Shown here: positions 1-64,000 of the stretch, one piece after another | Position numbering within the stretch: the stretch's first letter is position 1 | Layout: each line of letters starts with the position of its first letter | DNA from: an uncultured archaeon | Lineage (GTDB): Archaea; Aenigmatarchaeota; Aenigmatarchaeia; CG10238-14; SCSR01 | Assembly: GCA_964570195.1 (NCBI GenBank) | Contig: CAZMWU010000001.1 | Location: 7,433-71,432, forward strand | Length of the DNA: 64,000 nt | Direction of reading: 5' to 3' | The notes under the pieces: generated by a model | Database searches by the model: none | Told to the model about the DNA's origin: nothing | The model's input: only the letters and a program-made list of their open reading frames with translations | Position numbers and translations under genes: made by a program

Positions 1-11
1 AATCCAAATTT

Positions 12-2444
12 ATGAAAATAATCATTAACGATCCGTCACGAGTGCCCGAAATTCGCGATATGTTGCAAAAAGAAAAACTCGTAGATGACGTCTACGAAGC
101 AGATATACTATTCAAATACAGATTCATGGCCGATAAAGGTATTTCTGGATTCAAGCGATTCAGGGTTTCTGGTACGCAAACCAGAACAAAGACAGTAAAA
201 ACCGATATTACCATGGATGTCAATGAGATACAAGAAATGGAGAGTTTAGAAAACAGCAATTTAAAATACGTATCGATAGATATAGAAACTATATCCAATG
301 AAGGAGCACCAGATCCAAAAAAGGACATAATCGGAATAATCAGCATGTCTTTTCACCCAGATTATAATTCAGAAAAATCCCTAATTTTGGTATCAAAACC
401 ATCCATAAAAAACAGTAAAGATGTTAAATTTTTTTCAAATGAGAAGGAAATGTTAAAGGAATTTCTCAAGATATTGGAAAATTACGATCCTGATGTCATT
501 ATAGGTTACAACATAAATAATTTTGACTTACCATACATACTTTCACGATTACGGGAGAATGATTTGTCAACTATGTTAGGACGGTGTAATCAGAAACCGT
601 CAATCTCAAGAAAAATCGGGGCGTACTATAAAAATACAATAACTGGCAGAATAATAGCCGATGCTTACGACCTCATTAAAGAGTCTATAAGAAAAGGGAA
701 TTTACGCTTAAAAAGACTTGGTCTCGGTGATGTTTCACGTGAACTATTAAACGATCAGAAGATTGACATAGCTCATAGCGAGATATTTGGTCATTGGCAT
801 GGTGACGATAGTCAATTAACAAAGCTGATTAGTTATGCAAAGAAAGATTCTGAGCTTGCTTTAAGACTGATATTGGAAAAAGGTTTACTCGACAAATTTT
901 TTGAACTAAGCAAGGTATCTGGGTTACTTTTACAAGATTGTTTAGATGGCGGTGAAGCACAAAGAGTGGAAAATCTCTTACTAAGAGAGTTTAATAAAAA
1001 CGACTACGTGTTACCATGCAAACCGTCTGAAAGTACATATGGAAAACAAGATAACCAAGAGTTAAAAGGTGCTCTTGTGTTAGAACCGAAAATAGGGCTC
1101 CACACAGATACGACAGTTTATCTTGACTTTAAATCAATGTACCCGTCAATCTTTATAGCGTATAACATTTGCCCAACCACACTTGTTAAAGACAAGTCAA
1201 ATGCAGTTGAAACTATTAAAACACCATATGGCACCGAATTTGTTTCTAAGAGTGTAAGAAAAGGGATACTTCCCACTATACTAATGTACCTAATTCAGGA
1301 ACGAGATAAAGTAAGATACGAAGAAAGACGAAGTTCCGATAAAAATGTAAAACGTTTGCTCGAAGCAAAACAACTCGCATTGAAAATCATGACTAACGCA
1401 TTCTATGGATATACAGGATATCTTAGAGCTAGGCTATACGTTATTGACATCGCAAATACTATAACTGGATGTGGTAGGTTTCTAATTAACCAAACTAGAG
1501 ATATCATAGAAACCAAATCCGAGTACGAAGTCGTCTACGGCGACACAGACTCTATAATGGTTAAAGTTAAAACCAAAGATCTCGACACAGCATATGAAAC
1601 CGGTAGAAAGTTAGAATCTCTGGTCAATTCCGAACTTACAGGAATTGTACAAATGAAGATAGAAAAAGTATTCAAAACCCTATTAATTCTTTCGAAAAAA
1701 CGTTATGTTGGATTAAGTTATGAAAAGTCAAATGGCAATTGGAAAGAAGAAATGGTAATGAAGGGCATAGAGACTGTACGGAGGGATTGGTGCGATGCCA
1801 CAACAAAAATATTATTTGAGGTTCTTAATATCTTACTAAAGGAACAGAATCCGAAAAAGGCATTTGGATATGTCAAAGAATATTTAATGAATCTTGAAAA
1901 AAATGAAGTTTCAATCGAGGATTTGATTATAACAAAAAGCATTTCTAAATCTATAGCGGCGTATAAAGGAATTCAACCTCATGTCGAACTTGTTAAGAAA
2001 CTAAGAAAAAGAAATGGTGAGGCACCAGGCGTAGGCGATAGAGTGAGTTTTGTAATAGTTAAAGGAATGCAACTTCTTTCAGAAAGAGCAGAGGATCCCG
2101 ACTATGTTAAAAAAAACAAATTACAAATAGATGATAAATATTATGTTGAAAACCAGATACTACCACCTTTAGAAAGGGTCTTTGAAGTCATCGGTATAAG
2201 TAAAACAGAATTGCTTGGAATAGGCAGACAAACTCTTCTGAAGGAGATTTTTAAAAACGGCAATAAAACAAACGGAACTGTTTTGAAAGAGAGTCTAGAC
2301 TCATTTGATGGATTTCTATGTAAAAAATGCAACAAATTCTATAGAAGAGTTCCTTTAATCAATCAGTGTTTTGAGTGTGGCGGAGAAATATTATTTTCCT
2401 CAGATAAAAAGATGGCTCATATTGTACAATTAAAGGGTCAATAG
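12..2444 (+). CDS. polB: Family-B DNA polymerase. It is possibly 5'-truncated by the window edge; there is no in-frame stop upstream of position 12.
   Basis: Exo motifs DIETIS and YNINNFDLPYI; polymerase motifs KxxxNAFYGYTGY and YGDTDS; C-terminal Cys4 zinc ribbon CKKCN...CFECGG. Confidence 0.9.
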   Translation: MKIIINDPSRVPEIRDMLQKEKLVDDVYEADILFKYRFMADKGISGFKRFRVSGTQTRTKTVKTDITMDVNEIQEMESLENSNLKYVSIDIETISNEGAPDPKKDIIGIISMSFHPDYNSEKSLILVSKPSIKNSKDVKFFSNEKEMLKEFLKILENYDPDVIIGYNINNFDLPYILSRLRENDLSTMLGRCNQKPSISRKIGAYYKNTITGRIIADAYDLIKESIRKGNLRLKRLGLGDVSRELLNDQKIDIAHSEIFGHWHGDDSQLTKLISYAKKDSELALRLILEKGLLDKFFELSKVSGLLLQDCLDGGEAQRVENLLLREFNKNDYVLPCKPSESTYGKQDNQELKGALVLEPKIGLHTDTTVYLDFKSMYPSIFIAYNICPTTLVKDKSNAVETIKTPYGTEFVSKSVRKGILPTILMYLIQERDKVRYEERRSSDKNVKRLLEAKQLALKIMTNAFYGYTGYLRARLYVIDIANTITGCGRFLINQTRDIIETKSEYEVVYGDTDSIMVKVKTKDLDTAYETGRKLESLVNSELTGIVQMKIEKVFKTLLILSKKRYVGLSYEKSNGNWKEEMVMKGIETVRRDWCDATTKILFEVLNILLKEQNPKKAFGYVKEYLMNLEKNEVSIEDLIITKSISKSIAAYKGIQPHVELVKKLRKRNGEAPGVGDRVSFVIVKGMQLLSERAEDPDYVKKNKLQIDDKYYVENQILPPLERVFEVIGISKTELLGIGRQTLLKEIFKNGNKTNGTVLKESLDSFDGFLCKKCNKFYRRVPLINQCFECGGEILFSSDKKMAHIVQLKGQ

Positions 2445-3524
2445 TGATTTTTCCCCTACTATTAATTTAGTAGTTTTTGGAACTCTCTCTTCAAGATTTA
2501 AAATTTTTACTTGGCGACCTATTAAGCTGTCTGATAACCGTTTATTGCAATCTATGTGTACATTATCAAATATAATACAATTTTCTATTTCACCGCTCTT
2601 TATTATCGTTCCATCACCAATTGATGTATAAGGGCCTATATAAACTCCCTTTTCGATTTCGCAGTTCTTACCTATTACTACAGGGCCTCTTATTGTAGCC
2701 CCGCTTCTGACTGTCGTTTTCTCGTCTATGAACACATTCCCTATTATATACGCACCGTCTTCTACTGTACCTAAAATATTTGGTTTTATGTCGTGTAATA
2801 TAAGTCGATTTGCCTCTAATAAATCATCTGGTGTACCAGTGTCTTTCCACCAATCATCAACAAATACATGTTTTACTTCATGCCCATCTTCAATCATCTT
2901 TTGCAAAGCGTCAGTAATTTCCAATTCATTTCTTGCAGATGGAGTTAACTTTTCTATCACGTTGAATATCTTTTCATTTAAAAAATAGATGCCAGTAATG
3001 ACTAAATTACTTTTAGGTTCGCTGGGTTTTTCAATAAGCCTTTTAATTTTATCACCATCGAGCTCTACAACACCATATAACCTAGGGTCTTTTACTTTTG
3101 TAAGATGTATTAAAGCATCGTAATTATGTTCCAAAAAAAGATTCAGAGAATTTTTGATACCACCTTTTAAAAAGTTGTCACCAAGGTACAATACGAACTT
3201 ATCACCAGCAATGAACTGTTTCGATATTTTAACTGCGTGTGCTATTCCCAAAGGTTCAGGTTGTTCTATATATGTTATGTTTATACCATATCTGGAACCG
3301 TCACCAAGCAATTCCTTTATTCCTTCTTTCACAGGTCCCAAGACAATTCCCACATCTTTTATACCAGCTTCAATGATGTCTTCAATAGCGTATAAAATCA
3401 TGGGCTTATTCCCTAAAGGTAATACATGCTTATTTGTAGTATATGTTAAAGGTCGTAATCTTGTTCCGTGACCACCAGCTAATAATAATGCTTTCATTGT
3501 ACCATGCTCTAACATGCTAATCAA
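2430..3524 (-). CDS. Sugar-1-phosphate nucleotidyltransferase (glucose-1-phosphate thymidylyltransferase-like) with a C-terminal left-handed beta-helix domain. The real start is probably the internal ATG giving MKALLLAGG, near 3497.
   Basis: Motif LAGGHGTRLRPLT (GxGTRLxPLT); C-terminal hexapeptide repeats (IGxxxxIxxxxxIG pattern). Confidence 0.85.
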   Translation of the reverse strand: MISMLEHGTMKALLLAGGHGTRLRPLTYTTNKHVLPLGNKPMILYAIEDIIEAGIKDVGIVLGPVKEGIKELLGDGSRYGINITYIEQPEPLGIAHAVKISKQFIAGDKFVLYLGDNFLKGGIKNSLNLFLEHNYDALIHLTKVKDPRLYGVVELDGDKIKRLIEKPSEPKSNLVITGIYFLNEKIFNVIEKLTPSARNELEITDALQKMIEDGHEVKHVFVDDWWKDTGTPDDLLEANRLILHDIKPNILGTVEDGAYIIGNVFIDEKTTVRSGATIRGPVVIGKNCEIEKGVYIGPYTSIGDGTIIKSGEIENCIIFDNVHIDCNKRLSDSLIGRQVKILNLEERVPKTTKLIVGEKSLLTL

Positions 3525-3616
3525 ATGTTAAATATTTAAATTCTTTGCCACACACAGAACAAACAACAATTATTTCACAACATATTACGGATTGTTGGAT
3601 ATCGAAATTCGTTACA

Positions 3617-3631
3617 GTGAAATAATTTCAC
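3617..3631. promoter_or_regulatory. Perfect palindrome GTGAAAT-A-ATTTCAC in the promoter region of the nucleotidyltransferase gene.
   Basis: 7-bp inverted arms with a 1-nt spacer; an extra ATTTCAC half-site at 3572-3578. Confidence 0.3.
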
Positions 3632-3686
3632 ACCCAGTGTTTGTATTCACCATTTTGTAATTAGAAAATAAACTCTGGGTCGAATA

Positions 3687-4130
3687 CTAAACATTTTCAC
3701 CTAGAAATTCTATTATTTTTTCATCTATTCTGCATTCTGGCGAATTGTATCTTTTAAATTTATGAGTTCTGACCGCTTTAATACAATTTTCTAAATTGTC
3801 GATGGATTTACAATTAATTAAGTATCCAAGTCTATGCAATTCATTTGCTAAATCCGGGTTATGTACTATAGACGGATTTTCTAGACATATTAATTTCTTC
3901 TTATGTCCCAATACCTCAAAGATAGTACCTGCACCGTGATGTGATATTACAATATCAGCCTTTTTATAAAACTTATGAAGAGGGGCGTGAAACCTAAACC
4001 ATTTAATATTTCGAGGCCTATATTTACTTTCTCCTATCTGAGCGACAACTGGCTCTTTTAGTCTATGCGATATTTCGTCTATTTTTTTAATTAGCTCATC
4101 AAATTTCCATCCAGCGATTACAAATATCAT
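3687..4130 (-). CDS. Alg13-like glycosyltransferase catalytic subunit (GT28 C-terminal domain).
   Basis: About 150 aa with an HHGAGT motif; 4-bp overlap with the upstream Alg14-like gene. Confidence 0.55.
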   Translation of the reverse strand: MIFVIAGWKFDELIKKIDEISHRLKEPVVAQIGESKYRPRNIKWFRFHAPLHKFYKKADIVISHHGAGTIFEVLGHKKKLICLENPSIVHNPDLANELHRLGYLINCKSIDNLENCIKAVRTHKFKRYNSPECRIDEKIIEFLGENV

Positions 4131-4594
4131 AATAATCTCCCAGCATATACAGCTTTAGGATAAACTTTTTTTAACGGTTCCCATTGGACAAAAAATAAAT
4201 CTGCTATTTTGTATATCAACTTGCCTGATAGTGACGGGTTTCTAACTCTAGACCAACTTTCTATAAAAATAATTTTTTTACCCAGTAGCTTACCCAGATA
4301 ACAAAATGGTATTGGTACATTTGAACCAGGACTAACAATCGCATCTGGATTTTCTCTTAATAATATCATCAATGCCTTAAATAAAATTATAGGATAACTA
4401 CACAGAGTCCTAATATTTTTAGGACCTGTAAATGGCATACTAATGAATTTTACTCTATATCCTTTAAGCAAAGTTTTCGAAACATCTGTATAATGCGTTA
4501 CAAATACCAAATCGAATTTTGACTTTAACTTTTCGGCCAATAATAAACTTTGCGTTAGGTGTCCACCTCGTGTAGTTGCTATCATTATTTTCAT
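4127..4594 (-). CDS. Alg14-like membrane-anchoring subunit of an Alg13/14-type UDP-GlcNAc transferase.
   Basis: About 155 aa with a Rossmann-like N-terminus; ATGA-coupled to the Alg13-like gene. Confidence 0.5.
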   Translation of the reverse strand: MKIMIATTRGGHLTQSLLLAEKLKSKFDLVFVTHYTDVSKTLLKGYRVKFISMPFTGPKNIRTLCSYPIILFKALMILLRENPDAIVSPGSNVPIPFCYLGKLLGKKIIFIESWSRVRNPSLSGKLIYKIADLFFVQWEPLKKVYPKAVYAGRLL

Positions 4595-4662
4595 AAAGCA
4601 TCTGTTTTATCTATAACTTAAAAAGCCTTAAATAGTTCACACCTTTAATATTTTTTGATAGA

Positions 4663-5601
4663 ATGAAAAGAGTCGGTGTAATAGGGGCTGGTAAATGGGG
4701 AATGAACCATATCAGAATATATAAAACACTTCTTCATGAAGTTGAATTCGTTGGTATTTCAGACATTGACCAAGAAAAAAAGTCTATAGCAGATAAGCTC
4801 GAAATAGCATTTTTTCATGACTATAGCGATTTAGTTAAAAATGTTGATGCCGTAAGCATAGTAGCACCTACAAACATACATTACAAACTTGTTAGAGAGT
4901 GCCTGACAAAAAATACACATGTTTTAGTTGAAAAACCATTAGTCTTTACCTCTAAAGAGGCCGAAGAATTAGTGAAATTGGCTAAAGATAAGAGTCTGGT
5001 ATTACATGTAGGATATCTTTTTAGATTTAACCCAGTAGTACCAAAACTGAAAGAATTATTACCCTCAATAGGAGAAATAAGAGCCGTAAATGCCAGATAT
5101 ATACAACCGAATAAACAACGAAACGATTCAGGCGTAGTGTTTAATCTTTCCGTACATTTGGTAGATATTTTAAATTTCATTCTCCCTCAGAAACCAACAA
5201 AAGTTTTATGTAAAAAAACAAATAAACTCGACATTAATTTCGAAGATTCCGCAACTATTATTTTACGGTATGATAAATTTCATGCCGCATTAGAATTAAG
5301 TTGTGAGCATCCTGAAAAACAGCGTGACATGTTCATACTAGGAACTAAAGGGGCGTTATATGCAGATTTCAAAGAGCAAATTTTAATTAAATATACAGCT
5401 CCCCAGATATCTGGCGATGAATGGAAAAGTGAATTCATTTCAATTGAAAAAAAAGAGCCTCTTAGAGAAGAGATCATTAATTTCTTAAAGTCACTAGAAA
5501 ATGAAGAAGCACGTAAGTTAGGGGAAGAAGAAATTTATACAACACGTATATGTGAAAAAGCTCTAGAATCCGCAAACTCGGAACTGGAATTGGAAATATG
5601 A
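4663..5601 (+). CDS. Gfo/Idh/MocA-family NAD-dependent oxidoreductase (WbpB-like UDP-GlcNAc(A) 3-dehydrogenase candidate).
   Basis: N-terminal GVIGAGKWG Rossmann motif and EKP motif; first gene of an ATGA-coupled operon with an acetyltransferase and an aminotransferase. Confidence 0.8.
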   Translation: MKRVGVIGAGKWGMNHIRIYKTLLHEVEFVGISDIDQEKKSIADKLEIAFFHDYSDLVKNVDAVSIVAPTNIHYKLVRECLTKNTHVLVEKPLVFTSKEAEELVKLAKDKSLVLHVGYLFRFNPVVPKLKELLPSIGEIRAVNARYIQPNKQRNDSGVVFNLSVHLVDILNFILPQKPTKVLCKKTNKLDINFEDSATIILRYDKFHAALELSCEHPEKQRDMFILGTKGALYADFKEQILIKYTAPQISGDEWKSEFISIEKKEPLREEIINFLKSLENEEARKLGEEEIYTTRICEKALESANSELELEI

Positions 5602-6239
5602 ACAATTCAAAAATATATGAAAATGTAGAACTTGGTAAAAATGTAGAAATAGAAGATTTTGTTATAATAGGTAAACCACCAACAAGAAGTGTACCGAATC
5701 TCCAAAAAACTAAAATCGGCGATAATTCAATCATACGTTCTTTTACTATAATTTATGCTGGGAATAAGATAGGAGCGAACTTTAAAACAGGTAATGGTGT
5801 AGTAATAAGAGAAAGCAACGAAATAGGGGACAATGTCAGCATTGGTATAGGTAGTGAAATAGCATACAATGTTAAAATAGGAAATGATGTCAAGTTACAC
5901 TCTGATGTGCATGTGTTTGAAAATACCGTTATAGAGGATAATTGTAGAATCAATCCTGGTGTATATTTTTTAAATTCGAAATACCCCTATTCACCAGGTG
6001 AGAAAGAACGTCTGAAAGGATGCATAATTAAAAAAGGTGCTGTTATAGCAGCTAGAGCAATAATAATGCCAGGTGTGACAGTTGGAAGTTATTCTCTAGT
6101 CGGTGCAGGTTCCCTAGTTACAAAAGATATACCACCATTTAAAGTAGTCGTCGGGAGACCAGCAAAAATTATTAAAGATATCCGTGAAATAAAGTTTTCA
6201 GACGGATCTAGAGTATACAGTAATGTTCCGGATGGTTAA
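5598..6239 (+). CDS. Hexapeptide-repeat N-acetyltransferase (WbpD/PglD-like).
   Basis: Tandem [LIV]G hexapeptide repeats throughout the 213 aa; located between the dehydrogenase and the aminotransferase. Confidence 0.75.
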   Translation: MNNSKIYENVELGKNVEIEDFVIIGKPPTRSVPNLQKTKIGDNSIIRSFTIIYAGNKIGANFKTGNGVVIRESNEIGDNVSIGIGSEIAYNVKIGNDVKLHSDVHVFENTVIEDNCRINPGVYFLNSKYPYSPGEKERLKGCIIKKGAVIAARAIIMPGVTVGSYSLVGAGSLVTKDIPPFKVVVGRPAKIIKDIREIKFSDGSRVYSNVPDG

Positions 6240-7356
6240 AATGGAAGTACCGCTTGTTAATTTAAAAGCGCAATATTTGCGATTAAAAGTTGAAATTGAC
6301 CAAGCTATACAAGACGTTATTAACAGTTCTCAATTTTTGAGAGGAGATGCCCTAGAAGAATTCGAAAAGAACTTTGCAAACTTTTGCGGATCTAAATTTG
6401 CAGTTGGATGTAGTTCTGGTACAACTGCATTAGAACTAGCACTCCGTACAACAAAAATAAAACCTTATGATGAGGTAATAACAGTTCCAAATACGTTTAC
6501 AGCTACAGCAGCCTCTATTAGCCATGTAGGAGCTGTACCGAAATTTGTAGATATTGATGGAAAAACATTCAATATAGACGTCAATAAAATAGAAGATGCC
6601 ATTTCTACAAAAACTAAAGCAATTTTACCAGTTCATCTTTATGGTCAACCGTGTGACATGAAACAAATTAAAAGGATTGCAGATAACTACGATTTAATTA
6701 TTATCGAAGATTGCGCTCAAGCAAATGGAGCAGAGTATAATGGTAAACGTCTACCTATATCTGATATAGGGTGTTTCAGTTTTTTTCCAGCCAAAAATTT
6801 GGGTGCATTCGGAGATGCAGGATGCATAGTGACTAACAATGAGGATGTTGCTTCTGTAACTTCAATGCTTTTAGATCACGGACGGGCTAAAAACAAGAAA
6901 TATGAACATGATTTATTGGGATTCAATTACAGAATGGCAAATATACAAGCAGCAGTACTTAATGTGAAATTAAAATTTTTACACAGTTTTAATAAAAAAA
7001 GAAGAGAAAATGCAAAACTGTATAATGATCTTTTGTATAAATTAGACGGAATTGTAATTCCTTTTGAAGCAGAAAATTCAAAACACGTTTATTATGTATA
7101 TACTGTAAAAGTAAAGAAACGTGATGAACTTGCTACCTTTTTAAAGAATAACGGAATAACAACACAAATTTATTATCCAATTCCCTTGCATCTGCAATTA
7201 GCCTATAAAGGTCTAAATTACAAAAGAGGAGATTTTCCAATTTCGGAAAAAGTTTCCGAGGAGATCTTAAGCCTACCAATGTGTCCTGAATTGAAAGAAG
7301 ATCAAATCCGATATGTAGTAGACAAAATAAAAATGTTCTTTTCAGACAATGTGTAG
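6223..7356 (+). CDS. DegT/DnrJ/EryC1/StrS-family PLP-dependent sugar aminotransferase (WbpE-like).
   Basis: Motifs DIGCFSFFPAKNLGAFGDAG (PLP lysine region) and LHLQ; 377 aa. Confidence 0.85.
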   Translation: MFRMVKMEVPLVNLKAQYLRLKVEIDQAIQDVINSSQFLRGDALEEFEKNFANFCGSKFAVGCSSGTTALELALRTTKIKPYDEVITVPNTFTATAASISHVGAVPKFVDIDGKTFNIDVNKIEDAISTKTKAILPVHLYGQPCDMKQIKRIADNYDLIIIEDCAQANGAEYNGKRLPISDIGCFSFFPAKNLGAFGDAGCIVTNNEDVASVTSMLLDHGRAKNKKYEHDLLGFNYRMANIQAAVLNVKLKFLHSFNKKRRENAKLYNDLLYKLDGIVIPFEAENSKHVYYVYTVKVKKRDELATFLKNNGITTQIYYPIPLHLQLAYKGLNYKRGDFPISEKVSEEILSLPMCPELKEDQIRYVVDKIKMFFSDNV

Positions 7357-7364
7357 CAATAGCT

Positions 7365-7376
7365 TTTTATATATAA
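7365..7376 (+). promoter_or_regulatory. Archaeal TATA box (ttttatatataa) about 27-36 bp upstream of the 7402 start.
   Basis: AT-rich TATA-like octamer at the canonical archaeal distance from the start. Confidence 0.45.
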
Positions 7377-7401
7377 TTAACCTCAAGTATTACGTGATGT
7401 T

Positions 7402-8307
7402 TTGGCTATAGTAAGTATAATAGGTTCCGGTTATGTAGGGTCTTCGATAGGAAAATCTCTGTTAAATAAAGGAAATAAAATTATCTTTTATGATATAAAA
7501 GAATCAGTAATTAATAATTTAAAAAACAATGGTTATAACACTACTAACGATATAAAACAAGCAATTGAAGAATCTGATATATCATTTTTATGTGTACCAA
7601 CTCCAACGAAAGATGGAAAAATTGATTTAAGTTTCTTGAAATCCGCTGTAGAAGCAATAGGAACCCAGTTGAAAATTAAATCTAAATACCATTTAATTGT
7701 TGTTAAAAGTACTGTTGTACCAACAACTACAGAAACCTTTGTAAAATCTCTTCTCGAGAAAACATCAGGTAGAACTTGTGGTAAGAACTTTGGGCTATGT
7801 TCAAATCCAGAGTTTCTAACTCAAGTAAATAAAAATACTACCGATCCGGACTTGAAGGCATGGTATGAAGTTAATCAAGACGGAATAAAAACTTTTGAAG
7901 ATAAATTTATTATTGGTGAATATGATAAAAAATCAGGTGATGTCCTAGAGGAGATGTTCAAAAAATTCAGCGTTCCTGTTTTTAGAACAGATTTAAAAAC
8001 AGCTGAAATGGTAAAATACGCACATAATCTCAAGTTAGCCAATAAGATTTCTTATTGGAATGAAATTTTTCTGATATGTAATAAACTAGGTATAGACTCA
8101 AAAAAAGTTGCCGAAATAGTTAGTTCAGATTCAAGAATCGGAAAATACGGTATTGTCCATGGAAAGGCATTCGGAGGTACGTGCTTACCCAAAGACTTGG
8201 AATCATTTATAACTTTTGCAAAAGAAAATAATCTGAACCCAAAGCTTTTACAAGCCGTATTAGAAATAAATAAACAAATGTTTAAAAAATATGGAGTTAG
8301 AGAATAA
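7402..8307 (+). CDS. UDP-glucose/GDP-mannose dehydrogenase-family protein (WbpA-like). It is unusually short at 301 aa and the C-terminal UDP-binding domain appears absent. It uses a TTG start.
   Basis: N-terminal IIGSGYVGSS NAD fold; catalytic GGTCLPKD cysteine motif; TATA ttttatatata 27-36 bp upstream. Confidence 0.6.
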   Translation: MAIVSIIGSGYVGSSIGKSLLNKGNKIIFYDIKESVINNLKNNGYNTTNDIKQAIEESDISFLCVPTPTKDGKIDLSFLKSAVEAIGTQLKIKSKYHLIVVKSTVVPTTTETFVKSLLEKTSGRTCGKNFGLCSNPEFLTQVNKNTTDPDLKAWYEVNQDGIKTFEDKFIIGEYDKKSGDVLEEMFKKFSVPVFRTDLKTAEMVKYAHNLKLANKISYWNEIFLICNKLGIDSKKVAEIVSSDSRIGKYGIVHGKAFGGTCLPKDLESFITFAKENNLNPKLLQAVLEINKQMFKKYGVRE

Positions 8308-8360
8308 AGTGATGATCCTAAATATACTAAAATTTACTAAATTAAACGATTCATAAAGGC

Positions 8361-9773
8361 TTGACTAAAATGAAAAGAAGGGTTCTAATTATAGGATTAG
8401 ATGGTGCCAGTTTAGATATAATAAATAAGGGGATCGAAAATAATATTTTACCGAATTTCAAAACCATGATAGAAAATGGTATATGTGGAAACCTAAGAAG
8501 TACAATGCCTCCCAAATCTGCTGTAGCATGGTCGTCATTCATGACTGGAAAAAATCCTGGAAAACATGGCGTGTTTGATTGGACTAGATTCAATTCAAAT
8601 TATGAAACTGAAATGTTGAATGGTGGTAATATCATGTGTGACACTATATGGAAACTATTAGGACTTGAAGGGAAATTTTCCATATTAGTAAATATACCAT
8701 TTACTTATCCTCCTGAAAAAATAAATGGAATTGTATTTACTGGCATTGAAACACCGGGAAGTAAACCGGCATTTCACCCTGAAAATTTAGAAATTCCAAT
8801 TGAATTGATGTATGATATAAAACTAGAAGAATTCAATGAAGTGAAAAATATAACAACATTATTAAATATGCTGAAACATGACATTAAAACCAAGTTTGAC
8901 TTGTTCCGATACTTGATTCATAAATATGAATGGGATTTATCAATGATTGCCTTCTACGAAACTGATTATATACAACATAAAGTGCAGTATCATAGAGAGA
9001 AGATATTAGAACTATACAAATATATTGATGAATTGATAGGTGAAATCATAGATACATTGACTGATGATGATATTCTTATTGTGTTGTCAGACCACGGTGG
9101 AGGCAATATTAAGAAGGTATTTCATTTAAACACATGGTTGAAACAAAAAGAACTTCTAGTTACAAAAAAACTGAACTCAGGTTTATTTAGAACAGAATTT
9201 ACAAAAGAAAATATATATAATATTCTTTCGAAGTTAAAACTTCTTCCGATAGGTCTATGGATTTATAAGAAATTCAATATCAGAATACCAGTTACAAACG
9301 CAGAAATCGATTTTAATCAAAGTAAGGCATTTAGTCAATCTTCACTAGGAGTAAGTAGAGGAATAATAATAAATGAAAACTCTCATAAGGAAGAAATAAA
9401 AGCTCTTATTAAAGACGGCTTGTTAGAAATCAAAGACCCCGATAATAAACAAAAAATAATAGAGCATGTTTATGATAGGGAAGAAATATATAGTGGATCG
9501 CATGTAAATGATGCCCCAGATTTGATTGTAATTACAAAAAATTCAGAATATTCAATAAGCAATAGAATGTATGGTAATATGTTGCTTTCAAAACCAACCC
9601 ATTCTCAGATGGGAGCACATACAATGGACGGAGTTCTCATTATTTATAATAAAAAAAATAATAAAAAGAAAATACTTGAAAATGCAAATATTCTGGATAT
9701 GGCACCTACCATATTGAGTTTATTTGACGTCCCAGTTCCGACGGATATGGACGGGACAAAACTTGAAATATAG
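8361..9773 (+). CDS. Alkaline-phosphatase-superfamily protein of the type I phosphodiesterase/nucleotide pyrophosphatase-like family.
   Basis: N-terminal VLIIGLDGASLD metal-binding motif; later SDHGG motif. Confidence 0.55.
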   Translation: MTKMKRRVLIIGLDGASLDIINKGIENNILPNFKTMIENGICGNLRSTMPPKSAVAWSSFMTGKNPGKHGVFDWTRFNSNYETEMLNGGNIMCDTIWKLLGLEGKFSILVNIPFTYPPEKINGIVFTGIETPGSKPAFHPENLEIPIELMYDIKLEEFNEVKNITTLLNMLKHDIKTKFDLFRYLIHKYEWDLSMIAFYETDYIQHKVQYHREKILELYKYIDELIGEIIDTLTDDDILIVLSDHGGGNIKKVFHLNTWLKQKELLVTKKLNSGLFRTEFTKENIYNILSKLKLLPIGLWIYKKFNIRIPVTNAEIDFNQSKAFSQSSLGVSRGIIINENSHKEEIKALIKDGLLEIKDPDNKQKIIEHVYDREEIYSGSHVNDAPDLIVITKNSEYSISNRMYGNMLLSKPTHSQMGAHTMDGVLIIYNKKNNKKKILENANILDMAPTILSLFDVPVPTDMDGTKLEI

Positions 9774-9813
9774 AAAAACGACACCATTTCATATATAACC
9801 AAATTCACTGAGT

Positions 9814-9833
9814 CTTTTTTAATTTTATTTTCG
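9814..9833 (+). terminator. T-rich tract (cttttttaattttattttcg) in the convergent intergenic region.
   Basis: Oligo-T stretch downstream of the 9773 stop; archaeal intrinsic termination occurs at T tracts. Confidence 0.3.
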
Positions 9834-9944
9834 TTATACTTTAATAACTTTTCTTCTTACATTTTTTTAAACTTGTGGTAGTTTCATTAAAAAATGAATC
9901 ACACATTCAAACACAGAATCAAAACCCATTCCAACTTCCAGTCT

Positions 9945-11078
9945 CTAAAATATTTTATTATCCAATTCATCTAATTTTGTTATTAACTCTTTCTTTAATT
10001 TCGTGAATATATTTATTTCCTTTCCAAATAAATTATTTTTCTCAGACGGGTCATTAAGGATATTATATAACTCATAAGTATTTTTATCTTTATTAAATAT
10101 AAGTTTCCAATCACCTTCTATAATACAAAAAATGTTATGTTCACTTTTTGATATTTTTTCTTTATTTATCCTTCCAGTTTCACAAAACACTTTTCTATTT
10201 TTATTTTCTGTACCAGATATAAAACTCATAAGGGATATACCATCTAACGGTTCATAGGAATCATCGATTTTTATATTCAATAAATCTAATACAGTGGGCA
10301 ATACATCTACACTTCTTACCATATATTTAATTTCTTCAGAATATGATTTAGGTAAACATATCACACAAAAAGTGTTGATAGTATAATTATATAGATAACA
10401 ACCATACATTTTCTCACCAAATTTCTCCCCATTACTAGTTCCATGGTCCGATAAAAGTATCACAATAGTATTATTTCTAAGATTTAATTCATTAATAGAA
10501 GAAAATACTGTTTTTATATAATTATCAGCCTCTTGTATGTATTGATTATATTCTTTTATGTTATCCTCAAATCTGTCGAAGTATTCCTTACTAAAATCAT
10601 TATATTTTTTCCCTATATGCTTACCAGTATTTCGATGAATATGTGCAGGTTGCAAATGTAGAAAAAACTTCCCCTTTTTTGCGACTTCTTCAATAAGTTT
10701 TATTGAACTTTTATCTATATCATCTTTATTTTCATCATAAACATGTATTTTATCAAAACCTTGATGAGGTATTATTGAATCATTGTAGATTTCTGCTGTC
10801 GTATAATACCCTTCATCATGTAAATACTCTGTAATTGTTTTACAAACATCTTTTTTAAATTTAAACATATTAAAGTAAGAATTTACCCCATTCTTCGATG
10901 GGTATATTCCAGAAAAAATAGCATGCATAGAAGCTATGGTATATGGTGTTGCAGTAATCATATTTGAGAAGAAATAATTATTCTTCGCAATAGAATAAAG
11001 GAAAGGACATAATTTTATTCTATCTCTCCTTAAACCATCAATAGTGATCAAAATAATATTGTAATCTACCGAACTCAT
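9945..11078 (-). CDS. Sulfatase-fold (alkaline phosphatase superfamily) enzyme. It lacks the canonical C/S-x-P-x-R formylglycine motif.
   Basis: Motifs ILITIDGLRRD and LLSDHGTSNGE; the corresponding site reads TATPYTIAS with no CxPxR. Confidence 0.55.
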   Translation of the reverse strand: MSSVDYNIILITIDGLRRDRIKLCPFLYSIAKNNYFFSNMITATPYTIASMHAIFSGIYPSKNGVNSYFNMFKFKKDVCKTITEYLHDEGYYTTAEIYNDSIIPHQGFDKIHVYDENKDDIDKSSIKLIEEVAKKGKFFLHLQPAHIHRNTGKHIGKKYNDFSKEYFDRFEDNIKEYNQYIQEADNYIKTVFSSINELNLRNNTIVILLSDHGTSNGEKFGEKMYGCYLYNYTINTFCVICLPKSYSEEIKYMVRSVDVLPTVLDLLNIKIDDSYEPLDGISLMSFISGTENKNRKVFCETGRINKEKISKSEHNIFCIIEGDWKLIFNKDKNTYELYNILNDPSEKNNLFGKEINIFTKLKKELITKLDELDNKIF

Positions 11079-11079
11079 T

Positions 11080-11733
11080 TTAACCCATTTTTTGTAATAT
11101 TAAAAATATTCTTTCTCTAGCATTAACAGGATAATCTGAAAATATCTTCTTTTCTTTTATTATTTTGAAATTCTTTTTTAGAATCTTATATTTTGAGTTC
11201 CATGTTCCTTCAAGTATATCTGATGCTTGACTTTCAAAGAACAGATACCCATCTTTCACCATCAATGAAGATATTTTTTTAATATAATCCATAAAAGATA
11301 ACTTAGACAAGCCATCTGCAACATCATCAGCCGCAAAAGAAAAAACTACTTCATATGTTTTTCTAGTTTCATATTTTTCAAATCCTATTGGATGAAAATC
11401 AACATTTTTTATTTTTAAATATGTTTTAACTTCATTACCTATAGCTACTAAAAAAGGATTTATTTCTATACCATCAATAGAATTGACATCTGGTGATAAT
11501 TTCAAGTCTATAAAACCACAGTTACATCCAATATCTAAAATGTTGTAATGTTTTTTCATATTCTTTTTTAATTCATATTCTTTAATTCTAGCTTCTGTAT
11601 TTCTTTGACCTTTAATTTTAAGTTCATCAAATGATTGATATAAATCGCCTAATCCGTAGATTAAATAATTCCATCCTTTTTTTTGTTGTTCTAAGTGGAA
11701 TTTTATTTTTTTAAGTAATTCTTCATTGTTCAT
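11080..11733 (-). CDS. Class I SAM-dependent methyltransferase.
   Basis: ILDIGCNCGFIDLK motif I. Confidence 0.5.
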   Translation of the reverse strand: MNNEELLKKIKFHLEQQKKGWNYLIYGLGDLYQSFDELKIKGQRNTEARIKEYELKKNMKKHYNILDIGCNCGFIDLKLSPDVNSIDGIEINPFLVAIGNEVKTYLKIKNVDFHPIGFEKYETRKTYEVVFSFAADDVADGLSKLSFMDYIKKISSLMVKDGYLFFESQASDILEGTWNSKYKILKKNFKIIKEKKIFSDYPVNARERIFLILQKMG

Positions 11734-11865
11734 TTTTCCACCCTCTAGAAGAGACTTTCCTTACATGAAATTTATATACATTTTCTTTAATGAAAATCTT
11801 AATCAAGGTATCCTAAACTTCGAAGCCTTTTCTTAACTTTATCTTCCTCTTCTAATAGGGACTCA

Positions 11866-12075
11866 TCATCCTTTGTATTTTCTACCATTACCACTCACCT
11901 CAAACCATGGTATTTCTCTTATTTCTTTTATTTTAATACCACTTTGATGTCGTATAAGTAAATATTCTCCATAACATTCTTCATGATCGCTTGTACTTAT
12001 AGTTTTCCCTTTCAAAATTGGCAATAGTTCTTTAACATAGTCCAATACTAATACAAGGTTTCTCTCATAAAACAT
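11866..12075 (-). CDS. Small hypothetical protein (69 aa).
   Basis: ORF only; no recognisable motif. Confidence 0.2.
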   Translation of the reverse strand: MFYERNLVLVLDYVKELLPILKGKTISTSDHEECYGEYLLIRHQSGIKIKEIREIPWFEVSGNGRKYKG

Positions 12076-12182
12076 TTCAGATGCACGCTTATAAATAATT
12101 ATACAAAAAGTTTAAACACCTTTCTCAATACTAACGTTAATACATCTAGGAGATAGTTTTTACTTTCTAATTCTAGCAATCA

Positions 12183-12716
12183 TTAATCTAATTTAATAGC
12201 TTCTAGTCTTACACGTCTGTAAGACATTCTTCTATTTAATACTCTAAATAATAAATTACTGAAAAATCTTATCACATCTTTAATAGTGTTCATACTAATG
12301 GGTTCTTTATAATATGTTAAATTGCATTTTTTGAAACCGGCCGATTCTGCAAGATTTCTCAAATGAGGAAGTTCAAATAACATATAATGTTTATCTTCAA
12401 CACCCTTTTTTATAACATCATATTTTAATGCATGCTCTTTCAGAAAAGTCCATGCCCAATAGTGTGCGTTATCTGTGATTGAACTTAAATGGCCTCCATT
12501 TTTCAATACCCTATGCATTTCTTTTAATGCGAATCCAGGATTAGTTAAATGCTCTAACAAATTTTTTGAATAAACAACATCGAAATAATTACTTCTAAAT
12601 GGCAGTTTTTCTGCATCTATATTGCATTTTACAACTTCTTTTCGTGAAGGGTATAAATCAACAAAATGTGTTCCATAAGTATCATCTCCACAGCCAACAT
12701 TAAGAATTCTAGCCAT
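12183..12716 (-). CDS. Class I SAM-dependent methyltransferase (type 11-like).
   Basis: ILNVGCGDDTYG motif I and LKNGGHL motif. Confidence 0.6.
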   Translation of the reverse strand: MARILNVGCGDDTYGTHFVDLYPSRKEVVKCNIDAEKLPFRSNYFDVVYSKNLLEHLTNPGFALKEMHRVLKNGGHLSSITDNAHYWAWTFLKEHALKYDVIKKGVEDKHYMLFELPHLRNLAESAGFKKCNLTYYKEPISMNTIKDVIRFFSNLLFRVLNRRMSYRRVRLEAIKLD

Positions 12717-12805
12717 AACATATTTAACAGACTCTTTTAAATTAATAGATATTTCTTAAACTTGTAGAAACGACAAAATATAAAGCATTTAACTGTTTCA
12801 TATAA

Positions 12806-13957
12806 ATGAAATTCATGAAAATAGTTCATATAACTAAAGGGTATCCACCTAGTGTAGGTGGAATAGAGCAATATACTTATGATATAGCAAACGCTTTAAA
12901 TAATGACAACGATGTTTTTATTTTGGATACTAATTCGAATTTATTCTCTATCGAGAAAGTCAATAAAATTAAAGTAATTAGAACCAAGAAGTTTTTCGAT
13001 TTTTTACATGCGCCTATTAATTTACCATTCTTTCATATACTTAACCAAATACGACCTGACATTATTCACATTCATATACCAAATCCTTTAAATGAGTTTT
13101 ATTTATTAATATACCTTTTACTTAAGGGGAAGAAGACAGTTATAGCGACTTATCATGCAGATATACCCGATTATACTTTTTTACATAAGCTTCTCTCATT
13201 TTTACGATTATTTTACATGATTCCACTTATGAAGTTTTTTGATACTATAATTGCAACTAGTAAAAATTATACTGAAGTCTCTACTCTTTTGAAAAAATTC
13301 AAAGAGAAAACCAAGGTTATACCAATCGGATCAGATACTAATCTAAAAACAGTCTCCACCAATAAATTAAAAATGAAATATAAAATTAAAAATGAAAAAA
13401 TCGTTCTTTTTGTAGGAAGATTCTCTACTTATAAAGGTCTAGAATATCTGGTCTACTCAATTCCAAAAGTAATAAAATCATATCAAAATGTAAAATTTAT
13501 TTTGAGCGGGGATGGTGAAAGATTAGGTGAATTGAAACAACTGGCTGAGAAATTACACATCGAGGATAAAATTATTTTCACAGGTAAAGTAGATTATAAG
13601 ATAAGAAATACCTTTTATAAGATTTGTAATATGTTTGTTTTACCCAGCATTAACTTAGGAGAAGCCTTTGGAATTTCTTTGTTGGAAGCAATGAACTTCG
13701 GTAAACCGTTAATAACCACTAACGTAAAGGGAAGTGGCATGAATTCAATAAATAAACAATTTATTACCGGTTTAGTTGTTGAACCTAGGAATTCAACACA
13801 GTTAGCGTCTTCGATAGTCAAACTTCTGAAGGATGATAAGCTTTGCATAAAACTAGGAAATAATTCTAAAAAAAGATTTTTGAGTTATTTTACCAAAGAT
13901 AAAATGATAACAACAACTTTAAAATTATACAAGTCTATGGTCAAACAGAGTAAATAA
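12806..13957 (+). CDS. GT4-family (GT-B fold) glycosyltransferase.
   Basis: C-terminal EAFGISLLEAM motif (the E-x7-E region). Confidence 0.75.
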   Translation: MKFMKIVHITKGYPPSVGGIEQYTYDIANALNNDNDVFILDTNSNLFSIEKVNKIKVIRTKKFFDFLHAPINLPFFHILNQIRPDIIHIHIPNPLNEFYLLIYLLLKGKKTVIATYHADIPDYTFLHKLLSFLRLFYMIPLMKFFDTIIATSKNYTEVSTLLKKFKEKTKVIPIGSDTNLKTVSTNKLKMKYKIKNEKIVLFVGRFSTYKGLEYLVYSIPKVIKSYQNVKFILSGDGERLGELKQLAEKLHIEDKIIFTGKVDYKIRNTFYKICNMFVLPSINLGEAFGISLLEAMNFGKPLITTNVKGSGMNSINKQFITGLVVEPRNSTQLASSIVKLLKDDKLCIKLGNNSKKRFLSYFTKDKMITTTLKLYKSMVKQSK

Positions 13958-13961
13958 AATT

Positions 13962-15593
13962 CTAATTATTTGTAGTGTTTTGTATTACTTTAAATATTGA
14001 GATTTCTCTTACTTCTTCACCATTTCTGTAAGAAAAAACATGTTGTTCGAATGTTTTTATCGGTTCTAAGTATAGTATTGAGTTATTCAATATATATACA
14101 TACTCAGCCCTGTCGACAATATAAGCAATGTTTTTACTTAGAATATAATTCTCAATGTTATGAACTTTTCTCGCTTCTAGAGCTTCAGGATTCATAACAC
14201 CATCAAGATTTATAATGTCATGATTTGGTGTGTAATATTGATAAACGCCTGTGTTGAATGCACCTATAATTACATCAGACGGAATATTATCAGTTATGAA
14301 GTTTGCAGCTTCCCATTTCAGTTTTTCTTCTGGACCGTTACCTCTATTATAATGTACTACACCACCGTTAACAAAAGCTACCACCATACCACCAATTAAA
14401 ACAAAGGTCAACAGACTTCCAATATTCGCAGGTTTTACTATTTGACCTAATCTAATAATCATTATAGATACAATAATTGTCATCAGAAAACTTGTGTAAA
14501 GTGAATACCAATCTCTTAAAGCAAATTGATAAAACCAGTAAAATGAAAAGTAAGCAATAGTAGATATAATTAAGAAATTCAGCCTATTTAACAGTTTAGG
14601 TAAAAACTTATCTCTTTTCACAAGAAGTAGAACTGCTGGAATTACCAATGCTAAAAATACTATTATTATGCCTTGCATGGTAGTATGTGCACTTCGCAAG
14701 AAAAATCTCGCTACAAATCCCATTGTCTGATAAATCGGTGGTTTAATGAGGTCCAAATAAGGTTTCTCGGTCAATGTATGACCAGCCACAGCATTTAGAT
14801 GCACAGCTTCACCACTTATAGGTATAATTCTGCCTAACTCAATAAAATTCCATAATAACCACGGCAAAGCAACTAGAGAAGCTGTAATAATTATAGCTAT
14901 TAAATCAGGTTGTCTTGCTAAATTAACTAAATTATTTATTTTAAAATTTTTATTAGAGAGTTTTCTTAAAATAATAGCCACAACTACACCAAATCCGACA
15001 AAAACACCGTCCAGTCTGCTTAAAAAAACAAACCCGAGTAGTAATCCAATTAAAATAGCCTGTTTAATAGAAAAGTTAGTTATTTTTTCTTTCGCCAACA
15101 AGTAGTAAGTTAGTAAAGATAAAAAAAATATCTGAAGAGCCACTTCTAATCCTATAAACGATACAAAAAAAACTTGAGGGTTAAAAAGCCAAATAAATGC
15201 TGCTAAGAGACCTGCCTTTTTATTATAGAGTTTACTTACAATTGAATATAAAATTATAGATGTGGATACAGTTAAAAAAGCTATTACAACCAGAGAGATG
15301 TAAATGGGTATGTTAATTCCAAATCCATAAAATATCTTAAAAATCGGTATTAGTATAGCAAGATTATAGAGTGGGTGAAACCCATTTGTTGGTATGTTTT
15401 CATTGAAAACTATACCTTTACCATCTATTATATTTTGTGTTATTGAATAGGCATAATAAGTATCGTCAAGTAGAAATTTGCTTAAAAGAATGTCTATAGG
15501 TTGAAAAACCATTAATAACATAAACGTTAGAGCCAATACAGTAAACGTAATCAATATCCTTTCGTATAAACCAATTCTCAAATGTAATATCAT
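13962..15593 (-). CDS. Polytopic integral membrane protein, possibly a GT-C-fold glycosyltransferase or oligosaccharide polymerase.
   Basis: At least 10 predicted TM helices followed by a C-terminal soluble domain; glycosylation-island context. Confidence 0.35.
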   Translation of the reverse strand: MILHLRIGLYERILITFTVLALTFMLLMVFQPIDILLSKFLLDDTYYAYSITQNIIDGKGIVFNENIPTNGFHPLYNLAILIPIFKIFYGFGINIPIYISLVVIAFLTVSTSIILYSIVSKLYNKKAGLLAAFIWLFNPQVFFVSFIGLEVALQIFFLSLLTYYLLAKEKITNFSIKQAILIGLLLGFVFLSRLDGVFVGFGVVVAIILRKLSNKNFKINNLVNLARQPDLIAIIITASLVALPWLLWNFIELGRIIPISGEAVHLNAVAGHTLTEKPYLDLIKPPIYQTMGFVARFFLRSAHTTMQGIIIVFLALVIPAVLLLVKRDKFLPKLLNRLNFLIISTIAYFSFYWFYQFALRDWYSLYTSFLMTIIVSIMIIRLGQIVKPANIGSLLTFVLIGGMVVAFVNGGVVHYNRGNGPEEKLKWEAANFITDNIPSDVIIGAFNTGVYQYYTPNHDIINLDGVMNPEALEARKVHNIENYILSKNIAYIVDRAEYVYILNNSILYLEPIKTFEQHVFSYRNGEEVREISIFKVIQNTTNN

Positions 15594-15657
15594 CTAGATC
15601 CCATGAGAATAGTATGAAAATAGATATAAATTAGTCTTCTATATTAATCTAACCAAA

Positions 15658-16593
15658 ATGTCAATTTTTAAAACTAGAAACATTTTTATTCTTTTTGTCT
15701 TATCAATTATTGCCTTTTCCATAATGGTGTTTATCGGAGATTATAATGAAATTATCAAACAATTATCTAAAGTCAACATAGTTGTTTTGTTTATCATGAT
15801 TCTATTGACATTCGGTAATCAACTATTAAGATTTTTAAAATGGCAACTATTTTTAAACGTATTAGCTATACGTGTAAACTTCATTCAATCTTTTATGATC
15901 TTTCTTTCTGGATTTTCTATGGGATTAACACCAGGAAAAATAGGTGAAACGGTAAAATCATATTTATTATATAAAAAATATAATACAGATATCAGCAGAT
16001 CGGTTCCAATAATTTTGGTAGAAAGATTAACTGATTTAATTGGATTAATTATTTTATCTTTATTGGGGTTTTATTTCTTATTCTCGTCATTCTATTATAT
16101 CGTATTTATAATGCTTATTTTAATTGGAGCAATTTTATTAACCACTAATAAAAATGTCTTCAATAAATTAGAAAATGTATTATCTAGAATAAATTTAATT
16201 AAAAAATACTTAAGTAGTATCAAAATATTTCATAATAGCCTCAAAACATTATTGTCACCTAAAAGTATGGTACTATCAATTGCTTTATCTATAGTTTCAT
16301 GGAGCTTAGAAGGAGTTGCACTGTATTTCTTAATAAGTAGTTTAGGTATTGATGTTAATATTCTGTCAATAGTTTCTGTATATTCATTTTCCAGTATAGT
16401 TGGAGCCTTGGCAATTATACCTGGAGGCATTGGGGTTACCGAGGGCAGTTTGCTTTCATTATTACTGTTATTAAACATTCCTCTAAGTATAGCAAGTTTA
16501 TCTACTATAATAATACGATTAACAACATTATGGTTTGGCATAACCATAGGTATGAGTAGTTTATTCATTGCCTTTCGAAAGCAGCTTAAATAG
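15658..16593 (+). CDS. Flippase-like (lysyl-phosphatidylglycerol-synthase TM-region-like) membrane protein.
   Basis: 311 aa, about 8 TM helices; the family is commonly adjacent to GT2 dolichol-phosphate glycosyltransferases. Confidence 0.4.
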   Translation: MSIFKTRNIFILFVLSIIAFSIMVFIGDYNEIIKQLSKVNIVVLFIMILLTFGNQLLRFLKWQLFLNVLAIRVNFIQSFMIFLSGFSMGLTPGKIGETVKSYLLYKKYNTDISRSVPIILVERLTDLIGLIILSLLGFYFLFSSFYYIVFIMLILIGAILLTTNKNVFNKLENVLSRINLIKKYLSSIKIFHNSLKTLLSPKSMVLSIALSIVSWSLEGVALYFLISSLGIDVNILSIVSVYSFSSIVGALAIIPGGIGVTEGSLLSLLLLLNIPLSIASLSTIIIRLTTLWFGITIGMSSLFIAFRKQLK

Positions 16594-16599
16594 CATACA

Positions 16600-17295
16600 T
16601 TAATTTAATATATCCTTCTTTGACATCACGAACACATGGAATGCAGTTTTACAATACAGAAAATTTCTTAAGAATGTATTTGAAGAATACCCTTCTTGCC
16701 GTTTTCTCCATAAACCATCAACCTCTTTTATACTACACCCTAACCTTATTGGTTTTAGAATAGTTTCTAATAAGAATGGATGTTTTAATTCTTCCCAATT
16801 TATCTTTTTTATTAAACTGCTTCTAAATATTCTATATCCGTATGTCAAATCTGTTAGATTTATTTTATACATCTTTTGCAACATGATTTGAAAAATCTTA
16901 TTCAGTAACAATTTAAATATCCCATATCCTTTAAAACTATTTTTTCTGCGCCATCTACTTACAGTAACAATATCGTAGTCTTTTATGTATTTTATCATTT
17001 TTGGTAAAATTTTTGGGTCAGTTTCCAAATCACTAGCCATTAATACAGTATATTTTTGTGAACTCTTTTCAAAGCCGTTCCTTATCGCACCACCAAGAAA
17101 TGGTAGAGTCTGTGCAATAATCTTTATTTTGCTATTTACAGCAAGTTCATTAGAAATTATTTTACTTTCCTTAGTCGTTTTTTCTTTATCTATTATTATA
17201 AGTATTTCTTTGATTTCTTTGATTTTAAGTAAATAGTCAACAGTTTTAATTAGAGAATTAGTTTCATTGATAACTGGTAATAATACTGATAGCAT
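16600..17295 (-). CDS. GT2-family glycosyltransferase (dolichyl-phosphate sugar synthase-like).
   Basis: N-terminal SVLLPVINE and MASDLETDP (DxD-like) motifs; 231 aa. Confidence 0.7.
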   Translation of the reverse strand: MLSVLLPVINETNSLIKTVDYLLKIKEIKEILIIIDKEKTTKESKIISNELAVNSKIKIIAQTLPFLGGAIRNGFEKSSQKYTVLMASDLETDPKILPKMIKYIKDYDIVTVSRWRRKNSFKGYGIFKLLLNKIFQIMLQKMYKINLTDLTYGYRIFRSSLIKKINWEELKHPFLLETILKPIRLGCSIKEVDGLWRKRQEGYSSNTFLRNFLYCKTAFHVFVMSKKDILN

Positions 17296-17302
17296 TTCAA
17301 TC

Positions 17303-18355
17303 TCACTTTTTAATTGACTCTAACCATATATTATAACCTTCTTTGACATCTTTGAAGTTATCTGACAACTTATTTATTAGTTCCATAGTGCAATCAAAAT
17401 AGTTATTTCCAGTAAGTTCAATGTTTCGCAGCTCACTTATAAAAGCTGGTGTTCTTTCCATCCCATCAATCTCATCTTTCAAGTCTTTAATGGTGTCATG
17501 CGGATTTCTTTGTTGCACTACAATAGGATAACCGTATGATACGGAATGTCCAAGATGGTCAGCAATTTTTTTTACAATAAAACTTGCCCATATATCATCG
17601 TATCTTTTTTGACTAGGATTGAGGAAAAATGCTGGTATGGCTTCTCTAGCAATGGCAGTATTTTGTGTATTAAATGGACACCATGTACTTTCCGATAAGG
17701 CAAATTTTTTGCCAAACGATTCTTTAAATTTCGTAACATTAAGTTCACCAAAATTTAACCATGAAATTGCATCCGTGTCAGGAGACTTTGTCCACAAACC
17801 AGCATTTACTATTATTTTTGATTGTTTCGTTGATATATTTACATTAGTCGATTTACGTTGGTTAATAGGGTATCCTCTATGAAAAAAATGTCTATTTTTT
17901 TCTTCCTCCAAAGTTTCACAAACATTATACCATCCATGATCAGTAGAGATGTGTTTTAATTCAACTATATTTCCTACTATTGAATGGTGTTTTAAATAAT
18001 CTTCTTCCCCAACTAGATTATCATCGTCGATTGTGATTATTATATCCGAATTTAGATTATAAGCAAATAATACTGCAAAATTTCTTCTTTGAATGCAATT
18101 AAATGGTATATAGTTATAAAGTTCTGTGTTGATTTTTTCTTGCTCAACCAAATCTAAATAAAATGTTTTATAACTATATGTAGATTCTAGGGTTTTACAA
18201 AAATCGATTATTTCAACAGGAGTTTTCTTATCACCTGCTATAACAAAAATTACATCGTTCCAACCAAATTTTTTAAAATTCGATGCATATTCATTTAACA
18301 AATAAGGTATGTTTATAGTAGTAGTTATCACTGCTATTTTCATAATTTTTGCCAA
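17303..18355 (-). CDS. Hypothetical nucleotide-sugar-dependent glycosyltransferase-like protein.
   Basis: N-terminal Rossmann-like IAVITTTINIP and an IIITIDDDN acidic motif; assigned by context only. Confidence 0.3.
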   Translation of the reverse strand: MAKIMKIAVITTTINIPYLLNEYASNFKKFGWNDVIFVIAGDKKTPVEIIDFCKTLESTYSYKTFYLDLVEQEKINTELYNYIPFNCIQRRNFAVLFAYNLNSDIIITIDDDNLVGEEDYLKHHSIVGNIVELKHISTDHGWYNVCETLEEEKNRHFFHRGYPINQRKSTNVNISTKQSKIIVNAGLWTKSPDTDAISWLNFGELNVTKFKESFGKKFALSESTWCPFNTQNTAIAREAIPAFFLNPSQKRYDDIWASFIVKKIADHLGHSVSYGYPIVVQQRNPHDTIKDLKDEIDGMERTPAFISELRNIELTGNNYFDCTMELINKLSDNFKDVKEGYNIWLESIKK

Positions 18356-18446
18356 CGTTCACTATCAAGACCTTATTTATTTAACTTTATAAATTTATTT
18401 TAATACTTTCTTAAGACAGATTTGATAATGTTTTTAATATAGCATT

Positions 18447-19985
18447 GTGAGTAATTTGGTAAATAACAAGCATCCGATAAGAACAAAGCTAATTTCCAAT
18501 ACAATTTTTATCGCTCTTGAATGGATTTTTACAACTGTCTTTTCATTCCTTTACTGGTTTATAATTGGAAAGTCACTATTTCCAGATGATTTAGGTAAAA
18601 TTACCATTTTTATTAATTTAACAGTAATGATTTCGGCGTTTTTACCACTAGGTACAGGATACGCTCTTAATAAACTTATACCAGAATACATCGGACGAAA
18701 TCAATTAGGTAAGATAACATCTGCTATTAGGTTTACGTTAAAATTAATTATGATTACCACTTTAATCACAGCAGCTATTATAATAGCATCATCCAACGTA
18801 ATTTCGAATATTTTAAAAATACCACAATTTTTGGTTTTTCTATTACCTATAAGTTTATTTTTCTATGCTATTTTCAACCACCAGTCAAATATAATGCTAG
18901 GATTTCAAGATACTAAAAAATTAGCTATAACATCTACGATTGGAATTATGTTAAAAGTTTTAATTACTACCGTTTTGATTTTTTTCAACATTAAATTTTT
19001 AGGTCCAATAATAGGTTTTATAGTATCTTCTTTCTTTATGTTTTTAACTCGAATTAATTACCTATTTTATAATAAAAACCCCATCAGAATTAACGGCAAA
19101 AATATTTTAATAACTTTTGGACTATCTGCACTTTCATTGAAAATAGCTTTTCTTTTACTAAATAGTAGTCCAGCATTAATTTTAGCTTTGTTTCATAGTC
19201 CAGAGGTAGTTGGTATATTTGGTGTAGCAATGTTACTATCAAGTCAACTTAGTATAATACCATTAATATTTTCTTCTGCGTTGTTTCCAATAACATCATT
19301 GCTCTCTATAAAGAGAAACAACAAAAAACAACAAACATATCTTATAAATCTAATACTTAGATATTCACTTCTTGTTTCAATACCAATTCTCACTTTTATT
19401 ATACTATTCTCTGGAAAATTGATTGTATTTATTTCTCAAGTTTCGTATTTACCTGGTAAACCATTAATTCCAATTTTGGCTTTTGGTTCTTTGTTACTCG
19501 GCACATCTTTTATATTTATAAGAAGTCTCTATGCCATAGGTAAGCCCGAAATCCAGCAAAATTTGATGATATTCACATCGCTCGTCTATATAATTCTTTC
19601 CTTCCCTTTAACTTATTTATTTTCTGCTTTAGGGATTTCAATCGCTTATTTCATCTCTTCCTTAATTTTATTTGGTGCAGGTTTTATCTATCTACGAAAG
19701 ATTCTAAGATTTAGCATACCTTTTAAAAATACAATAAAACTTATTTTCGCCAACATTATTTCGTTAGGTGTTTTATTCATTTTATCAAAATTTGCACCAA
19801 ACATTACTATTGGATTCCTTTACACGATTCTAACTGGTGTATTTTATTTATTTCTATTATTATTTCTTCGATTTTATACTAAAGATGACATAATTTTGGC
19901 GAGAGGTTTGATTAAATATATCCCTTTCGGGAAAAAAGTAATAACAAATATCATAAATTCACTTTCTAAATTTATTGAGAAATAG
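18447..19985 (+). CDS. Wzx-like oligosaccharide flippase (MOP superfamily). GTG start.
   Basis: 512 aa with about 12-14 TM helices; position between a GT gene and the AglH-like gene. Confidence 0.6.
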   Translation: MSNLVNNKHPIRTKLISNTIFIALEWIFTTVFSFLYWFIIGKSLFPDDLGKITIFINLTVMISAFLPLGTGYALNKLIPEYIGRNQLGKITSAIRFTLKLIMITTLITAAIIIASSNVISNILKIPQFLVFLLPISLFFYAIFNHQSNIMLGFQDTKKLAITSTIGIMLKVLITTVLIFFNIKFLGPIIGFIVSSFFMFLTRINYLFYNKNPIRINGKNILITFGLSALSLKIAFLLLNSSPALILALFHSPEVVGIFGVAMLLSSQLSIIPLIFSSALFPITSLLSIKRNNKKQQTYLINLILRYSLLVSIPILTFIILFSGKLIVFISQVSYLPGKPLIPILAFGSLLLGTSFIFIRSLYAIGKPEIQQNLMIFTSLVYIILSFPLTYLFSALGISIAYFISSLILFGAGFIYLRKILRFSIPFKNTIKLIFANIISLGVLFILSKFAPNITIGFLYTILTGVFYLFLLLFLRFYTKDDIILARGLIKYIPFGKKVITNIINSLSKFIEK

Positions 19986-19988
19986 TTC

Positions 19989-21005
19989 TCATATGAAATG
20001 AAAATAAATAAGATAAAACCCGATGAGTGATACAACTATTTGCATTAAAATCAGAGTTAATGTGATTTGTTTCTCAGTCAACGTCTTTATGTTCATGATT
20101 AAATGTGTTATACTGTAGATTTTTTTACCATATGGTGCATAAAGTTTTCCATCCGATTTTAATAACCCTAAACTACTAGCTTTAAATTTGGATTTCATTT
20201 TTAAGAGAAATTCTACGATGAAAGGCGTAATTAGAATGATACCAAGTTTTTCCATATTACCCGCGATTACTCCACCAGCAACTAACGCCCCAAGAAGATA
20301 AGTTAATGAGTCACCTGGCAAGATTTTTGCTGGATACCAGTTGTATATTATAAACCCAATCAAAGATACAGCAGCAACTAAAAATAGAATAGCTATATTA
20401 CTTTGATTTAAAAAGGCAAAAATGCCAAGTGTCAGCATGTAAACTATTCCCATACCAGATTCCGATCCATTAAATCCCCCCAACATATTGATAGCATTGC
20501 TTGCGCCGATAAACCCAATAGGTATCAACAACAAGGGGTACAATATACCGAAATCAATGATTCCAAAAAATGGCAAATTTACTGTTGAATCACCTACGCT
20601 AATTACCATTAACGGTATGGCTGCAGGTAAAGTGAGCAGTGGTTTAAGCCATTGAGGAAGTCCAACACGAATATCTCTTTTTTTCGATTCGTATCGTATT
20701 ACATTCAAATCATCAAGCAGACCAATTAATGTGACTATCAGAACAGACGACATTATTGCAAATAAATACAAAATAGCGTTTGATATTCCCACCAAAAAAG
20801 TTGTTAAGCCGATGTAAGTTAAAAGACCTCCTAAAATACCAGAAGATACAGCTAACCCCCCAGAAGATGGTAATATTGGTTTATTTTTTTTATGTTGATC
20901 TATACCTACTACACCAGTTCTACGTAAAAATTTAATTAGGAATGGAATAGCAAAGAAGGTTGTAAAAAAGGAAACGATTAAAGAACTTAAAACAATTAAA
21001 TCCAT
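19989..21005 (-). CDS. UDP-HexNAc:dolichyl-phosphate HexNAc-1-phosphate transferase (MraY/WecA/AglH family).
   Basis: Polytopic protein with IGLLDDLNV (DDxxD) and NAINMLGGFNG motifs. Confidence 0.75.
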   Translation of the reverse strand: MDLIVLSSLIVSFFTTFFAIPFLIKFLRRTGVVGIDQHKKNKPILPSSGGLAVSSGILGGLLTYIGLTTFLVGISNAILYLFAIMSSVLIVTLIGLLDDLNVIRYESKKRDIRVGLPQWLKPLLTLPAAIPLMVISVGDSTVNLPFFGIIDFGILYPLLLIPIGFIGASNAINMLGGFNGSESGMGIVYMLTLGIFAFLNQSNIAILFLVAAVSLIGFIIYNWYPAKILPGDSLTYLLGALVAGGVIAGNMEKLGIILITPFIVEFLLKMKSKFKASSLGLLKSDGKLYAPYGKKIYSITHLIMNIKTLTEKQITLTLILMQIVVSLIGFYLIYFHFI

Positions 21006-21025
21006 TTAAACAACCAACCCGTTCA

Positions 21026-22636
21026 TTATTGATTATTGTATATAACTTCATAAATTATATTACCGTCGCATCCGCCCTGTTGGATGCACTGTTCCAATGG
21101 AGGTCCATTCTCATAAACTTTTTTGAATATTTCTGGATTATTTTCTAAAAGTCTCACGAAATCAAATGAATAACTTTCTTGTGACGGTTGTTGACTCAGG
21201 CTGAATTTTTGAATAAAAAGATGTGTTATACCATGCATTTCCGACACGTCTCTTATAGATTCAGGATCATTGTTTAGTCGAATATCTGCCCATGCACTAC
21301 TTACGGTTCTTTGACAACTATACGCAGCTCTAGTACCCCAGAACGTCATTAATACAATATTCTCATCAAGATTTTCTTTCACCCAGTTACAAGACTCGAA
21401 AAATAAAGGAGAAAATGTCTTAACCTGTCCCATTACCGCTAACTTGTTAGTAATATTTTGGTAACCGAAAACCAATATTATCATTACAATAACTAAGCCC
21501 AAATATTTCTGATATTTTTGTAAAAGTGTATATAACTCACCCCAATACCGTGAACTTACAATAGCTATTATTGTTGCCCATGGAAGTAGTTGTCTTGCCG
21601 CATCTTCTGACCTTGACCTTATTTGGTACATTGCAATTAACCCAAGAATTAACATTACTATTAAAATCGGGGTAACCTTATCACGTTTCTTAATAAGTAT
21701 AATCAACCCACCAATAAGTCCTATAAGAATAAGCCATATGTTACCATATGTGAAAATTATAAAGTTCTGAAGTCCAAACCTTAGTAAGTCTAGTTCTGTG
21801 CCACCAGCTAAAGTTCTAGTTTCAAATTTATATTTTTCTTCAAAATTTCTGATTTCGCAACCACTTTCATCAAATAGAGGCAATTGTTGGCATTGGGGTG
21901 TCCCATAATAGTACAAATTTCTCAAAAAAAATGGCGCCGAAACAATTAAAACAATCGTACCATAGATTAGATAATTTTTAAGGCTATCACGAAATCTTTT
22001 TTCTTTGAATGAAGTATATAAAAACATTGCAGCTAAGAATGCAAAGATCATTATACCTGCATGTTTAGTTAATATTGCAAGACCAGCAAACAAAGCTGAT
22101 AGCACAAAATATTTTCTATTTTCCTCCTTTACAGCAATCGAAAAAGTTAAAATAAATAGACTAATATAAAGTACGAATAACATTTCATCGAAAGACAAGA
22201 CAGAATATGTTATGAAAGAAGGGAAAGTAATTAATAAAAGAGTTGCAATTAACCCAACTTCCCGATTAAATAATTTTTTTGCCGTTAAAAATACAGAAAT
22301 TCCAATTAAAGAGGCTATAAATGGTGGAAATAGTTTGAAAATAATTTCATGTGTTCCCAGAACGAAAAGGAACCCTGCCTCTAAAATATTAAACAATGGT
22401 GGTCTGGCGTAGTGTGCTTTGTAAACTTTTGTAACTCCGAATGGAACCCACTGAGGATATTCTACATTTCCAGCTATGTACCTAGCTATTTCAGCGTGAA
22501 AACCCTCATCACCAAAAGTTATATTCGTTTTAAGAGAAACATTAGCCTCCAGAATAAAAAGCAATCCGATTAAAATCAACAATAACAAAAACAAATATTG
22601 CGAGGTTAGTCCAATTTTCGTTTTATCACCCATCAA
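21026..22636 (-). CDS. GT-C-fold glycosyltransferase (GT39/ArnT/PMT-like, dolichyl-phosphate-sugar dependent).
   Basis: 536 aa; N-terminal TM helix followed by a loop containing DEGFHAE (a DE-type motif); about 11 TM helices and a C-terminal soluble domain. Confidence 0.55.
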   Translation of the reverse strand: MMGDKTKIGLTSQYLFLLLLILIGLLFILEANVSLKTNITFGDEGFHAEIARYIAGNVEYPQWVPFGVTKVYKAHYARPPLFNILEAGFLFVLGTHEIIFKLFPPFIASLIGISVFLTAKKLFNREVGLIATLLLITFPSFITYSVLSFDEMLFVLYISLFILTFSIAVKEENRKYFVLSALFAGLAILTKHAGIMIFAFLAAMFLYTSFKEKRFRDSLKNYLIYGTIVLIVSAPFFLRNLYYYGTPQCQQLPLFDESGCEIRNFEEKYKFETRTLAGGTELDLLRFGLQNFIIFTYGNIWLILIGLIGGLIILIKKRDKVTPILIVMLILGLIAMYQIRSRSEDAARQLLPWATIIAIVSSRYWGELYTLLQKYQKYLGLVIVMIILVFGYQNITNKLAVMGQVKTFSPLFFESCNWVKENLDENIVLMTFWGTRAAYSCQRTVSSAWADIRLNNDPESIRDVSEMHGITHLFIQKFSLSQQPSQESYSFDFVRLLENNPEIFKKVYENGPPLEQCIQQGGCDGNIIYEVIYNNQ

Positions 22637-23601
22637 GTTATCCCTAATATTCTTTCTTGATGCTTTATGACTTTTTCTAGACCTTCTTTTAACGAGATTT
22701 TTTGTCTCCAGCCCATATTTGTTAAGCGACTTATGTCGGAATAGCGAGTCATTACACCAAAGGGTTTATCTTGTAAAGTTCTAATTTCTGGGTTATATCC
22801 TTTAATTTCACACATTATTTTAGCAGCCTCAATGAAAGAAGTCGGTTTACTAGAACCTATGTTTACGGCTGAACCGTCAGTAATAGTATCAATGACCAGC
22901 ATCATAGCATCTATAACATCAGATATATACACAAAGTCTCTCTTTTGATTTCCCGGACCCCATATAATTAATGGGTCTTCTTTCTTAACAACTCTTTGAG
23001 CGATTGCTGGTATAGGATAACTCGCATCTTGATCATGACCATATCCTGAAAATGGTCTAATAATAGATACATCTAAATTATAGTGCTTGACAAGTAACTT
23101 GCACAGATACTCACCTGTCAGCTTGCTCCACCCATAAGTCATATCGGGCATCTTTAAGTTATCGAAATCTATATGATTTTCCTTAAGATTCAAATAGTCT
23201 TTTTCACCCTGTAATTTTATTGGATATGCAGCACTTGAACTGGCATAAAGAAACTTCCCGACCTTTTCTTTATTTTCTGCTACCCAATTGAGAAAAATAG
23301 AGTCAATCGCTAGATCTGTCGCAACCTTTATAGGATTACCCTCTATAAGTGATCTGCCTCCAACAATAGAAGCCAAGTGAAACACGTATTTGAAAGATGG
23401 GAAATCTGGATTACCTTTGAAAAGTTTTATAACATCTTCATTTATAAACTGGTAATTGTTCCCAGTAAGCCACTCATCCGGGAATTTTCCTACTGACAGA
23501 TCGTCAACTATGTAGACAAAAAAGCCCCTTTCTATAAGCCTGTTAACTAGGTGTCTACCTACAAAGCCACATCCTCCAGTTACTAGTACATTTTCAGTCA
23601 T
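22633..23601 (-). CDS. NAD-dependent sugar epimerase/dehydratase (extended SDR).
   Basis: VLVTGGCGFVGRHL motif; YGWSK catalytic Yx3K. Confidence 0.8.
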   Translation of the reverse strand: MTENVLVTGGCGFVGRHLVNRLIERGFFVYIVDDLSVGKFPDEWLTGNNYQFINEDVIKLFKGNPDFPSFKYVFHLASIVGGRSLIEGNPIKVATDLAIDSIFLNWVAENKEKVGKFLYASSSAAYPIKLQGEKDYLNLKENHIDFDNLKMPDMTYGWSKLTGEYLCKLLVKHYNLDVSIIRPFSGYGHDQDASYPIPAIAQRVVKKEDPLIIWGPGNQKRDFVYISDVIDAMMLVIDTITDGSAVNIGSSKPTSFIEAAKIMCEIKGYNPEIRTLQDKPFGVMTRYSDISRLTNMGWRQKISLKEGLEKVIKHQERILGIT

Positions 23602-23732
23602 ATAGCACTTGTATGAATACTTTATATTAATATTTAAATTTTCACTTCTTTCTCATATATTCACAAATAGGAGTTAGAGAGGCTCCCGTAACAAAAACAA
23701 CGCTTATGCAACATTAGAAAAGTCAAATTATT

Positions 23733-24986
23733 TTGAAATTTAAATCTGTTACTATTACTATAACTTATACTATGAAATGTCAAGTATGCTCAAGTGAGAA
23801 CTTATACAATGTCTTAGATTTGGGGCATCAACCACCAAGTGACGATTTTTTGACAGAAGAGAGATTAAACGAAGAGGAAGTTTTTTATCCATTAAAAGTA
23901 ATTTATTGCGAAGATTGTAAACTCGTCCAACTTAACTATGAAATTGACCCAAATGTTGTTTTTAGAGAAAACTATGTTTACATGTCGTCTTCAAACAAAA
24001 TTTTTATTCAGCACGCACATTCCCTAGTAGATAGGTTAGTACATGAATTCAAGCTAACTGAAAATGATTTTGTAATAGATATAGGATCCAATGACGGTAC
24101 TTTACTCGAGGCGTATAACCCATATAAAATAAAAATTCTTGGTACAGATCCGTCAAGTGTAGCCAAAGTGGCAATTGGAAAGGGTATTCCTACAATAAAC
24201 GCATTCTTCAATGAGGAACTAGCAGAAACAATTATTAAAGAACATGGTAAAGCAAAGATTATTACTGGTCTAAATGTTTTCGCACATGTAAAGGAATTAA
24301 AATCATTACTTAATGGAGTTAATGTGCTTTTAGAAGATTCAGGAACTTTTATAACAGAATCTCATTACCTTTTGGACATGATTGAGAAACTACAATATGA
24401 TGAAATATACCATGAACACTTGAGGTACTATTCCATAGAATCACTTATTAATTTGTTCAAGCGATTTAACATGGACGTATTTCATGCCGAGCGTACTAAT
24501 AATCAGGGCGGATCAATAATTGTATTCGCTTGCAAAAAAGGTCAAAAAAATATATCAGATTCTGTTTCGTCAATTCTTGAAGTTGAAAAAGATTACAATT
24601 TAAATTCTCATAAAACTTTCGACAACTTTAGAGAAAGAGTCAATGAAATTAAAATGAAACTGCGTAACATGTTGTATGAAATCAAAGCGAATGGTAATAT
24701 CATAGTAGGGATTGGAGCACCTGCAAAAGGCACAACTTTATTGAATTTCTGTAAAATCGATTCAAATATCCTTGACTATTTAGTGGAGACCAACCAATTT
24801 AAAGTTGGTAAATATTCACCAGGTATGCATATCAAAATCCTAGATGAGTCCACCTTAATAAAAGACCAACCTGAATATGCGTTAATGTTACCATGGAATA
24901 TTAAGGACAATATAATACCTAAATTACGCGAGAAAGGTTATATCGGAAAAATAATTATACCAAATCCCGAACCTACTATTGAGTAA
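23733..24986 (+). CDS. Sugar C-methyltransferase family protein. It has an N-terminal Zn ribbon, a class I SAM methyltransferase domain and a C-methyltransferase C-terminal domain.
   Basis: CQVCSSENLY...CEDC zinc-binding N-terminus; VIDIGSNDG motif I; about 415 aa, typical of the TylC3/NovU-type family. Confidence 0.65.
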   Translation: MKFKSVTITITYTMKCQVCSSENLYNVLDLGHQPPSDDFLTEERLNEEEVFYPLKVIYCEDCKLVQLNYEIDPNVVFRENYVYMSSSNKIFIQHAHSLVDRLVHEFKLTENDFVIDIGSNDGTLLEAYNPYKIKILGTDPSSVAKVAIGKGIPTINAFFNEELAETIIKEHGKAKIITGLNVFAHVKELKSLLNGVNVLLEDSGTFITESHYLLDMIEKLQYDEIYHEHLRYYSIESLINLFKRFNMDVFHAERTNNQGGSIIVFACKKGQKNISDSVSSILEVEKDYNLNSHKTFDNFRERVNEIKMKLRNMLYEIKANGNIIVGIGAPAKGTTLLNFCKIDSNILDYLVETNQFKVGKYSPGMHIKILDESTLIKDQPEYALMLPWNIKDNIIPKLREKGYIGKIIIPNPEPTIE

Positions 24987-24990
24987 AACT

Positions 24991-25806
24991 TTATAATGTT
25001 TTTTTATAAGCAATCCAATATAGCTTATCTATATTTTCTATTTCATAATTATACTTTTCAAGTATAGCTTCGCACTTTTTAACATGTTCTTCATCCCACG
25101 CCTCAAAAATTATTTTTGCATTACCCTCCTTTAAAACATTTTCCATCCCTTCCAATACCTGAGGTTCAGCACCCTCCACATCAATTTTAATAAAATCAAA
25201 GTTCTTTATCTTTAGTTCTTCTGCTATATTATCTACAGTATCGGCGTTAACTTTTATGTAGTTGTTTGAGACTTTAACAGAAGATGCTAGAACAGGTTGA
25301 TTTTCATGTGAAAAGAGTTTTAATGGTTCTTTTTTATTCCAGGCTGCGACTTTGATCGGAATAACATTTTCACACTTATTGAGTTTCATATTTTTAATTA
25401 AAATGTCAAAATTTTTGGGATGTGGTTCAATTGAGACTACCATGCCTTCTTTCCTGATTTGATTACTTATCATAACAGTATACTTTCCTACATTTGCACC
25501 TATGTCTAAAAACATTCCTTTATTGATTGATTTGAAGTATTTTCTTAGATTGGATTCAAATCGTTCCGAAATTATATCCAAGTTAACATTATCCTTACAA
25601 AAGAAAAGTCCGTCTGAGTTTTTAACAATAAATCCAGAAAAGAACAAACTAGGATGCACTATTAATTTTTTTGCAATAATGAAACTTACACGATTTATAG
25701 GATATAATAGTAAGAATAAAAAATTATGTAAAAATATCTTTACCTTGTCTTTTAGCATATAGCCATCTTTAAAGCGTGTAATAAAAATATAAAATCGTTT
25801 TAACAT
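24991..25806 (-). CDS. FkbM-family methyltransferase.
   Basis: FLDIGANVGKYT motif. Confidence 0.65.
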   Translation of the reverse strand: MLKRFYIFITRFKDGYMLKDKVKIFLHNFLFLLLYPINRVSFIIAKKLIVHPSLFFSGFIVKNSDGLFFCKDNVNLDIISERFESNLRKYFKSINKGMFLDIGANVGKYTVMISNQIRKEGMVVSIEPHPKNFDILIKNMKLNKCENVIPIKVAAWNKKEPLKLFSHENQPVLASSVKVSNNYIKVNADTVDNIAEELKIKNFDFIKIDVEGAEPQVLEGMENVLKEGNAKIIFEAWDEEHVKKCEAILEKYNYEIENIDKLYWIAYKKTL

Positions 25807-25810
25807 TCTA

Positions 25811-26548
25811 TCACTCAGGTCTATCGATTGAGGTTATTTCACCATTTTTAACTGATACACTACCACCATTCGGTACATTTAATTTCCCTGTCAAAATATC
25901 TCTCACAATATTAGCAATAACTTCAGGTGATTGTTGACTTTCAGCATCATTAAAAAGTTCATCTCTCATCCGTGTGTTCACACCAGCAGGACATATTGAA
26001 ACACAAGATACGTTGGTATTTAATTCCTTTACCTCTTTTCCAATGGCTGCAGTCAAACCCTGTAATGCAAATTTACTTGCAGAATAAATAGGCAGTATAG
26101 GATTGCTTTTTTTACCTGCACCTGAAGACATGTTTATAATTATCCCGCTGTCTTGCTTTTTCATTACAGGCAGAATTTCCCTGACAAAATAAAATATAGA
26201 ATCGACATTGGTTTTGAAAATATTTTCATATTCCTCGTCTGTCACATCTTCAATGTATTTTGTCTTGTTCGTCCAACCGGCACTATTTACTAGTATATCT
26301 ATCCTACCATATGTGGTTATAATATCATCTAAAAATTTCTCTATCTGTTTCTTTTCTTTTACATCAACCACATAATATTCGCATTTACCATTATCGGATA
26401 TAATCGCTTTACAGACACCCTTCAAATTGTCTTCGTTCCGAGCACATATAATAACCTGAGCACCTTCCTTAGCCAATACTTCCGCTATGGATTTGCCAAT
26501 ACCTGTGCTACCTCCTGTTATTATAGCGATTTTTTGCTCTAGTTTCAT
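25811..26548 (-). CDS. Short-chain dehydrogenase/reductase (SDR).
   Basis: TGGSTGIGKS cofactor motif; YSASK catalytic motif. Confidence 0.85.
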   Translation of the reverse strand: MKLEQKIAIITGGSTGIGKSIAEVLAKEGAQVIICARNEDNLKGVCKAIISDNGKCEYYVVDVKEKKQIEKFLDDIITTYGRIDILVNSAGWTNKTKYIEDVTDEEYENIFKTNVDSIFYFVREILPVMKKQDSGIIINMSSGAGKKSNPILPIYSASKFALQGLTAAIGKEVKELNTNVSCVSICPAGVNTRMRDELFNDAESQQSPEVIANIVRDILTGKLNVPNGGSVSVKNGEITSIDRPE

Positions 26549-26608
26549 GTAAATCTACAATTACTATATAAATATAAAATTAATTGTTACAATAATTAGA
26601 GGCATTAC

Positions 26609-26992
26609 ATGTATAAAACAACAAAAATTTCACCAGTCTTTACCGATGAAAGAGGTACTATTAGTGATATACTTGAAACCACAATAAATCATATAGGTCT
26701 GATAACTTCGAAAAAAGGATCTATTAGAGGTAAACATTACCATAAAAAATCTACACAATACATCTTTGTTATTAGCGGAAAATTAGAGTCTTTTACAAAA
26801 GATATGAATGTAGAAAATTCGAAGGTAGAATCACATATACTGGTTCCAGGTGATTTGGAAACAGTATCGCCAATGTTAGCTCACGCCCATAAGGCGCTTG
26901 AAGATTCAGTTTTTCTTAACTTCACTACAGAATCACGAAAAGAGAGTGGTTATGAAGACGATACAATTAGAGTAGAGATGAATTTAGAATGA
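26609..26992 (+). CDS. Small cupin-fold protein (FdtA/WxcM-like sugar 3,4-ketoisomerase or RmlC-like epimerase candidate).
   Basis: 127 aa; GKHYHKK...YIFVISG cupin motif; ATGA-coupled to the downstream epimerase/dehydratase. Confidence 0.4.
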   Translation: MYKTTKISPVFTDERGTISDILETTINHIGLITSKKGSIRGKHYHKKSTQYIFVISGKLESFTKDMNVENSKVESHILVPGDLETVSPMLAHAHKALEDSVFLNFTTESRKESGYEDDTIRVEMNLE

Positions 26993-27924
26993 ACTGGGAA
27001 GGTAAAAAAGTAGTTGTAACCGGCGGCGCTGGGTTTGTAGGTTCTCATCTGGCTGAGAAGTTAGTTAATTTAGGGGCCGATGTGACGATAGCAGATATGA
27101 TAGCTAAATCAACCACTATTAACCTTGAGGAGATTAAGAACAGAATAAAAATAGTCGATATAGATATATCAAAAAAAGATGATTTTAATAAACTTGAAAA
27201 TGATCAAGACTATTTATTTCATTTGGGAGCCGTTAGTCAACCTCGTACATGTCAAGAAAACCCTGAACTAGCCTTTAATGTTAACGTTGTAGGAACCTTA
27301 AACACATTAAACTTCGCCACAAAAAGTAATGTTAAAAAATTCATTTTTTCTTCTTCTGTACTTCTTTATGGAACACCAAAATATCTCCCGATAGACGAGA
27401 ACCATCCTTTGGATTTGTCGAATAATTTTTATAGCTTGACCAAAAAAATAGGAGAAGACCTTTGCGACTATTATAGTACTGTAAAGAACTTACCGGCAAT
27501 TTATTTAAGATTTTCTAATATGTTCGGTCCCAAACAAGCTTCAGACTATATAATACCAACCATAATTATTCAAGCTATCAAGGATAAAAAGATAGAGGTT
27601 TGGAACGATCAATTTGTAAGAGATTTTACATTCATTTCAGATACGATAGACGCACTTATCACATCTGTGGAAAGTGACTTTATAGGAGGTCCTGTCAACA
27701 TAAGTTCTGGTAGCAAGATAAAGATAGCTGAAGTAGCTACTAATATAGCCGGTTATACGAACGCCACAATAAGTTCATTAAATAAAAGCCTATCTTCACC
27801 TCTAATTTTACATTGTGCTAATGATTTGGCGAAAAAGACATTAGGATGGTCTCCAAATGTGTCTTTCGAAGAAGGTTTGAAAGCAACCTTTGATTGGTAT
27901 AAAAATAATTTGCACAGATTTTAA
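26989..27924 (+). CDS. NAD-dependent sugar epimerase/dehydratase (extended SDR).
   Basis: VVVTGGAGFVGSHL motif; YSLTK Yx3K. Confidence 0.8.
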   Translation: MNWEGKKVVVTGGAGFVGSHLAEKLVNLGADVTIADMIAKSTTINLEEIKNRIKIVDIDISKKDDFNKLENDQDYLFHLGAVSQPRTCQENPELAFNVNVVGTLNTLNFATKSNVKKFIFSSSVLLYGTPKYLPIDENHPLDLSNNFYSLTKKIGEDLCDYYSTVKNLPAIYLRFSNMFGPKQASDYIIPTIIIQAIKDKKIEVWNDQFVRDFTFISDTIDALITSVESDFIGGPVNISSGSKIKIAEVATNIAGYTNATISSLNKSLSSPLILHCANDLAKKTLGWSPNVSFEEGLKATFDWYKNNLHRF

Positions 27925-27953
27925 TTAATTTAATCCAACATCAAATAAGCTGT

Positions 27954-29066
27954 TCATAATTTCGAGTCTGGTATTGTGGAATGATTATAGGTTCTGGCAA
28001 CGTCTTCGTACACCCTTAAATGATGTTCTGCCACAGCTTTCCAATTCGCTAATTCTCTAAATTTATTTATTCCAGGAATATACGAATGATAGTTTTTAAA
28101 TATCTCTTTTATACCCTCAGCTATTTGTTCAGGGTTTTTGGTCTCAACTACAACACCACAGTTGAATTCTTCTACCGTTTCACTTATAGGTCCGGTTCTT
28201 GTAACAACTACAGGTATCCTGTATGCGAATGCTTCATTCAATGCTGCAGATTGGTATGGTGCCCATAGATAAGGTAGAACGACAATATCCGCTTTCCTAT
28301 ATAACTCGGACTTTTCCTCTTCGGTTATCCAACCAAACTCAAGTGTAATGTTCTTCAAGTCGTTTTTTCTAATTTCATTCTCAAGCATCCTTACATATGA
28401 TGGATTTATTACTAGTCCTTTTATGAAGAGTTTAAAATCTGGAAGCAACTTCATTGCCTTTATCAAATATTCCAATCCCTTTTCTGGAGCTATTGCACCT
28501 TGAAATAGTATGTTTTTACCCCCTTGTTTTTCAATATCAACAGGGTTCAGTCCATAATAAATCCATTCAGCATCAATCCCACTCTTTAATAAGATCTTTC
28601 TATGAGCCTTGGCGTATACAATTATCTTAGTAGCCCTTTTAATCACCATTTTTTCGAACCATTTAACTATGATGTCTTTAATATTTCTGGATGATGTGTG
28701 CAATTCATTTAACGTCACAACTACAGGGATACCGAGATTTAGTGCATTTATGAGTCTCATGTTCGCAATCAAAGTTTTGAAATATGCAAGAGGTTTGAAT
28801 ATACTTTTTTGATCCAAATGTCTACCACTAGCTATATATTGGACGTGTAAGACATCTATGTTTTCTTTTTTTATTATACCAGCAATATCTTTCATGAAAT
28901 TCTTCGTTAATGCGACTTTGTAATTGCATTCCGAATTTCCTAAACCAATTTTTACTATTTCACATTTTCCTTTCAGATTTTCTGTAATATTTTCTAAAAA
29001 AAGTACAATCCCTCCTTGTTCTGGCGGAAATCTGCCAAAAAAACCCACTTTAATCATATTTTTCAC
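27954..29066 (-). CDS. GT4-family glycosyltransferase.
   Basis: 370 aa GT-B fold with an ExxxxxxxE-type C-terminal region. Confidence 0.65.
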   Translation of the reverse strand: MKNMIKVGFFGRFPPEQGGIVLFLENITENLKGKCEIVKIGLGNSECNYKVALTKNFMKDIAGIIKKENIDVLHVQYIASGRHLDQKSIFKPLAYFKTLIANMRLINALNLGIPVVVTLNELHTSSRNIKDIIVKWFEKMVIKRATKIIVYAKAHRKILLKSGIDAEWIYYGLNPVDIEKQGGKNILFQGAIAPEKGLEYLIKAMKLLPDFKLFIKGLVINPSYVRMLENEIRKNDLKNITLEFGWITEEEKSELYRKADIVVLPYLWAPYQSAALNEAFAYRIPVVVTRTGPISETVEEFNCGVVVETKNPEQIAEGIKEIFKNYHSYIPGINKFRELANWKAVAEHHLRVYEDVARTYNHSTIPDSKL

Positions 29067-29092
29067 ACGCAGGTTTTATATGCACAAAATAG

Positions 29093-29971
29093 TTATTTCT
29101 CCTCATCGAGAAAATGTTTATAATAATCCTTTTTAGTGCTTCTTATAATTTCACAATCTATCAAGGCCTTCTCCAAAACAGCCTTCATACCATTTTCAAT
29201 GAAAAGAGGATCAAAGTCATTTAAATAACAATACGCTACAAACATTTCTCTCGCAAAGAAATTATTAAACCATGCGTGTATAGTCGATGAAATTAATTTG
29301 TTTATAGCAATCTTCTTATCCAACTTTTCCACACCAGTTCCCCATTCTAGGAAATATGTTTTCTCAAGATTGGCAGTCTTTTCTACTTTCAACATTTTTG
29401 ATAAATCAATTCTCAAATTTGGATCGACGTACAGATAAAGTGGCGGCAATTTAGAAATGATGTATTTTGCAAATAGTTTTGCTTTGTTCATCGGAGATAG
29501 TCTTAGATTTTCGACATTTTTTGAATGAAAATAGATACCAGCCTTTTCTGGAAAAGAAAATATACGGCCGTTTTTTGCTAAAATTACTGTATCATCCCCC
29601 AAAACGCCGAAATTTCTTCTAGCCAAACCGAATACTGTCGACGATTTTCCCATTTCAGACCAAGCAGATATCAAAAATCCTTTACCGTTTTTCGTTATGC
29701 CACCAGAATGTATTAATGTGCAACCCTTTTCCAAAAGTTTAATTTCAAGAAGAATGTCTATTATTACAGCTATGCCGAAAAAACTTCGTGTGAATTTTGT
29801 GAAATAAAATTTCGTCTTCTTCTTTTTCAAATCCTTAATCAAAATTTTTTGCACTGATCTGCCGTAAGCTGTGTAGTCAAGAAATAATGTGTCATTTCCC
29901 CCCCGAAATTTCAGACCCAGCTTGTCGTACTTGTCTTCATCAAAATCGATATCGGTTTCTCTTATTTCCAA
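29093..29971 (-). CDS. HPr-kinase C-terminal-domain-like P-loop protein (hypothetical kinase/phosphotransferase). TTG start; the open frame continues about 120 nt upstream without ATG or GTG.
   Basis: LIHSGGITKNGKGFLISAWSEMGKSST matches the HprK-type P-loop region (H-x-S/A...GxSGxGKS). Confidence 0.4.
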   Translation of the reverse strand: MEIRETDIDFDEDKYDKLGLKFRGGNDTLFLDYTAYGRSVQKILIKDLKKKKTKFYFTKFTRSFFGIAVIIDILLEIKLLEKGCTLIHSGGITKNGKGFLISAWSEMGKSSTVFGLARRNFGVLGDDTVILAKNGRIFSFPEKAGIYFHSKNVENLRLSPMNKAKLFAKYIISKLPPLYLYVDPNLRIDLSKMLKVEKTANLEKTYFLEWGTGVEKLDKKIAINKLISSTIHAWFNNFFAREMFVAYCYLNDFDPLFIENGMKAVLEKALIDCEIIRSTKKDYYKHFLDEEK

Positions 29972-30172
29972 ATCTATGCTCTTAGGTTTACCTATGAAAT
30001 ATTCAGGTAAGATGTCGACGTTCGAATCTATGCCGACAATATCGTGAATGTTGTAAATTGGTATTTTATCACCGCTTCTCCAAAGATGAATTTAATTTAT
30101 CGGTTTTTATTGTTATCTTAACATTAAGATGGCTATTTAAAAGTTACCATTGTAATATAACCAAGTGATCCT

Positions 30173-31174
30173 GTGGATAAATTAAGGTTTGCTATAGTCG
30201 GCTGCGGTAAGATGGGAAGCAGGAGAATAAATGTACTTAAAAACCATCCTGAGGCGAAAATAGTTGCTTTAGTAGACACAAATGAAGAAAAGGTTAAAAT
30301 TTTATCTACCGAACTAGGATGCGAATATTATGTGGATTATAAGGAAGCTTTTAAAAGAACTGATATAGACTGTGTTATTGTAGCCACTCCAAATAAGTTT
30401 CATGCTCCAATTACTATTGCTGGCTTGGAAAGCGGTAAACACGTGTGGTGCGAAAAACCTCTTGCTAGAAACCCTGTCGAAGCTAGGTCTATGGTTGACG
30501 CGGCAATAAGAACCAAAAATTTCCTTAAAACAGGGTCCAATATGAGATATTTCCCAAATTTTGTAAAGGCCAAAGAATTGGTTGACGGTCTTGGTATAGG
30601 TAGTTTGCTCTTTTTAAGAGGGTGGATAGGAAATAATGGACAACAACTAGAAGGCTGGTTTAAGGATATAGAACTCACTGGCGGTGGAACATATCTTGAC
30701 AATGGTTGTCATATGTTAGATCTTGTGAGATGGTTTCTTGGGGATGCTGAAAACTGTATAGGGCATGCATGGTCTAAACACTGGTCCAGTATGATAAACT
30801 CTGAAGATAATGCATTTGGTGTATACAAGTTTGCCAACGGGGGTAGCGCATTTGTCCACTCATCGTGGACAGACTGGAATGGATATGCTTATATAGAGAT
30901 TTATGGTACAACAGGGTTTATAATCGTCGATAGCAGAGGTCAAAACAATAAAACAATTTTTGGTGACAATAAAGGCGTTATACACGAATTTGATTTCGGC
31001 AATCTTCCTGTACAATCTTACAAACTAGAAGTCGACGACTATATCAAAGCGATAAAAGAAGGTAGACAACCAGTGGCTACAGGATACGATGGATTGCGTG
31101 CTGTGCAGATGGCTTGTGCGGTTTACGAGTCATCTAAAAATGACGGGAAAAGCGTAAAAATAGATTCTTTATAG
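30173..31174 (+). CDS. Gfo/Idh/MocA-family oxidoreductase.
   Basis: IVGCGKMG Rossmann motif, EKP motif and the C-terminal alpha/beta domain. Confidence 0.8.
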   Translation: MDKLRFAIVGCGKMGSRRINVLKNHPEAKIVALVDTNEEKVKILSTELGCEYYVDYKEAFKRTDIDCVIVATPNKFHAPITIAGLESGKHVWCEKPLARNPVEARSMVDAAIRTKNFLKTGSNMRYFPNFVKAKELVDGLGIGSLLFLRGWIGNNGQQLEGWFKDIELTGGGTYLDNGCHMLDLVRWFLGDAENCIGHAWSKHWSSMINSEDNAFGVYKFANGGSAFVHSSWTDWNGYAYIEIYGTTGFIIVDSRGQNNKTIFGDNKGVIHEFDFGNLPVQSYKLEVDDYIKAIKEGRQPVATGYDGLRAVQMACAVYESSKNDGKSVKIDSL

Positions 31175-31187
31175 TCTATTAATTATT

Positions 31188-31799
31188 GTGAAACAAATGA
31201 AAGAAACCCCTATTTTCGATTGGGATTCTGAATGGATGACTTTTAAAGGACTTAATTTTTTTGGCAGGTTACTTTATAATGATATTGAAAAAACTTTAAA
31301 CTCATTTTTGAAACAAAATAATTTAAATAAAAATATTACTGTTCTTGATTTCGGTTGCGGAAAAGGCACTACACTAAATATTTTCAGAAAACTAGGTTAC
31401 AGGAACTCGATCGGTACAGACACAAGCAAATTTGCTTTAGAGTTGTGTAACAAGCTTTATGGATTCAAACTTGGCAAAGACGTTTTTCTGTCTAATGACA
31501 AGCATGTCAATCAAAAATTTGATCTTGTTATAGCAGATGGGTTAATGGAACTATATAAAAACATAGCAAACATATCCAAAGAAATCAGCAAAAAAACGAG
31601 AAAATATATTGTTCTTATAGAACCTAACAGGTTTTCATTTATGCATAATCTAAAAAGACTATTGGGGAGAAACTCTAAAATGTATTCACATCGTCTAGGT
31701 GAAATAAAATATATCTTCAAAAATATTGGATTTGAGACTATTCGCGTAGGAAATTGTAACTTTAGTGAACATTGGGTAATATTTCTTGAAAGGAAATGA
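31188..31799 (+). CDS. Class I SAM-dependent methyltransferase.
   Basis: VLDFGCGKGTT motif I. Confidence 0.55.
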   Translation: MKQMKETPIFDWDSEWMTFKGLNFFGRLLYNDIEKTLNSFLKQNNLNKNITVLDFGCGKGTTLNIFRKLGYRNSIGTDTSKFALELCNKLYGFKLGKDVFLSNDKHVNQKFDLVIADGLMELYKNIANISKEISKKTRKYIVLIEPNRFSFMHNLKRLLGRNSKMYSHRLGEIKYIFKNIGFETIRVGNCNFSEHWVIFLERK

Positions 31800-32895
31800 T
31801 TTAATGAAAATAGCTCTAGTCAATAATAGTCATCCATTCTCTGGAATGGGTAAATACGCATTTAATCTGTTAAATTCTTACATGCGACAAAAAAAATCTG
31901 TAGAAATGTTTTATCTTGAAACTCCGGATAATAAAATCAAATCCCTAAACGGGGTTAATAAAATCCAAAGAAATTTAGGTTCGATTGAATTGAATAAAAC
32001 CCTTTTACCTTATTTTATCTTCCCCAAAAAAATACCAGAAGGTTACAATGTCTACCACGCTACAAATCAGTTTCTTGCGAGACTGGCGTTATACAAACCT
32101 CGTTGCGTGATAACGCATCATGATATACGACCAATTATATTGTCACATGATCTTAAAATGTGGATGGTCGGCAGAGTTTTAAGATATTTGTTGAAATCGT
32201 ATAAAAAAGCACATAAAATAATAGCAATAGCAGATGTTATAAAGGAGGATTTACTCAAGTTAAAAATCATTCCCGAAGAAAAAATTACTATTGTATATCA
32301 CGGATACGATAAAGGTTTATACAAACCCATGTCAAAAAAATCAGCTAGGAAAAAATTGGGATTGCCACAAGATATCAAGATATTATTGAATGTAGGTGCA
32401 GAAGAACCAATTAAGAATATACCTCTTTTGTTGGAGGCTACACGGATAATTCAAAAAGTTGAAAAAGTCTTGTTGGTAAGAGTTGGTGGAGGTATTACTT
32501 CTGGTGGTTATTGGAAAACGTCAGAATCCCTTAAAACAGGGATTGACATTAAAGAGTTTAAGAATGTATCAGAAAAGGATATGCCACTCATCTATAATGC
32601 GGCTGATGTTTTCATCGCACCATATACATATGATGAAGGTTTCATGTTTCCACCTTTAGAATCCATGGCGTGCGGTGTACCAACTGTGCTATCTAATCTT
32701 AAAACATTTGAACAGGGAAGTATAAGGGCGCCAAACGATCCACAGGGACTTGCTGAAGTAGTTTTAAAAATATTAAACAATTCTTTATTACATAGGAAAC
32801 TATCTAGAAAGGCTCTTAAAATGGCTGAAAGATTTTCAATGGAAACCCACCTTAAAAATACTTATCGGGTTTATGAAGAGGTAAGTAAGAAGTGA
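31786..32895 (+). CDS. GT4-family glycosyltransferase.
   Basis: ESMACGVPTVLSN motif. Confidence 0.7.
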   Translation: MKGNDLMKIALVNNSHPFSGMGKYAFNLLNSYMRQKKSVEMFYLETPDNKIKSLNGVNKIQRNLGSIELNKTLLPYFIFPKKIPEGYNVYHATNQFLARLALYKPRCVITHHDIRPIILSHDLKMWMVGRVLRYLLKSYKKAHKIIAIADVIKEDLLKLKIIPEEKITIVYHGYDKGLYKPMSKKSARKKLGLPQDIKILLNVGAEEPIKNIPLLLEATRIIQKVEKVLLVRVGGGITSGGYWKTSESLKTGIDIKEFKNVSEKDMPLIYNAADVFIAPYTYDEGFMFPPLESMACGVPTVLSNLKTFEQGSIRAPNDPQGLAEVVLKILNNSLLHRKLSRKALKMAERFSMETHLKNTYRVYEEVSKK

Positions 32896-32899
32896 TTTA

Positions 32900-34003
32900 A
32901 TGATATCAATAGGAGAGCCAGCACTTGATAATGAAGAATTGGAGAATGTAACTAATGCAATCAAAACAAATTGGATATCAGGTCGTGGCGAATACATTTC
33001 TGAATTTGAAGAAAAGTTCAGTAGATTCTGTAATGCAAGTTTTGGTGTTGCCACTTGTAATGGAACTGCTGCAATACACCTCGCACTAGCAAGTATTGGT
33101 ATTAAAAGCGGAGACGAAGTTATCACTCCAACATTTACTACTGTAGCATCAACCAATCCAATACTCCAATGTGGAGGGAGACCTATGTTTATAGACTCTG
33201 ACAATTCGACATGGAATATCGACCCGAATAAAATAGAAGAAAAAATAACTAAAGCCACAAAGGCCATAATGGTTGTGCATCTTTATGGACACCCGTGCGA
33301 CATGGATCCTATCATGAAAATAGCAAACGATCATAATCTTTTAGTAATAGAAGATGCGGCCGAAGCTCACGGAGCTGAGTATAAAGGAAAGAAAGTTGGA
33401 ACTATAGGAGATATAGGGTGTTTCTCCTTCTTTTCCAATAAGATAATTACTACCGGTGAAGGTGGTATGATAATCACGAATAATAAAGAATTGGCAGAGA
33501 CAGCCGCAAATTTAAGAGACCTTGCCTATGGAAAAGGTGATAAGAAATTTCACCATGAGAAAATCGGTTTTAATTACAGAATGACAAACTTACAAGCTGC
33601 TATAGGGGTTGCCCAGATGGATAAAATAGAAAAATTCATTGATATAAGGAGAAAAAATGCAAAAATATACGGTTCTTTACTGAAAGACATCGAGGGTATA
33701 ACACTGCCACCGGAAATGCCATGGGCTAAAAATGTCTATTGGATGTATACTATATTAATTGAAAAATTGTTTGGTCTCGACAGAGACAATCTGATTAAAT
33801 TATTGAAAGAAATGGGGATAGATACAAGACCAACTTTTTATCCTGTACATTTACAACCAATATACCAACAATTATTCGGTAGCCAAAAACTGCCTGTGGC
33901 AGAAGAACTGAGTATCAAGGGTATAAATTTGCCCTCTGGCAATACCTTAACAAAAGAACAAATAGAGTTTGTTTGTGAAAGTATAAAACAATTTAAAAAT
34001 TAA
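32900..34003 (+). CDS. DegT/DnrJ/EryC1/StrS-family PLP-dependent sugar aminotransferase.
   Basis: DIGCFSFFSNKIITTGEGG motif; paralog of 6223-7356. Confidence 0.85.
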   Translation: MISIGEPALDNEELENVTNAIKTNWISGRGEYISEFEEKFSRFCNASFGVATCNGTAAIHLALASIGIKSGDEVITPTFTTVASTNPILQCGGRPMFIDSDNSTWNIDPNKIEEKITKATKAIMVVHLYGHPCDMDPIMKIANDHNLLVIEDAAEAHGAEYKGKKVGTIGDIGCFSFFSNKIITTGEGGMIITNNKELAETAANLRDLAYGKGDKKFHHEKIGFNYRMTNLQAAIGVAQMDKIEKFIDIRRKNAKIYGSLLKDIEGITLPPEMPWAKNVYWMYTILIEKLFGLDRDNLIKLLKEMGIDTRPTFYPVHLQPIYQQLFGSQKLPVAEELSIKGINLPSGNTLTKEQIEFVCESIKQFKN

Positions 34004-34007
34004 AATT

Positions 34008-34928
34008 TTAGAACAGTCTTCTTAATGCATATTCTAGTGCAAATCTTGCAGCAAAACTAATTCCTTTATATCCCAGTTCTGTAGGTAATCTGCCGTCGTT
34101 CAAGGCACTTCTTATTTGGTCACCATTAGAAAAAACGATAAATCCAACATGTTCCCATGCGTCTCTTGCTTTTGTCCATTCTCCTCCTTCACGAAACCAT
34201 TCAGAATCTTGTCTAATGCGAGTTTCAAATACGATATCCGTATTACCAAAATTGCTCGCATCTGTTACAATACCAACTAGTTCTTTATTTACAATATCTT
34301 TTGGTTTAACATCTGTTTCTTCATACAGTTCTCTATCCACACCTTTAAACAAACTACGTGTACCTATGCAATAAGATGGAGTCTTTAGTCGCTTAATTAT
34401 ATAATCAAGATTTCTACTTTCCCAATTCGGTATAGCGTCTTCGAAACCAGCAACTAGATGCAAAAACAATGGTAATCCCATCATTTTACCATCTTTTCTG
34501 TATGCGGCTCTTATTGGTAGAGCTAGTTTACTATCACTTGTTATTAATATGTTAGCTGGGCCGACAGGCAGTGAGAAAAAAGCTTTGGGATCACCAAAGT
34601 ATCTTTTACCAAATTCCATTTTTCTACTAACTTCATAACTGTCTTTTGGTATATCATACCAGCTTACAATCCCTAATTGTAACTTTAATTTCCCATCTTC
34701 TCGGATTTGATGGCCTCTATAAGTAACTTTAAGATCACCTGGCGTCATTTGTCCTACAGTCAATAATTCAACAAGTCTATTTGACCAGATATCAAACGAT
34801 AAAACTGGCGACTGTTTTCTAACACACGTAACTTCATCTCTAGAATATGCTCTCAAATCTTCCCATCTGCGTTCAGGGAGCCAGATATATGTTTTTTGCA
34901 ATAATCCTTTTTCTTCCAGTTCGAACAT
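34008..34928 (-). CDS. Hypothetical protein (306 aa). It is Arg/Trp-richer than its neighbours.
   Basis: ORF only; the composition differs from the Lys/Ile/Asn-rich island genes. Confidence 0.3.
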   Translation of the reverse strand: MFELEEKGLLQKTYIWLPERRWEDLRAYSRDEVTCVRKQSPVLSFDIWSNRLVELLTVGQMTPGDLKVTYRGHQIREDGKLKLQLGIVSWYDIPKDSYEVSRKMEFGKRYFGDPKAFFSLPVGPANILITSDSKLALPIRAAYRKDGKMMGLPLFLHLVAGFEDAIPNWESRNLDYIIKRLKTPSYCIGTRSLFKGVDRELYEETDVKPKDIVNKELVGIVTDASNFGNTDIVFETRIRQDSEWFREGGEWTKARDAWEHVGFIVFSNGDQIRSALNDGRLPTELGYKGISFAARFALEYALRRLF

Positions 34929-35044
34929 ATCGATAGTAGCTCTACTAAATTTTATAAATCAATCAGATAGAATATTGTAAAACTCTATAATTTGTTAGTA
35001 TATAAATCTTTCTGCTTTAATAAAAATGTAACCAAACTGATACT

Positions 35045-35773
35045 ATGAATTTTGATGAAATACGAGAGATAGCGAAAGCAGCAATAACTCCAGAATACGG
35101 TGCATATTACATTGCTAGTAACCTCAACTGGCTGAGATACGAAAAACAACTAAATGAACTAGTTAGATTCATACCGAAAAATTCCAAGATTTTGGATATA
35201 GGATGTGGATTAGGGATGACAGTTTCTATGATAAAAGCAAGTGTACCTGATTCAGAAGTTATAGGCATAGACATAACTCAAAAATCTACATGGGAAGCTT
35301 ATGAAAAACAATTTAATGTAAAATATTTTGTTGACGACGCGCTAAACCTACAATTTAATGATGAGGAATTTGACATCGTGGTTTCATTTGGTGTTATAGA
35401 ACATGTAACAGATGATAAAAAGTTTATCAAAGAAAACCTGAGGATTTTGAAAAGTGGAGGAATGGGATTTATTTTAAACATACCTAATAGGTATTCAATG
35501 AACGAATATCTGGCCAAGAGATTAGGTCTTAATTCACATGATATAAGATATAATATGCAACAAATTCAACATATTCTACATTCAGCCAGAATAAAAAATT
35601 TCGTTATAAAGAGAAGATTTCTAATACCAGCCCAAGTAAATAGAATCAACTATTCTTTAGGAGAACTTTTTAATAAGTTCTATATTGAATTAGACTTTCT
35701 TGATAGAGTGTTAAGTAAATTACCAACTGGAGTTTTTTCACAAGTATTTGATGTATTTTACAAGAAGGATTAA
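35045..35773 (+). CDS. Class I SAM-dependent methyltransferase.
   Basis: ILDIGCGLGMT motif I; immediately upstream of and abutting aglB. Confidence 0.65.
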   Translation: MNFDEIREIAKAAITPEYGAYYIASNLNWLRYEKQLNELVRFIPKNSKILDIGCGLGMTVSMIKASVPDSEVIGIDITQKSTWEAYEKQFNVKYFVDDALNLQFNDEEFDIVVSFGVIEHVTDDKKFIKENLRILKSGGMGFILNIPNRYSMNEYLAKRLGLNSHDIRYNMQQIQHILHSARIKNFVIKRRFLIPAQVNRINYSLGELFNKFYIELDFLDRVLSKLPTGVFSQVFDVFYKKD

Positions 35774-37912
35774 ATGTTAGAGAATTACAACAATTTGAAA
35801 AGTGTACTTCCCACGATTATCAAAACTATATTAATATTACTGGGTCTAGCTTCTATAATTTTTCTAGGAGTTTATATAAGAAGTAGTACCCTTAGCTCAC
35901 CAACTGTTTTAGATTATGATCCTTGGTATTTTTATCGATATGCAGAAGATATTGTTGAGAATGGATATAAACTATTTAAATGGGACGGATTGACTTACTA
36001 TCCACCAGGACGCCCTACAGATATTTACTTAGGATGGTCTTATACAATTGCAATTTTTTATAAAATATTACATTCAATTTTTGATAACATAACTCTAATG
36101 CAAGTAGCTAAATTAGCACCATTAATAATGGTAGGTATAACACCTGTATTTGCCTTCTTATTAGGTAGATTACTTTCAAACTCCTTAGGAGGGTTATTAA
36201 CAGCTTTATTTTCTGTGATTGCACCCACTTTCATAGGTGTATCTATGGCAGGTTATTCAGATTCTGATGTTGTTACAGTCTTTTACATGATTTTATCCAC
36301 ATTAACGATAATTGCAACAATAAGATACTCAAAAAATATACTGCTCTCAATACCCCTTTACTTTTTATCCGTCATTAGCGTTTTGTTATTTACTTTTAGT
36401 TGGAGTGCAGGTTGGCTACCTTTAATTTTGTTCATGGCATTTATACCTTCATTCATAACCTTCAGGATTTTTGAAGAAGTGATTCATCAAAGAAAATTAA
36501 AAATCAACATTAAAAGTGCACTGGCAGATACGAAACATGTGATAATTCCTCTTCTTATCATATTTCTGATAACAAACATTGTAGGATATTATCTCGGTTT
36601 TAGAACAATGTTCCACTCTTTACTAGGTGGATTAGCATTCGCTGGAATAGGTGGAGAAAGATTAATAGTCAACATTTCTGTTGCAGAACTCCAGACAGTC
36701 AATGTATTCACCAAAGAAGGGTTCCTGGCCATTGCACAACGTGTTGGTATGCTGTCTACAATAATGGCGCTTATAGGGATACCATTATTAGCGATTTATA
36801 AACTTTTTAGAAAGGAAAAAATCAATTTCGTTGAGATATTTTTATTTTTATGGACACTAGTCTCGTTTTACTTTATAATCAAAGGCATAAGGTTCTCACT
36901 ACTGTTCTCCATTTCTGCTTCACTTTCTACGGGTTATGTAATTGGTAATTTATATAACTACCTTAGGCATGTAAATATTTTGATATTTTCTACAATATTT
37001 GCAGTATTGGGCGTTTTTATTTTCGTAGCAATATCGAATTCAATACAAGTTGGATTTGCATCTGGCGGATTGGTAATAGGTCAAAATTGGTATGATGCAT
37101 TAGATTGGCTTAAACAAAATGCTGATAAAGATTCTTTGGTTGCAACGTGGTGGGATCCAGGTCATATCATTACAGGTTATACAGGATTAAAAGTTCACGC
37201 AGATGGGGCGCATTGTGGTGATGCATGTATACCATACAATCATAACACAAGGATAAGAGATATGGGTAGACTGATGACAACAGACAACGAAACAGAATCT
37301 ATAGAAATAATCCAAAAATATACACATTTGACTGATGAACAATGTGATACAATAAGAAAAACGTTTGGAGATATAGTTCCAAAAGACGCGTGTAAAGACG
37401 TCACAGAAACATATATTTTGGCAACCAGCGATTTGATAGGTAAATATTTCTGGATGAGTTGCTTTGGTAGTTTTGATATGAACTTATGGAAAGAAACTAA
37501 AGGTGACGAATGGAGATGCGATGGAAAAAATTTTGCTCAAGTACCGTTTTCTAATTTCGATCGACAAGGTTTACCGATATATTCGCAAGGTGGTCTTACG
37601 ATTACGCTGCTTCAGAACGGTACCGATTTATTAGCTGTACTCAATGCACCTGGGCAAGGCGTCCGTAATAGAGTAGTAAGTGACATAGTGTTTTATCAAA
37701 ATGGTCAGAGAATGCACTCCAAATCCTACTTTAATAATTCGGTAGATGGTATGGTCTGGATAGACCCAAGCTTTAGACTAATTTTATTCATGGATCCTAC
37801 AATAAGGGATTCTGTATTTACTAAAATGTTCTTTTTTGACGGTGAAGGTCTAGAAAACTTTGAGCTTATGTACCAGAACACAGAAGTCAAAATATATAAA
37901 GCGAAAATTTAG
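35774..37912 (+). CDS. aglB: AglB/STT3 oligosaccharyltransferase.
   Basis: 712 aa; N-terminal multi-TM domain with DxD-type loops; C-terminal soluble domain with WWDPGH, a variant of the WWDYG signature. Confidence 0.8.
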   Translation: MLENYNNLKSVLPTIIKTILILLGLASIIFLGVYIRSSTLSSPTVLDYDPWYFYRYAEDIVENGYKLFKWDGLTYYPPGRPTDIYLGWSYTIAIFYKILHSIFDNITLMQVAKLAPLIMVGITPVFAFLLGRLLSNSLGGLLTALFSVIAPTFIGVSMAGYSDSDVVTVFYMILSTLTIIATIRYSKNILLSIPLYFLSVISVLLFTFSWSAGWLPLILFMAFIPSFITFRIFEEVIHQRKLKINIKSALADTKHVIIPLLIIFLITNIVGYYLGFRTMFHSLLGGLAFAGIGGERLIVNISVAELQTVNVFTKEGFLAIAQRVGMLSTIMALIGIPLLAIYKLFRKEKINFVEIFLFLWTLVSFYFIIKGIRFSLLFSISASLSTGYVIGNLYNYLRHVNILIFSTIFAVLGVFIFVAISNSIQVGFASGGLVIGQNWYDALDWLKQNADKDSLVATWWDPGHIITGYTGLKVHADGAHCGDACIPYNHNTRIRDMGRLMTTDNETESIEIIQKYTHLTDEQCDTIRKTFGDIVPKDACKDVTETYILATSDLIGKYFWMSCFGSFDMNLWKETKGDEWRCDGKNFAQVPFSNFDRQGLPIYSQGGLTITLLQNGTDLLAVLNAPGQGVRNRVVSDIVFYQNGQRMHSKSYFNNSVDGMVWIDPSFRLILFMDPTIRDSVFTKMFFFDGEGLENFELMYQNTEVKIYKAKI

Positions 37913-37918
37913 TGATTT

Positions 37919-38167
37919 ATGATGAAATTACCTTTTTTAAAACTCAAAGGAAAAGACAGACTAGAAACCATGGAAAACTATTCTATATTATTTATTTTCA
38001 TAGGTGCCATGATTCTTTCAGTCGGAATAGGTCTTAATATAATTAGTACACGAGGCCCAAGTGCAATTTTGTCTATGTTCGGTGCTTTAATCAGTTTTAT
38101 TTCAACGATTGTCTTGATTGTTGTTTGGAGTCTGAAAGAATTTAAAAAAGAATCCAGTGAAAAATAA
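37919..38167 (+). CDS. Small membrane protein (82 aa).
   Basis: Two predicted TM helices; ORF only. Confidence 0.25.
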   Translation: MMKLPFLKLKGKDRLETMENYSILFIFIGAMILSVGIGLNIISTRGPSAILSMFGALISFISTIVLIVVWSLKEFKKESSEK

Positions 38168-38169
38168 GG

Positions 38170-38178
38170 TTTTATATT
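38170..38178 (+). promoter_or_regulatory. TATA box (ttttatatt) about 25 bp upstream of the histone start codon. The transcript is likely leaderless.
   Basis: Position relative to the ATG at 38199. Confidence 0.45.
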
Positions 38179-38198
38179 AAGAAACAATAATCTTAGTT

Positions 38199-38405
38199 AT
38201 GATAAATATCTTACCAAGACTCCCTTTTGAGAGAATTCTTAAAAAAGTAGGTGCCAAAAGAGTATCTCAAGATGCTCTAGACGAATTCGCAATGATAATG
38301 GAGGAAAAACTTATGACCATCGCAAAAGAAGCTACGGCATTAGCAAAACATGCCGGCAGAAAAACACTTATAGACGATGATATCAGATTATCTAGAAACA
38401 AATAA
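38199..38405 (+). CDS. Archaeal histone (HMfB family).
   Basis: 68 aa histone fold with the ...AKHAGRKTLIDDDIRL motif; TATA ttttatatt about 25 bp upstream. Confidence 0.85.
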   Translation: MINILPRLPFERILKKVGAKRVSQDALDEFAMIMEEKLMTIAKEATALAKHAGRKTLIDDDIRLSRNK

Positions 38406-38407
38406 CA

Positions 38408-38424
38408 TATATTTTAAATTAAAT
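38408..38424 (+). promoter_or_regulatory. TATA-like element (atattttaaattaaata) upstream of the RPA-like/radA operon.
   Basis: Lies 15-30 bp upstream of the ATG at 38439. Confidence 0.35.
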
Positions 38425-38438
38425 AACATAATCAATGC

Positions 38439-39452
38439 ATGGATTTCGACATTCTTGTCGCAGAATTAGAGAATAAAACTAGCCTTAAAAAAGATGATAT
38501 ATTAAATCTCGTTAATAAGAAATACTTGGAAATGAAGGATTTGATAACGAAGGAAGGTGCTGTATACTTGATAGCTAGAGAGTTTGATGTAAACCTACCA
38601 GAAAATTCAAGTGGGAGAGTTCCCATCCGGAATATCATGCCTGGGATGAGAAACGTGAATATAATTGGCAGGATTTTCAAAATATCTAAAATCAATGAAT
38701 TCATCAAGTCAAACGGAATTGCAGGAAGAGTGGCCAACATTTTTGTCGGTGACAATACAGGATTTGTTAGAGTCCCACTGTGGGACGAGCAAGTTAAATT
38801 GTTGGAAGATAGTACTATCTCCATTGGGGATGCGATACGGGTAAGCAACGGAATTGCTCGAGAGAATGCATTCGGCGATGTGGAGATTGCTTTAGGTAAG
38901 TTCGGCGCAATAAATGCTATAGAAGATTATGTAGAATTACCATCGGCAGAGGATTTACTAAAAATGTCTTTTAACATCTCCCCAGAGAGGGCACTTATAT
39001 CAAATATAGTATCAGGTGGTAATTTCGAAATAAAAGGAGCTGTTGTACAGATTTTCAAAGGGAATTTTATATTCAGTGTGTGTCCGATGTGCGACAACAA
39101 GGTTGAAGGTAATAACTGCATTGAACATGGTGATGTGAATCCTAGCCATAAACTGGTTCTTTCATTCGTTCTCGATGATAGTACTGATGATTTAAGATGT
39201 GTTTTATTTAGAGAAATCGCAGAGAGGGCGTGTAATGTAACACCAGAAGAGTTAACCGAACTCAACCTAGAAGAAAGATACCAACTATTATGTAACAAAC
39301 TTCTTGGCAGAGAACTGATATTATCAGGAAAGGTTAAAAAAAACAAATTATATGACAGATTGGAAATGATGGTAGGCGACTTTAAATCTATAAATCCTTT
39401 AGAAGAGAGTAAGAAATTAGTCGACGAATTGGAATTAATGGTTGGTGCTTAG
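38439..39452 (+). CDS. RPA-like single-stranded-DNA-binding protein with OB folds and a zinc ribbon.
   Basis: CPMCDNK...CIEHG zinc-ribbon motif between OB-like segments; located immediately upstream of radA. Confidence 0.5.
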   Translation: MDFDILVAELENKTSLKKDDILNLVNKKYLEMKDLITKEGAVYLIAREFDVNLPENSSGRVPIRNIMPGMRNVNIIGRIFKISKINEFIKSNGIAGRVANIFVGDNTGFVRVPLWDEQVKLLEDSTISIGDAIRVSNGIARENAFGDVEIALGKFGAINAIEDYVELPSAEDLLKMSFNISPERALISNIVSGGNFEIKGAVVQIFKGNFIFSVCPMCDNKVEGNNCIEHGDVNPSHKLVLSFVLDDSTDDLRCVLFREIAERACNVTPEELTELNLEERYQLLCNKLLGRELILSGKVKKNKLYDRLEMMVGDFKSINPLEESKKLVDELELMVGA

Positions 39453-40403
39453 TTGGCAAAAAAAACTGAAATAAACCTAGGAGATATACCTGGTATAGGC
39501 GAGAAAACCATCGAGAAACTAAAGGGTATAGGATATGCCGATCCTATGGTCATTGCTGTTTCGTCGCCTACAGAATTGGCTAATATTGCAGAAATAGGAG
39601 AACCCACTGCGGCGAAAATAATAAGCGCAATAAGAGAAAAACTTGACATCGGTTATGAAACTGCCGACAAAATTCTTGAAAAGAGAACAAGTGTAGCAAA
39701 AATAACAACCGGAAGCAGTAATTTGGATAACCTCTTAGGAGGTGGCGTAGAAACGCAAGCCATCACAGAAGCTTATGGTCAGTACGGCTCCGGTAAAAGC
39801 CAATTAGCTTTCCAATTAGCTGTGTCGGTTCAGTTGCCGAAAGACAAAGGTGGATTAGATGGATCATGCCTTTTTATAGATACAGAAAACACATTCAGAC
39901 CGGAGAGAATTGTTCAAATTGCCAGAGCGATGAAACTAGAGCCAGAAAAGGTTTTAAGAAACATCTATGTCGCTAGGGCATTCAACACAGAGCATCAGAT
40001 ATTGCTGGTGGAAAAAGCACCAGAGATGATAGAGGAGAAAAAGATTAAATTGGTAATCGTGGATTCTCTAACTTCACATTTCAGATCAGATTTCGTCGGC
40101 AGAGGCGAACTGGCAGGAAGACAACAAAAATTAAACCGCCATCTGCACCAACTTCTCCGTCTGGCAGACGCTTATAATCTCGCGATTTATATCACAAACC
40201 AAGTTATGTCAGATCCTGCAATGCTTTTTGGAGACCCGACTCGTCCTGTCGGCGGGAATATTCTGGGGCACATGTCTACATACCGTCTTTACTTACGAAG
40301 AGGAAAGGAAGGGACAAGAATTTGTAAAGTTATTGATGCTCCAAATCTACAAGAAGGTGAAGCTGTTTTTAGGATTACTGAAAATGGACTAGCAAATACC
40401 TAA
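39453..40403 (+). CDS. radA: RadA recombinase.
   Basis: N-terminal HhH (IPGIGEKT); Walker [10 protein letters not shown]; Walker B LVIVDSL. Confidence 0.9.
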
Positions 40404-40942
40404 TTTATAAAGTTTACTATCGAACCGAAAAATTGGACGAATATCATGGAATTTATTATACTATTTCCTATCACATAGGGCAACTCTTTACCAAACCTTT
40501 CATTCTCGCCAATAAATGTGAAAACCAGACTTAGTAAATTTATCCCAACAATGAAAGACACCCCTAAAGGTCCAATTATTCCGGCTCCCAAAACACCCGA
40601 GAGCACACCTAATAAAATATATTCAGGTATCACCCATGCTAAATAAGCTCCGATGTAATAGCGTCCTACTATAAAATGGGGCAATAGAATAGCAGATGCG
40701 TATATACCGCCAACCACAGGGCCGTATACCACTCCTACGAGCATGGTCGATAATGTGACCAATTCTATCCCGATGTATTTCAACGGTTGCAAAAATCCGA
40801 GTAGTACAGCCACTAGAATAGTTGTCAGAATTATGATCAAAAAGAAGAAAACTTTCTCTAGGAATATAAGCAGTATAGCCAGTAACAAAGCTACAGATCC
40901 AATTGCATAAATTCTCCAATTCATTCTCGGTAGATTTATCAT
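40400..40942 (-). CDS. Hypothetical polytopic membrane protein.
   Basis: 180 aa with about 5 TM helices. Confidence 0.3.
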
Positions 40943-40973
40943 TATTTAAATATTCGAGAACAGCTTTTAATTC

Positions 40974-41609
40974 ATGCAGGTTTTGTACCAAGGTGCAGAA
41001 AGTCGCATATATCTTGACATGTTTGATGGACAAGAGGTAATAATTAAAGAAAGAGTGGTCAAAGGTTATAGAATAAAACAATTAGACGAAGAATTGAGGA
41101 AATTGCGTACCAGAAAAGAAGTCAAATTACTGACAGAAATTAGGAAACTTGGGATACCCACGCCCAAAATTTTCAGCGTCGATGAAAATAACCACAAGAT
41201 AATAATGGAAAATATCACAGGAAATAGGCTAAAGGAATATCTTAATTCAGCTACAGTCGATGCCGTAAAACAGGTTTGTCTCCAACTTGGGAAGCAAATA
41301 GGAAAATTGCATTCAAATAATATAGTGCATGGAGATTTGACGACTTCTAACATGATTCTGAAGGACAATCAGATATATTTTATCGACCTTAGTCTCGGAG
41401 AGTTTACACGGCGAATAGAGGACAAAGCTGTGGATATGAGACTGTTAAAAGAGGCATTAAAGTCAACACATTTCAAGATTTTTGATGAAGCGTGGGGCAA
41501 TATTCTGGTTGGATATAAGGAAGTGTACAAAGATGTTGGTGCAGTGATCACCCAACTAAAAGAAATTGAGAAAAGAGCAAGATATGCAAATAGAGAAAAT
41601 CCTTTATAA
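40974..41609 (+). CDS. KEOPS-complex Bud32/PRPK small kinase.
   Basis: IVHGDLTTSNMIL catalytic loop; IYFIDLSLGE (DFG-like); 211 aa. Confidence 0.8.
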   Translation: MQVLYQGAESRIYLDMFDGQEVIIKERVVKGYRIKQLDEELRKLRTRKEVKLLTEIRKLGIPTPKIFSVDENNHKIIMENITGNRLKEYLNSATVDAVKQVCLQLGKQIGKLHSNNIVHGDLTTSNMILKDNQIYFIDLSLGEFTRRIEDKAVDMRLLKEALKSTHFKIFDEAWGNILVGYKEVYKDVGAVITQLKEIEKRARYANRENPL

Positions 41610-41640
41610 ATCTAAAGAAATATAAGTTTTTCTAAAACAA

Positions 41641-42117
41641 TTGAATAGTGAAATCATGGCAAGAGTGTACTCGGGTAAAAAAGGGAAATCAGCTAGTCAC
41701 AGGCCTCCGTTTAAGTCTGTGCCAAATTGGGTAAAGCACAACAAGGAAGACGTTGAGAAGCTTGTGGTCGATTTGGCCAAGCAAAAATACACGTCAGCAA
41801 TGATAGGTACAATTTTAAGGGATTCTCATGGAATCCCTGATGCGACAGTGATCACTAATAAATCAGTAAGTAAGATAATGCGTGAAAATAAATCATATCC
41901 GGAATTTCCCGAAGATTTGATGTTTTTGTTGAGGAAAGCTGTAGAATTACGGAAGCATATGGCGACCAACAGGAAAGACAAGCATTCTCAGCGAGGTTTG
42001 GAGAATCTAGAGTCAAAAATAAGGCGGTTATCTAAATATTATGTAAGGACAGGAAAACTGCCTAAGACATGGAACTACAACCCAGAACAAGCCCGGTTGA
42101 TTGTAGAGAGATGGTGA
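41641..42117 (+). CDS. rps15: Ribosomal protein S15P/S13e (uS15). The real start is probably the internal ATG giving [12 protein letters not shown].
   Basis: N-terminal MARxxxGKKGKSxSxRP and the C-terminal S15 helical domain. Confidence 0.8.
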
Positions 42118-42122
42118 AGTAA

Positions 42123-42683
42123 ATGGTAGTCAAACTAAAAGGCAAGCAATGGTTCATGATTTTATCCCCAAAATATTTTGGTGAAAGAGAGATAGCCAAG
42201 ACAATATCAAGTACAGCAGAATCTTTGATAGGCAAGACAGTCAACCTCAGTGCTGTCGAATTGACAAATGACATCAACAAATATTATCTAAAATTAAAAT
42301 TCAAAATAAATTCAGTCAACGGTGATAAAGCATTTACTCAATTTTATGGCTCAGAATGTTTGCAGGATTATATATCTAGGATGGTTCTTCATAGGGTCAG
42401 GAGAATAGATTCGATACAGGACCTCGCAACTACCGACGGGATGAAGATACGCGTCAAAGGATTGACAATAGTTTCAAAAAAAGTTAAAAGTAGCATAGCA
42501 ATCAAGATAAGGGAGTTTGTATTGGAATTGATAAAGAAACAGGTAGAAGACTCCACTCTTGAGGAATTTCTGCAGAAAATGTTATCGAACGAACTTAAAA
42601 ATAAAATTCTCAGAGAAGGAAGAAGTATATACCCTATAAGAAATTTTGAAGTCAGAAAGATAGACGTTATCCAAGGCCATTAA
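42123..42683 (+). CDS. rps3ae: Ribosomal protein S3Ae (eS1).
   Basis: KGKQWFMILSPKYFGE N-terminal signature. Confidence 0.75.
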   Translation: MVVKLKGKQWFMILSPKYFGEREIAKTISSTAESLIGKTVNLSAVELTNDINKYYLKLKFKINSVNGDKAFTQFYGSECLQDYISRMVLHRVRRIDSIQDLATTDGMKIRVKGLTIVSKKVKSSIAIKIREFVLELIKKQVEDSTLEEFLQKMLSNELKNKILREGRSIYPIRNFEVRKIDVIQGH

Positions 42684-43839
42684 TCCAAGGTATACCAAAC
42701 AGATTGAACAGAAGAAGGCCAATCAATAAAATACTTGTCAGATTTATAATCAAAGTTCCTTTGTCTTTGAATATTTTTGTGAATATCTCGCCAAAAAACA
42801 ATCCGCCATCCAATGGTTTCACAGGCAAAAGATTCACAATGCCTACACCTGCGCTTATCATGAATAGCCAATTTAGGAATGACATCACAACAAAAAATGT
42901 TTTTAGGAAAGCTGACGGTACAATACCATTCAATCCAAATATATTATATTCGTAAGAATTCCGTATACTAACCCCAGCATATGACCTGTTTTGTATTTCG
43001 GGGTGTTCTTCCAGCACCAGTTTGTAGCTTCCTTTACCGGTTGTAATCAGAATCTCATCACCAGCTTTTGTGTTGTTCAGTGCTTTCACAAAATCTAATG
43101 TACTTTTAATTTCCACATCGTTAATTTTTTGTATGGTTCCTTCAAGATTCACCTTGTCTGCTGGTGAATCTTCACTTACAGAATCTATTACCACCCCCGA
43201 CGTGTCTGTGGCAGTACCGAATGCAAACACTCCAGAAATGAAGATTCCAATGGCTATAAGAGCAACAACAAAATTAGCGAAACTACCCGCAGCAAATATT
43301 CTTAATTTTTTCAAAATAGACAATCTTTTTATCCTATTGTTGTCAGGGTCGACGAATGCGCCTATCGGCAATAGCAACAGCATTAGTATGCCGTAATTCT
43401 TTACAGGAACCTTTTCCAACCTAATGAAAACAGCATGCATAGTTTCATGCGTAACGGCTATGATGAATATCGCAATCAGCCAATACCAAAATGGCACAGA
43501 AAATACAGGTCCCGGTATCTGATACCCACCCGCAGTTGGTAAAACCAAACCAAATGTTTGTTGTAATTTTACTGTTAAAACAATCAAAAGAATTGTCCCA
43601 GCGATACCAGTCAATACTCCTAATCCTACACCAATATTCCCCATTCTTGTTATGAATTTAGGATATCGCTTAACCAGCTTGTCAATCAGTTCCAAACCTT
43701 TCGTCCATCTTCTGACGATTATTCCATAGTGAAAATTAATGTTCTTCCTGTCTTTCAGTAACAGACTACCAATGACAGCGACAAATATCAGTAGAGACAA
43801 TATTTCAAAATTTACCATAACATCATTATTCTGTTTCAA
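42667..43839 (-). CDS. Site-2 protease (M50 family) with a PDZ domain.
   Basis: HETMHAV (HExxH) in a TM helix; PDZ-like middle region; NLLPVKPLDGG (the LDG motif). Confidence 0.8.
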   Translation of the reverse strand: MKQNNDVMVNFEILSLLIFVAVIGSLLLKDRKNINFHYGIIVRRWTKGLELIDKLVKRYPKFITRMGNIGVGLGVLTGIAGTILLIVLTVKLQQTFGLVLPTAGGYQIPGPVFSVPFWYWLIAIFIIAVTHETMHAVFIRLEKVPVKNYGILMLLLLPIGAFVDPDNNRIKRLSILKKLRIFAAGSFANFVVALIAIGIFISGVFAFGTATDTSGVVIDSVSEDSPADKVNLEGTIQKINDVEIKSTLDFVKALNNTKAGDEILITTGKGSYKLVLEEHPEIQNRSYAGVSIRNSYEYNIFGLNGIVPSAFLKTFFVVMSFLNWLFMISAGVGIVNLLPVKPLDGGLFFGEIFTKIFKDKGTLIINLTSILLIGLLLFNLFGIPWINGLG

Positions 43840-43857
43840 TGCTTTTTAACTTTCTAA

Positions 43858-43943
43858 TGCAGGGGGTGAGATTCGAACTCACGAAGGTACTAAACCATCG
43901 ACCCCTGAAGCCGACGCAATTGACCAGACTATGCGACCCCTGC
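43858..43943 (-). tRNA. tRNA-Leu(CAG), class II with a long variable arm. No CCA is encoded.
   Basis: Minus-strand read GCAGGGG-T-CGCA...TGCG-T-CGGCT-TTCAGGG-GTCGA-long variable arm-GTGAG-TTCGAAT-CTCAC-CCCCTGC-A. The 7-bp acceptor stem and the T arm are perfect. Anticodon CAG. Confidence 0.8.
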
Positions 43944-43957
43944 AAATCAATACGGAT

Positions 43958-43972
43958 TTCTATATAATTTAA
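43958..43972 (-). promoter_or_regulatory. TATA-like element upstream of tRNA-Leu on the minus strand.
   Basis: Minus-strand ttatatag-like element about 20-27 bp 5' of the mature tRNA end at 43943. Confidence 0.35.
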
Positions 43973-43986
43973 AATTTATTTAGAAA

Positions 43987-44283
43987 TTAAGAAACAGCTA
44001 CACCGACTTTTTCTCGAGTCTCATCCAATAATGATTCTTCATTTGCTACACAAAGTAGTGAACCTATAGGATATTTCCACAGAATAGGCGGTGGAGTTTT
44101 TGTAGTATGATTTTGTGGATCCAAGAACAAATAGGGTTGCAATGTTCTATCCCCAGTGTAAGTCCCCACACCATAAAAACTACCTCTTTTTGTTCGACCG
44201 TCATTTAAAGTAATAAGAATTTGAGCACCAAGTGGAATTCTATCAATGATTAGAGCTACTTTACGTGTATGTTGATACCCCAT
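43987..44283 (-). CDS. Hypothetical small protein (98 aa).
   Basis: ORF only. Confidence 0.3.
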   Translation of the reverse strand: MGYQHTRKVALIIDRIPLGAQILITLNDGRTKRGSFYGVGTYTGDRTLQPYLFLDPQNHTTKTPPPILWKYPIGSLLCVANEESLLDETREKVGVAVS

Positions 44284-44313
44284 AAAATTTCTATTATTGT
44301 TTTATTCTTACAA

Positions 44314-45153
44314 CTATTTAAAATTTACATCCATAACAATCTTCCACATCTTATTTCCATAAGGTAAAACTTTCCTCTTCTCTACGGCTTTCACACTTTT
44401 GTTAGATTTTTTACCAATAGACATAACTAATTTCTCTGCTTCAGAGAATAAGGATTTTTCATTCCCTATGGTGTAAAAATGAATAACACCTTTTTTATTA
44501 GCCATTTTAAATGCATTGTCCAAGTATTTTTCTGCTCCGATTGCCATAGGCATGACTATTCTATCAAACTTTACATCAAAATTCAAATTTTTGACATCAC
44601 CGTTTATCAAAACAATCTTATGTGCTAGTTTATTTATTCGAACATTCTCTTGCGCATAGCGATGAGCACCTGGATTTATTTCGATGCAATATACCTTGTT
44701 AACTTCGGGTCGTTTTTTAGCAATACATATGGCATATGGTGCAACACCACTAAACATGACTAGAACATTCTCGCCGGATTTTACCTGTGATGCGATTCTC
44801 TGCCTTTCGGTAGCTTCTCTTGGCGAGAAGAAAACTTTTTGAGGATCCAATTTCAACAAATAACCATGTTCTTTATGCACAACTTCTGTATCTTTCTCAC
44901 CCGCTATTAACTCCAACTCTTCTAACCTGTACGTTCCTTTCCTTCCGGATACTTTGTTCAAAACAGACTTAACATTTTTATTTAGTTTCATTAGAGCTTC
45001 AGCAATGAGTTTCTTTTTGTTTTTCAACTCTTCAGGTATATCAATTACAGCAACAGCTTTCTCTTCAGATCCTATAACATCATAGCTTCTTGGAACCAAC
45101 TCCAACTCTTCATCGGTTAATTCACCTTGCAGCAAATCCGCAATCGGTCTCAT
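44314..45153 (-). CDS. Trm5/Taw2 (Met-10+) family tRNA methyltransferase.
   Basis: VLVMFSGVAPYAI motif (DxFAGVGPF type); class I SAM fold; 279 aa. Confidence 0.7.
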   Translation of the reverse strand: MRPIADLLQGELTDEELELVPRSYDVIGSEEKAVAVIDIPEELKNKKKLIAEALMKLNKNVKSVLNKVSGRKGTYRLEELELIAGEKDTEVVHKEHGYLLKLDPQKVFFSPREATERQRIASQVKSGENVLVMFSGVAPYAICIAKKRPEVNKVYCIEINPGAHRYAQENVRINKLAHKIVLINGDVKNLNFDVKFDRIVMPMAIGAEKYLDNAFKMANKKGVIHFYTIGNEKSLFSEAEKLVMSIGKKSNKSVKAVEKRKVLPYGNKMWKIVMDVNFK

Positions 45154-45518
45154 GGAATAATAATGTCAATTAACTTTAAAATCAGTTGGCCAATGAAATT
45201 GGAAGTCCAATTGAAGGAATCTATTGCAAGTTTTGCGCCTAGTTTCAAAAATCGGAAGTCAAAATGGTCACTAGGAAAGAAAGTCTTTGTTCCGAAATAA
45301 TAGAGCAGACTAATGATAAATAAAGTTGCGAAAAATCTGCCGACAAGTCCACCAACAAATTTCAGGGTGGGGTTTTCTGAATAGATGTATAAAATCAATC
45401 CTGGAAGGGCCAGTATAAGATACAGTGGCAACTCAGCACCAAATATATAAAATGTTATTATAACGCCAACCACACCAAACAAAAACCACACTAAATACTG
45501 GATAGCTACTTCCCGCAT
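45150..45518 (-). CDS. Small membrane protein (122 aa).
   Basis: 3-4 TM helices; ATGA-coupled to the Trm5-like gene. Confidence 0.3.
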   Translation of the reverse strand: MREVAIQYLVWFLFGVVGVIITFYIFGAELPLYLILALPGLILYIYSENPTLKFVGGLVGRFFATLFIISLLYYFGTKTFFPSDHFDFRFLKLGAKLAIDSFNWTSNFIGQLILKLIDIIIP

Positions 45519-45588
45519 AGTTTATCATTTTCTATTATAAGAATAAGAAATCTTGGTTCTTTTGTGAAATATATAATAAAGGACAATA

Positions 45589-45927
45589 ATGCTTATATAT
45601 TGTCACTCTAAGGTAGTAAATATGAGTGCTATAACAGCTTATGCAAATCGAAGAAACGTATTTGATACAGGAAGTCTTGATCCTTATTTACAGCAAGCGC
45701 AACCTAGAAAGCCGATAATTCCTGAATGGGCGACTAATCAAGTAGATAAGTATGCAACTCGTACTGCAACTGCAACCTCTTTAGCTACCGCAGGATATGC
45801 TCTGGGAAGCGGTTTAACATTAGGAGCTGCTGCAACTGGTCTTATTGGTTTGGGTATATTCGGTTTTCTATTCGGTGGGTTAGCTAGAGCTGGTTATAAC
45901 CTACTTAGACACTACAAGATTTTTTAA
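45589..45927 (+). CDS. Hypothetical Gly/Ala/Thr-rich protein with a C-terminal hydrophobic segment. The likely start is the ATG at 45622 (MSAIT), with a TATA at about 45593-45600.
   Basis: Composition atypical for this genome; ...GLIGLGIFGFLFGGLARAG C-terminal TM segment. Confidence 0.3.
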   Translation: MLIYCHSKVVNMSAITAYANRRNVFDTGSLDPYLQQAQPRKPIIPEWATNQVDKYATRTATATSLATAGYALGSGLTLGAAATGLIGLGIFGFLFGGLARAGYNLLRHYKIF

Positions 45928-45957
45928 ATTTCATAAATGCTTTCATGAGATGATAAA

Positions 45958-46464
45958 ATGGTAATGCAACAAATCCAGAATTTAGAACCGTGGGCTAGAA
46001 GAACTTTGGGAACAGGCTTAGGCACAGGCCTAGCGAAAACAATTATGTCCTCTCAAGATGGATTTAGACATGCTGTAAGAGAAGGAGGTGAACTTGCTAT
46101 TTTAGGCGGGTTTACAGGGTACTTATTTCCTTACATAGTAAACGGTGTGAGAACTGTTTATAATAACACTTATGAAGCTTTTAGAACCCCCCAAACACTT
46201 GGAACTGTATCGCGCTCGGTTACGAGAAATTGGAATTTACTTAGGACAACAACATCTGGGTATTTAGTCGAAACAATTTATTCATTAGTGAACACACCAC
46301 AAATAGGAGAAATAAATGATTTTAGAAATCATTTGGTAACCCATGGATGGAGAGGTGCTGTCATAGGCTTAGGTATTTCTTCACTCCCGCTAGTTGCTTA
46401 TGGCGTTAGACGACAAATCGTAGAGCGTGCTTACAATTTCGGTCGTACACGTGGTTGGTGGTAA
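45958..46464 (+). CDS. Hypothetical Gly/Arg/Thr-rich protein (168 aa).
   Basis: ORF only; composition atypical. Confidence 0.3.
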   Translation: MVMQQIQNLEPWARRTLGTGLGTGLAKTIMSSQDGFRHAVREGGELAILGGFTGYLFPYIVNGVRTVYNNTYEAFRTPQTLGTVSRSVTRNWNLLRTTTSGYLVETIYSLVNTPQIGEINDFRNHLVTHGWRGAVIGLGISSLPLVAYGVRRQIVERAYNFGRTRGWW

Positions 46465-46493
46465 GTTTTATTTTTATACTCTAAATTCTGTTT

Positions 46494-47246
46494 ATGAGTT
46501 TAACGTTGATTGGTTTAGGTCTATTCGATGAAAAGGATTTATCATTAAGAGCTATAGAAGAATCTAAAAAATCTGATAGAGTCTACATCGAGCTCTACAC
46601 AAGCAAATGGTATGGTGATTTGAATAATTTAGAAAAGTTAATTGGCAAAAAAATAATTGAATTAAGAAGAAAAGATTTGGAAGAAAATTCTGGAAAAATC
46701 ACAAAAGAATCTAAAAATGGCAAAGTTATAATTTTTGTCCAAGGTGATCCCCTAGTTCAGACTACACATGCATCTCTACTCTTAGAAGCGAGAAAACTTG
46801 GAATAGAAACAAAAATTATACATAATTCTTCTATCTTGTCTGCAATCGGAGAAACTGGTTTGCATGCTCAGAAATTCGGTCCTTATGTTACAATACCGTT
46901 CCCAGAAAAAACTAAAGGCAAACTACCAGAATCTGTCTTCGAAGTTATTAGAGAAAATAAAAAAAGAGGATTGCACACATTATGTCTTTTGGATGTGATA
47001 GCCGAAGAAAACAAATATATGCTAGTCAACGAAGGTTTGGACATTCTATTACAAGGAGAAGTAACTGATAAAGACGAGCAAGTTATCATTTTTGCTAAAT
47101 CAGGTAGTGGAGACCCTAAAATAGTTTTCGATAAAGCCAGCAATTTAGTTACGAGTGATATATCGGATATACCGGCTGTAATAATAATTCCAGGAAAGCT
47201 TCATTTCACAGAAAAAGAATATTTAGAATTGATTAAAAATGGTTAG
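46494..47246 (+). CDS. dph5: Diphthine synthase.
   Basis: N-terminal LIGLGLFDEKDLSLRAIE...VYIELYTS tetrapyrrole-methylase-fold signature. Confidence 0.85.
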   Translation: MSLTLIGLGLFDEKDLSLRAIEESKKSDRVYIELYTSKWYGDLNNLEKLIGKKIIELRRKDLEENSGKITKESKNGKVIIFVQGDPLVQTTHASLLLEARKLGIETKIIHNSSILSAIGETGLHAQKFGPYVTIPFPEKTKGKLPESVFEVIRENKKRGLHTLCLLDVIAEENKYMLVNEGLDILLQGEVTDKDEQVIIFAKSGSGDPKIVFDKASNLVTSDISDIPAVIIIPGKLHFTEKEYLELIKNG

Positions 47247-47817
47247 ATTAACAGCATTCTCATTGGTTTGGTTATTGTTCTTTTTCATACCTCTGTTTTT
47301 AAGCATCTATGATAACAGAATGTTTTTCCTACCAATAGTATTTCTTATGTCTGAAGTATGGAGGGTATGGACTCATTTCATTGGTGGTGAATGGGTACCA
47401 ACACCGCAAAGGATTGTTGACAAAATGTTGAAAATAGCTAAAGTCAATAAGAACGATACTGTTTATGATTTGGGTTCGGGTGATGGTAAAATCGTTTTAG
47501 CTGCAGCGAAGGTCGGTTCAAAAAGCATAGGCGTGGAAATAGATCCTATAAGAGTTTTGATCAGCAGAATTAAAATAAAATTATCTAGGTTAGACAAACT
47601 GACAGAGGTTGTTCGAAAAAATATATTCGAGACTAATATAAAAGATGCCGATGTTATTACATTGTTTTTGTTACCCAAAACTATGGAAAAACTAGAGAAC
47701 AAGTTAAGAAAAGAACTAAGAAAAGGAGCGAGAGTAGTTTCTTACAGATTTGTTTTTAAGAATTGGAAACCTGTGAAGATAGATGGAGAAAATAAGATTT
47801 ACCTGTACAAAGTTTAA
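47239..47817 (+). CDS. Small SAM-dependent methyltransferase with an N-terminal TM anchor.
   Basis: VYDLGSGDGKIVLAAAKVG motif I; N-terminal hydrophobic helices. Confidence 0.55.
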   Translation: MVRLTAFSLVWLLFFFIPLFLSIYDNRMFFLPIVFLMSEVWRVWTHFIGGEWVPTPQRIVDKMLKIAKVNKNDTVYDLGSGDGKIVLAAAKVGSKSIGVEIDPIRVLISRIKIKLSRLDKLTEVVRKNIFETNIKDADVITLFLLPKTMEKLENKLRKELRKGARVVSYRFVFKNWKPVKIDGENKIYLYKV

Positions 47818-48416
47818 GCTCTAGCGGTAGCTAAAGCTGATCTGTAGTTCTGTGCTCCTCTTAAAAATGAGTCAATCATACCAGCTAAATTCCTGACGAT
47901 GTATGAAGGATTAATTAGAGATTTTTCTCCATGGTCGCTAGCCATTTGCTTTGCACCAGCTCTATAAAGTCCATATCCGTCTTTAGTCTTTCCCTGAATT
48001 CTTTCAGTGTAAAATGATGCTACACCCTCTACTACCGGCTTTAACAATACCAAACCTAGTATCCCATATCTTTCTAAACCTCTTGAATATGCTTTTATGC
48101 TACCAGTCTGGTTTTGCACATCATGAACTACCTCATGCACACCAGCTTCTTCTCCGAATTCAGGATCACTTTCTAAAGTACTAGCATTTAGAGTGAGTAC
48201 TTGATCGTCAGGGGAATACATACCGCCTATATGAGGATCCAACCTTTCAATAGAATACTTTCTGACGCTAGGTCTCCTGCCAAAATAACTTCTCACTTTT
48301 CTGATTCCGCTGGCCAAATAATTGAGACCCCTGCTAACAATATTTGGGTTGATACCTCTGTAATCTATTGGTGCATCCAATTCTTCTTCCATGCTTCTTA
48401 TACCTTCGTCGCTCAT
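47814..48416 (-). CDS. Hypothetical protein with an HExxH motif (possible zincin-like metallopeptidase).
   Basis: HEVVHDV motif; Arg/Gly-rich composition. Confidence 0.3.
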   Translation of the reverse strand: MSDEGIRSMEEELDAPIDYRGINPNIVSRGLNYLASGIRKVRSYFGRRPSVRKYSIERLDPHIGGMYSPDDQVLTLNASTLESDPEFGEEAGVHEVVHDVQNQTGSIKAYSRGLERYGILGLVLLKPVVEGVASFYTERIQGKTKDGYGLYRAGAKQMASDHGEKSLINPSYIVRNLAGMIDSFLRGAQNYRSALATARA

Positions 48417-48491
48417 ATTTACTATCTCTTATTCAGCTCATTTAAAGATATGTGTATACACTGAGAAGTAGTGACAGTGAGAAGCTATTTA

Positions 48492-49109
48492 TTACGGTTT
48501 TCTACCAAACAAGAAAACTATCAAAGCAAGCCCCGTCACCAGAAAAATTATCGACAATGTAGTTATGTCCAAACCACCAATCGAGCTAAATAGTTGAGTA
48601 GGTGCTATCTTTAATCCTGGAAATATCGCAGTCCCACCACTTGATATGAAGACACCAACAACTATCAATGCAACGAAAGCCAGAAGCAACCACAATACGT
48701 TGCCCTTAAAAATGTCGTTCCACATATCTGGAAGAATTCCCCCTATCATAGATACAAGAACTATCAAGACAATAAAAGTCAGAATTACTGCTACAGCTCC
48801 TCCAAAAAACTGGGCTAAAAATTGACTGAACGTTATGCCGGCAGGAGTGTAAACCATGATAAATCCAGCAGCCGTCAAAGCTACCACAACAGCAATTCCC
48901 CTTTGTTCACCAAATAATTTTGTTCTAGTCAACAGTCCAAAGAAAACAGCGAAAACTATAATAAAAGGAAGATAAAATTCAAAAACACCAATCTCCTTAA
49001 GTGTGCTTACCACATCTTGAAACCCTTGAGATAATGCAACTGAAGAAAATATCAAAACACTAAAAACAAAACCCAAACCAACTTTAGAAATATCGGCTCT
49101 CATTTTCAA
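48492..49109 (-). CDS. Paralogous polytopic membrane protein, family member 1 of 4.
   Basis: Shared N-terminal motif with its neighbours: EIG[VF]FEFYLPFIIVF...LLTRTKLFGE. Confidence 0.5.
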   Translation of the reverse strand: MKMRADISKVGLGFVFSVLIFSSVALSQGFQDVVSTLKEIGVFEFYLPFIIVFAVFFGLLTRTKLFGEQRGIAVVVALTAAGFIMVYTPAGITFSQFLAQFFGGAVAVILTFIVLIVLVSMIGGILPDMWNDIFKGNVLWLLLAFVALIVVGVFISSGGTAIFPGLKIAPTQLFSSIGGLDITTLSIIFLVTGLALIVFLFGRKP

Positions 49110-49144
49110 CTAACTCATATTTATTTTCCAAAGATTTAAACATG

Positions 49145-49684
49145 TCACTTGGCCGCTCGGACTATCACAGCTATAATTCCCACCAACGCTATCAACGCCA
49201 CCACAGACAATACCAGGTCTGATGAAAAGCTTATTCCTATTCCTTTCGGAAACAAAACTGTAGCAAGCCCACTAGAAACCAAAATCACACCCCCCACAAT
49301 CAGTGCGACAACAATAACTCCCCCCCAGAAAACCGGTGCTTTCATCCTATCACCCAAATTTTTGGCCAAATCTGGCGGGAAGAACATCCCAGCTAAAACC
49401 AATGCTATCAATACAATCAAAGATACGCTGAATCCTTGGACGAAGAATGCCGATAGCTTCGTCTCTATGTCAATCCCTAGAATTATCGGCGCAGCCCATA
49501 CGAACAAGCTGATGACAAAAGCAACAATAGCATTAACAGCGACATTCTTTTCAGGTTCCCCAAACAATTGCGCTCTTCTCAAGCCGCCATAGATTATCGC
49601 TGCCGTCAGAATGAACGGCAATAAGAAATTGAAAAATCCCAGTCCCTGCAGTTTCAATATTGCTATTTCAAAAACTGTAGGCAT
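49145..49684 (-). CDS. Paralogous polytopic membrane protein, family member 2 of 4.
   Basis: LGFFNFLLPFILTAAIIYGGLRRAQLFGE motif. Confidence 0.5.
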   Translation of the reverse strand: MPTVFEIAILKLQGLGFFNFLLPFILTAAIIYGGLRRAQLFGEPEKNVAVNAIVAFVISLFVWAAPIILGIDIETKLSAFFVQGFSVSLIVLIALVLAGMFFPPDLAKNLGDRMKAPVFWGGVIVVALIVGGVILVSSGLATVLFPKGIGISFSSDLVLSVVALIALVGIIAVIVRAAK

Positions 49685-50235
49685 TACTTGACCTCCTTAC
49701 CCATAGACATCGAGACAATCAATAATATGATAAGTATTACAAAAATAGCAACTGTTACTGTCATCAGTTCGGCAGGTACTTTAATTGCTTTGAGCAGACT
49801 TTTGAAAGGATTTCCGATAATTGAGAATAGTCCGGCAGACACAGCAAAAGCTATAGTAGCCCATACAATCCATGCAGCCGGTCCGCCGCCTTTAAAAACA
49901 TCAGGCAATTTTTCAATTATGTTCGGGTAGAAGAAACTAGCTATAAGGAATGCTACCAAAACAACCACTAAAACTATGGCGCCCTGCGTTAAAAATGCTG
50001 TCAGTGCAGGTACTATGCTTGTTCCCAAGATTACCGGTACACCGAAAACAAACATCCCGGCAACAACAGAAATGATCCCATGAATTACAACCGATTCACC
50101 AAGGACCTTTGTTTTCCTCAACACTGCATAAAGTACTGTCGTGAACAATATGAAAGGCAGTAAGAAATTATAGAATCCTATCTCAACTAGCCTCTCAACG
50201 GCAACCTGAAAGATGTTAACCATTCTATCTTTCAA
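49684..50235 (-). CDS. Paralogous polytopic membrane protein, family member 3 of 4.
   Basis: IGFYNFLLPFILFTTVLYAVLRKTKVLGE motif. Confidence 0.5.
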   Translation of the reverse strand: MKDRMVNIFQVAVERLVEIGFYNFLLPFILFTTVLYAVLRKTKVLGESVVIHGIISVVAGMFVFGVPVILGTSIVPALTAFLTQGAIVLVVVLVAFLIASFFYPNIIEKLPDVFKGGGPAAWIVWATIAFAVSAGLFSIIGNPFKSLLKAIKVPAELMTVTVAIFVILIILLIVSMSMGKEVK

Positions 50236-50268
50236 TAATTTGTTTTAGTAAAAATTTAAACATGGTAG

Positions 50269-50778
50269 TTACCTTTTGTACTTAACCCTCAAATAATCTT
50301 CGAGTTGTTTAATTTCATCATCTTTCTGTTTAAGCTGTTTAAGCAAGTCCATTTTTTTTCCTGTGCTTACAAAGACACCGCCAGAATAGTATTTCTTTAG
50401 CAACTTTGCTCTTTCTTCTGTTAAAGATTTTAATTTCTGTTCGTTACCCTGCAAACTTTTAGCTATGTTTGCACCTTTTCCGATTAATGCCCAAAAGAAC
50501 AGGACTGTAATTCCGCCCAAGGAGATAACAGTCCCAGCAACTCCTATCTGAAACAAATAAGATGCAAGGAACTGAAAAATACCACCAGGGTTTATAGCAT
50601 AAATCATTACCGTAAGTCCAAGTGAAACCAGAACGTAAACAAAAGGATTGTCACCTAAAACTTTCGTTTTTTTGATTGCAAACAGGAGCACAGTAAAAAT
50701 TATCAGAAAAGGAATCACGAAAGTTATCAACATGTTCGTTAAATTCGGTGAAAGAAGATTCTCTATGGGAAAAGCCAT
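50269..50778 (-). CDS. Paralogous membrane protein, family member 4 of 4, with a C-terminal coiled-coil tail.
   Basis: ITFVIPFLIIFTVLLFAIKKTKVLGD motif; K/E/L-rich C-terminal heptads. Confidence 0.45.
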   Translation of the reverse strand: MAFPIENLLSPNLTNMLITFVIPFLIIFTVLLFAIKKTKVLGDNPFVYVLVSLGLTVMIYAINPGGIFQFLASYLFQIGVAGTVISLGGITVLFFWALIGKGANIAKSLQGNEQKLKSLTEERAKLLKKYYSGGVFVSTGKKMDLLKQLKQKDDEIKQLEDYLRVKYKR

Positions 50779-50809
50779 ATTATCTAACTATAATTTGCTT
50801 TAGTAAAAC

Positions 50810-51553
50810 TTAAGCGTCTCTCTTCAGTCTCTGCACCAAGTCAGTCAATGCTCTGACAGATTCTATCAATGCCGGTAACGTCTCCTTGAAAGCTTTCTCC
50901 AGGCCGCCAATTCTCGTATCGATATCACCAACACCTTCTTTGAAAATCTCTATCTTGCTTAAAATCTGCGTCTGTTCAGCATTCCTCAAATTCATTATTT
51001 CGCTTATCCTGTCGCCAACTTCCTCAATTCTTCTTTCAATCTCCTGGGCCTTGACAGAGAATTCTGTCATCTTCTGGTTTATCTCACCCATTCTCGCCTG
51101 CACAACATAGTCGACATATTCCTCAGTAGGATAATTCTGTTGGCTACCCTGGTAATATTCTTGAGGCAATGAGGTTTCTGGTAGCTGTGGTGTTTGTTGC
51201 TGTTGCTTTGGTATGATTTCCTCCAATGTAGGCAAAGCAGACTCGCTTCTAGGAGGTTCTGTCGGCATTCCTTCTGTCGGGCTGGTTGCAGCGAACTTCA
51301 AAGCTTGCGTCAATCCATTATCAATCTCTTCAGGCGAGTAGCCTTCTTTCCTCAGAACATCAATTACTTCCACTTCAGAAAAACCTCTCCCAGTCAGATC
51401 CCTCACCCTTTCAACGGGTATAGAGCCTTTTCCTTTAGCCAAAGGATTCTTCAAAAAGGGTAAAGCCATTATTCCACTATAATTAATTCCCTTTTTAATT
51501 AATATAATCCCAAGCTTTGTATACAAACATGAAGACAAGACTGGTAATCGCAA
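50810..51553 (-). CDS. Hypothetical protein with a small N-terminal helical domain, a Pro/Gln-rich linker and a C-terminal coiled coil. The likely start is the internal ATG giving MALPFLK.
   Basis: Low-complexity QQQTPQLPE linker followed by heptad-like E/R/I repeats. Confidence 0.35.
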   Translation of the reverse strand: MRLPVLSSCLYTKLGIILIKKGINYSGIMALPFLKNPLAKGKGSIPVERVRDLTGRGFSEVEVIDVLRKEGYSPEEIDNGLTQALKFAATSPTEGMPTEPPRSESALPTLEEIIPKQQQQTPQLPETSLPQEYYQGSQQNYPTEEYVDYVVQARMGEINQKMTEFSVKAQEIERRIEEVGDRISEIMNLRNAEQTQILSKIEIFKEGVGDIDTRIGGLEKAFKETLPALIESVRALTDLVQRLKRDA

Positions 51554-51939
51554 TAATTTTGTTTTTTGCTATTGTAGCGTCTTATTACTTGTCGCCGAGG
51601 CTAAGCGGCAATTCAAGTGCAGTTGATGAAAATAGAATTGTGGAAGTGGAAATGGCCATAACACACGGTGGCTATATGCCTAATAATATAACAGTAAACC
51701 TAGGAGATAAGGTCAGAATTTTAGCAATAACAACCGACCCTTCACATAGCCATGGAATAACTATCAATGAATTAAAAATTAATAAAGTAGTTTCGAAAAC
51801 ATCACCCTCTGACCCTGAAATAATAGAATTCATTGCAGGTAAATCGGGAATATTTGAAATCTATTGCAAAAGCTGTTCTGACGGTCCAATTGGTTCCCAT
51901 CCATGGTTGAAAGGTACATTGGAAATTTTATCTGATTAA
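51517..51939 (+). CDS. Small membrane-anchored or secreted cupredoxin-like beta-sandwich protein.
   Basis: N-terminal TM helix or signal; NITVNLGDKVRI...H.H...C..C....H pattern typical of the cupredoxin fold; the metal site is non-canonical. Confidence 0.35.
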   Translation: MYTNMKTRLVIAIILFFAIVASYYLSPRLSGNSSAVDENRIVEVEMAITHGGYMPNNITVNLGDKVRILAITTDPSHSHGITINELKINKVVSKTSPSDPEIIEFIAGKSGIFEIYCKSCSDGPIGSHPWLKGTLEILSD

Positions 51940-52364
51940 GTCTTTTTGTTCTTTGGGGTTCTGTAATCAAACATCTTTTCTACTTCGTCTCTTGTTACAA
52001 ACTTGGCAGTAATAGGATTTATCAAGTCTATGAAAGTCTCTATTTGTTTCAATTCCCTTTTCGTCGCAGTCTTGGACAATTCTTTGCTCAATCTTAAAAT
52101 CTCGCCTTCTATGCTCAAGAGCTTCTCCGACACAGACACAATTTTATTGTTTATTTTTTCGAGCGACAGCTTCAGGTCATTTAATTGGGTTAGCGTATTT
52201 TCTTGCAGGGACTCCAATGAACTTTCCAATCTGTCAATTCTCTGCTCTATAATTCTGATTCTTCTTGTATCTTCGTTTATTCTTTTGACGAGCTCTGTTG
52301 TTACTTTTGTAACATCTTCTTCATGCCTCTCGAAAGGCAATGTTGGTAGGGATGGTAAGGCCAT
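51936..52364 (-). CDS. Hypothetical coiled-coil protein (142 aa).
   Basis: Continuous heptad-like pattern; divergent from the pilus ATPase gene. Confidence 0.35.
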   Translation of the reverse strand: MALPSLPTLPFERHEEDVTKVTTELVKRINEDTRRIRIIEQRIDRLESSLESLQENTLTQLNDLKLSLEKINNKIVSVSEKLLSIEGEILRLSKELSKTATKRELKQIETFIDLINPITAKFVTRDEVEKMFDYRTPKNKKT

Positions 52365-52409
52365 TATAAAAGATTTGTTTAACTACGCAAATAAATTAAA
52401 TAGGGTGAA

Positions 52410-54650
52410 TTGTTGGCTGTTGAATACGAAGTTGTCGATGGGGCTCTGAGGATAAATTGCATCAACTGGGCGATTGCCCCAAGCATAGAAGATTCCGATG
52501 CGACTATGGCAATTGTGATTGACACGCTGTTGCGAGCAAGGGATGCTGACAGGGTTGTTCTGATAGAAACTCGCGAGAACGAGTATGATGCAGAACAGAC
52601 AAAAATGCTACGCGAGATAGCAGATGCTTACAATCGGATTCTGAATATCGACAAGACAATAAGTCTGCAAAACTTTGGTCCATCACAATGCGAAAAACTT
52701 TTTCCGAAAAGATTAGCAGATTTGCAATTTTTGGTTTTAGAAATCCTGCGAAAGGATCCTATCGGCGCTTATTTGCGGACAGTTAAGATGGTAAACGCAA
52801 ACAAAGTCTTGGAAGGGACTGCTCCGTTAGAACAAAAAATTTGTTTCACACATTATTTGGACAATGCATTAATTCCAATCAAAAATATTCTTGAGGGATG
52901 CACGCTGATTCAGAAGGCTTTGCCTATTTTGCAAAATTACCAGATTGGTAGCAGGGACGTATATCGCGAAATATTTTCACCAACTGTCAGGCCCAACTTC
53001 ATGTTGACAAGATTTATGCTGGCAATTCCAAAGGGGGCGAGGATGGTTGGCAAATATTCTCTTGTTGGTGCTGAAGTCGAGATATACAAACTGCCAACAA
53101 AAGTGCGACATCTGTATCATATAACCCCGAAAGAATTTATTCTAAGTGACGAAAAATACACAATATTGGATTCTGCTAGGAGATATTTGGCTGCGCACAG
53201 ACCAACAGAAGCCGAAGCAGTCGAACCAGAAAAATCAAGGGAACTTTTTAAAAATTTGGGAAGAGATTTGGTAAGAGACGTATCAAGAAGCATGAATGTG
53301 AATTTGACCGCAGCTGAAATAGAGGAACTGGCAATAATATTGTCGAGATATACTGCAGGTTATGGTATTTTAGAGCTTTTACTATCCGACGAAAAAATTC
53401 AGGATATTTTTGTCAACGCTCCCATCGGTACAACTCCTATTTACATAAATCATTCAGATTTCGAAGAATGTGAAACAAATTTAATGCCTACGAGTGAAGA
53501 CGCAGAATCATGGGCAACAAGATTTAGATTGTATTCAGGCAGACCACTTGACGAATCTAACCCAGTTTTGGACACAGAGTTATTGGTTCCTGGTGGAAGG
53601 GCGAGAGTTGCAGCCATAACAAAAAGCCTGTCACCAGAAGGCCTTGCATTTGCATTCAGAAGACATAGAGAAAAACCATGGACTTTCCCCCTGTTCATTA
53701 AAAATAGAATGTTTGATTCTCTTTATGCAGGGTTGATGAGTTTCATTATAGATGGTGGCAGAGCTCTACTTGTTGCGGGTGGAAGAGGATCCGGAAAAAC
53801 TTCTGTTCTGAATGCCCTAATGCTAGAAATAATGCCCAAATTCAGAATCATCACAACCGAGGATACACTTGAAATTGCTGTTCCGGAAATGCGAAAGCTT
53901 GGCTTCAACATTGAAAGGATGAAATCACGTTCTGTAATTACGAAAGTAGAAACAGAGTTGCCGGCAGACGAAGCGTTAAGAACCGCATTGAGATTGGGCG
54001 ATTCCGTTTTGATTATAGGCGAGGTACGTTCTGTAGAGTCACTTGCTTTATTTGAAGCCATGAGAATTGGTGCGATGGCTAATGTAGTTGCAGGTACGAT
54101 ACATGGTGAATCTGCATACGGTGTTTATGACAGGGTTGTTCACGACCTTGGTGTCCCACCGACGAGCTTCAAAGCTTTGGATTTAATCACAATTTGTAAT
54201 CAATTAAAATCTCCAGATGGTTTGCACAAATTCAGGCGTGTAACGGAATTGACCGAAGTCAGGAAACAATGGAAAAATGATCCTTTGGATGAAGGAGGTT
54301 TTGTCAATTTAATGGAGTATTCTGCAAAGGAAGACAAGCTCAAGCCTACTGACACTTTGATTGACGGCGAGTCGCAGGTGTTGAATGAAATCGCTAGAAG
54401 AGTTAGGGAGTGGCGTGGCCAATGGGACGCCGTCTGGGACAACATTCTGTTAAGAACGAAGATAAAGGAGACAATGGTTAATTTTGCAGCCAACTTGGGC
54501 AAGGACAATATTCTTGAGGCAGAACATGTTGTTGAATCAAATGCCATGTTCCATCTTATTTCAGAGCAGGTTCGCCAAGAGGTTGGTGCACTGGATTCGA
54601 AGATGATATACGACAAATGGTTGGAGTGGTTTAAGAAAAGAATTGGTTAA
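52410..54650 (+). CDS. Type IV pilus/archaellum-type secretion ATPase (PilB/GspE/FlaI/TadA/VirB11 superfamily) with a long N-terminal extension. TTG start.
   Basis: Walker A VAGGRGSGKTSVLNAL; TTEDTLEIA; Walker B-like LIIGEVRSVE; His-box GTIHGES. Confidence 0.8.
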   Translation: MLAVEYEVVDGALRINCINWAIAPSIEDSDATMAIVIDTLLRARDADRVVLIETRENEYDAEQTKMLREIADAYNRILNIDKTISLQNFGPSQCEKLFPKRLADLQFLVLEILRKDPIGAYLRTVKMVNANKVLEGTAPLEQKICFTHYLDNALIPIKNILEGCTLIQKALPILQNYQIGSRDVYREIFSPTVRPNFMLTRFMLAIPKGARMVGKYSLVGAEVEIYKLPTKVRHLYHITPKEFILSDEKYTILDSARRYLAAHRPTEAEAVEPEKSRELFKNLGRDLVRDVSRSMNVNLTAAEIEELAIILSRYTAGYGILELLLSDEKIQDIFVNAPIGTTPIYINHSDFEECETNLMPTSEDAESWATRFRLYSGRPLDESNPVLDTELLVPGGRARVAAITKSLSPEGLAFAFRRHREKPWTFPLFIKNRMFDSLYAGLMSFIIDGGRALLVAGGRGSGKTSVLNALMLEIMPKFRIITTEDTLEIAVPEMRKLGFNIERMKSRSVITKVETELPADEALRTALRLGDSVLIIGEVRSVESLALFEAMRIGAMANVVAGTIHGESAYGVYDRVVHDLGVPPTSFKALDLITICNQLKSPDGLHKFRRVTELTEVRKQWKNDPLDEGGFVNLMEYSAKEDKLKPTDTLIDGESQVLNEIARRVREWRGQWDAVWDNILLRTKIKETMVNFAANLGKDNILEAEHVVESNAMFHLISEQVRQEVGALDSKMIYDKWLEWFKKRIG

Positions 54651-54668
54651 GGAAATCAAATAATAATT

Positions 54669-55034
54669 ATGATGAAAGGCGTAGCTATACCATATGTGAT
54701 AGCATTAATTCTTGGTGTGGTTGTGATTGGAATCCTAGGCTACTGGTTTGTTTCATATGGTGGCAGTGCGATTGGAACTGGTACACAGGCTGAATGTGAT
54801 GCATCGGATTTTAATTATTGTAAAGGATTTGTAAAAACATGGGACACAAAATGTGGAGAGCCAAATTGTGGTGAAATTAGCCCAGCAAAATGTGGCAACA
54901 CTATAAAAGAAGAAGAGGAACAGTGTGATCCACCTGGTTCTACTGAAATTAAAGATATCAAAGGTGTAGGTAAATGTACCTATAATTGTGGTGACAATTG
55001 TAAAGTTGTTAGTATATCTTGCAAGCCACCATAG
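54669..55034 (+). CDS. Pilin-like protein with a class-III signal peptide and a Cys-rich C-terminal domain (paralog 1).
   Basis: MMKG|VAIPYVIALILGVVVIG fits the [KR][GA]|hydrophobic consensus; 12 Cys in the C-terminal 75 aa. Confidence 0.55.
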   Translation: MMKGVAIPYVIALILGVVVIGILGYWFVSYGGSAIGTGTQAECDASDFNYCKGFVKTWDTKCGEPNCGEISPAKCGNTIKEEEEQCDPPGSTEIKDIKGVGKCTYNCGDNCKVVSISCKPP

Positions 55035-55065
55035 CGATTATCTTTATAAAAGCTAAATATAAATT

Positions 55066-55344
55066 ATGAAAGCAGTTGCCATACCTTATGTCATCGCACT
55101 TATTCTAGGAATAATGGTTGTTGGCATTCTTGCATACTGGCTTATTAATCAAGCTGGTAAAACAACAGCCCAAGGAGCTAGTGCAGAATGCCAAGGAAAG
55201 ATATTTTCATACTGCTTAGCATGGGATGCCCAAGGGAAGAAGTGTAGCGATGGCCAACCATCTTCTTTTGATTGGGGAAATAAATGTACTAAACCCAGTG
55301 ATTTCAAGATAGATAATTGTAAGTCCCTAGGCATTTGTACTTGA
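55066..55344 (+). CDS. Pilin-like protein with a class-III signal peptide and a Cys-rich domain (paralog 2).
   Basis: MKA|VAIPYVIALILGIMVVG N-terminus; 6 Cys. Confidence 0.55.
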   Translation: MKAVAIPYVIALILGIMVVGILAYWLINQAGKTTAQGASAECQGKIFSYCLAWDAQGKKCSDGQPSSFDWGNKCTKPSDFKIDNCKSLGICT

Positions 55345-55395
55345 GCATTTGAAGATATTTCATAAATCTTTAGTTATAGAAATCAAATAATAATT

Positions 55396-55707
55396 ATGAG
55401 AAAAGCAGTTGCCATACCTTATGTCATAGCCCTGATTATCGGAGTCGTGGTAGTCGCAGTTCTAGCTTACTGGTTTATTTCTTCTGCAGGTAAAGGTAGC
55501 AGCATCGGGACAGAGGCAGAGTGCACAGCAAGAAAGGTCGAATACTGTACCACACAAGTTACTGACGTTTGGAATAAATTTAAACAAGTCTGCGGCAATG
55601 ACGAATGGTCAAAAGCCGGATCATGCTACAATTTTTGCTCAAGCATAGTTCCGAGTTGGAAATCTACAAATAGTCAAGGTGGATCCTGTGCCCAATCCAC
55701 TCCTTAA
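55396..55707 (+). CDS. Pilin-like protein with a class-III signal peptide and a Cys-rich domain (paralog 3).
   Basis: MRKA|VAIPYVIALIIGVVVVA N-terminus; 7 Cys. The 20 nt up to and including the start codon, gaaatcaaataataattatg, are identical to those of paralog 1. Confidence 0.55.
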   Translation: MRKAVAIPYVIALIIGVVVVAVLAYWFISSAGKGSSIGTEAECTARKVEYCTTQVTDVWNKFKQVCGNDEWSKAGSCYNFCSSIVPSWKSTNSQGGSCAQSTP

Positions 55708-55773
55708 GAATCCTCGGAATGAATTAAAGAAATAAGTATAATCTTAATCTCTCCGCACGCTAAATTCTAACTA

Positions 55774-57738
55774 ATGCCAATAATTTCCCGCGAGTATGAG
55801 AAATTCCTTAGAGAGGAACAGTTAGCCAAGAAACTCACTTTCTACGAAAGATCATGCCGGTTATCAGAAAAAATTCTACCACTGTCACCACCATTTAAAG
55901 GTCTCAAAGAAAAATATAAAGAATCAATTGAATTCTCACACCTCAAGATAACACCAAAAGGTGCATTTTCCCTCTCGCTTATAACAACATTGTTAATTTT
56001 CATCGTTTCTCTAATAGCATTAGTAATATTGAATTCGTTCACTTCCTCTTCACTTATCCTCTCATCTATCCTGTCTTTAATAACATTTTACTTTTTTGTT
56101 GTCTATCCCAATCACCACGCAACTGTATTCAGAATCAATGCATCATCAGAAATGGTACTTGCAACAATCTACATGAGCATCTCAATGCATATATCACCTA
56201 ATTTGGAAAATGCGATTAAATTTGCTTCAAATAATTTGAAGGGGTCACTGTCAGTAGATTTGCGTGAATTATTGTGGGATGTGTACACTAGGAAATATGA
56301 TAAAATTGAGGATGCTTTAGATTCCTTTATTGTAAAATGGAAAAAAGACAATAAAGAGTTCGCAGAGTCGTTGTATCTTATTAAAAATTCCGGTGCAGAA
56401 TCTCAAGAAAAACGAGAAAGATTTTTGGATGAAGCAGTCTCTGTTATGTTAGATGGCACTAAAGAAAGAATGCGATTATACTCGCGCCAGCTAAAAGAAC
56501 CGGTCACAATTTTAAACGCCCTAGGGATTCTCTTGCCTATAATAGGCTTGGTTTTCTTTCCAATAATCAGTCTATTCTTGCCGGAATTAATCCAGCCTAT
56601 TTTTCTTGTAGTGGGTTATGATTTCTTTCTTCCTCTAATAGTCTTCCTTTTCATGAATAGTTATCTGGAAAAAAGACCCTACAGTTTACATCAGCCAGAT
56701 TTGAGTAAACATCCCGATTTTTCTACTGTCAAATTTTATGAAAAACCATATACTATACCACTGTTAGTTTCCTTGCCGTTGATTGCAATAGGCTTGGTTA
56801 ATATAATAGGAAAAAAGGACCTTTTTAGTTTCGGTCTACTTGTATACTCGATGTTAATCACATTAGGTTTGTTTATCGGGATTGCTACTTATTCTGCACT
56901 GTCTGTCAAAAGGAAGCTGAAAATAAGAAAAGAAATTGCAAGCATAGAAAGCGAATTCGCTGAGACATTATTTCAGTTGGGTAGCATGATACTGCGAGGA
57001 ACACCATTAGAAACAGCTTTAAGAAGAGTTAAAGAAGACATTAAGAATCTGAAAATTGCGCAATTCTTCGATAAAATATTATACAATATAGAAACATTTG
57101 GTTTGACATTCGAAAATGCTGTCTTCGACAAGACATACGGCGCAATAAATTATTATCCGTCTAATATAGTCGAATCTGCGATGCATGTAATAGTCGAGAC
57201 TTCAAAAAAAGGAATGCAAAGCGCATCCAAATCAATGATAATCATCTCCAAATACCTGAAAGATATGCATGAGGTAGAAGAAGATTTAAAAAATATGTTG
57301 GAAGAAGTGACATCAACAATGAATATACAGAGTATTCTCCTTGCTCCTTTGAGTGCAGGCGTTGTAGTCACTATTGCTGTTATAATGACGAGGCTTTTAG
57401 TTAATCTGGGGGAGACTTTAACTTCCGTTTATTCAGAGGTAGGTTCGGCTCTAGGCCCTGCTGGTGATATAGGTACAGGAGTCATATCGTCAATAGTCAA
57501 TTTAAGTGCGATCATACCAATTCACGGTTTTCAATTAATTGTTGGCGTATATATTGTTGAGATTGTGACCATTATCGCGATTACACTGAGCACAATTACA
57601 AACGGTGACGAGGGTTTAATGAAAAGGTTGACGATATCAAAACATCTCACTTACAGTTGTATCGTGTATTTCATAACTTTGTTATCCACATACTTTTTAT
57701 TCACCTCGGTTATTTCAATAGAGAAGTTAATAATCTGA
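55774..57738 (+). CDS. FlaJ/TadC/PilC-like polytopic platform protein of a type IV pilus-like system.
   Basis: 654 aa; two blocks of TM helices separated by cytoplasmic helical domains; located between the ATPase and the pilin-like genes. Confidence 0.55.
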   Translation: MPIISREYEKFLREEQLAKKLTFYERSCRLSEKILPLSPPFKGLKEKYKESIEFSHLKITPKGAFSLSLITTLLIFIVSLIALVILNSFTSSSLILSSILSLITFYFFVVYPNHHATVFRINASSEMVLATIYMSISMHISPNLENAIKFASNNLKGSLSVDLRELLWDVYTRKYDKIEDALDSFIVKWKKDNKEFAESLYLIKNSGAESQEKRERFLDEAVSVMLDGTKERMRLYSRQLKEPVTILNALGILLPIIGLVFFPIISLFLPELIQPIFLVVGYDFFLPLIVFLFMNSYLEKRPYSLHQPDLSKHPDFSTVKFYEKPYTIPLLVSLPLIAIGLVNIIGKKDLFSFGLLVYSMLITLGLFIGIATYSALSVKRKLKIRKEIASIESEFAETLFQLGSMILRGTPLETALRRVKEDIKNLKIAQFFDKILYNIETFGLTFENAVFDKTYGAINYYPSNIVESAMHVIVETSKKGMQSASKSMIIISKYLKDMHEVEEDLKNMLEEVTSTMNIQSILLAPLSAGVVVTIAVIMTRLLVNLGETLTSVYSEVGSALGPAGDIGTGVISSIVNLSAIIPIHGFQLIVGVYIVEIVTIIAITLSTITNGDEGLMKRLTISKHLTYSCIVYFITLLSTYFLFTSVISIEKLII

Positions 57739-57754
57739 AAATCAAAATTAGATT

Positions 57755-57868
57755 ATGAGGAAAGCTGTTATTTCTGTTTCTTTATGGTTTATTGTCACGC
57801 TGATCATGGTTTTAATTATTATAATGGCGGCTTTTACCATAGTGCAGAAAGGAATGTTGGTTAAATGA
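57755..57868 (+). CDS. Unannotated 37-aa micro-ORF encoding a pilin-like single-TM peptide (MRKAVISVSLWFIVTLIMVLIIIMAAFTIVQKGMLVK). It is below the length cutoff of the ORF track.
   Basis: The N-terminus MRKA|V matches the neighbouring class-III signal paralogs; ATGA overlap with the next gene. Confidence 0.3.
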   Translation: MRKAVISVSLWFIVTLIMVLIIIMAAFTIVQKGMLVK

Positions 57869-58224
57869 GAAAAGCAATCGGAATGGCATTGCAAATTTTA
57901 ATCGGGGTTATATTCATGATACTTGGTCTGATTGTTGTCTGGTCTTTTACTGAAAAGGTATCCGGATTTTCCCTTGGACTTCTTCTAGGCACAACAGCTA
58001 AAAATGCTTACTGTGGAATAGCAGGTAGTCCTGTCAAAGGAGGTATTTCGGGAGGTGCACTCGGTTTGGCTGTAGGCGGAGGTATATGTGCGGCAGGGGT
58101 GGTAGGTGCTTTCTTTACAGGGGGAATATCTCTCTCTGCTTGTGTCTTAGGTGCTAAAATAGGAGCTGGGATTGCTGTTGGGGCTGGGATAGCGGGTGCC
58201 GCATACTCGGCAACTGCATGCTAG
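57865..58224 (+). CDS. Small Gly-zipper membrane protein with a class-III-like N-terminus.
   Basis: MRKA|IGMALQILIGVIFMILG followed by GxxxG/AxxxG repeats (GGISGGALGLAVGGGICAAGVVGAFF). Confidence 0.4.
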   Translation: MRKAIGMALQILIGVIFMILGLIVVWSFTEKVSGFSLGLLLGTTAKNAYCGIAGSPVKGGISGGALGLAVGGGICAAGVVGAFFTGGISLSACVLGAKIGAGIAVGAGIAGAAYSATAC

Positions 58225-58264
58225 TAATCAAGTTATTTATCGTCTTTTAACCTAATTACAATCA

Positions 58265-59248
58265 ATGTCCAAAGCCATGGCTATTGAAGGTGTGGGAAAG
58301 ATTTTCATTATGATAGCTGTTCTTGTTGTCGGTATTGCCTTTCTGGTGAAAGCTCTAGGGATTGACCCTTTCGGATGGCTAGAAAAGAAGTTTGAGGGCA
58401 TCGATGTGCCAGAAACAGGCAAGGCCTTGCATGTTAGAATGGATGTGGATGCAAAACTTAAAGATGTATTTTCGTTCCATTTATTATCCGATAACGAAAT
58501 GCGGAAACACCATACAGATGAAGAGGGTAGTAGCTCTTATTATAGCCTATATTTTCAAATCGAATCAGATAAAGTAAAAAATCCGCTTGTCCTTGGAAAT
58601 TGTGTATTGTTAGTAACCGAGGAAGAAAAATCATCTTTTGGTATTGCTGGTGGAGCCGACAAATCTTATGTCTACTACATCAAATCCGGCACAATGATTC
58701 AAGATGATGACAAGCCCTGCCAATTTTTGGGACAATGCCTCTCTGACAAAAACTGGGATTATAAAAAATTAGTCGACAAGGGATATGGCTGTATTTCTGA
58801 TCAGGTGAGAGACGAAAATCCCAGTTGCGATAAATGTAAAAAAGCTGCAGCTCCATCTTACGATTGTATAGGTCCCTTTAGTGTTGTTAACTGTGCCGGT
58901 CAGGTTCTTCCAGGTCCCTTTGGTGATTGGCAAAAGAGTCCACCATGTGACAGCGATCACACGGTGATAAAAAATTTCGAATTCTCTGACGATATATTAA
59001 TATCCGATAGATGTGCAGAAGATGATCCAAGTGAATGCAATTTGCTAAATTATAGAGAAGTCGAAGGAAAAAGCATATTTGAAAGTAAAAGATTTATTGG
59101 CAGCAAAGTTAAATATGGCATCATCTGTGGCAATGACGGGTACTGGCATACCTGTAAACAAAACATCGAAGGAGAAGTTCCAACCCCAGATGGCACATAT
59201 ACATGTGACAGCAAGTTAGGTGGTGCAGTTTTCTATTGGAAAAAATAA
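58265..59248 (+). CDS. Secreted or membrane-anchored Cys-rich protein (327 aa) with a class-III-like N-terminus.
   Basis: MSKA|MAIEGVGKIFIMIAVLVVGIAF; about 20 Cys, including CDKCKK and CxxxC-type pairs. Confidence 0.45.
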   Translation: MSKAMAIEGVGKIFIMIAVLVVGIAFLVKALGIDPFGWLEKKFEGIDVPETGKALHVRMDVDAKLKDVFSFHLLSDNEMRKHHTDEEGSSSYYSLYFQIESDKVKNPLVLGNCVLLVTEEEKSSFGIAGGADKSYVYYIKSGTMIQDDDKPCQFLGQCLSDKNWDYKKLVDKGYGCISDQVRDENPSCDKCKKAAAPSYDCIGPFSVVNCAGQVLPGPFGDWQKSPPCDSDHTVIKNFEFSDDILISDRCAEDDPSECNLLNYREVEGKSIFESKRFIGSKVKYGIICGNDGYWHTCKQNIEGEVPTPDGTYTCDSKLGGAVFYWKK

Positions 59249-59260
59249 TCTGTGAAATAA

Positions 59261-61054
59261 ATGAGAATGCCTAGGATACCCCTGCATTTGGCATTGGCTT
59301 TAGCGCTTGGCACAGGAATAGTAGGTTATTCACTACCTAATCATTCAAGAGTTTACCAATTCTTAAGAGATACACCATCAACAGCCCGAGAATATGGTAG
59401 AGAACTGTGGGAAGCACTACCTTTCACAGAAAAAGAAGCATATCCTATAACCTCACCAGTTAGCTATACATCAACTAAGGAAGAAAAATTTACATCAATC
59501 GCACGCAGGTATTCTGGGTCATCTCCTCTGGCTATGACAAAAGATAAGAATTCAGGAGTGTTATTGCCAGGGCAAACAATAACAATAAACCCAATCACAA
59601 CTGTGATTCACGTACCTCCTGAAATATGGACGATGGCATACGGCGACCCCAGAAATGTTCCGTATATTAGAAAGATAGTGAAACGAGGCGACGAACCTGA
59701 TAAAATTTCTGTAAAAATAGAAGATGTGATTACAGGAGATTTGGGGTTGGGGCGTCCTGAAGATGTAGCCGTTGTTAGCATAATTGGACAGTTAGGTGAG
59801 AGTAGAAGCCCCTTATTATTAATCGGACGAAATGGGAAGGTGGTTTCCGTACCTTTTAGCAGGGGAGAGTATGGCAGTGGATATGTTGGGGCAATAATAA
59901 ATACAACGGATGTAACTGGCGACAATAGTCCAGAAATTATTGTTCAAGAAAGGGACATGGATTCTAATCCATGGATTCACCCAAGATTATTGCATATTTT
60001 TCGACGAAATGAAAAAGGAGATTTTCAAAACCACCCCACTTATGCAGCAGGCATTACATTAATAGAGGATGCAGACGGAAACAACATCCCTGATATATTT
60101 TCTGCTTGGTGGATACCTGCACCAGAGTTTGGTGTTAAAATCAACAGAGGACTTACATACGACCCCAAAACACTAAACATTTTAAGAACTGAATGGGTTC
60201 CAAACCCACATCCAGGAGGTTTTCTGAGCCTGACGCGAGATGAGTATAACGCACCTGAAAACATAAAAGTAGCACTGGCTACAGATTTTTTAATCAATAA
60301 CCCCAACTATCCTGAAATTTCCCGCGAGATTGAGCAGGGGCTGATAACAACATCTTCTCAATTATCTGAGATACTCAAATCATCACAACGTTCTCTTATA
60401 GATAGGATAGGATCTAATGCTTATACGCAAGCTGCAACTTTTGCAGGTAGACTAGAAATTAACAAAGGAGAAATTCTAACTTCATTGCTTTCTCCAAATC
60501 CCGAGCAAGCTATTGAGGTCGCAGAGCAGGTTCTAAGGACGTCAGACCGCCATATTATCGATTTGGCTCTTAGGGAAGCGGGGGAGGATCTTTATGTAGT
60601 CGACCTAGAAACAGATTTGGCACGACCTCTTTGGGAATATCTATCAGATGTTAGTGCGGAACGGGGTGAATTGAATGTCAGGGTTGGCGTGGAACCCCTT
60701 GCAGCATATCTTTTAACAGCATACTTGAACAATGTTGTGCCATGGGCAATCGATCAGCCGGCAGCCCTCCTTCTAACACGGGATATAGCATTGATGCCAG
60801 GAAACAGTTATGTAACAGTCAGATTAAGGCCTGACGAGAGAGGCGATTTAAAGTTATCCGGAGGATTTGAAACCGGTGAAAACGTAAGGAGATTAAATAA
60901 TGCAGTGAACTCTTATGTAATGGATAAACAACCTGAACTCGATAGATTTGAAGAGAAAATTAGGTCGGGTACTGGCATAAGGAGCATGCTGCAGACATGG
61001 GGAGAAATAGGGTTGGATACAATCGAACAACTAAGAAGACGGTTAAAAGAATAA
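59261..61054 (+). CDS. Large secreted hypothetical protein (597 aa).
   Basis: N-terminal signal-like MRMPRIPLHLALALALGTGIVG; Arg/Gly/Pro-richer composition than its neighbours. Confidence 0.4.
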   Translation: MRMPRIPLHLALALALGTGIVGYSLPNHSRVYQFLRDTPSTAREYGRELWEALPFTEKEAYPITSPVSYTSTKEEKFTSIARRYSGSSPLAMTKDKNSGVLLPGQTITINPITTVIHVPPEIWTMAYGDPRNVPYIRKIVKRGDEPDKISVKIEDVITGDLGLGRPEDVAVVSIIGQLGESRSPLLLIGRNGKVVSVPFSRGEYGSGYVGAIINTTDVTGDNSPEIIVQERDMDSNPWIHPRLLHIFRRNEKGDFQNHPTYAAGITLIEDADGNNIPDIFSAWWIPAPEFGVKINRGLTYDPKTLNILRTEWVPNPHPGGFLSLTRDEYNAPENIKVALATDFLINNPNYPEISREIEQGLITTSSQLSEILKSSQRSLIDRIGSNAYTQAATFAGRLEINKGEILTSLLSPNPEQAIEVAEQVLRTSDRHIIDLALREAGEDLYVVDLETDLARPLWEYLSDVSAERGELNVRVGVEPLAAYLLTAYLNNVVPWAIDQPAALLLTRDIALMPGNSYVTVRLRPDERGDLKLSGGFETGENVRRLNNAVNSYVMDKQPELDRFEEKIRSGTGIRSMLQTWGEIGLDTIEQLRRRLKE

Positions 61055-61102
61055 TCAACAAATTAGATATTTAAATACTCGCCAAAACAAATATAAAGTT
61101 AA

Positions 61103-61426
61103 GTGAAATTAATGAAAGCTGTCGCGGTTCCTTATATCATAGCTATTCTTCTTGGTGTTGGTGTCATCGGGTTAGTAGGTTATTGGTTATTTGTTTCCGG
61201 AGGTCAGTTCGGCGGCGGAGCCGCATCTCAACAATGCAGGACAGATTTTCTACAAACCTGCCAGAGCTGGGCGGCTGGTGGATATTTAGCAGATAACCCT
61301 GCTGATAATGGTGTTTTTAAGCACGCAGATGATAATGTTTGCATGAAGCAAGTGACAGGTAAAACCGACATGGACGATGCCACTAAAGCCATATACAGGT
61401 CTTCCTGTACAGTGGCTGGTGCTTAA
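61103..61426 (+). CDS. Pilin-like protein with a class-III signal peptide and a Cys-containing domain (paralog 4).
   Basis: MKLMKA|VAVPYIIAILLGVGVIG N-terminus. Confidence 0.5.
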   Translation: MKLMKAVAVPYIIAILLGVGVIGLVGYWLFVSGGQFGGGAASQQCRTDFLQTCQSWAAGGYLADNPADNGVFKHADDNVCMKQVTGKTDMDDATKAIYRSSCTVAGA

Positions 61427-61451
61427 TTTCTATATTTTCTAAATCTATTAT

Positions 61452-61742
61452 ATGTCCAAAGCCGTTGCAACGCAAGCTGTTTTCCTGGTGGGCGTCATCG
61501 CCATTCTATTTTTCTTCATAACCGCTATTTTCTTCGGCTGGATTAAAGGAACTAAAATAGTTACCACTCAAGCTACATGTGTAGTGAAGCAAAGGAGCTA
61601 TTGCAGTGAATGGTCTGTAGCAGGAAAGGAGCCTGACTGGTGGGGAGAAAGGGAGCCTAAGAATTGTGAGAGCGCGGACTTTCAAATAACCAAACCTAGT
61701 TGTAACGACTGTAAGAAGATATACTCTGCTATGAGATGCTAA
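61452..61742 (+). CDS. Pilin-like protein with a class-III signal peptide and a Cys-rich domain (paralog 5).
   Basis: MSKA|VATQAVFLVGVIAILFFF N-terminus; 7 Cys. Confidence 0.5.
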   Translation: MSKAVATQAVFLVGVIAILFFFITAIFFGWIKGTKIVTTQATCVVKQRSYCSEWSVAGKEPDWWGEREPKNCESADFQITKPSCNDCKKIYSAMRC

Positions 61743-61769
61743 TAATTTATCAGAAAACAAAATAATCTT

Positions 61770-62141
61770 ATGTTGAAAGGCTCCGCCGCCACAAACGCCC
61801 TTACCATTGTAGGTGTGGGACTTGTGAGCGTAATAATGTTTGCCCAAGTCCCTGACATGGTAAAAGATATAAGATTGGTTTTGTCGAAAGATTCTGTCAT
61901 AGCAAAATCGGCAGAGATAGCAGATTTGTTAACTCGCACAGCATCAGTGCCAGGGGACATCAAAATTACCCATAAACTATCCGATGAAGTTTCTTACACC
62001 ATTTCGATTAAAAACGGTTATGTAAATATCAGCACTGAAAACGATTGGGCGGTGTCAAAGACATTTTCGAATGTGGAATTCGAGTCAGAAAATGTAAAGT
62101 CACTCCTGATAACAAAAACTAGTATCATAAAGGTTGAATGA
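61770..62141 (+). CDS. Pilin-like protein (class-III-like N-terminus, no Cys-rich domain).
   Basis: MLKG|SAATNALTIVGVGLVSVIMF N-terminus. Confidence 0.4.
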   Translation: MLKGSAATNALTIVGVGLVSVIMFAQVPDMVKDIRLVLSKDSVIAKSAEIADLLTRTASVPGDIKITHKLSDEVSYTISIKNGYVNISTENDWAVSKTFSNVEFESENVKSLLITKTSIIKVE

Positions 62142-62769
62142 TATGAAAAAAGGGCAACAATCGGCAGAGATATTATTCTCAGTTACCATTGCTGTGCTTC
62201 TTGCAGGAATCCTTTTACCAGCGATTCCTCTTGGTCAAGCAACTAAAATAGCTCCAGAAGTGCAAGCCAAGGAATTTGAAAACAAGGCGATTATTTTAGC
62301 AAATTCCTTTTTGGACAATCCGGATTTAATTTATTCTGATTCTTACGGTTCTTATCATGGGATGTTCGATACAACAAATTTCGAAAATATTTTTTATGAA
62401 AGCGATTCTGATTCAGCCTTGTACACATGCAAGCCAAATCTAAGCAATTGCAAACTACCGACTTATCCAGAGACTTTCGCATTGGTGATAGTTGTTGATA
62501 TAGAAAACGATAATGGGTGGTTCACCGGTACACACAGGTTGACTGGTTCAGAGTCACAAGTTACCAATATAATTTCATGTTTCCAAAATAGAGTAACCAT
62601 AAATTATCCCGACTTGTTCAAGGCTGGCTCTTATACAGCCGAAGTTTTAGAATTAGACAATTGTAATTTACACAGATATTCGCATCTTAATTTAGTTTTT
62701 CCTGTCTCACTCAGATATTCAGACGGCAGGATTAACAAGGGCGTACTAAAAGTTCTGGTGGTCGAATGA
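62134..62769 (+). CDS. Pilin-like protein with a bacterial-type-IV-pilin-like N-terminus.
   Basis: MNDMKKG|QQSAEILFSVTIAVLLAGIL, with Gly at -1 and Glu at +5. Confidence 0.45.
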   Translation: MNDMKKGQQSAEILFSVTIAVLLAGILLPAIPLGQATKIAPEVQAKEFENKAIILANSFLDNPDLIYSDSYGSYHGMFDTTNFENIFYESDSDSALYTCKPNLSNCKLPTYPETFALVIVVDIENDNGWFTGTHRLTGSESQVTNIISCFQNRVTINYPDLFKAGSYTAEVLELDNCNLHRYSHLNLVFPVSLRYSDGRINKGVLKVLVVE

Positions 62770-63200
62770 AATCGCAATCCATACTTGACATACCTTTGAT
62801 GGGAACAATAGCAATAATAATTATTCCATTGTCTATAATACTTCCCCCCACCATAATTAAAATGACACTCGACAAAGAAATTGTATATACCTTCGAATAT
62901 GAAAAGACACAGTATACTTTACTTGCATTGCTGTCGTCTACCTATAATGGCAATCATTTATACGAAATAATCGCGAACAATATCGACAACCCCGAGAATT
63001 TAGAATTTTTAAAAGATGATATTAACAAACTTGTAGAATCCAAGTGTTATACCATCCAAGTCGGCGACGGAAACGAGTTCGCTCCTATAGTCGAGAGCGG
63101 CAGTTGCAACAAAAAATACACTTTCACTACAATAATTACACTTCCCTATAGCCCTGATTCTAAATCACGTGTAAAATTGTTGAGGATTGATGTAGGATGA
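62766..63200 (+). CDS. Small protein with an N-terminal TM helix (possible minor pilin).
   Basis: MKSQSILDIPLMGTIAIIIIPLSIIL N-terminus; ATGA-coupled in the pilin operon. Confidence 0.3.
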   Translation: MKSQSILDIPLMGTIAIIIIPLSIILPPTIIKMTLDKEIVYTFEYEKTQYTLLALLSSTYNGNHLYEIIANNIDNPENLEFLKDDINKLVESKCYTIQVGDGNEFAPIVESGSCNKKYTFTTIITLPYSPDSKSRVKLLRIDVG

Positions 63201-64000
63201 AATCGGTAGTTAACGCAGCAGTAACTGCGGTAGTAGGAGTGTTGGTTGTTATTGGAGTTACGTCACTTGCTCTTGTAAACCAATCCCATGCCTTAACAAA
63301 GGGTGTTAACGAGAGAAACATAGTCGAATCGATAAACCAAATGGAACTGATTAAAAAGGCCATCCATCAATCCGCAATAGACTCTATTTACCAGGAAGCA
63401 TACACACTTGCAAAATATGGCGGATACGGGGATTACAACGGTGAATGCGACTCAAAGCTGATAGAGGGTTACCAGATGGAATTGCCATACTGGAAAGCCT
63501 TTGGAAATAATTGTTTTCCGACACCTTCAGTAAAATTTGAATCCGAGCTGAAAGACACAATATTTGAAAAGTTCGGACAATATCTAGGTTCCATTAAAGA
63601 CAAGTTTAGTTCAGAGTTGACTATACCGAAATATCTAGGCGGGGGCAATGAGAACTGCCCTGCAAGTTACACTTATTCAAAAGAGGAAAAAACATGCATA
63701 TGCGATTTTAGCGAAGAAGAGGAAGAACTTTGTTATCTTGGCATACAATATTACACATCTGTCAAAATTTTTGACGATTTGACAATTGTCCATCTACCTG
63801 CTACCGACAAAATGAAATTCGCAAATGAGAAGTTAGAACTCACGGACGATATAACTCTGTTGAAAACAGTCAAAATACTTTTAGGGAAATTAATTGACAT
63901 CGGTGAAGAAAATTTTGTCAATAAGGATCCTGTTTCTTCTTCAATTGAAAATGCAAACCAGAAAATGAATAGTGTCGCCTATCCTGGAGCAACAAAAGAT
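63198..64000 (+). CDS. Pilin-like Cys-containing protein, 3'-truncated by the window end. It is not in the ORF track.
   Basis: ATG at 63198 and an open frame to position 64000 with no stop; N-terminus MKSVVNAAVTAVVGVLVVIGVTSLALV. Confidence 0.4.

Follow-up and report, generated by a model that had tools for sequence, protein, structure and literature searches.

The genes described here lie on the minus strand at positions 48492-50778 of the window, i.e., of the whole stretch of 64,000 nucleotides from an uncultured aenigmatarchaeon that was analyzed. As a preliminary description had proposed, they are four consecutive genes for proteins of 169-205 aa, and their start and stop coordinates in the ORF list agree with it exactly. 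From upstream to downstream, the array comprises P4 (50269..50778, 169 aa), P3 (49684..50235, an ORF of 183 aa), P2 (49145..49684, 179 aa), and P1 (48492..49109, 205 aa), the last gene. Since the intergenic gaps, counted from P1 to P4, amount to 35, -1, and 33 nt, with the stop of P3 overlapping the start of P2 by 1 nt, the four genes look like a single operon. The true start of P3 is probably the ATG at 50223, which would give a protein of 179 aa, because a database sequence of this length (P0001; source ncbi, contig 72015) is identical from MVNIFQ onward. The array was initially placed immediately upstream of a pilus locus: it does belong to the same neighborhood, but two coiled-coil genes and a cupredoxin gene intervene before the gene of the secretion ATPase, from which the array is transcribed divergently. 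A scan with models of bacterial promoters and terminators is uninformative for an archaeon.

The coiled-coil gene next to the array, CC-A (“CC247”), occupies 50810..51469 on the minus strand; its ORF extends to 51553, and M29 (MALPFL...) is the probable start. An alignment of 68 homologs delineates a UBA-like three-helix N-terminal domain, which a Pro/Gln-rich linker connects to a conserved coiled-coil domain at the C-terminus. As neither a signal peptide nor a hydrophobic segment is evident, CC-A is presumed to be cytoplasmic. CC-B (“CC142,” 142 aa; 51936..52364, minus strand) is oriented divergently from the ATPase gene, and its 52 aligned homologs share a conserved C-terminal motif of the type Y-x-D-x-W-x-P-x-x-F-V-T-R. 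Pfam scans of the 68 CC-A and 52 CC-B homologs returned generic coiled-coil and UBA-like noise only, which for CC-A consisted of weak UBA_3, Raf1_HTH, and generic coiled-coil matches; a weak match to FlaC_arch (17 bits vs. a cut-off of 27.8; E 0.008-0.011) appeared in three of the 68. Paralogy of CC-A and CC-B is not claimed, as the hhalign match between them is colinear, but insignificant (probability 9%).

The ATPase itself (52410..54650, plus strand; 746 aa) is a FlaI/TadA-like secretion ATPase (Pfam T2SSE, 6e-17) with a conserved N-terminal extension of ~290 aa, which is specific to this subtype according to an alignment of the N-domain. Its NCBIfam scores, 132 bits for FlaI (cut-off 550) and 123 bits for TadA, are both far below the cut-offs. 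Three small Cys-rich genes follow on the plus strand (54669-55034, 55066-55344, and 55396-55707); they have no Pfam match and are called pilin-like because of their class-III-signal-like N-termini, M(R/M)K(G/A)VAIPYVIALI..., from which we infer that they encode pilins. A TadC/FlaJ-like polytopic platform protein of 654 aa is encoded at 55774..57738 (plus strand), with a weak T2SSF match over the whole profile (E 0.003); T2SSF is also the sole family to recur among its homologs (4/37, best 1e-4), and a TadC-like gene directly after the ATPase gene is a conserved arrangement across loci. Homologs of ArlF, ArlG, or ArlH were absent from the scanned locus proteins. Two further genes were considered as parts of the conserved module and rejected: the cupredoxin gene, whose link to the array the preliminary description had suggested to check, is found nowhere but in the window and in one close relative (L003), and an ORF of 200 aa with an HExxH motif downstream of the array (47814-48416) is conserved only in L003.

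P1-P4 are real paralogs, as had been suspected, with similarities far above chance. Pairwise blastp comparisons gave 1.3e-22 for the proteins of 183 and 179 aa, 6e-10 for those of 179 and 205 aa, 3e-7 for 183 and 205 aa, and 6e-4 for 169 and 205 aa. In a MAFFT alignment, the other three paralogs are 29-36% identical to P1, and a profile built from the four recovers 117 homologs with E-values down to 1e-58. The family HMM likewise matches P1. The N-terminal signature that had been noticed in all four proteins is real and constitutes the most conserved region of the family among ~200 diverse members, but P4 deviates: its N-terminus, LTNMLITFVIPFLIIF...KKTKVLGD, lacks EIG and retains only the PF and KTK-LG part of the motif. 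Common to the family are an N-terminal amphipathic helix, an LPF motif in the first membrane helix, and a K-T-K-x-[FL]-G-[ED] loop, with G16, L22, P23, F24, L35, and G42 as invariant or near-invariant positions. A near-invariant Gly, which P4 lacks, precedes the hydrophobic helix, and the -2 position is hydrophobic, not Lys/Arg.

Membrane helices and signal peptides were assigned from hydropathy and the positive-inside rule, not by dedicated predictors. P2, after its amphipathic N-terminal helix, and P3 have five membrane helices; P1 has six hydrophobic segments, the first of which is followed by ALSQG. Because A-Q-G is conserved after this segment in P1 orthologs, it looks like a cleavable Sec signal peptide, which precedes the amphipathic helix and leaves a core of five TM helices. 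The positive-inside pattern is consistent across this 5-TM core: loops 1 and 3 and the C-terminal tail are rich in Lys/Arg, and the N-terminus and loops 2 and 4 are poor. An N-out/C-in orientation is accordingly predicted for the core, P2 included, and the Sec-type signal peptide of P1 agrees with it. No charged residue, acidic or basic, is conserved inside the predicted membrane helices in any of the three position classes.

P4 has a different architecture, with three hydrophobic helices followed by a 70-aa Lys/Arg-rich, putatively cytoplasmic tail, as seen in 33 aligned orthologs. The five to six TM helices at first attributed to each protein therefore hold for P1-P3, the extra segment of P1 being signal-peptide-like, but not for P4. 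The AF2 model of P4 contains helices at residues 11-38, 45-62, 67-109, 112-132, and 139-168, and together with the ortholog alignment it resolves the tail into two short helices (~21 and ~30 residues) with a Gly-rich loop between them. The helical tail that had been described as a coiled coil does exist, but in the model it is a helical hairpin and not a long coiled coil. For P2, the AF2 model is all-helical (pLDDT 78.9, pTM 0.50), with pLDDT >88 for residues 1-60; given the low pTM of the AF2 monomers (0.50 and 0.34), we draw no conclusion at the level of fold.

The family, which was not recognized in the preliminary description, indeed matches no curated family or solved structure. Scans of P1-P4 against Pfam, NCBIfam, PADLOC, and PHROGs gave nothing near threshold, none of 84 diverse family members passes a Pfam threshold, and literature searches did not retrieve a description of the family. 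A profile search of the PDB returned only matches with E>0.1, to the TM hairpin of cytochrome oxidase subunit II, which were treated as noise, and Foldseek found no match in the PDB (best E 3.9). The family is large: an exhaustive profile search yielded 2,966 clusters at 50% identity with E≤1e-3, 1,664 of them with E≤1e-10, and a second, word-indexed search with the diverse alignment contributed only further Aenigmatarchaeota sequences, with no new taxa or annotations. Weak matches to DUF2070 (PF09843), a predicted archaeal membrane protein, occur in 13 of the 84 diverse members at E≤0.01 (best 1.5e-4), and P1-P4 themselves give none. The three matches that were inspected share one register (protein residues ~19-172 vs. 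profile positions ~42-174 of 561), but they score 13-15 bits against a gathering threshold of 30 bits and cover only the N-terminal quarter of the profile, whereas a member should reach 30 bits along all of its ~560 positions. The 5-TM core could be remotely homologous to DUF2070; membership would carry no functional information.

Assignments to known parts of the pilus machinery were rejected as well. Prepilin peptidases (peptidase A24: PibD/FlaK/EppA) are polytopic proteins with two catalytic Asp, the second in a GxGD-type motif, but the family has neither an invariant Asp nor a Pfam match. Platform proteins of the T2SSF/TadC/FlaJ type have a profile-detectable T2SSF domain (a cytoplasmic helical bundle with three TM helices), but no family member matches T2SSF, and hhalign of the family against the TadC-like proteins of the loci gave a probability of 0.5%. 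Type IV pilins and archaellins have a short basic leader, a [KR]-[GA] cleavage site, a single N-terminal hydrophobic helix, and an extracellular globular domain, which is at odds with five TM helices, a predicted cytoplasmic C-terminus, a hydrophobic residue before the conserved Gly, and a Sec-type signal upstream of it in P1.

Two to four tandem copies of the family, CC-A, CC-B, a FlaI/TadA-like ATPase of ~750 aa, and a TadC-like protein of ~650-750 aa form a module in Aenigmatarchaeota, Woesearchaeota, Pacearchaeota, and Nanoarchaeota-type genomes, amid varying flanking genes and gene orders. The flanks are a TP_methylase (diphthine-synthase-like) gene and a TYW2-type methyltransferase gene in Aenigmatarchaeota, PRC-barrel and transposase genes in Pacearchaeota, translin and AspRS genes in Woesearchaeota, and Fic and TatD genes in a further lineage. 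In the window, the coiled-coil genes precede the array on its own strand; most Woese-type loci have them downstream, in convergent orientation. Gene linkage of this seven-component module is thus conserved across phyla. Linkage to the ATPase and TadC-like genes across lineages, irrespective of flanks, served as our operational mark of a type IV filament accessory component, and it was found for the family. The neighborhood comparison suggested in the preliminary description consequently ties the family to the pilus-type ATPase and, above all, to the two coiled-coil genes in several DPANN lineages.

The linkage is tight, but not absolute. The ATPase is present in 39 of 56 family-seeded loci that have at least 6 kb after the array, and the family in 21 of 27 metagenome loci that were seeded on the ATPase N-domain and have at least 6 kb upstream. 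CC-B and CC-A adjoin the ATPase almost always in ATPase-seeded loci, and a CC-A homolog starts ≤3.5 kb after the array in 55 of the 65 family-seeded loci with room (in two more, it overlaps the array end by a few bases). Array and ATPase do not occur within 8-10 kb in ~25-30% of the loci with room, so that their coupling is not obligatory in cis. Moreover, many of the 80 Woese-type loci share housekeeping synteny (translin in 46, AspRS in 43) and do not count as independent observations, and in many Woese-type loci pilin genes are not nearby.

Exactly three tandem copies are present in 75 of 80 loci (family-seeded species representatives). In three-copy arrays, the copies at positions 1, 2, and 3 each have their strict ortholog at the corresponding position in other species (76/76 for each). 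Judged by this orthology, the copies of three-copy arrays are ancient, position-specific paralogs and not recent amplifications, and to speak of “tandem amplification,” as was done at first, is misleading for them. Fixed, non-redundant, position-specific subunits fit a hetero-oligomer. A two-domain fusion (P0127) was considered as a sign of subunit contact and discarded: its 5-TM first copy, together with a Ser/Thr/Gln/Asn-rich linker that would be cytoplasmic, would invert the second copy, and an artefact of read-through or assembly is the likelier explanation.

With a probability that we put at roughly 0.55, P1-P4 form a hetero-oligomeric membrane complex, an anchor or scaffold whose link to a divergent DPANN type IV filament machine is made by coiled-coil proteins. 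Homology of the family to known pilus or archaellum accessory proteins was not detected (Pfam, NCBIfam, hhalign vs. TadC-like proteins), and P1-P4 are best read as a new accessory module of a known machine type. The paralogs would be subunits in the cytoplasmic membrane of a DPANN-specific pilus- or archaellum-like machine, each with a short amphipathic helix on the outer face, a first helix with the highly conserved LPF motif spanning the membrane toward the basic cytoplasmic loop, and the C-terminus in the cytoplasm. The P4 hairpin and the two soluble coiled-coil proteins, CC-A on the side of the membrane array and CC-B on that of the ATPase, may bridge to the long N-domain of the FlaI/TadA-like ATPase, and the ATPase in turn would sit beneath the TadC-like platform. 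The complex would thereby act as a fixed anchor or scaffold, positioning or bracing the ATPase/platform motor while the downstream-encoded pilins are assembled.

The strongest competitor, which we regard as unlikely, is that array and CC-A form an independent complex that serves, for example, membrane remodelling, division, the maintenance of the envelope, or contact with a host, and is merely co-located and perhaps co-regulated with the pilus genes. Indeed, the tightest association is that of the array with CC-A, whose UBA-like domain is atypical for pilus components; 17 of the 56 family-seeded loci with room contain the array, usually with CC-A, and no ATPase nearby, and the array is absent within 10 kb in six of the 27 ATPase-seeded loci. 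However, the array is repeatedly adjacent to CC-B, ATPase, and TadC in different phyla, although order, orientation, and flanks have been rearranged. Moreover, where the array is missing, CC-A still adjoins the ATPase, and it therefore connects both sub-modules.

The presence of polytopic, multi-copy membrane subunits of fixed composition beside a motor ATPase, and the strikingly conserved Pro-containing motif of their first helix, might also point to a stator or channel that conducts ions as MotA/ExbB/TolQ-type complexes do, or to a small transporter that energizes or feeds the machine. We consider this improbable: such stators combine a MotA_ExbB domain with a polar or charged residue that is conserved within the TM part of the complex and needed for function, but the family has no Pfam match to MotA_ExbB, no significant match to MotA/ExbB/TolQ or any transporter family, no Foldseek match in the PDB, and no conserved charge in its membrane helices. 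Given the lack of transporter matches and of conserved charges in the helices, the “unrelated transporter-like family” that had been offered as an option finds no support either. It is less probable still that the paralogs are unusual substrates or handlers of the machine, whether pilin-like subunits of an atypical kind or membrane chaperones or insertases that keep prepilins in place until they are assembled, even though a review from 2019 uses “diverse pilins” as a generic label for the dark-matter proteins encoded in DPANN pilus islands (PMC6393860), the near-invariant Gly superficially resembles a prepilin cleavage site, and many Woese-type loci have no recognizable pilin genes, since five membrane helices with an inside C-terminus are incompatible with extraction into a filament, the Sec-type signal of P1 upstream of the motif puts the N-terminus outside, opposite to class III signal peptides, the residues around the Gly do not fit (hydrophobic -2 position, no Gly in P4), and typical pilin-like genes exist separately in the window. 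The analysis amends the loose view by which uncharacterized proteins encoded in DPANN pilus islands count as pilins.

DPANN archaea represent a large share of archaeal diversity, and most molecular components of their surface machines are still listed as “hypothetical proteins.” Against this background, a large unannotated membrane family (~3,000 clusters at 50% identity) is now placed in a conserved seven-component module, in which three to four membrane paralogs are joined by CC-A, CC-B, the long FlaI/TadA-like ATPase, and the TadC-like platform. This gives annotation pipelines a handle on thousands of genes, and it yields a concrete candidate for the part that would anchor a DPANN-specific filament machine in the membrane. 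If the paralogs do serve as anchor or stator, this would be a solution for bracing a PilB/FlaI-type motor that is independent of ArlX/ArlCDE and PilMNO. To our knowledge, all cultivated DPANN members need physical contact to a host. One may speculate, with considerable doubt, that the three to four paralogs, CC-A, and CC-B are a so far unknown stator- or anchor-ring around the long-N-domain FlaI-like ATPase, in a DPANN-wide machine class distinct from archaella and known archaeal pili. In view of its near-universal presence in such host-dependent archaea, this machine might rotate or retract filaments, or it might be the base in the membrane on which an apparatus for host attachment is built.

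The preferred reading as an anchor or scaffold has architectural counterparts in other systems. ArlX of Thermoproteota and ArlC/D/E of Euryarchaeota are scaffold proteins of the archaellum motor, cytoplasmic partners with coiled coils that probably form a ring around it. Like the P1-P4 family, they are accessory proteins encoded beside a FlaI-type ATPase and a FlaJ-type platform, and ArlX, like P4, joins a membrane anchor to a cytoplasmic coiled coil, but it has one TM helix as compared to three to five here. The resemblance is architectural and confined to P4: family members do not match ArlX or ArlC/D/E, the sole trace of sequence similarity being the weak FlaC_arch match of CC-A, and the locus differs from archaellum loci in lacking ArlF, ArlG, and ArlH and in the low FlaI score of its ATPase. 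In bacterial type IV pilus and type II secretion systems, PilM/N/O and GspL/M provide the link between the envelope and the cytoplasmic ATPase and bring the machine into alignment. These are likewise small membrane proteins encoded with an ATPase and a platform, but they are bitopic (one TM helix) with periplasmic ferredoxin-like domains, whereas the family is polytopic with almost no soluble domain, and homology was not detected.

For the coiled-coil proteins, a possible counterpart is arCOG07564, an intracellular coiled-coil protein whose gene accompanies those of a secretion ATPase and TadC in halobacterial type IV pilus loci of clade 4F (Makarova, Koonin and Albers, 2016, PMC4858521). The same ATPase clade is reported there also from nanoarchaea, where cognate pilins were not found; a polytopic membrane family is not described for the arCOG07564 loci, and DPANN genomes are outside the coverage of that paper (PMC4858521). 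The likeness of CC-A and CC-B to arCOG07564 is one of description. For P4, an analogy is provided by Get1/WRB, the 3-TM receptor of Get3, whose cytoplasmic helical hairpin docks a soluble ATPase. With no sequence relationship, a different position of the hairpin relative to the TM helices, and a non-significant Foldseek E-value (≥0.39), as befits a generic antiparallel hairpin, the model of the P4 tail nonetheless superposes on the Get1 hairpin with a TM-score of ~0.8 (normalised to the target) and an rmsd of 1.7 Å over ~58 residues.

The four minus-strand membrane proteins of the window belong to a large DPANN family without a name. This family supplies the membrane component, variable in copy number, of a conserved type IV filament module with seven components. 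The finding is real and out of the ordinary, and the biochemical role is what we infer. Their ORFs, P1 (48492-49109, 205 aa), P2 (49145-49684, 179 aa), P3 (49684-50235, 183 aa) and P4 (50269-50778, 169 aa), lie exactly where the preliminary description placed them, and the intergenic gaps of 35, -1 and 33 nt indicate operon-like packing. They are genuine paralogs, as had been claimed: identity to P1 is 29-36% in a MAFFT alignment of the four, pairwise blastp gives E-values of 1.3e-22 (P3/P2), 6e-10 (P2/P1), 3e-7 (P3/P1) and 6e-4 (P4/P1), and the four-protein profile retrieves 117 database proteins (E down to 1e-58). For P3, the ATG at 50223 is the probable true start. From this codon onward, P3 agrees fully with P0001, a database sequence of 179 aa (source ncbi).

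When 1.84 billion representatives were searched exhaustively with a family profile, 2,966 clusters at 50% identity were obtained (E<=1e-3), or 1,664 at E<=1e-10, with a typical member length of 165-220 aa. Named members, from Aenigmarchaeota/Aenigmatarchaeota, Woesearchaeota and Pacearchaeota, are annotated as “hypothetical protein,” and no description of the family was found in open-access papers and bioRxiv. The window proteins have named Aenigmatarchaeota orthologs with 80-90% identity, and a diphthine-synthase-like TP_methylase neighbor is common to the window and Aenigmatarchaeota loci; judged by these two features, the genome of the window is Aenigmatarchaeota-like. Among GTDB species representatives, a scan seeded with the motif confirmed at least 529 loci; we analysed the best 80 of these, which come from Woesearchaeota, Nanoarchaeota or Nanobdellota-type MAGs. 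For many contigs with DPANN-type modules (L012, L016, L017, L019 and others) the record title reads “uncultured Methanosarcinales archaeon,” and for L087 it reads “Alphaproteobacteria bacterium,” which is probably placeholder or mis-binned taxonomy.

P1-P4 matched no model in Pfam, NCBIfam, PADLOC or PHROGs, and 0/84 diverse relatives scored above the Pfam threshold. The sole recurrent Pfam signal was DUF2070 (E<=0.01 in 13 of the 84); three inspected matches reach 13-15 bits against a 30-bit cut-off and lie in constant register in the first quarter of the profile, a similarity that may serve as a lead, not as membership. To our knowledge, DUF2070 has no assigned function. By hhalign, the family is unrelated to the TadC-like platform protein of the locus. 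Pilin identity was ruled out by the five helices, the Sec-type leader on P1 and a hydrophobic -2 residue, and prepilin peptidase identity by the lack of an invariant Asp in the family. When PDB sequences were searched with the family profile A2, cytochrome c oxidase subunit II, with its membrane hairpin of two helices, accounted for six of the seven top matches (profile positions 77-136), at non-significant E-values of 0.1-0.8; their coincidence with a cupredoxin gene in the same window locus is probably fortuitous.

Across about 200 diverse members, conservation in the family is highest in the N-terminal signature reported for the four proteins, in which an amphipathic helix and a near-invariant Gly precede the first membrane helix; this helix contains L-P-F and is followed by K-[ST]-K-x-[FL]-G-[ED]. 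The initial count of five to six membrane helices per protein needs revision: P4 has three hydrophobic helices only, while hydropathy gives a five-helix core in P1-P3 and in 74-75/76 relatives of each position class (the gene places in three-copy arrays of Woese-type loci). The additional hydrophobic segment of P1, followed in its orthologs by a conserved A-Q-G, looks like a Sec signal peptide. P4 does carry a tail, made of two short helices around a Gly-rich loop instead of the coiled coil first proposed. Lys and Arg are scarce in the N-terminus and loops 2 and 4, and abundant in loops 1 and 3 and the C-tail; from this consistent positive-inside pattern and the putative P1 signal peptide, an N-out/C-in topology with the basic P4 tail in the cytoplasm is predicted, based on hydropathy and charge counts, not dedicated predictors. 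The AF2 model of P2 (117-sequence alignment) is all-helical (pLDDT 78.9, pTM 0.50; residues 1-60 above pLDDT 88), and that of P4 has helices at 11-38, 45-62, 67-109, 112-132 and 139-168, with a pTM of only 0.34. Position-3 paralogs of Woese-type arrays (e.g., L006 10630-11301) are without the LPF motif. Their last helix is preceded by a long extracellular loop (~75 aa), acidic and rich in Thr and Asn, after which comes a conserved T-L-F-H-P-K-V-L-G; the complex could be exposed at the surface here. The search of representatives also returned P0127 (365 aa), in which position-1-like and position-2-like members are apparently fused via a Ser/Thr/Gln/Asn-rich linker, probably a read-through or assembly artefact, since the topology is inconsistent with a 5-TM N-out/C-in unit.

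Two coiled-coil proteins separate the array from the FlaI/TadA-like ATPase. The minus-strand order begins with CC-B (51936-52364) and continues, past a plus-strand cupredoxin gene, with CC-A (50810-51469), upstream of P4 in array order, and then P4, P3, P2 and P1. The plus strand, read in the other direction, carries the T2SSE ATPase (52410-54650, 746 aa), three Cys-rich pilin-like genes and the TadC-like gene, whose polytopic product of 654 aa matches T2SSF weakly over the whole profile. ORFs with pilin-like features occupy 54669-55707 and 61103-61742, and also 57865-58224, 58265-59248 and 61770-62141. At least five small Cys-rich proteins share near-identical pilin-like N-termini (M-K/R-x-V-A-I/V-P-Y-V/I-I-A-L/I-I/L-L/I-G), and several further window ORFs, including a 119-aa Gly/Ala-rich and a 327-aa Cys-rich protein, combine a short basic leader with one hydrophobic helix; neither group has a Pfam match. 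The cupredoxin gene (51517-51939, plus strand; Cupredoxin_1, 5e-8) lies between the two coiled-coil genes of the opposite strand, and its membrane-anchored product resembles the NosZ C-terminal domain, with a Cys/His pattern (C-x2-C-x8-H) unlike the canonical CuA site. Directly downstream of the array, a 200-aa minus-strand ORF (47814-48416) with an HEVVH motif matched no family; its sole homolog in the fetched loci occupies the same position in L003 (3e-23). Both genes were rejected as module parts, being conserved only in this closest relative; an association of the family with the cupredoxin gene, raised in the proposed neighborhood check, is not supported, as among fetched loci that gene is present in the window and L003 only. 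G+C is 0.27-0.30 at 10001-20000 and 0.32-0.42 elsewhere in the window.

Linkage was assessed by searching the ORFs of all fetched loci with the family HMM and the window ATPase, TadC-like protein, CC-A and CC-B. The module recurs in other Aenigmatarchaeota, a Pacearchaeote with quite different flanks, a Woesearchaeote and one further lineage, and the family travels with both the ATPase and the coiled-coil genes, the association for which a neighborhood check had been proposed. Among the best 80 of at least 529 loci, the array consists of exactly three tandem copies in 75 and of two in five; CC-A adjoins the array in 55 to 57 of the 65 family-seeded loci with room, and of the 56 loci with 6 kb or more beyond the array, 39 have the ATPase within 8 kb. 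In the reverse test, a metagenome scan seeded on the subtype-specific ATPase N-terminal domain, the family was present in 21 of 27 loci having at least 6 kb upstream, and CC-B and CC-A adjoin the ATPase almost without exception; in six ATPase-seeded loci, relaxing the thresholds still revealed no array up to 10 kb away. Gene order and orientation vary between lineages, which argues against simple inherited synteny, but many Woese-type loci also share translin and AspRS neighbors and are therefore not independent data points.

In three-copy arrays, the cross-species best match (<45% identity) is the same-position copy in 76/76, 76/76 and 76/76 cases. The triplication is thus ancient and the subunits are non-redundant, which is what a hetero-oligomer with a fixed set of subunits would lead one to expect. 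Between the four Aenigmatarchaeota paralogs and the three position classes there is no one-to-one correspondence. CC-A begins with a UBA-like domain, continues with a Pro/Gln-rich linker and ends in a coiled-coil domain that is well conserved; CC-B consists of a coiled coil with a conserved C-terminal Y-x-D-x-W-x-P-x-x-F-V-T-R-like motif; hhalign detects no significant similarity between them (probability 9%).

We favor, with a probability of roughly 0.55, a hetero-oligomeric complex of the paralogs in the cytoplasmic membrane, tethered to the ATPase as anchor or scaffold of a divergent type IV filament machine. The P4 cytoplasmic hairpin, CC-A and CC-B would form the tether and reach the long N-terminal domain of the ATPase, which would sit under the TadC-like platform, and the complex would stay fixed while the machine assembles the downstream-encoded pilins; each of these contacts, and the bracing role, we infer, whereas the paralogy, the pattern of topology, the size of the family, its lack of membership in a known family and the linkage of the genes across phyla are shown. 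Where modules are split, CC-A keeps with the membrane array and CC-B with the ATPase, and in loci without the array CC-A still lies beside the ATPase; that the membrane complex and CC-A act independently of the machine and are merely co-located with pilus genes seems unlikely. An ion-conducting stator or transporter is more doubtful still, as a conserved charged residue inside the predicted membrane helices is missing in every position class; a MotA/ExbB-type signature was likewise not found in the family. Atypical pilin-like substrates or pilin chaperones, weakened by the family's topology, are the least probable reading.

The finding is most fittingly described as a new accessory module belonging to an already known kind of machine. 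The resemblance of the proposed anchor or scaffold to ArlX/ArlCDE of the archaellum and to PilMNO/GspLM of bacterial systems is functional at most, and by their membership tests the family belongs to neither. A 2016 census of archaeal type IV pili, with DPANN outside its coverage, noted a clade-4F ATPase in nanoarchaea without identifiable pilins, as well as a coiled-coil protein encoded in halobacterial 4F loci (PMC4858521). In a 2019 review, the dark-matter proteins of pilus islands in DPANN are described, in general terms, as probable diverse pilins (PMC6393860).

Individual loci show further variation. Ten Woese-type loci (L028, L034, L037, L073 and about six more) encode, between CC-A and CC-B, a P-loop protein of ~453 aa (GKRGGGKSYT) that is HerA/DUF87-like by eye. 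Some ATPase orthologs exceed the usual ~750 aa by about 430-510 residues (1176-1258 aa in L100, L122-L124, L137 and L141), which suggests an intein or other insertion; the ortholog in L046 has 963 aa, and an intein-containing helicase is present in L004.

Follow-up and report, generated by a model that had tools for sequence, protein, structure and literature searches.

A likely type IV filament assembly locus with tiny and disulfide-rich pilin-like proteins in Aenigmatarchaeota

A secretion ATPase gene surrounded by genes for small, cysteine-rich proteins with pilin-like N-termini raises the question of whether a DPANN archaeon of the Aenigmatarchaeota encodes a new surface or export system or a variant of a known one. 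We examined this locus within a window of 64,000 nucleotides, the whole stretch of DNA analysed, in which positions 52410-64000 (+ strand) encode a secretion ATPase of the FlaI/GspE2/CpaF clade, one 654-aa T2SSF-type platform protein and 12 prepilin-like proteins. All genes named in the original prediction were found in their places on the + strand. The locus genes share this strand with intergenic distances of -8 to 126 bp and overlapping stop and start codons, consistent with one or few operons, and their synteny is kept in about 70 related genomes. We conclude that this is likely a type IV filament (pilus-like) assembly locus conserved across Aenigmatarchaeota. Its novelty had been overrated, as DPANN islands of FlaI and TadC genes with unrecognisable signal-peptide "pilins" (Makarova et al. 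2019, PMC6393860), a FlaI/FlaJ pair in Aenigmarchaeota MAGs (PMC8407114) and Thermoproteales T4P, in which nearly all components carry multiple conserved cysteines with presumed disulfides (PMC4858521; preprint, section 14), were already published. Against this background of "dark-matter" pilins in DPANN and Cys-rich T4P components in archaea, the locus represents a known machine in a lineage-specific form, not a new kind of system; what sets it apart is an unusual collection of pilin-like proteins, tiny and disulfide-rich.

The secretion ATPase, its platform and two coiled-coil partners

The secretion ATPase (746 aa; 52410..54650, + strand) matched PF00437 with E=6e-17 and contains the four motifs originally quoted for it (GRGSGKTS, TTEDTLEIA, IIGEVRS and GTIHGES). 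It comprises a lineage-specific N-terminal module (residues ~1-285), a FlaI/GspE2/CpaF-type core and a C-terminal helical extension (672-745). Both by sequence and by fold, it groups with archaeal GspE2, FlaI and CpaF, and thus does not fall outside the pilus and archaellum ATPases; the proposal of a type-IV-filament locus other than a canonical archaellum was borne out. In 58 of 76 loci the ATPase gene is followed by that for a single polytopic platform protein of the T2SSF/PilC/TadC/FlaJ superfamily (654 aa, ~9 hydrophobic segments; 55774..57738, + strand). Its proposed FlaJ/TadC-like nature was supported by 24 of 48 orthologues, which matched PF00482 (T2SSF; best 7e-11), whereas the window copy stayed under the gathering score (E=3e-3), a point we counted against the pilus reading. 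Internal duplication in the window platform was tested and found insignificant, which weighed on the same side.

The original prediction had recognised no archaellum accessory genes, but two divergently transcribed coiled-coil genes proved to be the most constant partners of the ATPase. The first, cc142 (51936..52364, - strand), lies immediately upstream of the ATPase gene in 72 of 76 loci, here across a 45-bp spacer, and its product is a cytoplasmic coiled-coil protein of 142 aa whose C-terminus bears a conserved motif (NPITSKFVTKDE); homology searches with it returned generic coiled-coil matches only. The second, cc247 (50810..51553, - strand; 65 of 76 loci), encodes a small three-helix N-terminal domain, a P/Q-rich linker and a coiled coil, with weak and inconsistent matches to FlaC_arch, RecX_HTH1 and DUF7310; the MALPF at 51469 is probably where it truly begins. 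Four paralogous polytopic membrane proteins (~170-205 aa, 21-40% identical, without a Pfam family; 48492..50778, - strand) are possibly associated with the system, and three of them have homologues on the same upstream side in 36 of 76 loci.

Twelve pilin-like proteins, most of them cysteine-rich

Twelve locus proteins, in keeping with the 11 or more first proposed, begin with a short basic leader and K/R-G/A followed by a hydrophobic helix. A strict regular expression ([KR][GA] in the first 14 residues, then an uncharged hydrophobic 15-mer) matched 7 locus ORFs but none of the window's remaining 60 (Fisher p=1e-6). A looser form of the motif, also kept by their orthologues, fits four more: P5, the proteins of 327 and 144 aa, and the ORF leaving the window end. 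The twelfth is an unlisted ORF of 37 codons. Six families with no other relationship to one another retain the N-terminal motif in their orthologues. Seven of the 12 are Cys-rich (4 or more Cys and a Cys content of 3.4% or more), so that "most", as originally worded, was accurate.

Five small disulfide-rich proteins belong to one unannotated family of ~194 proteins, here called the P family. These are P1 (121 aa, MMKG↓VAIPYVIAL, where the arrow marks the putative processing site; 54669..55034), P2 (92 aa, MKA↓VAIPYVIAL; 55066..55344), P3 (103 aa, MRKA↓VAIPYVIAL; 55396..55707), P4 (107 aa, MKLMKA↓VAVPYIIAI; 61103..61426), which is the most widely conserved type, and P5 (96 aa, MSKA↓VATQAVFLVG; 61452..61742), a divergent branch, all on the + strand. 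They contain 10, 6, 6, 4 and 6 Cys, respectively, hence 4-10 instead of the 4-12 first reported. Among the 114 family sequences with a residue at these positions, -2 is K/R in 106 and -1 is A/G in 113, and the entropy is 0.97 bit in the hydrophobic helix versus 3.0 bit in the head. This near-invariant site, conserved helix and variable head form a classic pilin pattern. Cys counts are even in 116 of 119 members and C-x7-C occurs in 114 of 119. A role as filament subunits is not evident for the small Cys-rich proteins, with mini-pilins as rival candidates. They co-occur with the ATPase: searched from the other side, P-family genes with long contigs around them sat within this locus every time (3/3). 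The family was found in only 21 of 31 loci with sufficient downstream sequence, which we counted against the pilus reading.

An AF2 model of P4 (pLDDT 71.5, moderate confidence) predicts a short helix at 11-33, a flexible Gly linker and a three-helix head. The head is all-alpha, and no fold match, including to any solved pilin, was found in the PDB; the moderate confidence and the missing pilin match likewise counted against a pilus.

Two mini-pilin-like proteins follow the platform, as in most related loci. The first is the unlisted ORF (57755..57868, + strand), which encodes 37 aa without Cys (MRKA↓VISVSLWFIVTLIMVLIIIMAAFTIVQKGMLVK) and whose stop overlaps the ATG of the next gene; ORFs of this type (34-54 aa) lie 3' of the platform in most related loci, their start often overlapping the platform stop. 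The second (MRKA↓IGMALQILIG; 57865..58224, + strand), whose motif is found in its orthologues, is lengthened to 119 aa in this genome by a C-terminal extension rich in Gly and Ala; its relatives have 55-77 aa and a C-terminal Cys pair. These two Flp-sized proteins are at least as good candidates for the filament subunit as the Cys-rich proteins.

A Cys-rich 327-aa protein starts in pilin-like fashion (MSKA↓MAIEG; 58265..59248, + strand) and has 14 Cys, not the 21 originally counted; its orthologues (334-826 aa) are restricted to the closest clade, and the one in locus L002 carries a beta/gamma-crystallin domain. The neighbouring 597-aa protein (0 Cys; 59261..61054, + strand), earlier viewed as a secreted protein embedded in the operon, has a Sec-like or anchor-like N-terminus (MRMPRIPLHLALALALG) that is not class III. 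It has homologues in 0 of 76 loci, no Pfam match and a partial copy of itself as its sole database match, and is a strain-specific insertion, not conserved cargo, and probably no core part of the system.

Further downstream on the + strand, three candidate minor pilins of 123 aa (0 Cys, MLKG↓SAATNALTIVG; 61770..62141), 211 aa (MNDMKKG↓QQSAEILFS; 62134..62769) and 144 aa (MKSQ↓SILDIPLMG; 62766..63200) occur in 18, 23 and 23 loci, respectively. Orthologues of the first keep the N-terminal motif; those of the third start with MKGQ and can be fused to GH5 (L002) or CARDB (L001). They precede a large Cys-rich pilin-like protein of more than 267 aa (63197..64000) that runs past the window end, a candidate tip adhesin or effector carrier. 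No recognised domain was matched in its 267-aa part within the window; its orthologues, of 300-930 aa and with as many as 47 Cys, include proteins with SLT + Peptidase_C39_2 and SLT + Amidase_2 (L035 and L051). The original prediction had missed the wall-lytic or glycosidase domains that this large terminal protein bears in related loci, as well as the two mini-pilins and the coiled-coil genes. Enzyme or adhesin domains on relatives' pilin-like proteins were counted in favour of a pilus.

A probable filament for cell contact and its alternatives

The product of the locus is probably a surface filament by which small symbiotic cells attach to other cells; DPANN T4P islands with unrecognisable pilins (PMC6393860) and Tad pili with interchangeable tips (PMC12075869) provide published precedents. 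In such a system, the 12 pilin-like proteins would enter the membrane via their N-terminal hydrophobic helix, and a PibD/FlaK-type prepilin peptidase encoded elsewhere would cut the 3-7-residue leader after K/R-G/A. Subunits would then be pulled from the membrane, and their helices stacked into a filament, by the ATPase as a hexamer seated on the one platform protein, with the two coiled-coil proteins probably positioning or regulating it. The shaft may consist of the two Flp/EpdE-sized mini-pilins or of P4/P5-type small proteins, and the co-linear 123/211/144/>267-aa set could form a priming or tip complex whose largest member presents a variable host-contact module, a putative Cys-rich adhesin here and wall-lytic enzymes in some relatives. 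Small extracellular heads would be stapled by paired cysteines. The likely role is attachment of an episymbiotic DPANN archaeon to its partner cell, possibly breaching it.

The same modules would also suit a short, membrane-proximal, bindosome-like or pseudopilus-like structure displaying class-III-signal proteins (Cys-rich binders, hydrolases) without a long pilus. Relatives' proteins with pilin-like N-termini do carry SLT, Amidase_2, C39-like and GH5 domains, the P4 head is modelled on a flexible Gly linker, the ATPase weakly matches BasE, and a 2026 preprint proposes functionalised TFF machineries bearing SPIII proteins. We nevertheless consider this arrangement unlikely, since the BasE match has only 60 bits against a cut-off of 1000, domain searches found a substrate-binding-protein domain in no locus protein, and true pili typically come with Flp-sized mini-pilins and a minor-pilin-like set, here of four genes.

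Searches of the window and of ~1 Mb of sequence around related loci found no prepilin peptidase, which we counted against the pilus reading; two nanoarchaea without this enzyme have been described (Makarova 2016). This result, and the resemblance of the P4 model to a TM helix, linker and small ectodomain, would fit uncleaved signal anchors on single-pass surface proteins merely syntenic with a pilus machine. Such an explanation appears quite improbable, as near-invariant A/G at -1, K/R at -2 and an always very short leader would be unexpected for anchors, the helix is conserved far more than the head, and linkage to ATPase and platform is strict. There is a still smaller chance that the second option of the original prediction applies and the machinery releases the Cys-rich peptides in soluble form, as toxins or signals. 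Its products are disulfide-rich, variable and small and come in several paralogous copies, but a hydrophobic segment of ~25 residues would stay after class III cleavage and keep them within a filament or the membrane, the P family shows no conservation of a further processing site, and the supposed 597-aa cargo is an orphan. Least probable of all is a reduced archaellum, as implied by the FlaG/FlaI/FlaJ annotation of Aenigmarchaeota MAGs: although FlaI is the best NCBIfam match of the ATPase, it scores 132 bits against an equivalog cut-off of 550, FlaC_arch matches are confined to 8 of 49 cc247 and 4 of 56 cc142 members and all lie under the gathering score, domain searches of the window and related loci found no archaellin domain in any pilin-like protein, and an ArlH/KaiC-like gene is absent from this and the syntenic loci.

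Comparison with known type IV filament systems

The filament assembly locus proposed here shares with archaeal T4P/TFF systems (Makarova, Koonin & Albers 2016; Sivabalasarma & Albers 2026 preprint), including the DPANN islands, a FlaI/GspE2-clade ATPase with a subsystem-specific N-terminal domain, a TadC/FlaJ-type platform and a series of proteins with class III signals, with pilins too divergent for family models. In contrast to System 1 and subsystem 4A in DPANN, for which two platform genes are described, it has one. Its P family lacks a Pfam or NCBIfam model, its modelled, presumably disulfide-stapled head is all-alpha whereas the usual head is a beta-sandwich, and the conserved divergent coiled-coil gene pair is a feature of its own. 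Thermoproteales T4P of subclades 4D/4E (Pyrobaculum, Vulcanisaeta) likewise have multiple conserved cysteines, but belong to hyperthermophiles of another lineage with other pilin families (arCOG03739/03740, with an additional C-terminal domain), and homology to the P family was not detected. The halobacterial subclade 4F, whose ATPases have been reported in nanoarchaea with unidentifiable pilins, has an intracellular coiled-coil accessory protein (arCOG07564). Weak, generic coiled-coil matches to DUF7310 in 15 of 49 cc247 and 10 of 56 cc142 members would make for a tentative likeness to 4F. The locus ATPase, with 6 Cys in its 746 aa, does not show the Cys-rich N-domain described for this subclade.

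TadA/CpaF are the next-best relatives of the locus ATPase, which scored 123 bits for TadA against a cut-off of 373. The pilin-like ORFs of 34-77 aa after the platform match the Flp/EpdE pilins of Tad/Flp (type IVc) and archaeal Epd pili, which have no globular domain, and a group of larger minor-pilin candidates is likewise shared. They differ in having TadB+TadC or two Epd platform genes against one here, and a dedicated peptidase (TadV/EppA) that is missing from the locus; a Flp motif is not established in the ORFs. A purely functional analogy may be drawn to the Myxococcus Kil Tad pilus (PMC12075869). Its T3SS* partner is absent here, and the window's own tip candidate, incomplete at the window end, has no recognised domain. 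Just as Kil combines a short major pilin with minor-pilin complexes exposing variable cell-contact domains, the largest pilin-like protein of related Aenigmatarchaeota loci swaps Cys-rich, SLT+amidase, SLT+C39-like and other modules.

Gene content, conservation and insertions

All substantial ORFs from position 52410 to the end of the window lie on the forward strand, spaced -8 to 126 bp apart. The series opens with a secretion ATPase of 746 aa starting at 52410, in which every one of the motifs cited in the original prediction was found. It continues with three small Cys-rich pilin-like proteins, P1 (121 aa), P2 (92 aa) and P3 (103 aa), a polytopic platform protein of 654 aa, a 37-codon ORF (57755-57868) missing from an ORF list made with a 50-aa minimum, a Gly-rich protein of 119 aa, a Cys-rich protein of 327 aa, a 597-aa protein (59261-61054) and two further small pilin-like proteins, P4 (107 aa) and P5 (96 aa). 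Three proteins of 123, 211 and 144 aa, whose stop and start codons overlap, come next, and a last ORF begins at 63197 and continues past the window end. The pilus-like locus originally observed was therefore confirmed overall, with two counts corrected: the 327-aa protein has 14 cysteines rather than 21, and P1 to P5 have 10, 6, 6, 4 and 6, respectively, a range of 4-10 rather than 4-12.

The window proteins were searched against all ORFs of 76 loci, 71 from species-representative genomes plus others. The ATPase has relatives in over 120 database clusters, at identities of 63-91%, and nearly all of the named ones are labelled Aenigmatarchaeota. The platform has a homologue in 58/76 loci. Homologues of P1-P4 were detected in 22/76 loci. 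With iterated profiles, the count rose to about 40 loci for the P/P5 family and to 18-23 for each of the four larger downstream proteins. Of the non-redundant loci, 31 reach 9 kb or more downstream of the ATPase; the P family is encoded in 21 of these, and the 10 that lack it are among the more divergent ones. The linkage also held in reverse, as the P-family genes on long contigs (3/3) all lay in the same locus or its downstream module.

Two accessory genes overlooked in the original prediction lie upstream on the reverse strand, and both represent conserved families (alignments A4 and A5). The first, cc142 (142 aa, 51936-52364), is divergent from the ATPase and directly upstream of it, leaving a spacer of 45 bp to the ATPase start, and has a homologue in 72/76 loci; the second, cc247 (50810-51553), has one in 65/76. 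Comparison with Pfam, NCBIfam and the PDB returned only generic coiled-coil similarity for both proteins. They are therefore not labelled as homologues of FlaC/D/E or arCOG07564. Further upstream on the same strand, four tandem paralogous membrane proteins (48492-50778), three of which have homologues upstream of the ATPase in 36/76 loci, are polytopic, 169-205 aa long, 21-40% identical and without a Pfam family, and have in common the motif F-x-LPFIL...L-[RK]-[KR]-[TA]-[KQ]-[VL]-[LF]-G-[DE]. Between the coiled-coil genes, the forward strand (51517-51939) encodes a secreted protein resembling cupredoxins (PF13473, E=5e-8), which occurs at that place in only 3/76 loci.

The 597-aa secreted protein was originally described as embedded in the operon. 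It is indeed present there, but it is not conserved cargo: homologues were found in 0/76 loci, and the protein contains no Cys, has no Pfam match and, among 5.8e9 proteins, has no relatives except a partial copy of itself. A LysM-like stretch seen by eye was not backed by Pfam. The gene is a strain-specific insertion outside the conserved system. Its place is taken in close relatives by an MNT/HEPN pair (NTP_transf_2 + HEPN; L001:16990-17942 and L077:14222-15284), another related locus (L002) has a PIN/MazE pair upstream, and the operon interior seems tolerant of insertions. In a public MAG tagged HYS80, a contig break falls inside the 597-aa gene, of which a 2.6-kb contig carries a part (HYS80_00165), and further pieces of the locus lie on separate short contigs, which suggests strain heterogeneity in this region. 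Elsewhere in the window, a glycosylation cluster (13962-22636 and 35774-37912) encodes two STT3/AglB-type oligosaccharyltransferases, two PMT_2 proteins, a GT4, a MatE/Polysacc_synt flippase-like protein and an LPG_synthase_TM protein, and these genes could serve in pilin glycosylation. ARAGORN placed a tRNA-Leu(CAG) at 43857-43944 on the reverse strand; an Rfam scan of the whole window at gathering thresholds returned no family, that of this tRNA included.

Pilin-like proteins of the locus

A class III signal combines a short basic leader, G or A at position -1 and about 20 hydrophobic residues, and is cut by a prepilin peptidase of the A24 family. A strict pattern of this kind was matched by 7 ORFs of the locus and by 0/60 other ORFs of the window (Fisher p=1e-6), and a relaxed pattern fits 4 further locus proteins, whose orthologues keep it. 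Where at least 11 prepilin-like ORFs had been proposed, we count 12, the 37-aa ORF included. The locus would thereby encode the class-III-signal substrates expected of the superfamily of type IV filaments (TFF), and cleavage of these proteins is predicted. The prepilin peptidase of archaea is commonly encoded away from the pilus locus. A screen for GxGD motifs and TM counts, followed by Pfam searches of all polytopic proteins, revealed no A24-family peptidase (PibD/FlaK/EppA) in the 64-kb window, and none was found in the 76 related neighbourhoods either. The polytopic proteins of the window were assigned by Pfam to LPG synthase, GT4, PMT_2, STT3 (two), a MatE-like flippase and an M50 peptidase; a 6-TM protein without a family (40400-40942) was rejected as a peptidase candidate, as it lacks the catalytic Asp motif.

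P1-P5 are all members of a single family, which numbers about 194 proteins in the databases. None of these is annotated or has a Pfam domain, and all members that carry an organism name are from Aenigmatarchaeota. The family signature, in which the vertical bar marks the predicted cleavage site, reads M-x(0-4)-K-[AG]|[VI]-A-[IV]-P-Y-[VI]-I-A-L...G-Y-W, followed by a Gly-rich linker, C-x7-C-x2-W and more cysteines. Among the sequences with a residue at the position concerned, 113/114 have A or G at -1 and 106/114 have K or R at -2. The hydrophobic helix is much more conserved than the head (entropy of 0.97 versus 3.0 bits), and a conserved helix joined to a variable head is, at the level of sequence, the classic pilin pattern. 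The number of cysteines is even in 116/119 members and C-x7-C is present in 114/119, which argues for fully paired disulfides. The pilin fold pairs a long N-terminal alpha-helix with a globular head packed against it. A model of P4 (pLDDT 71.5) comprises a helix at residues 11-33 that is connected through a Gly linker to a head of three helices, and the PDB yielded no fold matching the model (best E=3.2). All-helical heads are uncommon among archaeal pilins. A precedent is found in a Gram-positive T4P (PMC10710030). In its short form, K-[AG]|VAIPY...GYW...C-x7-C-x2-W, the signature could serve for mining metagenomes and metaproteomes.

Most related loci carry two tiny class-III-like genes directly after the platform. 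The first, with a start often overlapping the platform stop codon, encodes 34-54 aa without any Cys, and the second encodes 55-77 aa that include a pair of cysteines at the C-terminus. Their counterparts in the window are the 37-aa ORF at 57755-57868 (MRKA|VISVSLWFIVTLIMVLIIIMAAFTIVQKGMLVK), with a stop codon overlapping the following gene's ATG, and the 119-aa protein. The size of these mini-pilins fits that of Flp/EpdE pilins, which have no globular domain, and very short pilins of this kind (about 40-60 aa when mature) characterize Tad/Flp/Epd systems. They are candidates for the shaft subunit at least equal to the others, with a putative role as major pilin. Flp-sized mini-pilins in archaea are also relevant to the proposal that Tad pili arose in archaea.

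The 123-, 211- and 144-aa proteins and the large protein that follows them are co-linear in 18-23 loci, and each keeps an MKG-type N-terminus. Cysteines are abundant in the large terminal member, which has up to 47 of them. In two relatives, this largest member is a pilin-like protein with an SLT domain joined to Peptidase_C39_2, a C39-like peptidase (L035:12811-15594), or to Amidase_2 (L051:18334-20610), and another pilin-like member of the set is fused in relatives to a GH5 cellulase (L002:19924-22083) or a CARDB domain (L001:19260-20006). A protein with a pilin-like N-terminus and a beta/gamma-crystallin domain is encoded at L002:14901-17378. That a candidate pilus-tip protein carries peptidoglycan-lytic domains is a hint of murein-walled partners. 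Our search of the literature on DPANN yielded nothing specific on pilins rich in Cys or on wall hydrolases linked to pili.

Assembly proteins and possible role

The ATPase has the features of a TFF secretion ATPase, namely, membership of the GspE/PilB/FlaI family (PF00437), Walker A and B motifs, and Asp and His boxes. Its sequence matches in the PDB (archaeal GspE2, CpaF and FlaI) are confined to residues ~285-645. The N-terminal module of about 285 residues has only 259 representatives among 1.84 billion proteins, always as the N-terminal part of similar ATPases; subsystem-specific N-domains are expected of archaeal TFF ATPases (preprint 10.64898/2026.04.22.720090). A distant carrier of this N-domain (L080) has a different neighbourhood, and the conserved gene arrangement is therefore specific to Aenigmatarchaeota. 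Several orthologues are lengthened to 1247-1267 aa by an intein that contains a LAGLIDADG homing endonuclease (P0078, P0100, P0103, P0109; L077:6236-9979), and still longer ones reach about 1780 aa. As for the platform, 24/48 orthologues match PF00482 (T2SSF; best 7e-11), and the window copy is sub-threshold (17.8 versus 25.2 bits). The platform profile gave a marginal match to GspF in the PDB (E=0.64), and no significant internal repeat was detected with hhalign (E=0.29). By the orthologue matches, the predicted platform is of the GspF/PilC/TadC/FlaJ family, as expected of a TFF system.

Taken together, the locus probably encodes a functional pilus-type assembly system with the 12 pilin-like proteins as its substrates. 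Our confidence in the identity of the shaft and in the biological role is lower. One joint reading, tentative and rather unlikely to hold in all its parts, is a DPANN-specific TFF subtype forming a host-contact or host-breaching pilus with a mini-pilin/P-family shaft, an exchangeable tip and coiled-coil control. The shaft could consist of Flp-sized mini-pilins, of a new all-alpha, disulfide-stapled pilin family, or of both. It could end in a four-protein tip complex whose largest member is an exchangeable module: a Cys-rich adhesin, a GH5 glycosidase, a C39-like peptidase or a lytic transglycosylase combined with an amidase. Assembly could be under the control of two dedicated coiled-coil proteins of the cytoplasm. 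If this reading is true, the lytic tips of some lineages imply that some Aenigmatarchaeota attack murein-walled cells, that is, bacterial hosts, and the variable enzyme-bearing tip proteins could hint at host type. We know of no cultivated Aenigmatarchaeota, and to our knowledge the recognition of partner cells by DPANN and their attachment to them are largely unknown; this locus, conserved across the phylum, is the obvious candidate for the attachment apparatus of Aenigmatarchaeota.

Comparison with known filament systems

Among known systems, Tad shares very short pilins with this locus. Membership in System 1/Tad was nevertheless rejected: unlike Tad (TadB/TadC) and System 1, which have two platform genes, the window and its relatives have a single one, encoding 654 aa in the window. 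The ATPase scored 123 bits against TadA (TIGR03819, cut-off 373) and 132 bits against FlaI (NF058587, cut-off 550), its best NCBIfam matches, and is an equivalog of neither because both scores lie below the cut-offs. The latter score also speaks against an archaellum. No archaellin (ArlA/B) or ArlF/G domain was matched in the locus proteins or 92 orthologues, no KaiC-like gene that could represent ArlH is present in the locus or the syntenic loci, and FlaC_arch matches were sub-threshold and limited to 8/49 and 4/56 coiled-coil orthologues. The original view that this is not a canonical archaellum was thus borne out. FlaG/FlaI/FlaJ "archaellum" genes have been listed in most Aenigmarchaeota MAGs (Li et al. 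2021, PMC8407114), and the label "partial archaellum" under which these genes have been published is corrected here. Membership in the bindosome (Bas) system was rejected as well, the ATPase scoring 60 bits against BasE (NF053672, cut-off 1000) and the locus proteins having no substrate-binding-protein domains.

The description that fits the locus best is that of a lineage-specific variant of the type IV filament systems of archaea. In DPANN, islands are known in which FlaI and TadC are accompanied by "dark matter" proteins with signal peptides, interpreted as pilins (Makarova et al. 2019, PMC6393860), and T4P components of Thermoproteales are Cys-rich (Makarova et al. 2016, PMC4858521). Halobacterial subclade 4F includes an intracellular coiled-coil component (PMC4858521), to which cc142 and cc247 have no established homology. 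The enzyme-bearing large proteins resemble the minor-pilin "tips" with variable domains of the Myxococcus Kil Tad pilus (PMC12075869). New here are the P family and the mini-pilins, together with the coiled-coil partners and, in relatives, the tips that bear enzymes, all of them testable elements by which the published picture is extended, not overturned.

Follow-up and report, generated by a model that had tools for sequence, protein, structure and literature searches.

Tandem cysteine-rich pilin-like paralogs with identical 5' tracts in a predicted type IV filament locus of an uncultured aenigmarchaeon

Three tandem genes of an uncultured archaeon of the Candidatus Aenigmarchaeota (DPANN), here called p1, p2 and p3, encode small cysteine-rich, pilin-like proteins that begin almost alike, share exact stretches of nucleotides at their 5' ends and differ widely in their C-terminal heads, which raises the question of how such closely matching beginnings came to be joined to such divergent ends. 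DPANN archaea are presumed to spend their lives attached to host cells, and surface filaments are prime candidates for making that contact. We analysed the whole 64,000-nt stretch of DNA that carries these genes (the window) together with related loci, designated here by L numbers. The reading that we consider probable is that p1–p3 are old, subfunctionalised pilin paralogs of a type IV pilus-like filament, with an N-terminal module under purifying selection and rare conversion of short tracts between the genes.

The locus and its shared N-terminal module

A block of hypothetical proteins at about 54.6–63.2 kb is assigned here to a predicted type IV filament system. Its features and those beside it are as follows.

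51936–52364, minus strand: 142-aa coiled-coil protein, divergent from the ATPase gene, with a 142-aa gene of this placement and orientation also in L002, L003, L004 and L005; no Pfam family above cut-off
52410–54650, plus strand: type IV filament assembly ATPase, FlaI/TadA/VirB11 superfamily, 746 aa (Pfam T2SSE, 6e-17)
54652–54672, plus strand: first copy of a 21-nt tract, GAAATCAAATAATAATTATGA, spanning p1 5' flank and start codon and including the motif AAATCAAAT at −16
54669–55034, plus strand: p1, predicted pilin, 121 aa, 10 Cys, leader MMKG then VAIPYVIAL...
55066–55344, plus strand: p2, predicted pilin, 92 aa, 6 Cys; orthologues in L060, L002 and L006, and probably in L004 and L005
55345–55395, plus strand: p2–p3 spacer, carrying the second copy of the 21-nt tract (55379–55399) and an out-of-frame relic of the ancestral p2 C-terminus (KSLVIEIK and two stops)
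55396–55707, plus strand: p3, predicted pilin, 103 aa, 6 Cys
55774–57738, plus strand: polytopic platform protein, TadC/PilC/FlaJ-like, 654 aa, about 9 TM (Pfam T2SSF, 0.003, below cut-off)
57865–58224, plus strand: Gly-rich protein, 119 aa, class III-like N-terminus MRKA then IGMALQILIG... (motif scan); no family match
58265–59248, plus strand: Cys-rich protein, 327 aa, class III-like N-terminus MSKA then MAIEGVGKIFIMIAVLVV..., candidate minor pilin or adhesin; no Pfam family above cut-off
59261–61054, plus strand: ORF for a 597-aa protein; no family match
61067–61111, plus strand: putative p4 promoter and 5' UTR, ATATTTAAATACTCGCCAAAACAAATATAAAGTTAAGTGAAATTA, with an archaeal TATA-like TTTAAATA and a partial Shine-Dalgarno sequence, AAGTGA
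61112–61426, plus strand: p4, predicted pilin, 104 aa from ATG, 4 Cys, candidate major pilin
61452–61742, plus strand: p5, predicted pilin-like protein, 96 aa, 6 Cys, distinct N-module MSKA then VATQAVFLVGV...
61770–63200, plus strand: three small ORFs of 123, 211 and 144 aa, candidate minor pilins, the first two with class III-like N-termini (MLKG then SAATNALTIVG...; MNDMKKG then QQSAEILFSV...); no Pfam family

Profile searches of p1–p5 and 18 neighbouring proteins against Pfam and NCBIfam matched the ATPase and, weakly, the platform protein, and nothing else; p1–p5 themselves fell into no family at E ≤ 0.1 apart from spurious sub-threshold matches, and a PDB profile search with the pilin-like proteins was empty. 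In NCBIfam the ATPase matches FlaI (2.6e-38) and TadA (1.6e-35), both under the equivalog cut-offs. A search with the ATPase found 71 related loci, almost all labelled Aenigmatarchaeota, and the pilin-like proteins make up a narrow family with 377 cluster representatives at E ≤ 1e-3. An archaellum was rejected as the identity of the system, since the ATPase reaches 132 bits with the FlaI model, whose cut-off is 550, and no archaellin, FlaH, FlaF or FlaG occurs among the 18 flanking proteins.

The N-terminal 26 residues of p1–p3 are 70–77% identical, the first 14 nearly so, whereas their heads are only 20–28% identical among themselves, in agreement with the constant module and variable Cys-rich heads that a preliminary description of this DNA had proposed. 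Cysteine counts are even in all five proteins (10, 6, 6, 4 and 6 in p1 to p5). The same description had the module recurring at 61103 and 61452. This holds for the first site, p4, read here from the ATG at 61112 where the ORF list begins at a GTG at 61103, with an N-module 48–65% identical to those of p1–p3; for the second it was overstated, as p5 is 35–38% identical and has only a K-A-V-A start in common with them. A generic signal peptide found genome-wide had been named as the observation that would undo this picture. The module is not of that sort: class III-like N-termini in the window lie almost exclusively within 54669–62769 by motif scan.

Each of the five proteins defines an orthogroup with diagnostic motifs, and these could seed a profile family. 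The p1 orthologues of L060, L002, L008, L006 and L007 have the common signature AECDxxxFNYCKGF; p3, which is 100% identical to NCBI HYS80_01010 from a Candidatus Aenigmarchaeota MAG, has 33 homologues with 47–61% identity across most of its length and the conserved motifs EAECTARKxEYCATQ and IIPxWK; and p5 orthologues with KAIAVQAVFLIAVIAISLFFIVAIFWGWIDTT occur in L060, L002, L007, L008, L009 and L027. The p4 protein is identical to HYS80_00160 of a Candidatus Aenigmarchaeota MAG and 79% identical to its L060 orthologue, and it scarcely varies over the first 34 residues in a set of 29 homologues. The segment ahead of p4 (61067–61111), a putative promoter to judge from its motifs, is near invariant in L060, L005, L002, L007 and L009, and the sequence farther upstream is unrelated; compared with L005 the p4 leader is 96.6% identical across 89 nt against ~77% for coding DNA. 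We infer that p4 is the candidate major pilin, so that a candidate can now be named together with a strongly conserved putative promoter.

Origin of the identical tracts

The two nucleotide identities first described at this locus are exact. The 20-mer GAAATCAAATAATAATTATG, which ends in the start codon, occurs at 54652–54671 and 55379–55398 and nowhere else in the window, even with three mismatches permitted (chance expectation 0.06), a result on which its interpretation as a genome-wide ribosome-binding motif was rejected. The identity extends one base farther, to 21 nt (54652–54672 and 55379–55399). The segment reported as common to the second and third paralogs, GCAGTTGCCATACCTTATGTCAT, has exact copies in the window only at 55072–55094 and 55405–55427 (expected 0.00), and the full run of p2/p3 coding identity is the 26-nt AAAGCAGTTGCCATACCTTATGTCAT (55069–55094 and 55402–55427), which corresponds to codons 2–10 of p2 and 3–11 of p3.

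Gene conversion had been suggested as one source of such identities, and comparison across genomes supports it in part, for tracts of 20–26 nt only. Exact tracts of at least 20 nt were found in 4/31 within-genome paralog pairs and in 1/279 between-genome non-orthologous pairs (Fisher p = 3.9e-4), a statistic that rests on four events in non-independent pairs; the p2–p3 tract by itself has a probability of about 4e-4 uncorrected, which becomes marginal once corrected for multiple testing. In L008, p4 has lost the usual conserved p4 leader and carries instead the p1-type leader of that genome, identical over 24 nt, and in the window p3 reads VAIPYV as p1 and p2 do, where most p3 orthologues read MPVPYI. 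We propose that the exact identities arose by rare conversion of ~20–26 nt between conserved 5' ends, and that the upstream identity is in part due to an ancestrally conserved AAATCAAAT located 16 nt before the ATG. Conversion of this kind, itself only partly supported, would be a minor but clear case of concerted evolution limited to the assembly module.

An alternative that we consider rather unlikely is that the identical stretches are functional nucleotide elements, such as a translation-initiation or promoter signal or the target of a regulator, held identical by selection. One argument for it is positional: AAATCAAAT precedes the ATG by exactly 16 nt at p1 and p3 of the window, at p1 of L007, at p3 of L060 and at both p1 and p4 of L008, and the leader of p4 is conserved far beyond coding DNA. 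The motif is nevertheless missing upstream of many orthologues, and L002 and L004 have no p2–p3 spacer at all. In L060, L002 and L006 what precedes p3 is nothing more than the end of the p2 coding sequence, the bases homologous to the spacer encoding a p2 C-terminus directly ahead of p3 (...ELGIEIK and stop in L060; ...IGIEVG and stop in L002 and L006). The 20-mer upstream of p3 is conserved at 17/20 positions in L060, which would suit a selected element, yet the cross-species range of 14–17/20 falls short of the 20/20 seen within the genome. Genome-specific variants such as AAATCAAATTATTTCT, present in both p1 and p4 of L008, are a signature of concerted evolution, and the 26-nt p2/p3 tract is itself coding, with other paralogs using different codons there.

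Short-tract conversion at these 5' ends invites comparison with the Neisseria pilE/pilS system, which likewise pairs a conserved 5' part with a variable head and moves short tracts non-reciprocally from copy to copy. The Neisseria donors are partial cassettes, silent and without a promoter, and it is the variable head that is converted, whereas all copies here are complete ORFs with start codons and orthologues, and the tracts lie in the leader and first nine codons rather than in the heads. The effect here would be to homogenise rather than diversify, and antigenic variation of the Neisseria type was rejected on these grounds, the genes being complete and the identical tracts lying outside the heads.

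Evidence for a probable role as filament subunits

The preliminary description called these proteins pilin-like, and both their N-termini and their place between a filament ATPase and a platform protein speak for that view. The N-termini of p1–p5 read MMKG then VAIPYVIALILGVVVIGILGYWF, MKA then VAIPYVIALILG..., MRKA then VAIPYVIALIIG..., MKA then VAVPYIIAILLG... and MSKA then VATQAVFLVG...; in each a K-[GA] site precedes the hydrophobic domain, and no conventional cleavage site follows it. Because p1, p2 and p3 all have class III-type signal peptides of this form, we predict that they are archaeal type IV pilins. The predicted K-A and K-G sites agree with those of experimentally studied archaeal pilins, KA/IS, KG/IS and RA/VS (PMC4371748, Table 1; the slash marks the site). 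The genomic linkage expected of archaeal type IV pilins is also found, with the T2SSE ATPase (6e-17) and the weakly matching T2SSF platform protein encoded by adjoining genes in 54 loci.

On the model of established archaeal type IV filaments, the precursors would be inserted in the membrane via their N-terminal hydrophobic segment and cleaved by a class III signal peptidase behind the K-[G/A] pair. The FlaI/TadA-like ATPase (52410–54650) and the TadC-like platform (55774–57738) would then lift the subunits from the membrane into a filament, with the conserved N-terminal helices packed in its core and the small disulfide-stapled heads facing outward. The p1–p3 expansion lies between the ATPase and platform genes, in one to three copies. 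Cleavage and filament formation are predicted here by analogy, and we know of no filament ever observed for the Aenigmarchaeota lineage.

It is improbable, in our assessment, that p1–p5 are instead small Cys-rich surface proteins, whether anchored by the N-terminus or secreted conventionally, or else serve as substrates or pseudopilin-like components of a secretion or binding system driven by this ATPase and comparable to the Sulfolobus bindosome. Such a role would fit their lack of homology to any known pilin family and the weak match of the ATPase to the NCBIfam bindosome ATPase BasE, which at 1.3e-16 is far under the cut-off. It would also fit the predicted form of the heads. AF2 models, of moderate confidence (pLDDT 71–79), give p3 a long N-terminal helix (residues 7–53) and p4 helices at residues 8–28 and 38–55, in line with a pilin, but the head that follows is small and all-helical in each, whereas the heads of solved archaeal pilins are usually beta-rich, and neither model matched a solved pilin. 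The peptidase, too, was not found nearby: Pfam scans of four multi-TM candidates from the window, which covers 64 kb of the genome, gave no class III signal peptidase, and the GxGD[K/R] peptidase motif has no match on either strand of 2.3 Mb (the window and retrieved flanks, with 64 kb from this genome). Against this role, heads of 60–95 aa are too small for substrate-binding proteins, and the K-[GA] site comes ahead of the hydrophobic domain, behind which there is no conventional site. The near-invariant p4 H-domain is expected of helix–helix packing in a filament core and not of a simple anchor, and the locus holds a full set of about ten class III-type proteins, as do the Epd, Aap and Ups loci (PMC4858521).

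Those experimentally verified systems, Epd of Methanococcus maripaludis and Aap and Ups of Sulfolobus acidocaldarius, resemble the present predicted one in combining machinery and several class III-signal proteins in an operon, in having one abundant major pilin with its own expression signal beside several minor ones, and in their K-G or K-A cleavage motifs, the pilins, expression signal and motifs here being candidates. Their pilins belong to other families, with beta-sandwich heads that are often glycosylated and not disulfide-rich. A close parallel in paralog structure is PilA1–PilA6 of Haloferax volcanii (Esquivel et al. 2013; PMC4371748), again several paralogs with a conserved N-terminus and divergent C-terminal parts; there the near-invariant H-domain is required for assembly, the paralogs differ in adhesion behaviour, and the site, [R/D]-A then V-S, is close to K-A then V-A here. 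The two sets show no detectable homology (no DUF1628/PilA-type Pfam match), the H. volcanii genes are scattered and apart from pilB/pilC whereas those here lie inside the machinery operon, and the heads here are much smaller (60–95 aa), Cys-rich and predicted to be all-alpha. In size and in the dominance of a long N-terminal helix, the proteins recall the very small bacterial Tad/Flp pilins and Geobacter PilA-N, and Tad/Flp-type pilins are assembled by TadA-type ATPases, TadA being among the best NCBIfam matches of the ATPase here; the bacterial proteins have a G then xxxxE[Y/F] site and no disulfide-stapled head, so that the likeness is one of analogy only.

Uncharacterised DPANN proteins with signal peptides encoded beside a secretion ATPase and TadC have already been predicted to be pilins (Makarova, Wolf and Koonin 2019, PMC6393860). 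These 'dark matter' loci and those of surveys of archaeal type IV pili and filaments (PMC4858521; bioRxiv 10.64898/2026.04.22.720090) share with ours an ATPase, a TadC-like protein and unannotated small signal-peptide proteins predicted to be pilins that evolve fast. Pilin genes are prone to tandem duplication (PMC4858521), which these works call common. The three reports contain no account of this Aenigmarchaeota family, its five orthogroups, the ATPase–platform insertion or the identical tracts, and 'Aenigm' is absent from the text of the 2026 survey. It is possible, if doubtful, that Aenigmarchaeota pilins form an undescribed structural class, with 60–95-residue all-alpha disulfide-stapled heads on a near-invariant core helix, in which recurrent micro gene conversion keeps the p1–p3 module compatible while the heads diversify for the host-attachment specificity of these presumed ectosymbionts.

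Age of the paralogs and selection on their parts

The preliminary description had also suggested recent duplication, and this part of it is refuted by positional orthologues in relatives and by codon identity at chance in five of six paralog pairs. For each of p1–p5, as many as nine related genomes carry a positional orthologue, and the order ATPase, one to three pilins, platform, then p4–p5 is syntenic in L002–L009, L027 and L060. p4 and p5 occur in loci across the phylum, and p1–p3 are an expansion restricted to the closest clade. Nearly every head best matches the window paralog of the same position, the exceptions being distant or ambiguous (L006 p1, L008 p4, L009 p4 and a tie for L004 p3). 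Between orthologues the heads are 30–72% identical, falling to 18–26% for the most distant p4 and p5 orthologues. Parallel duplication in the other genomes, which would make the orthology only apparent, is unlikely because the heads bear paralog-specific signatures.

That p1–p3 are young, their 5' ends not yet diverged and their heads changing fast under diversifying selection, is accordingly very improbable. The genes are tandem and in the same orientation, as such a history would leave them, the 5' ends carry the exact 20–26 nt identities described above, and the number of copies between ATPase and platform varies from one to three among close relatives. Orthologues of p1, p2 and p3 nevertheless follow one another in this order in L060, L006 and L002. 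The ATPases of these three genomes match that of the window in amino acids at 91%, 91% and roughly 90% identity, respectively, and in DNA at only about 77–79%, and paralog heads are only 12–28% identical. Outside the short tracts the synonymous sites of the paralogs have become random: over codons 1–27, identical codons at identical amino acids number 6, 8, 5, 3 and 4 in five pairs against 6.6, 7.0, 5.6, 5.2 and 4.7 expected by chance, and p2–p3, with 12 against 7.0, is the sole pair of the six above chance, an excess due entirely to the first 8 codons. An assembly artefact, with short exact repeats arising from mis-joined or collapsed paralogs, is hardly credible even for a MAG with the tandem paralogs known to trouble assemblers, given that the separately assembled contig L001 (Logan SRR12113430) is 100% identical across 55349–57186, including p3 and its upstream tract, that the tracts are shorter than the k-mers typically causing chimeras, that no ORF is broken and four to nine other genomes are collinear here, and that comparable tracts occur in the independent MAGs L008 and L027.

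The near-identical N-termini therefore point to strong purifying selection on a processing and assembly module rather than to recent duplication, and the pattern noted at first is the normal signature of pilin paralogs, not of recent gene birth, because every such subunit would have to retain the shared N-terminus as its module for signal and assembly. Consistent with this interpretation, dN between the window and L060 is 0.016–0.25 for the N-modules, 0.20–0.71 for the heads and 0.059 for the ATPase, and the constant N-terminus appears to reflect purifying selection on the signal and filament-core helix. Since dS against L060, the nearest relative, is saturated (undefined or >1 for every gene), these comparisons use dN only and do not bear on positive selection on the heads; the one independent contig, L001, shows no polymorphism over its 55349–57186 overlap. 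In dN the heads evolve 3–12 times faster than the ATPase, and across species every head retains a conserved core and a cysteine framework specific to its paralog.

The predicted pilus locus and its prepilin-type proteins

The five small Cys-rich pilin-like paralogs p1 to p5 accompany a secretion ATPase and a TadC/PilC/FlaJ-like platform protein, with p1-p3 in tandem between these machinery genes and p4 and p5 about 5 kb downstream.

Pilus-locus features in the window
52410-54650, + strand: secretion ATPase of the FlaI/TadA/VirB11 type, directly upstream of p1-p3 (Pfam T2SSE, 6e-17)
54669-55034, + strand: p1, ORF of 121 aa
55066-55344, + strand: p2, ORF of 92 aa
55396-55707, + strand: p3, ORF of 103 aa
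55774-57738, + strand: platform, polytopic membrane protein of 654 aa, directly downstream of p3 (weak T2SSF (PilC/TadC) match)
61112 (ATG; the ORF list begins at GTG 61103), + strand: p4, where the N-terminal module recurs
61452, + strand: p5, where the module recurs loosely

The ATPase matches the NCBIfam FlaI (2.6e-38) and TadA (1.6e-35) models, each far under the equivalog cut-off, and no archaellin or FlaH/F/G was found at the locus, so an archaellum-type system is rejected in favor of a pilus-type one. Each of p1-p5 starts with a short, basic leader that closes on K-G or K-A and runs directly into a hydrophobic stretch of ~22 residues, as in class III (prepilin-type) signal peptides; the corresponding site reads KA/IS, KG/IS, RA/LS and RA/VS in archaeal pilins that have been studied experimentally (PMC4371748, Table 1). 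When all ORFs of the window were scanned for the motif, class III-like N-termini turned up in ten proteins at 54669-62769 and in one more at 48492, and this near confinement indicates that the module is not a generic, genome-wide signal peptide. In the proposed assembly, precursors would enter the membrane, a class III signal peptidase with its gene elsewhere in the genome would cut after K-[G/A], and the ATPase and platform would then polymerise the cut subunits.

No family in Pfam, NCBIfam or PDB sequence searches covers p1-p5, and p3 (HYS80_01010) and p4 (HYS80_00160) have identical counterparts annotated as "hypothetical proteins" in a Candidatus Aenigmarchaeota MAG. A family profile search recovered 377 cluster representatives (E <= 1e-3) among 1.84 billion proteins, and all of the matches listed are small proteins aligned from the N-terminus or close to it. 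These proteins make up an unannotated, narrow family of predicted pilins. In its pattern the locus matches known sets of archaeal pilin paralogs such as H. volcanii PilA1-6 (PMC4371748); pilin genes undergo tandem duplication (PMC4858521), and uncharacterised DPANN proteins adjoining a secretion ATPase and TadC have been predicted as pilins (PMC6393860). The FlaI and FlaJ homologues reported in an Aenigmarchaeota survey (PMC8407114) probably correspond to the locus described here.

Age of the paralogs and probable exchange at their 5' ends

The preliminary description attributed nucleotide-identical 5' ends in p1-p3 to recent duplication or gene conversion, and the identities themselves are real. 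GAAATCAAATAATAATTATG is exact at 54652-54671 and 55379-55398, with no third site in the window even allowing 3 mismatches (0.06 expected by chance), and the p1 and p3 leaders remain identical over 21 nt (GAAATCAAATAATAATTATGA). Likewise, GCAGTTGCCATACCTTATGTCAT is exact only at 55072-55094 and 55405-55427, within 26 nt (AAAGCAGTTGCCATACCTTATGTCAT) over which p2 and p3 agree in their initial codons. The picture of a constant N-terminus with divergent heads also holds, as the first 26 residues of p1-p3 are 70-77% identical and the heads 20-28%. Recurrence of the module 5 kb away is borne out for p4 and only loosely for p5, whose hydrophobic segment differs (35-38% identity).

Comparison with related loci (71 retrieved via the ATPase, almost all labelled Aenigmatarchaeota, and four further via p3 homologues) revealed that pilin genes occupy the ATPase-platform interval almost exclusively among the closest relatives, a clade with ATPases >= 82% identical. 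The interval contains three copies in the window, L060 (the nearest species), L006 and L002, two in L004, L005, L007 and L008, and one in L009 and L027; the exception outside this clade is L054, a partial distant contig. In other distant genomes the ATPase and platform are adjacent and any detected pilin genes lie further downstream, at the p4/p5 position. Joint alignment resolved five orthogroups, each with its own head signature.

Paralog-specific head signatures
p1: AECDxxxFNYCKGF
p2: AECQAKxFSxC...DCKxIGIEVG
p3: SSGGKG..EAECTARKxEYCATQ...IIPxWK
p4: VSGGQFGGG..QQCRTDFLQxCQxW
p5: KAIAVQAVFLIAV...

For nearly all heads of nine related genomes, the window paralog at the same position is the best match, the exceptions being distant or ambiguous (L006 p1, L008 p4, L009 p4, and a tie for L004 p3). 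Head identity is 30-72% between orthologues (18-26% for the most distant p4 and p5 orthologues) and 12-28% between paralogs. Over the first 27 codons, at positions where two window paralogs share an amino acid, identical codons observed versus expected from window codon usage were 6 vs 6.6 (p1-p2), 8 vs 7.0 (p1-p3), 5 vs 5.6 (p1-p4), 3 vs 5.2 (p2-p4) and 4 vs 4.7 (p3-p4); p2-p3 gave 12 vs 7.0, with the excess wholly in the first eight codons. Orthogroups that span related genomes, together with codon identity at chance level outside the p2-p3 start, refute recent duplication, and the conserved N-terminal protein sequence is kept by selection.

Gene conversion survives in a reduced form. In a control that compared the -30 to +90 regions of all p1-p4 genes from ten genomes, between-genome non-orthologous pairs, which share the protein constraint and have no chance of conversion (n=279), had longest exact matches with a median of 9 nt, a 99th percentile of 15.7 nt and a maximum of 20 nt. 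Within-genome paralog pairs (n=31) included tracts of 26, 24, 21 and 20 nt, so that tracts of at least 20 nt occur in 4/31 against 1/279 pairs (Fisher p = 3.9e-4). The clearest case is L008 p4, where the leader strongly conserved in all other genomes (ATATTTAAATACTCGCCAAAACAAATATAAAGTTAAGTGAAATTA-ATG) has given way to the p1-type leader found in that genome, with 24 nt identical. The window p3 start, K-A-V-A-I-P-Y-V like p1 and p2 where most p3 orthologues have A-M-P-V-P-Y-I, fits the passage of about 26 nt of 5' sequence from p2 to p3. In amino acids, the N-modules are 0.60 identical within genomes versus 0.55 between genomes for non-orthologues (p = 0.014) and 0.70 between orthologues; conversion is thus occasional and limited to short tracts, with orthology as the dominant signal.

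The upstream identity is partly ancestral. The AAATCAAAT motif precedes the ATG by exactly 16 nt in p1 (window, L007, L008), p3 (window, L060) and p4 (L008), and may also be an expression signal. The 20-mer upstream of p3 is kept at 17/20 positions in L060, and the same bases form the p2 3' coding end in L060, L002 and L006 (...GIEIK-stop or ...GIEVG-stop); in the window an out-of-frame relic, KSLVIEIK-stop-stop, persists past an earlier p2 stop. The 5' ends carry a small amount of concerted evolution, and the family represents no new mechanism.

Heads, selection and candidate subunit roles

Conservation of the N-module is expected for a pilin H-domain, which is both peptidase substrate and filament core; the first 34 residues of p4 are almost invariant among 29 homologues. 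Against L060, dN is 0.016-0.25 for pilin N-modules and 0.20-0.71 for heads, compared with 0.059 for the ATPase and 0.098 for the platform. As dS is saturated in every gene, this comparison neither shows nor excludes positive selection on the heads, which had been proposed to be diversifying.

The AF2 model of p3 (34 sequences, pLDDT 79) consists of a long helix (residues 7-53) and, after it, two short ones, and that of p4 (29 sequences, pLDDT 71) has helices at 8-28, 38-55, 76-82 and 92-101. Cysteine counts in p1-p5 are all even (10, 6, 6, 4, 6), and the first two form a conserved C-x7-C within a predicted helix (the distal part of the p3 long helix; the second helix of p4), consistent with disulfide stapling of a small helical head that is possibly a new fold. 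The p1 head (54870-54935, residues ~74-90) contains KCGNTIKEEEEQCDPPGS, and its L060 orthologue SCGNGKIDTPLGEECDPPNS, a pattern reminiscent of the CGDGxxxxGEECD cysteine-rich repeat of Myxococcus-type secreted proteins; no NCBIfam or Pfam match backs this likeness.

We consider p4 the candidate major subunit on three grounds: its presence in loci from all over the phylum, the highest conservation of any of the pilins (79% identity to the L060 orthologue, and an H-domain that is invariant), and a conserved, putative TATA-like promoter of its own. The 45 nt before p4 (61067-61111) hardly vary among species that share only ~77% identity in coding DNA, and the upstream region is 96.6% identical to L005 over 89 nt. 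These 45 nt hold a TATA-like TTTAAATA together with a partial Shine-Dalgarno sequence and probably serve as leader and strong promoter of the main pilin gene. Candidate minor pilins or tip components are p5 and the larger class III-type proteins (57865-59248, 61770-63200). In this reading p1-p3 are additional pilins specific to the clade and are probably transcribed together with the machinery genes; they could enter the filament as minor or alternative subunits with different surfaces, paralleling H. volcanii PilA1-6, where this has been shown.

Neighbourhood of the locus

Features upstream of the ATPase gene
43857-43944, - strand: tRNA-Leu(CAG) (ARAGORN; local Rfam scan 46.6 bits, cut-off 29)
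48492-50778, - strand: four neighbouring paralogs, small membrane proteins of 205, 179, 183 and 169 aa
50810-51553 and 51936-52364, - strand: two coiled-coil proteins, after the membrane-protein run
51517-51939, + strand: cupredoxin-like ORF of 140 aa (Pfam 5e-08) with an N-terminal signal or anchor

The middle two membrane proteins have a (F/Y)NFLLPFIL motif in common, and no Pfam family was found for the four or for their coiled-coil neighbours. L002-L005 have a similar unannotated minus-strand run before the ATPase (142, 210-224, 165-167 and 178-179 aa), in which the 142-aa gene is matched to the window by position and the others are likened by size only. The minus-strand proteins at 48492-52364 may be accessory parts of the pilus machine. 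The cupredoxin-like ORF partly overlaps the ends of both coiled-coil genes at the locus edge.

In L002 (7663-8315), L004 (12139-12754) and L005 (6185-6849), the platform gene is directly followed by a two-gene module resembling a toxin-antitoxin pair: the first gene encodes a small protein, of MazE/AbrB type in L002 and L005 and without annotation in L004, and the second a PIN-domain protein. At this position the window carries a 119-aa Gly-rich gene unrelated to them (57865-58224). Some Aenigmatarchaeota pilus ATPase homologues reach 1240-1780 aa (L064:10001-13786, L066:3493-8742, also L070, L071, L073 and L074) and are interrupted in the P-loop ATPase domain by one or two inteins that bear LAGLIDADG homing endonuclease domains; the window ATPase is intein-free. 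tRNA-Leu(CAG) escaped the Rfam scan of the entire window at gathering threshold, a filter effect of the tool rather than biology. G+C is 27-30% around 8-20 kb, among glycosyltransferase and membrane-protein genes, versus 38-42% in the pilus locus (48000-62000), and the low-G+C region may be a surface-polysaccharide island of different origin.
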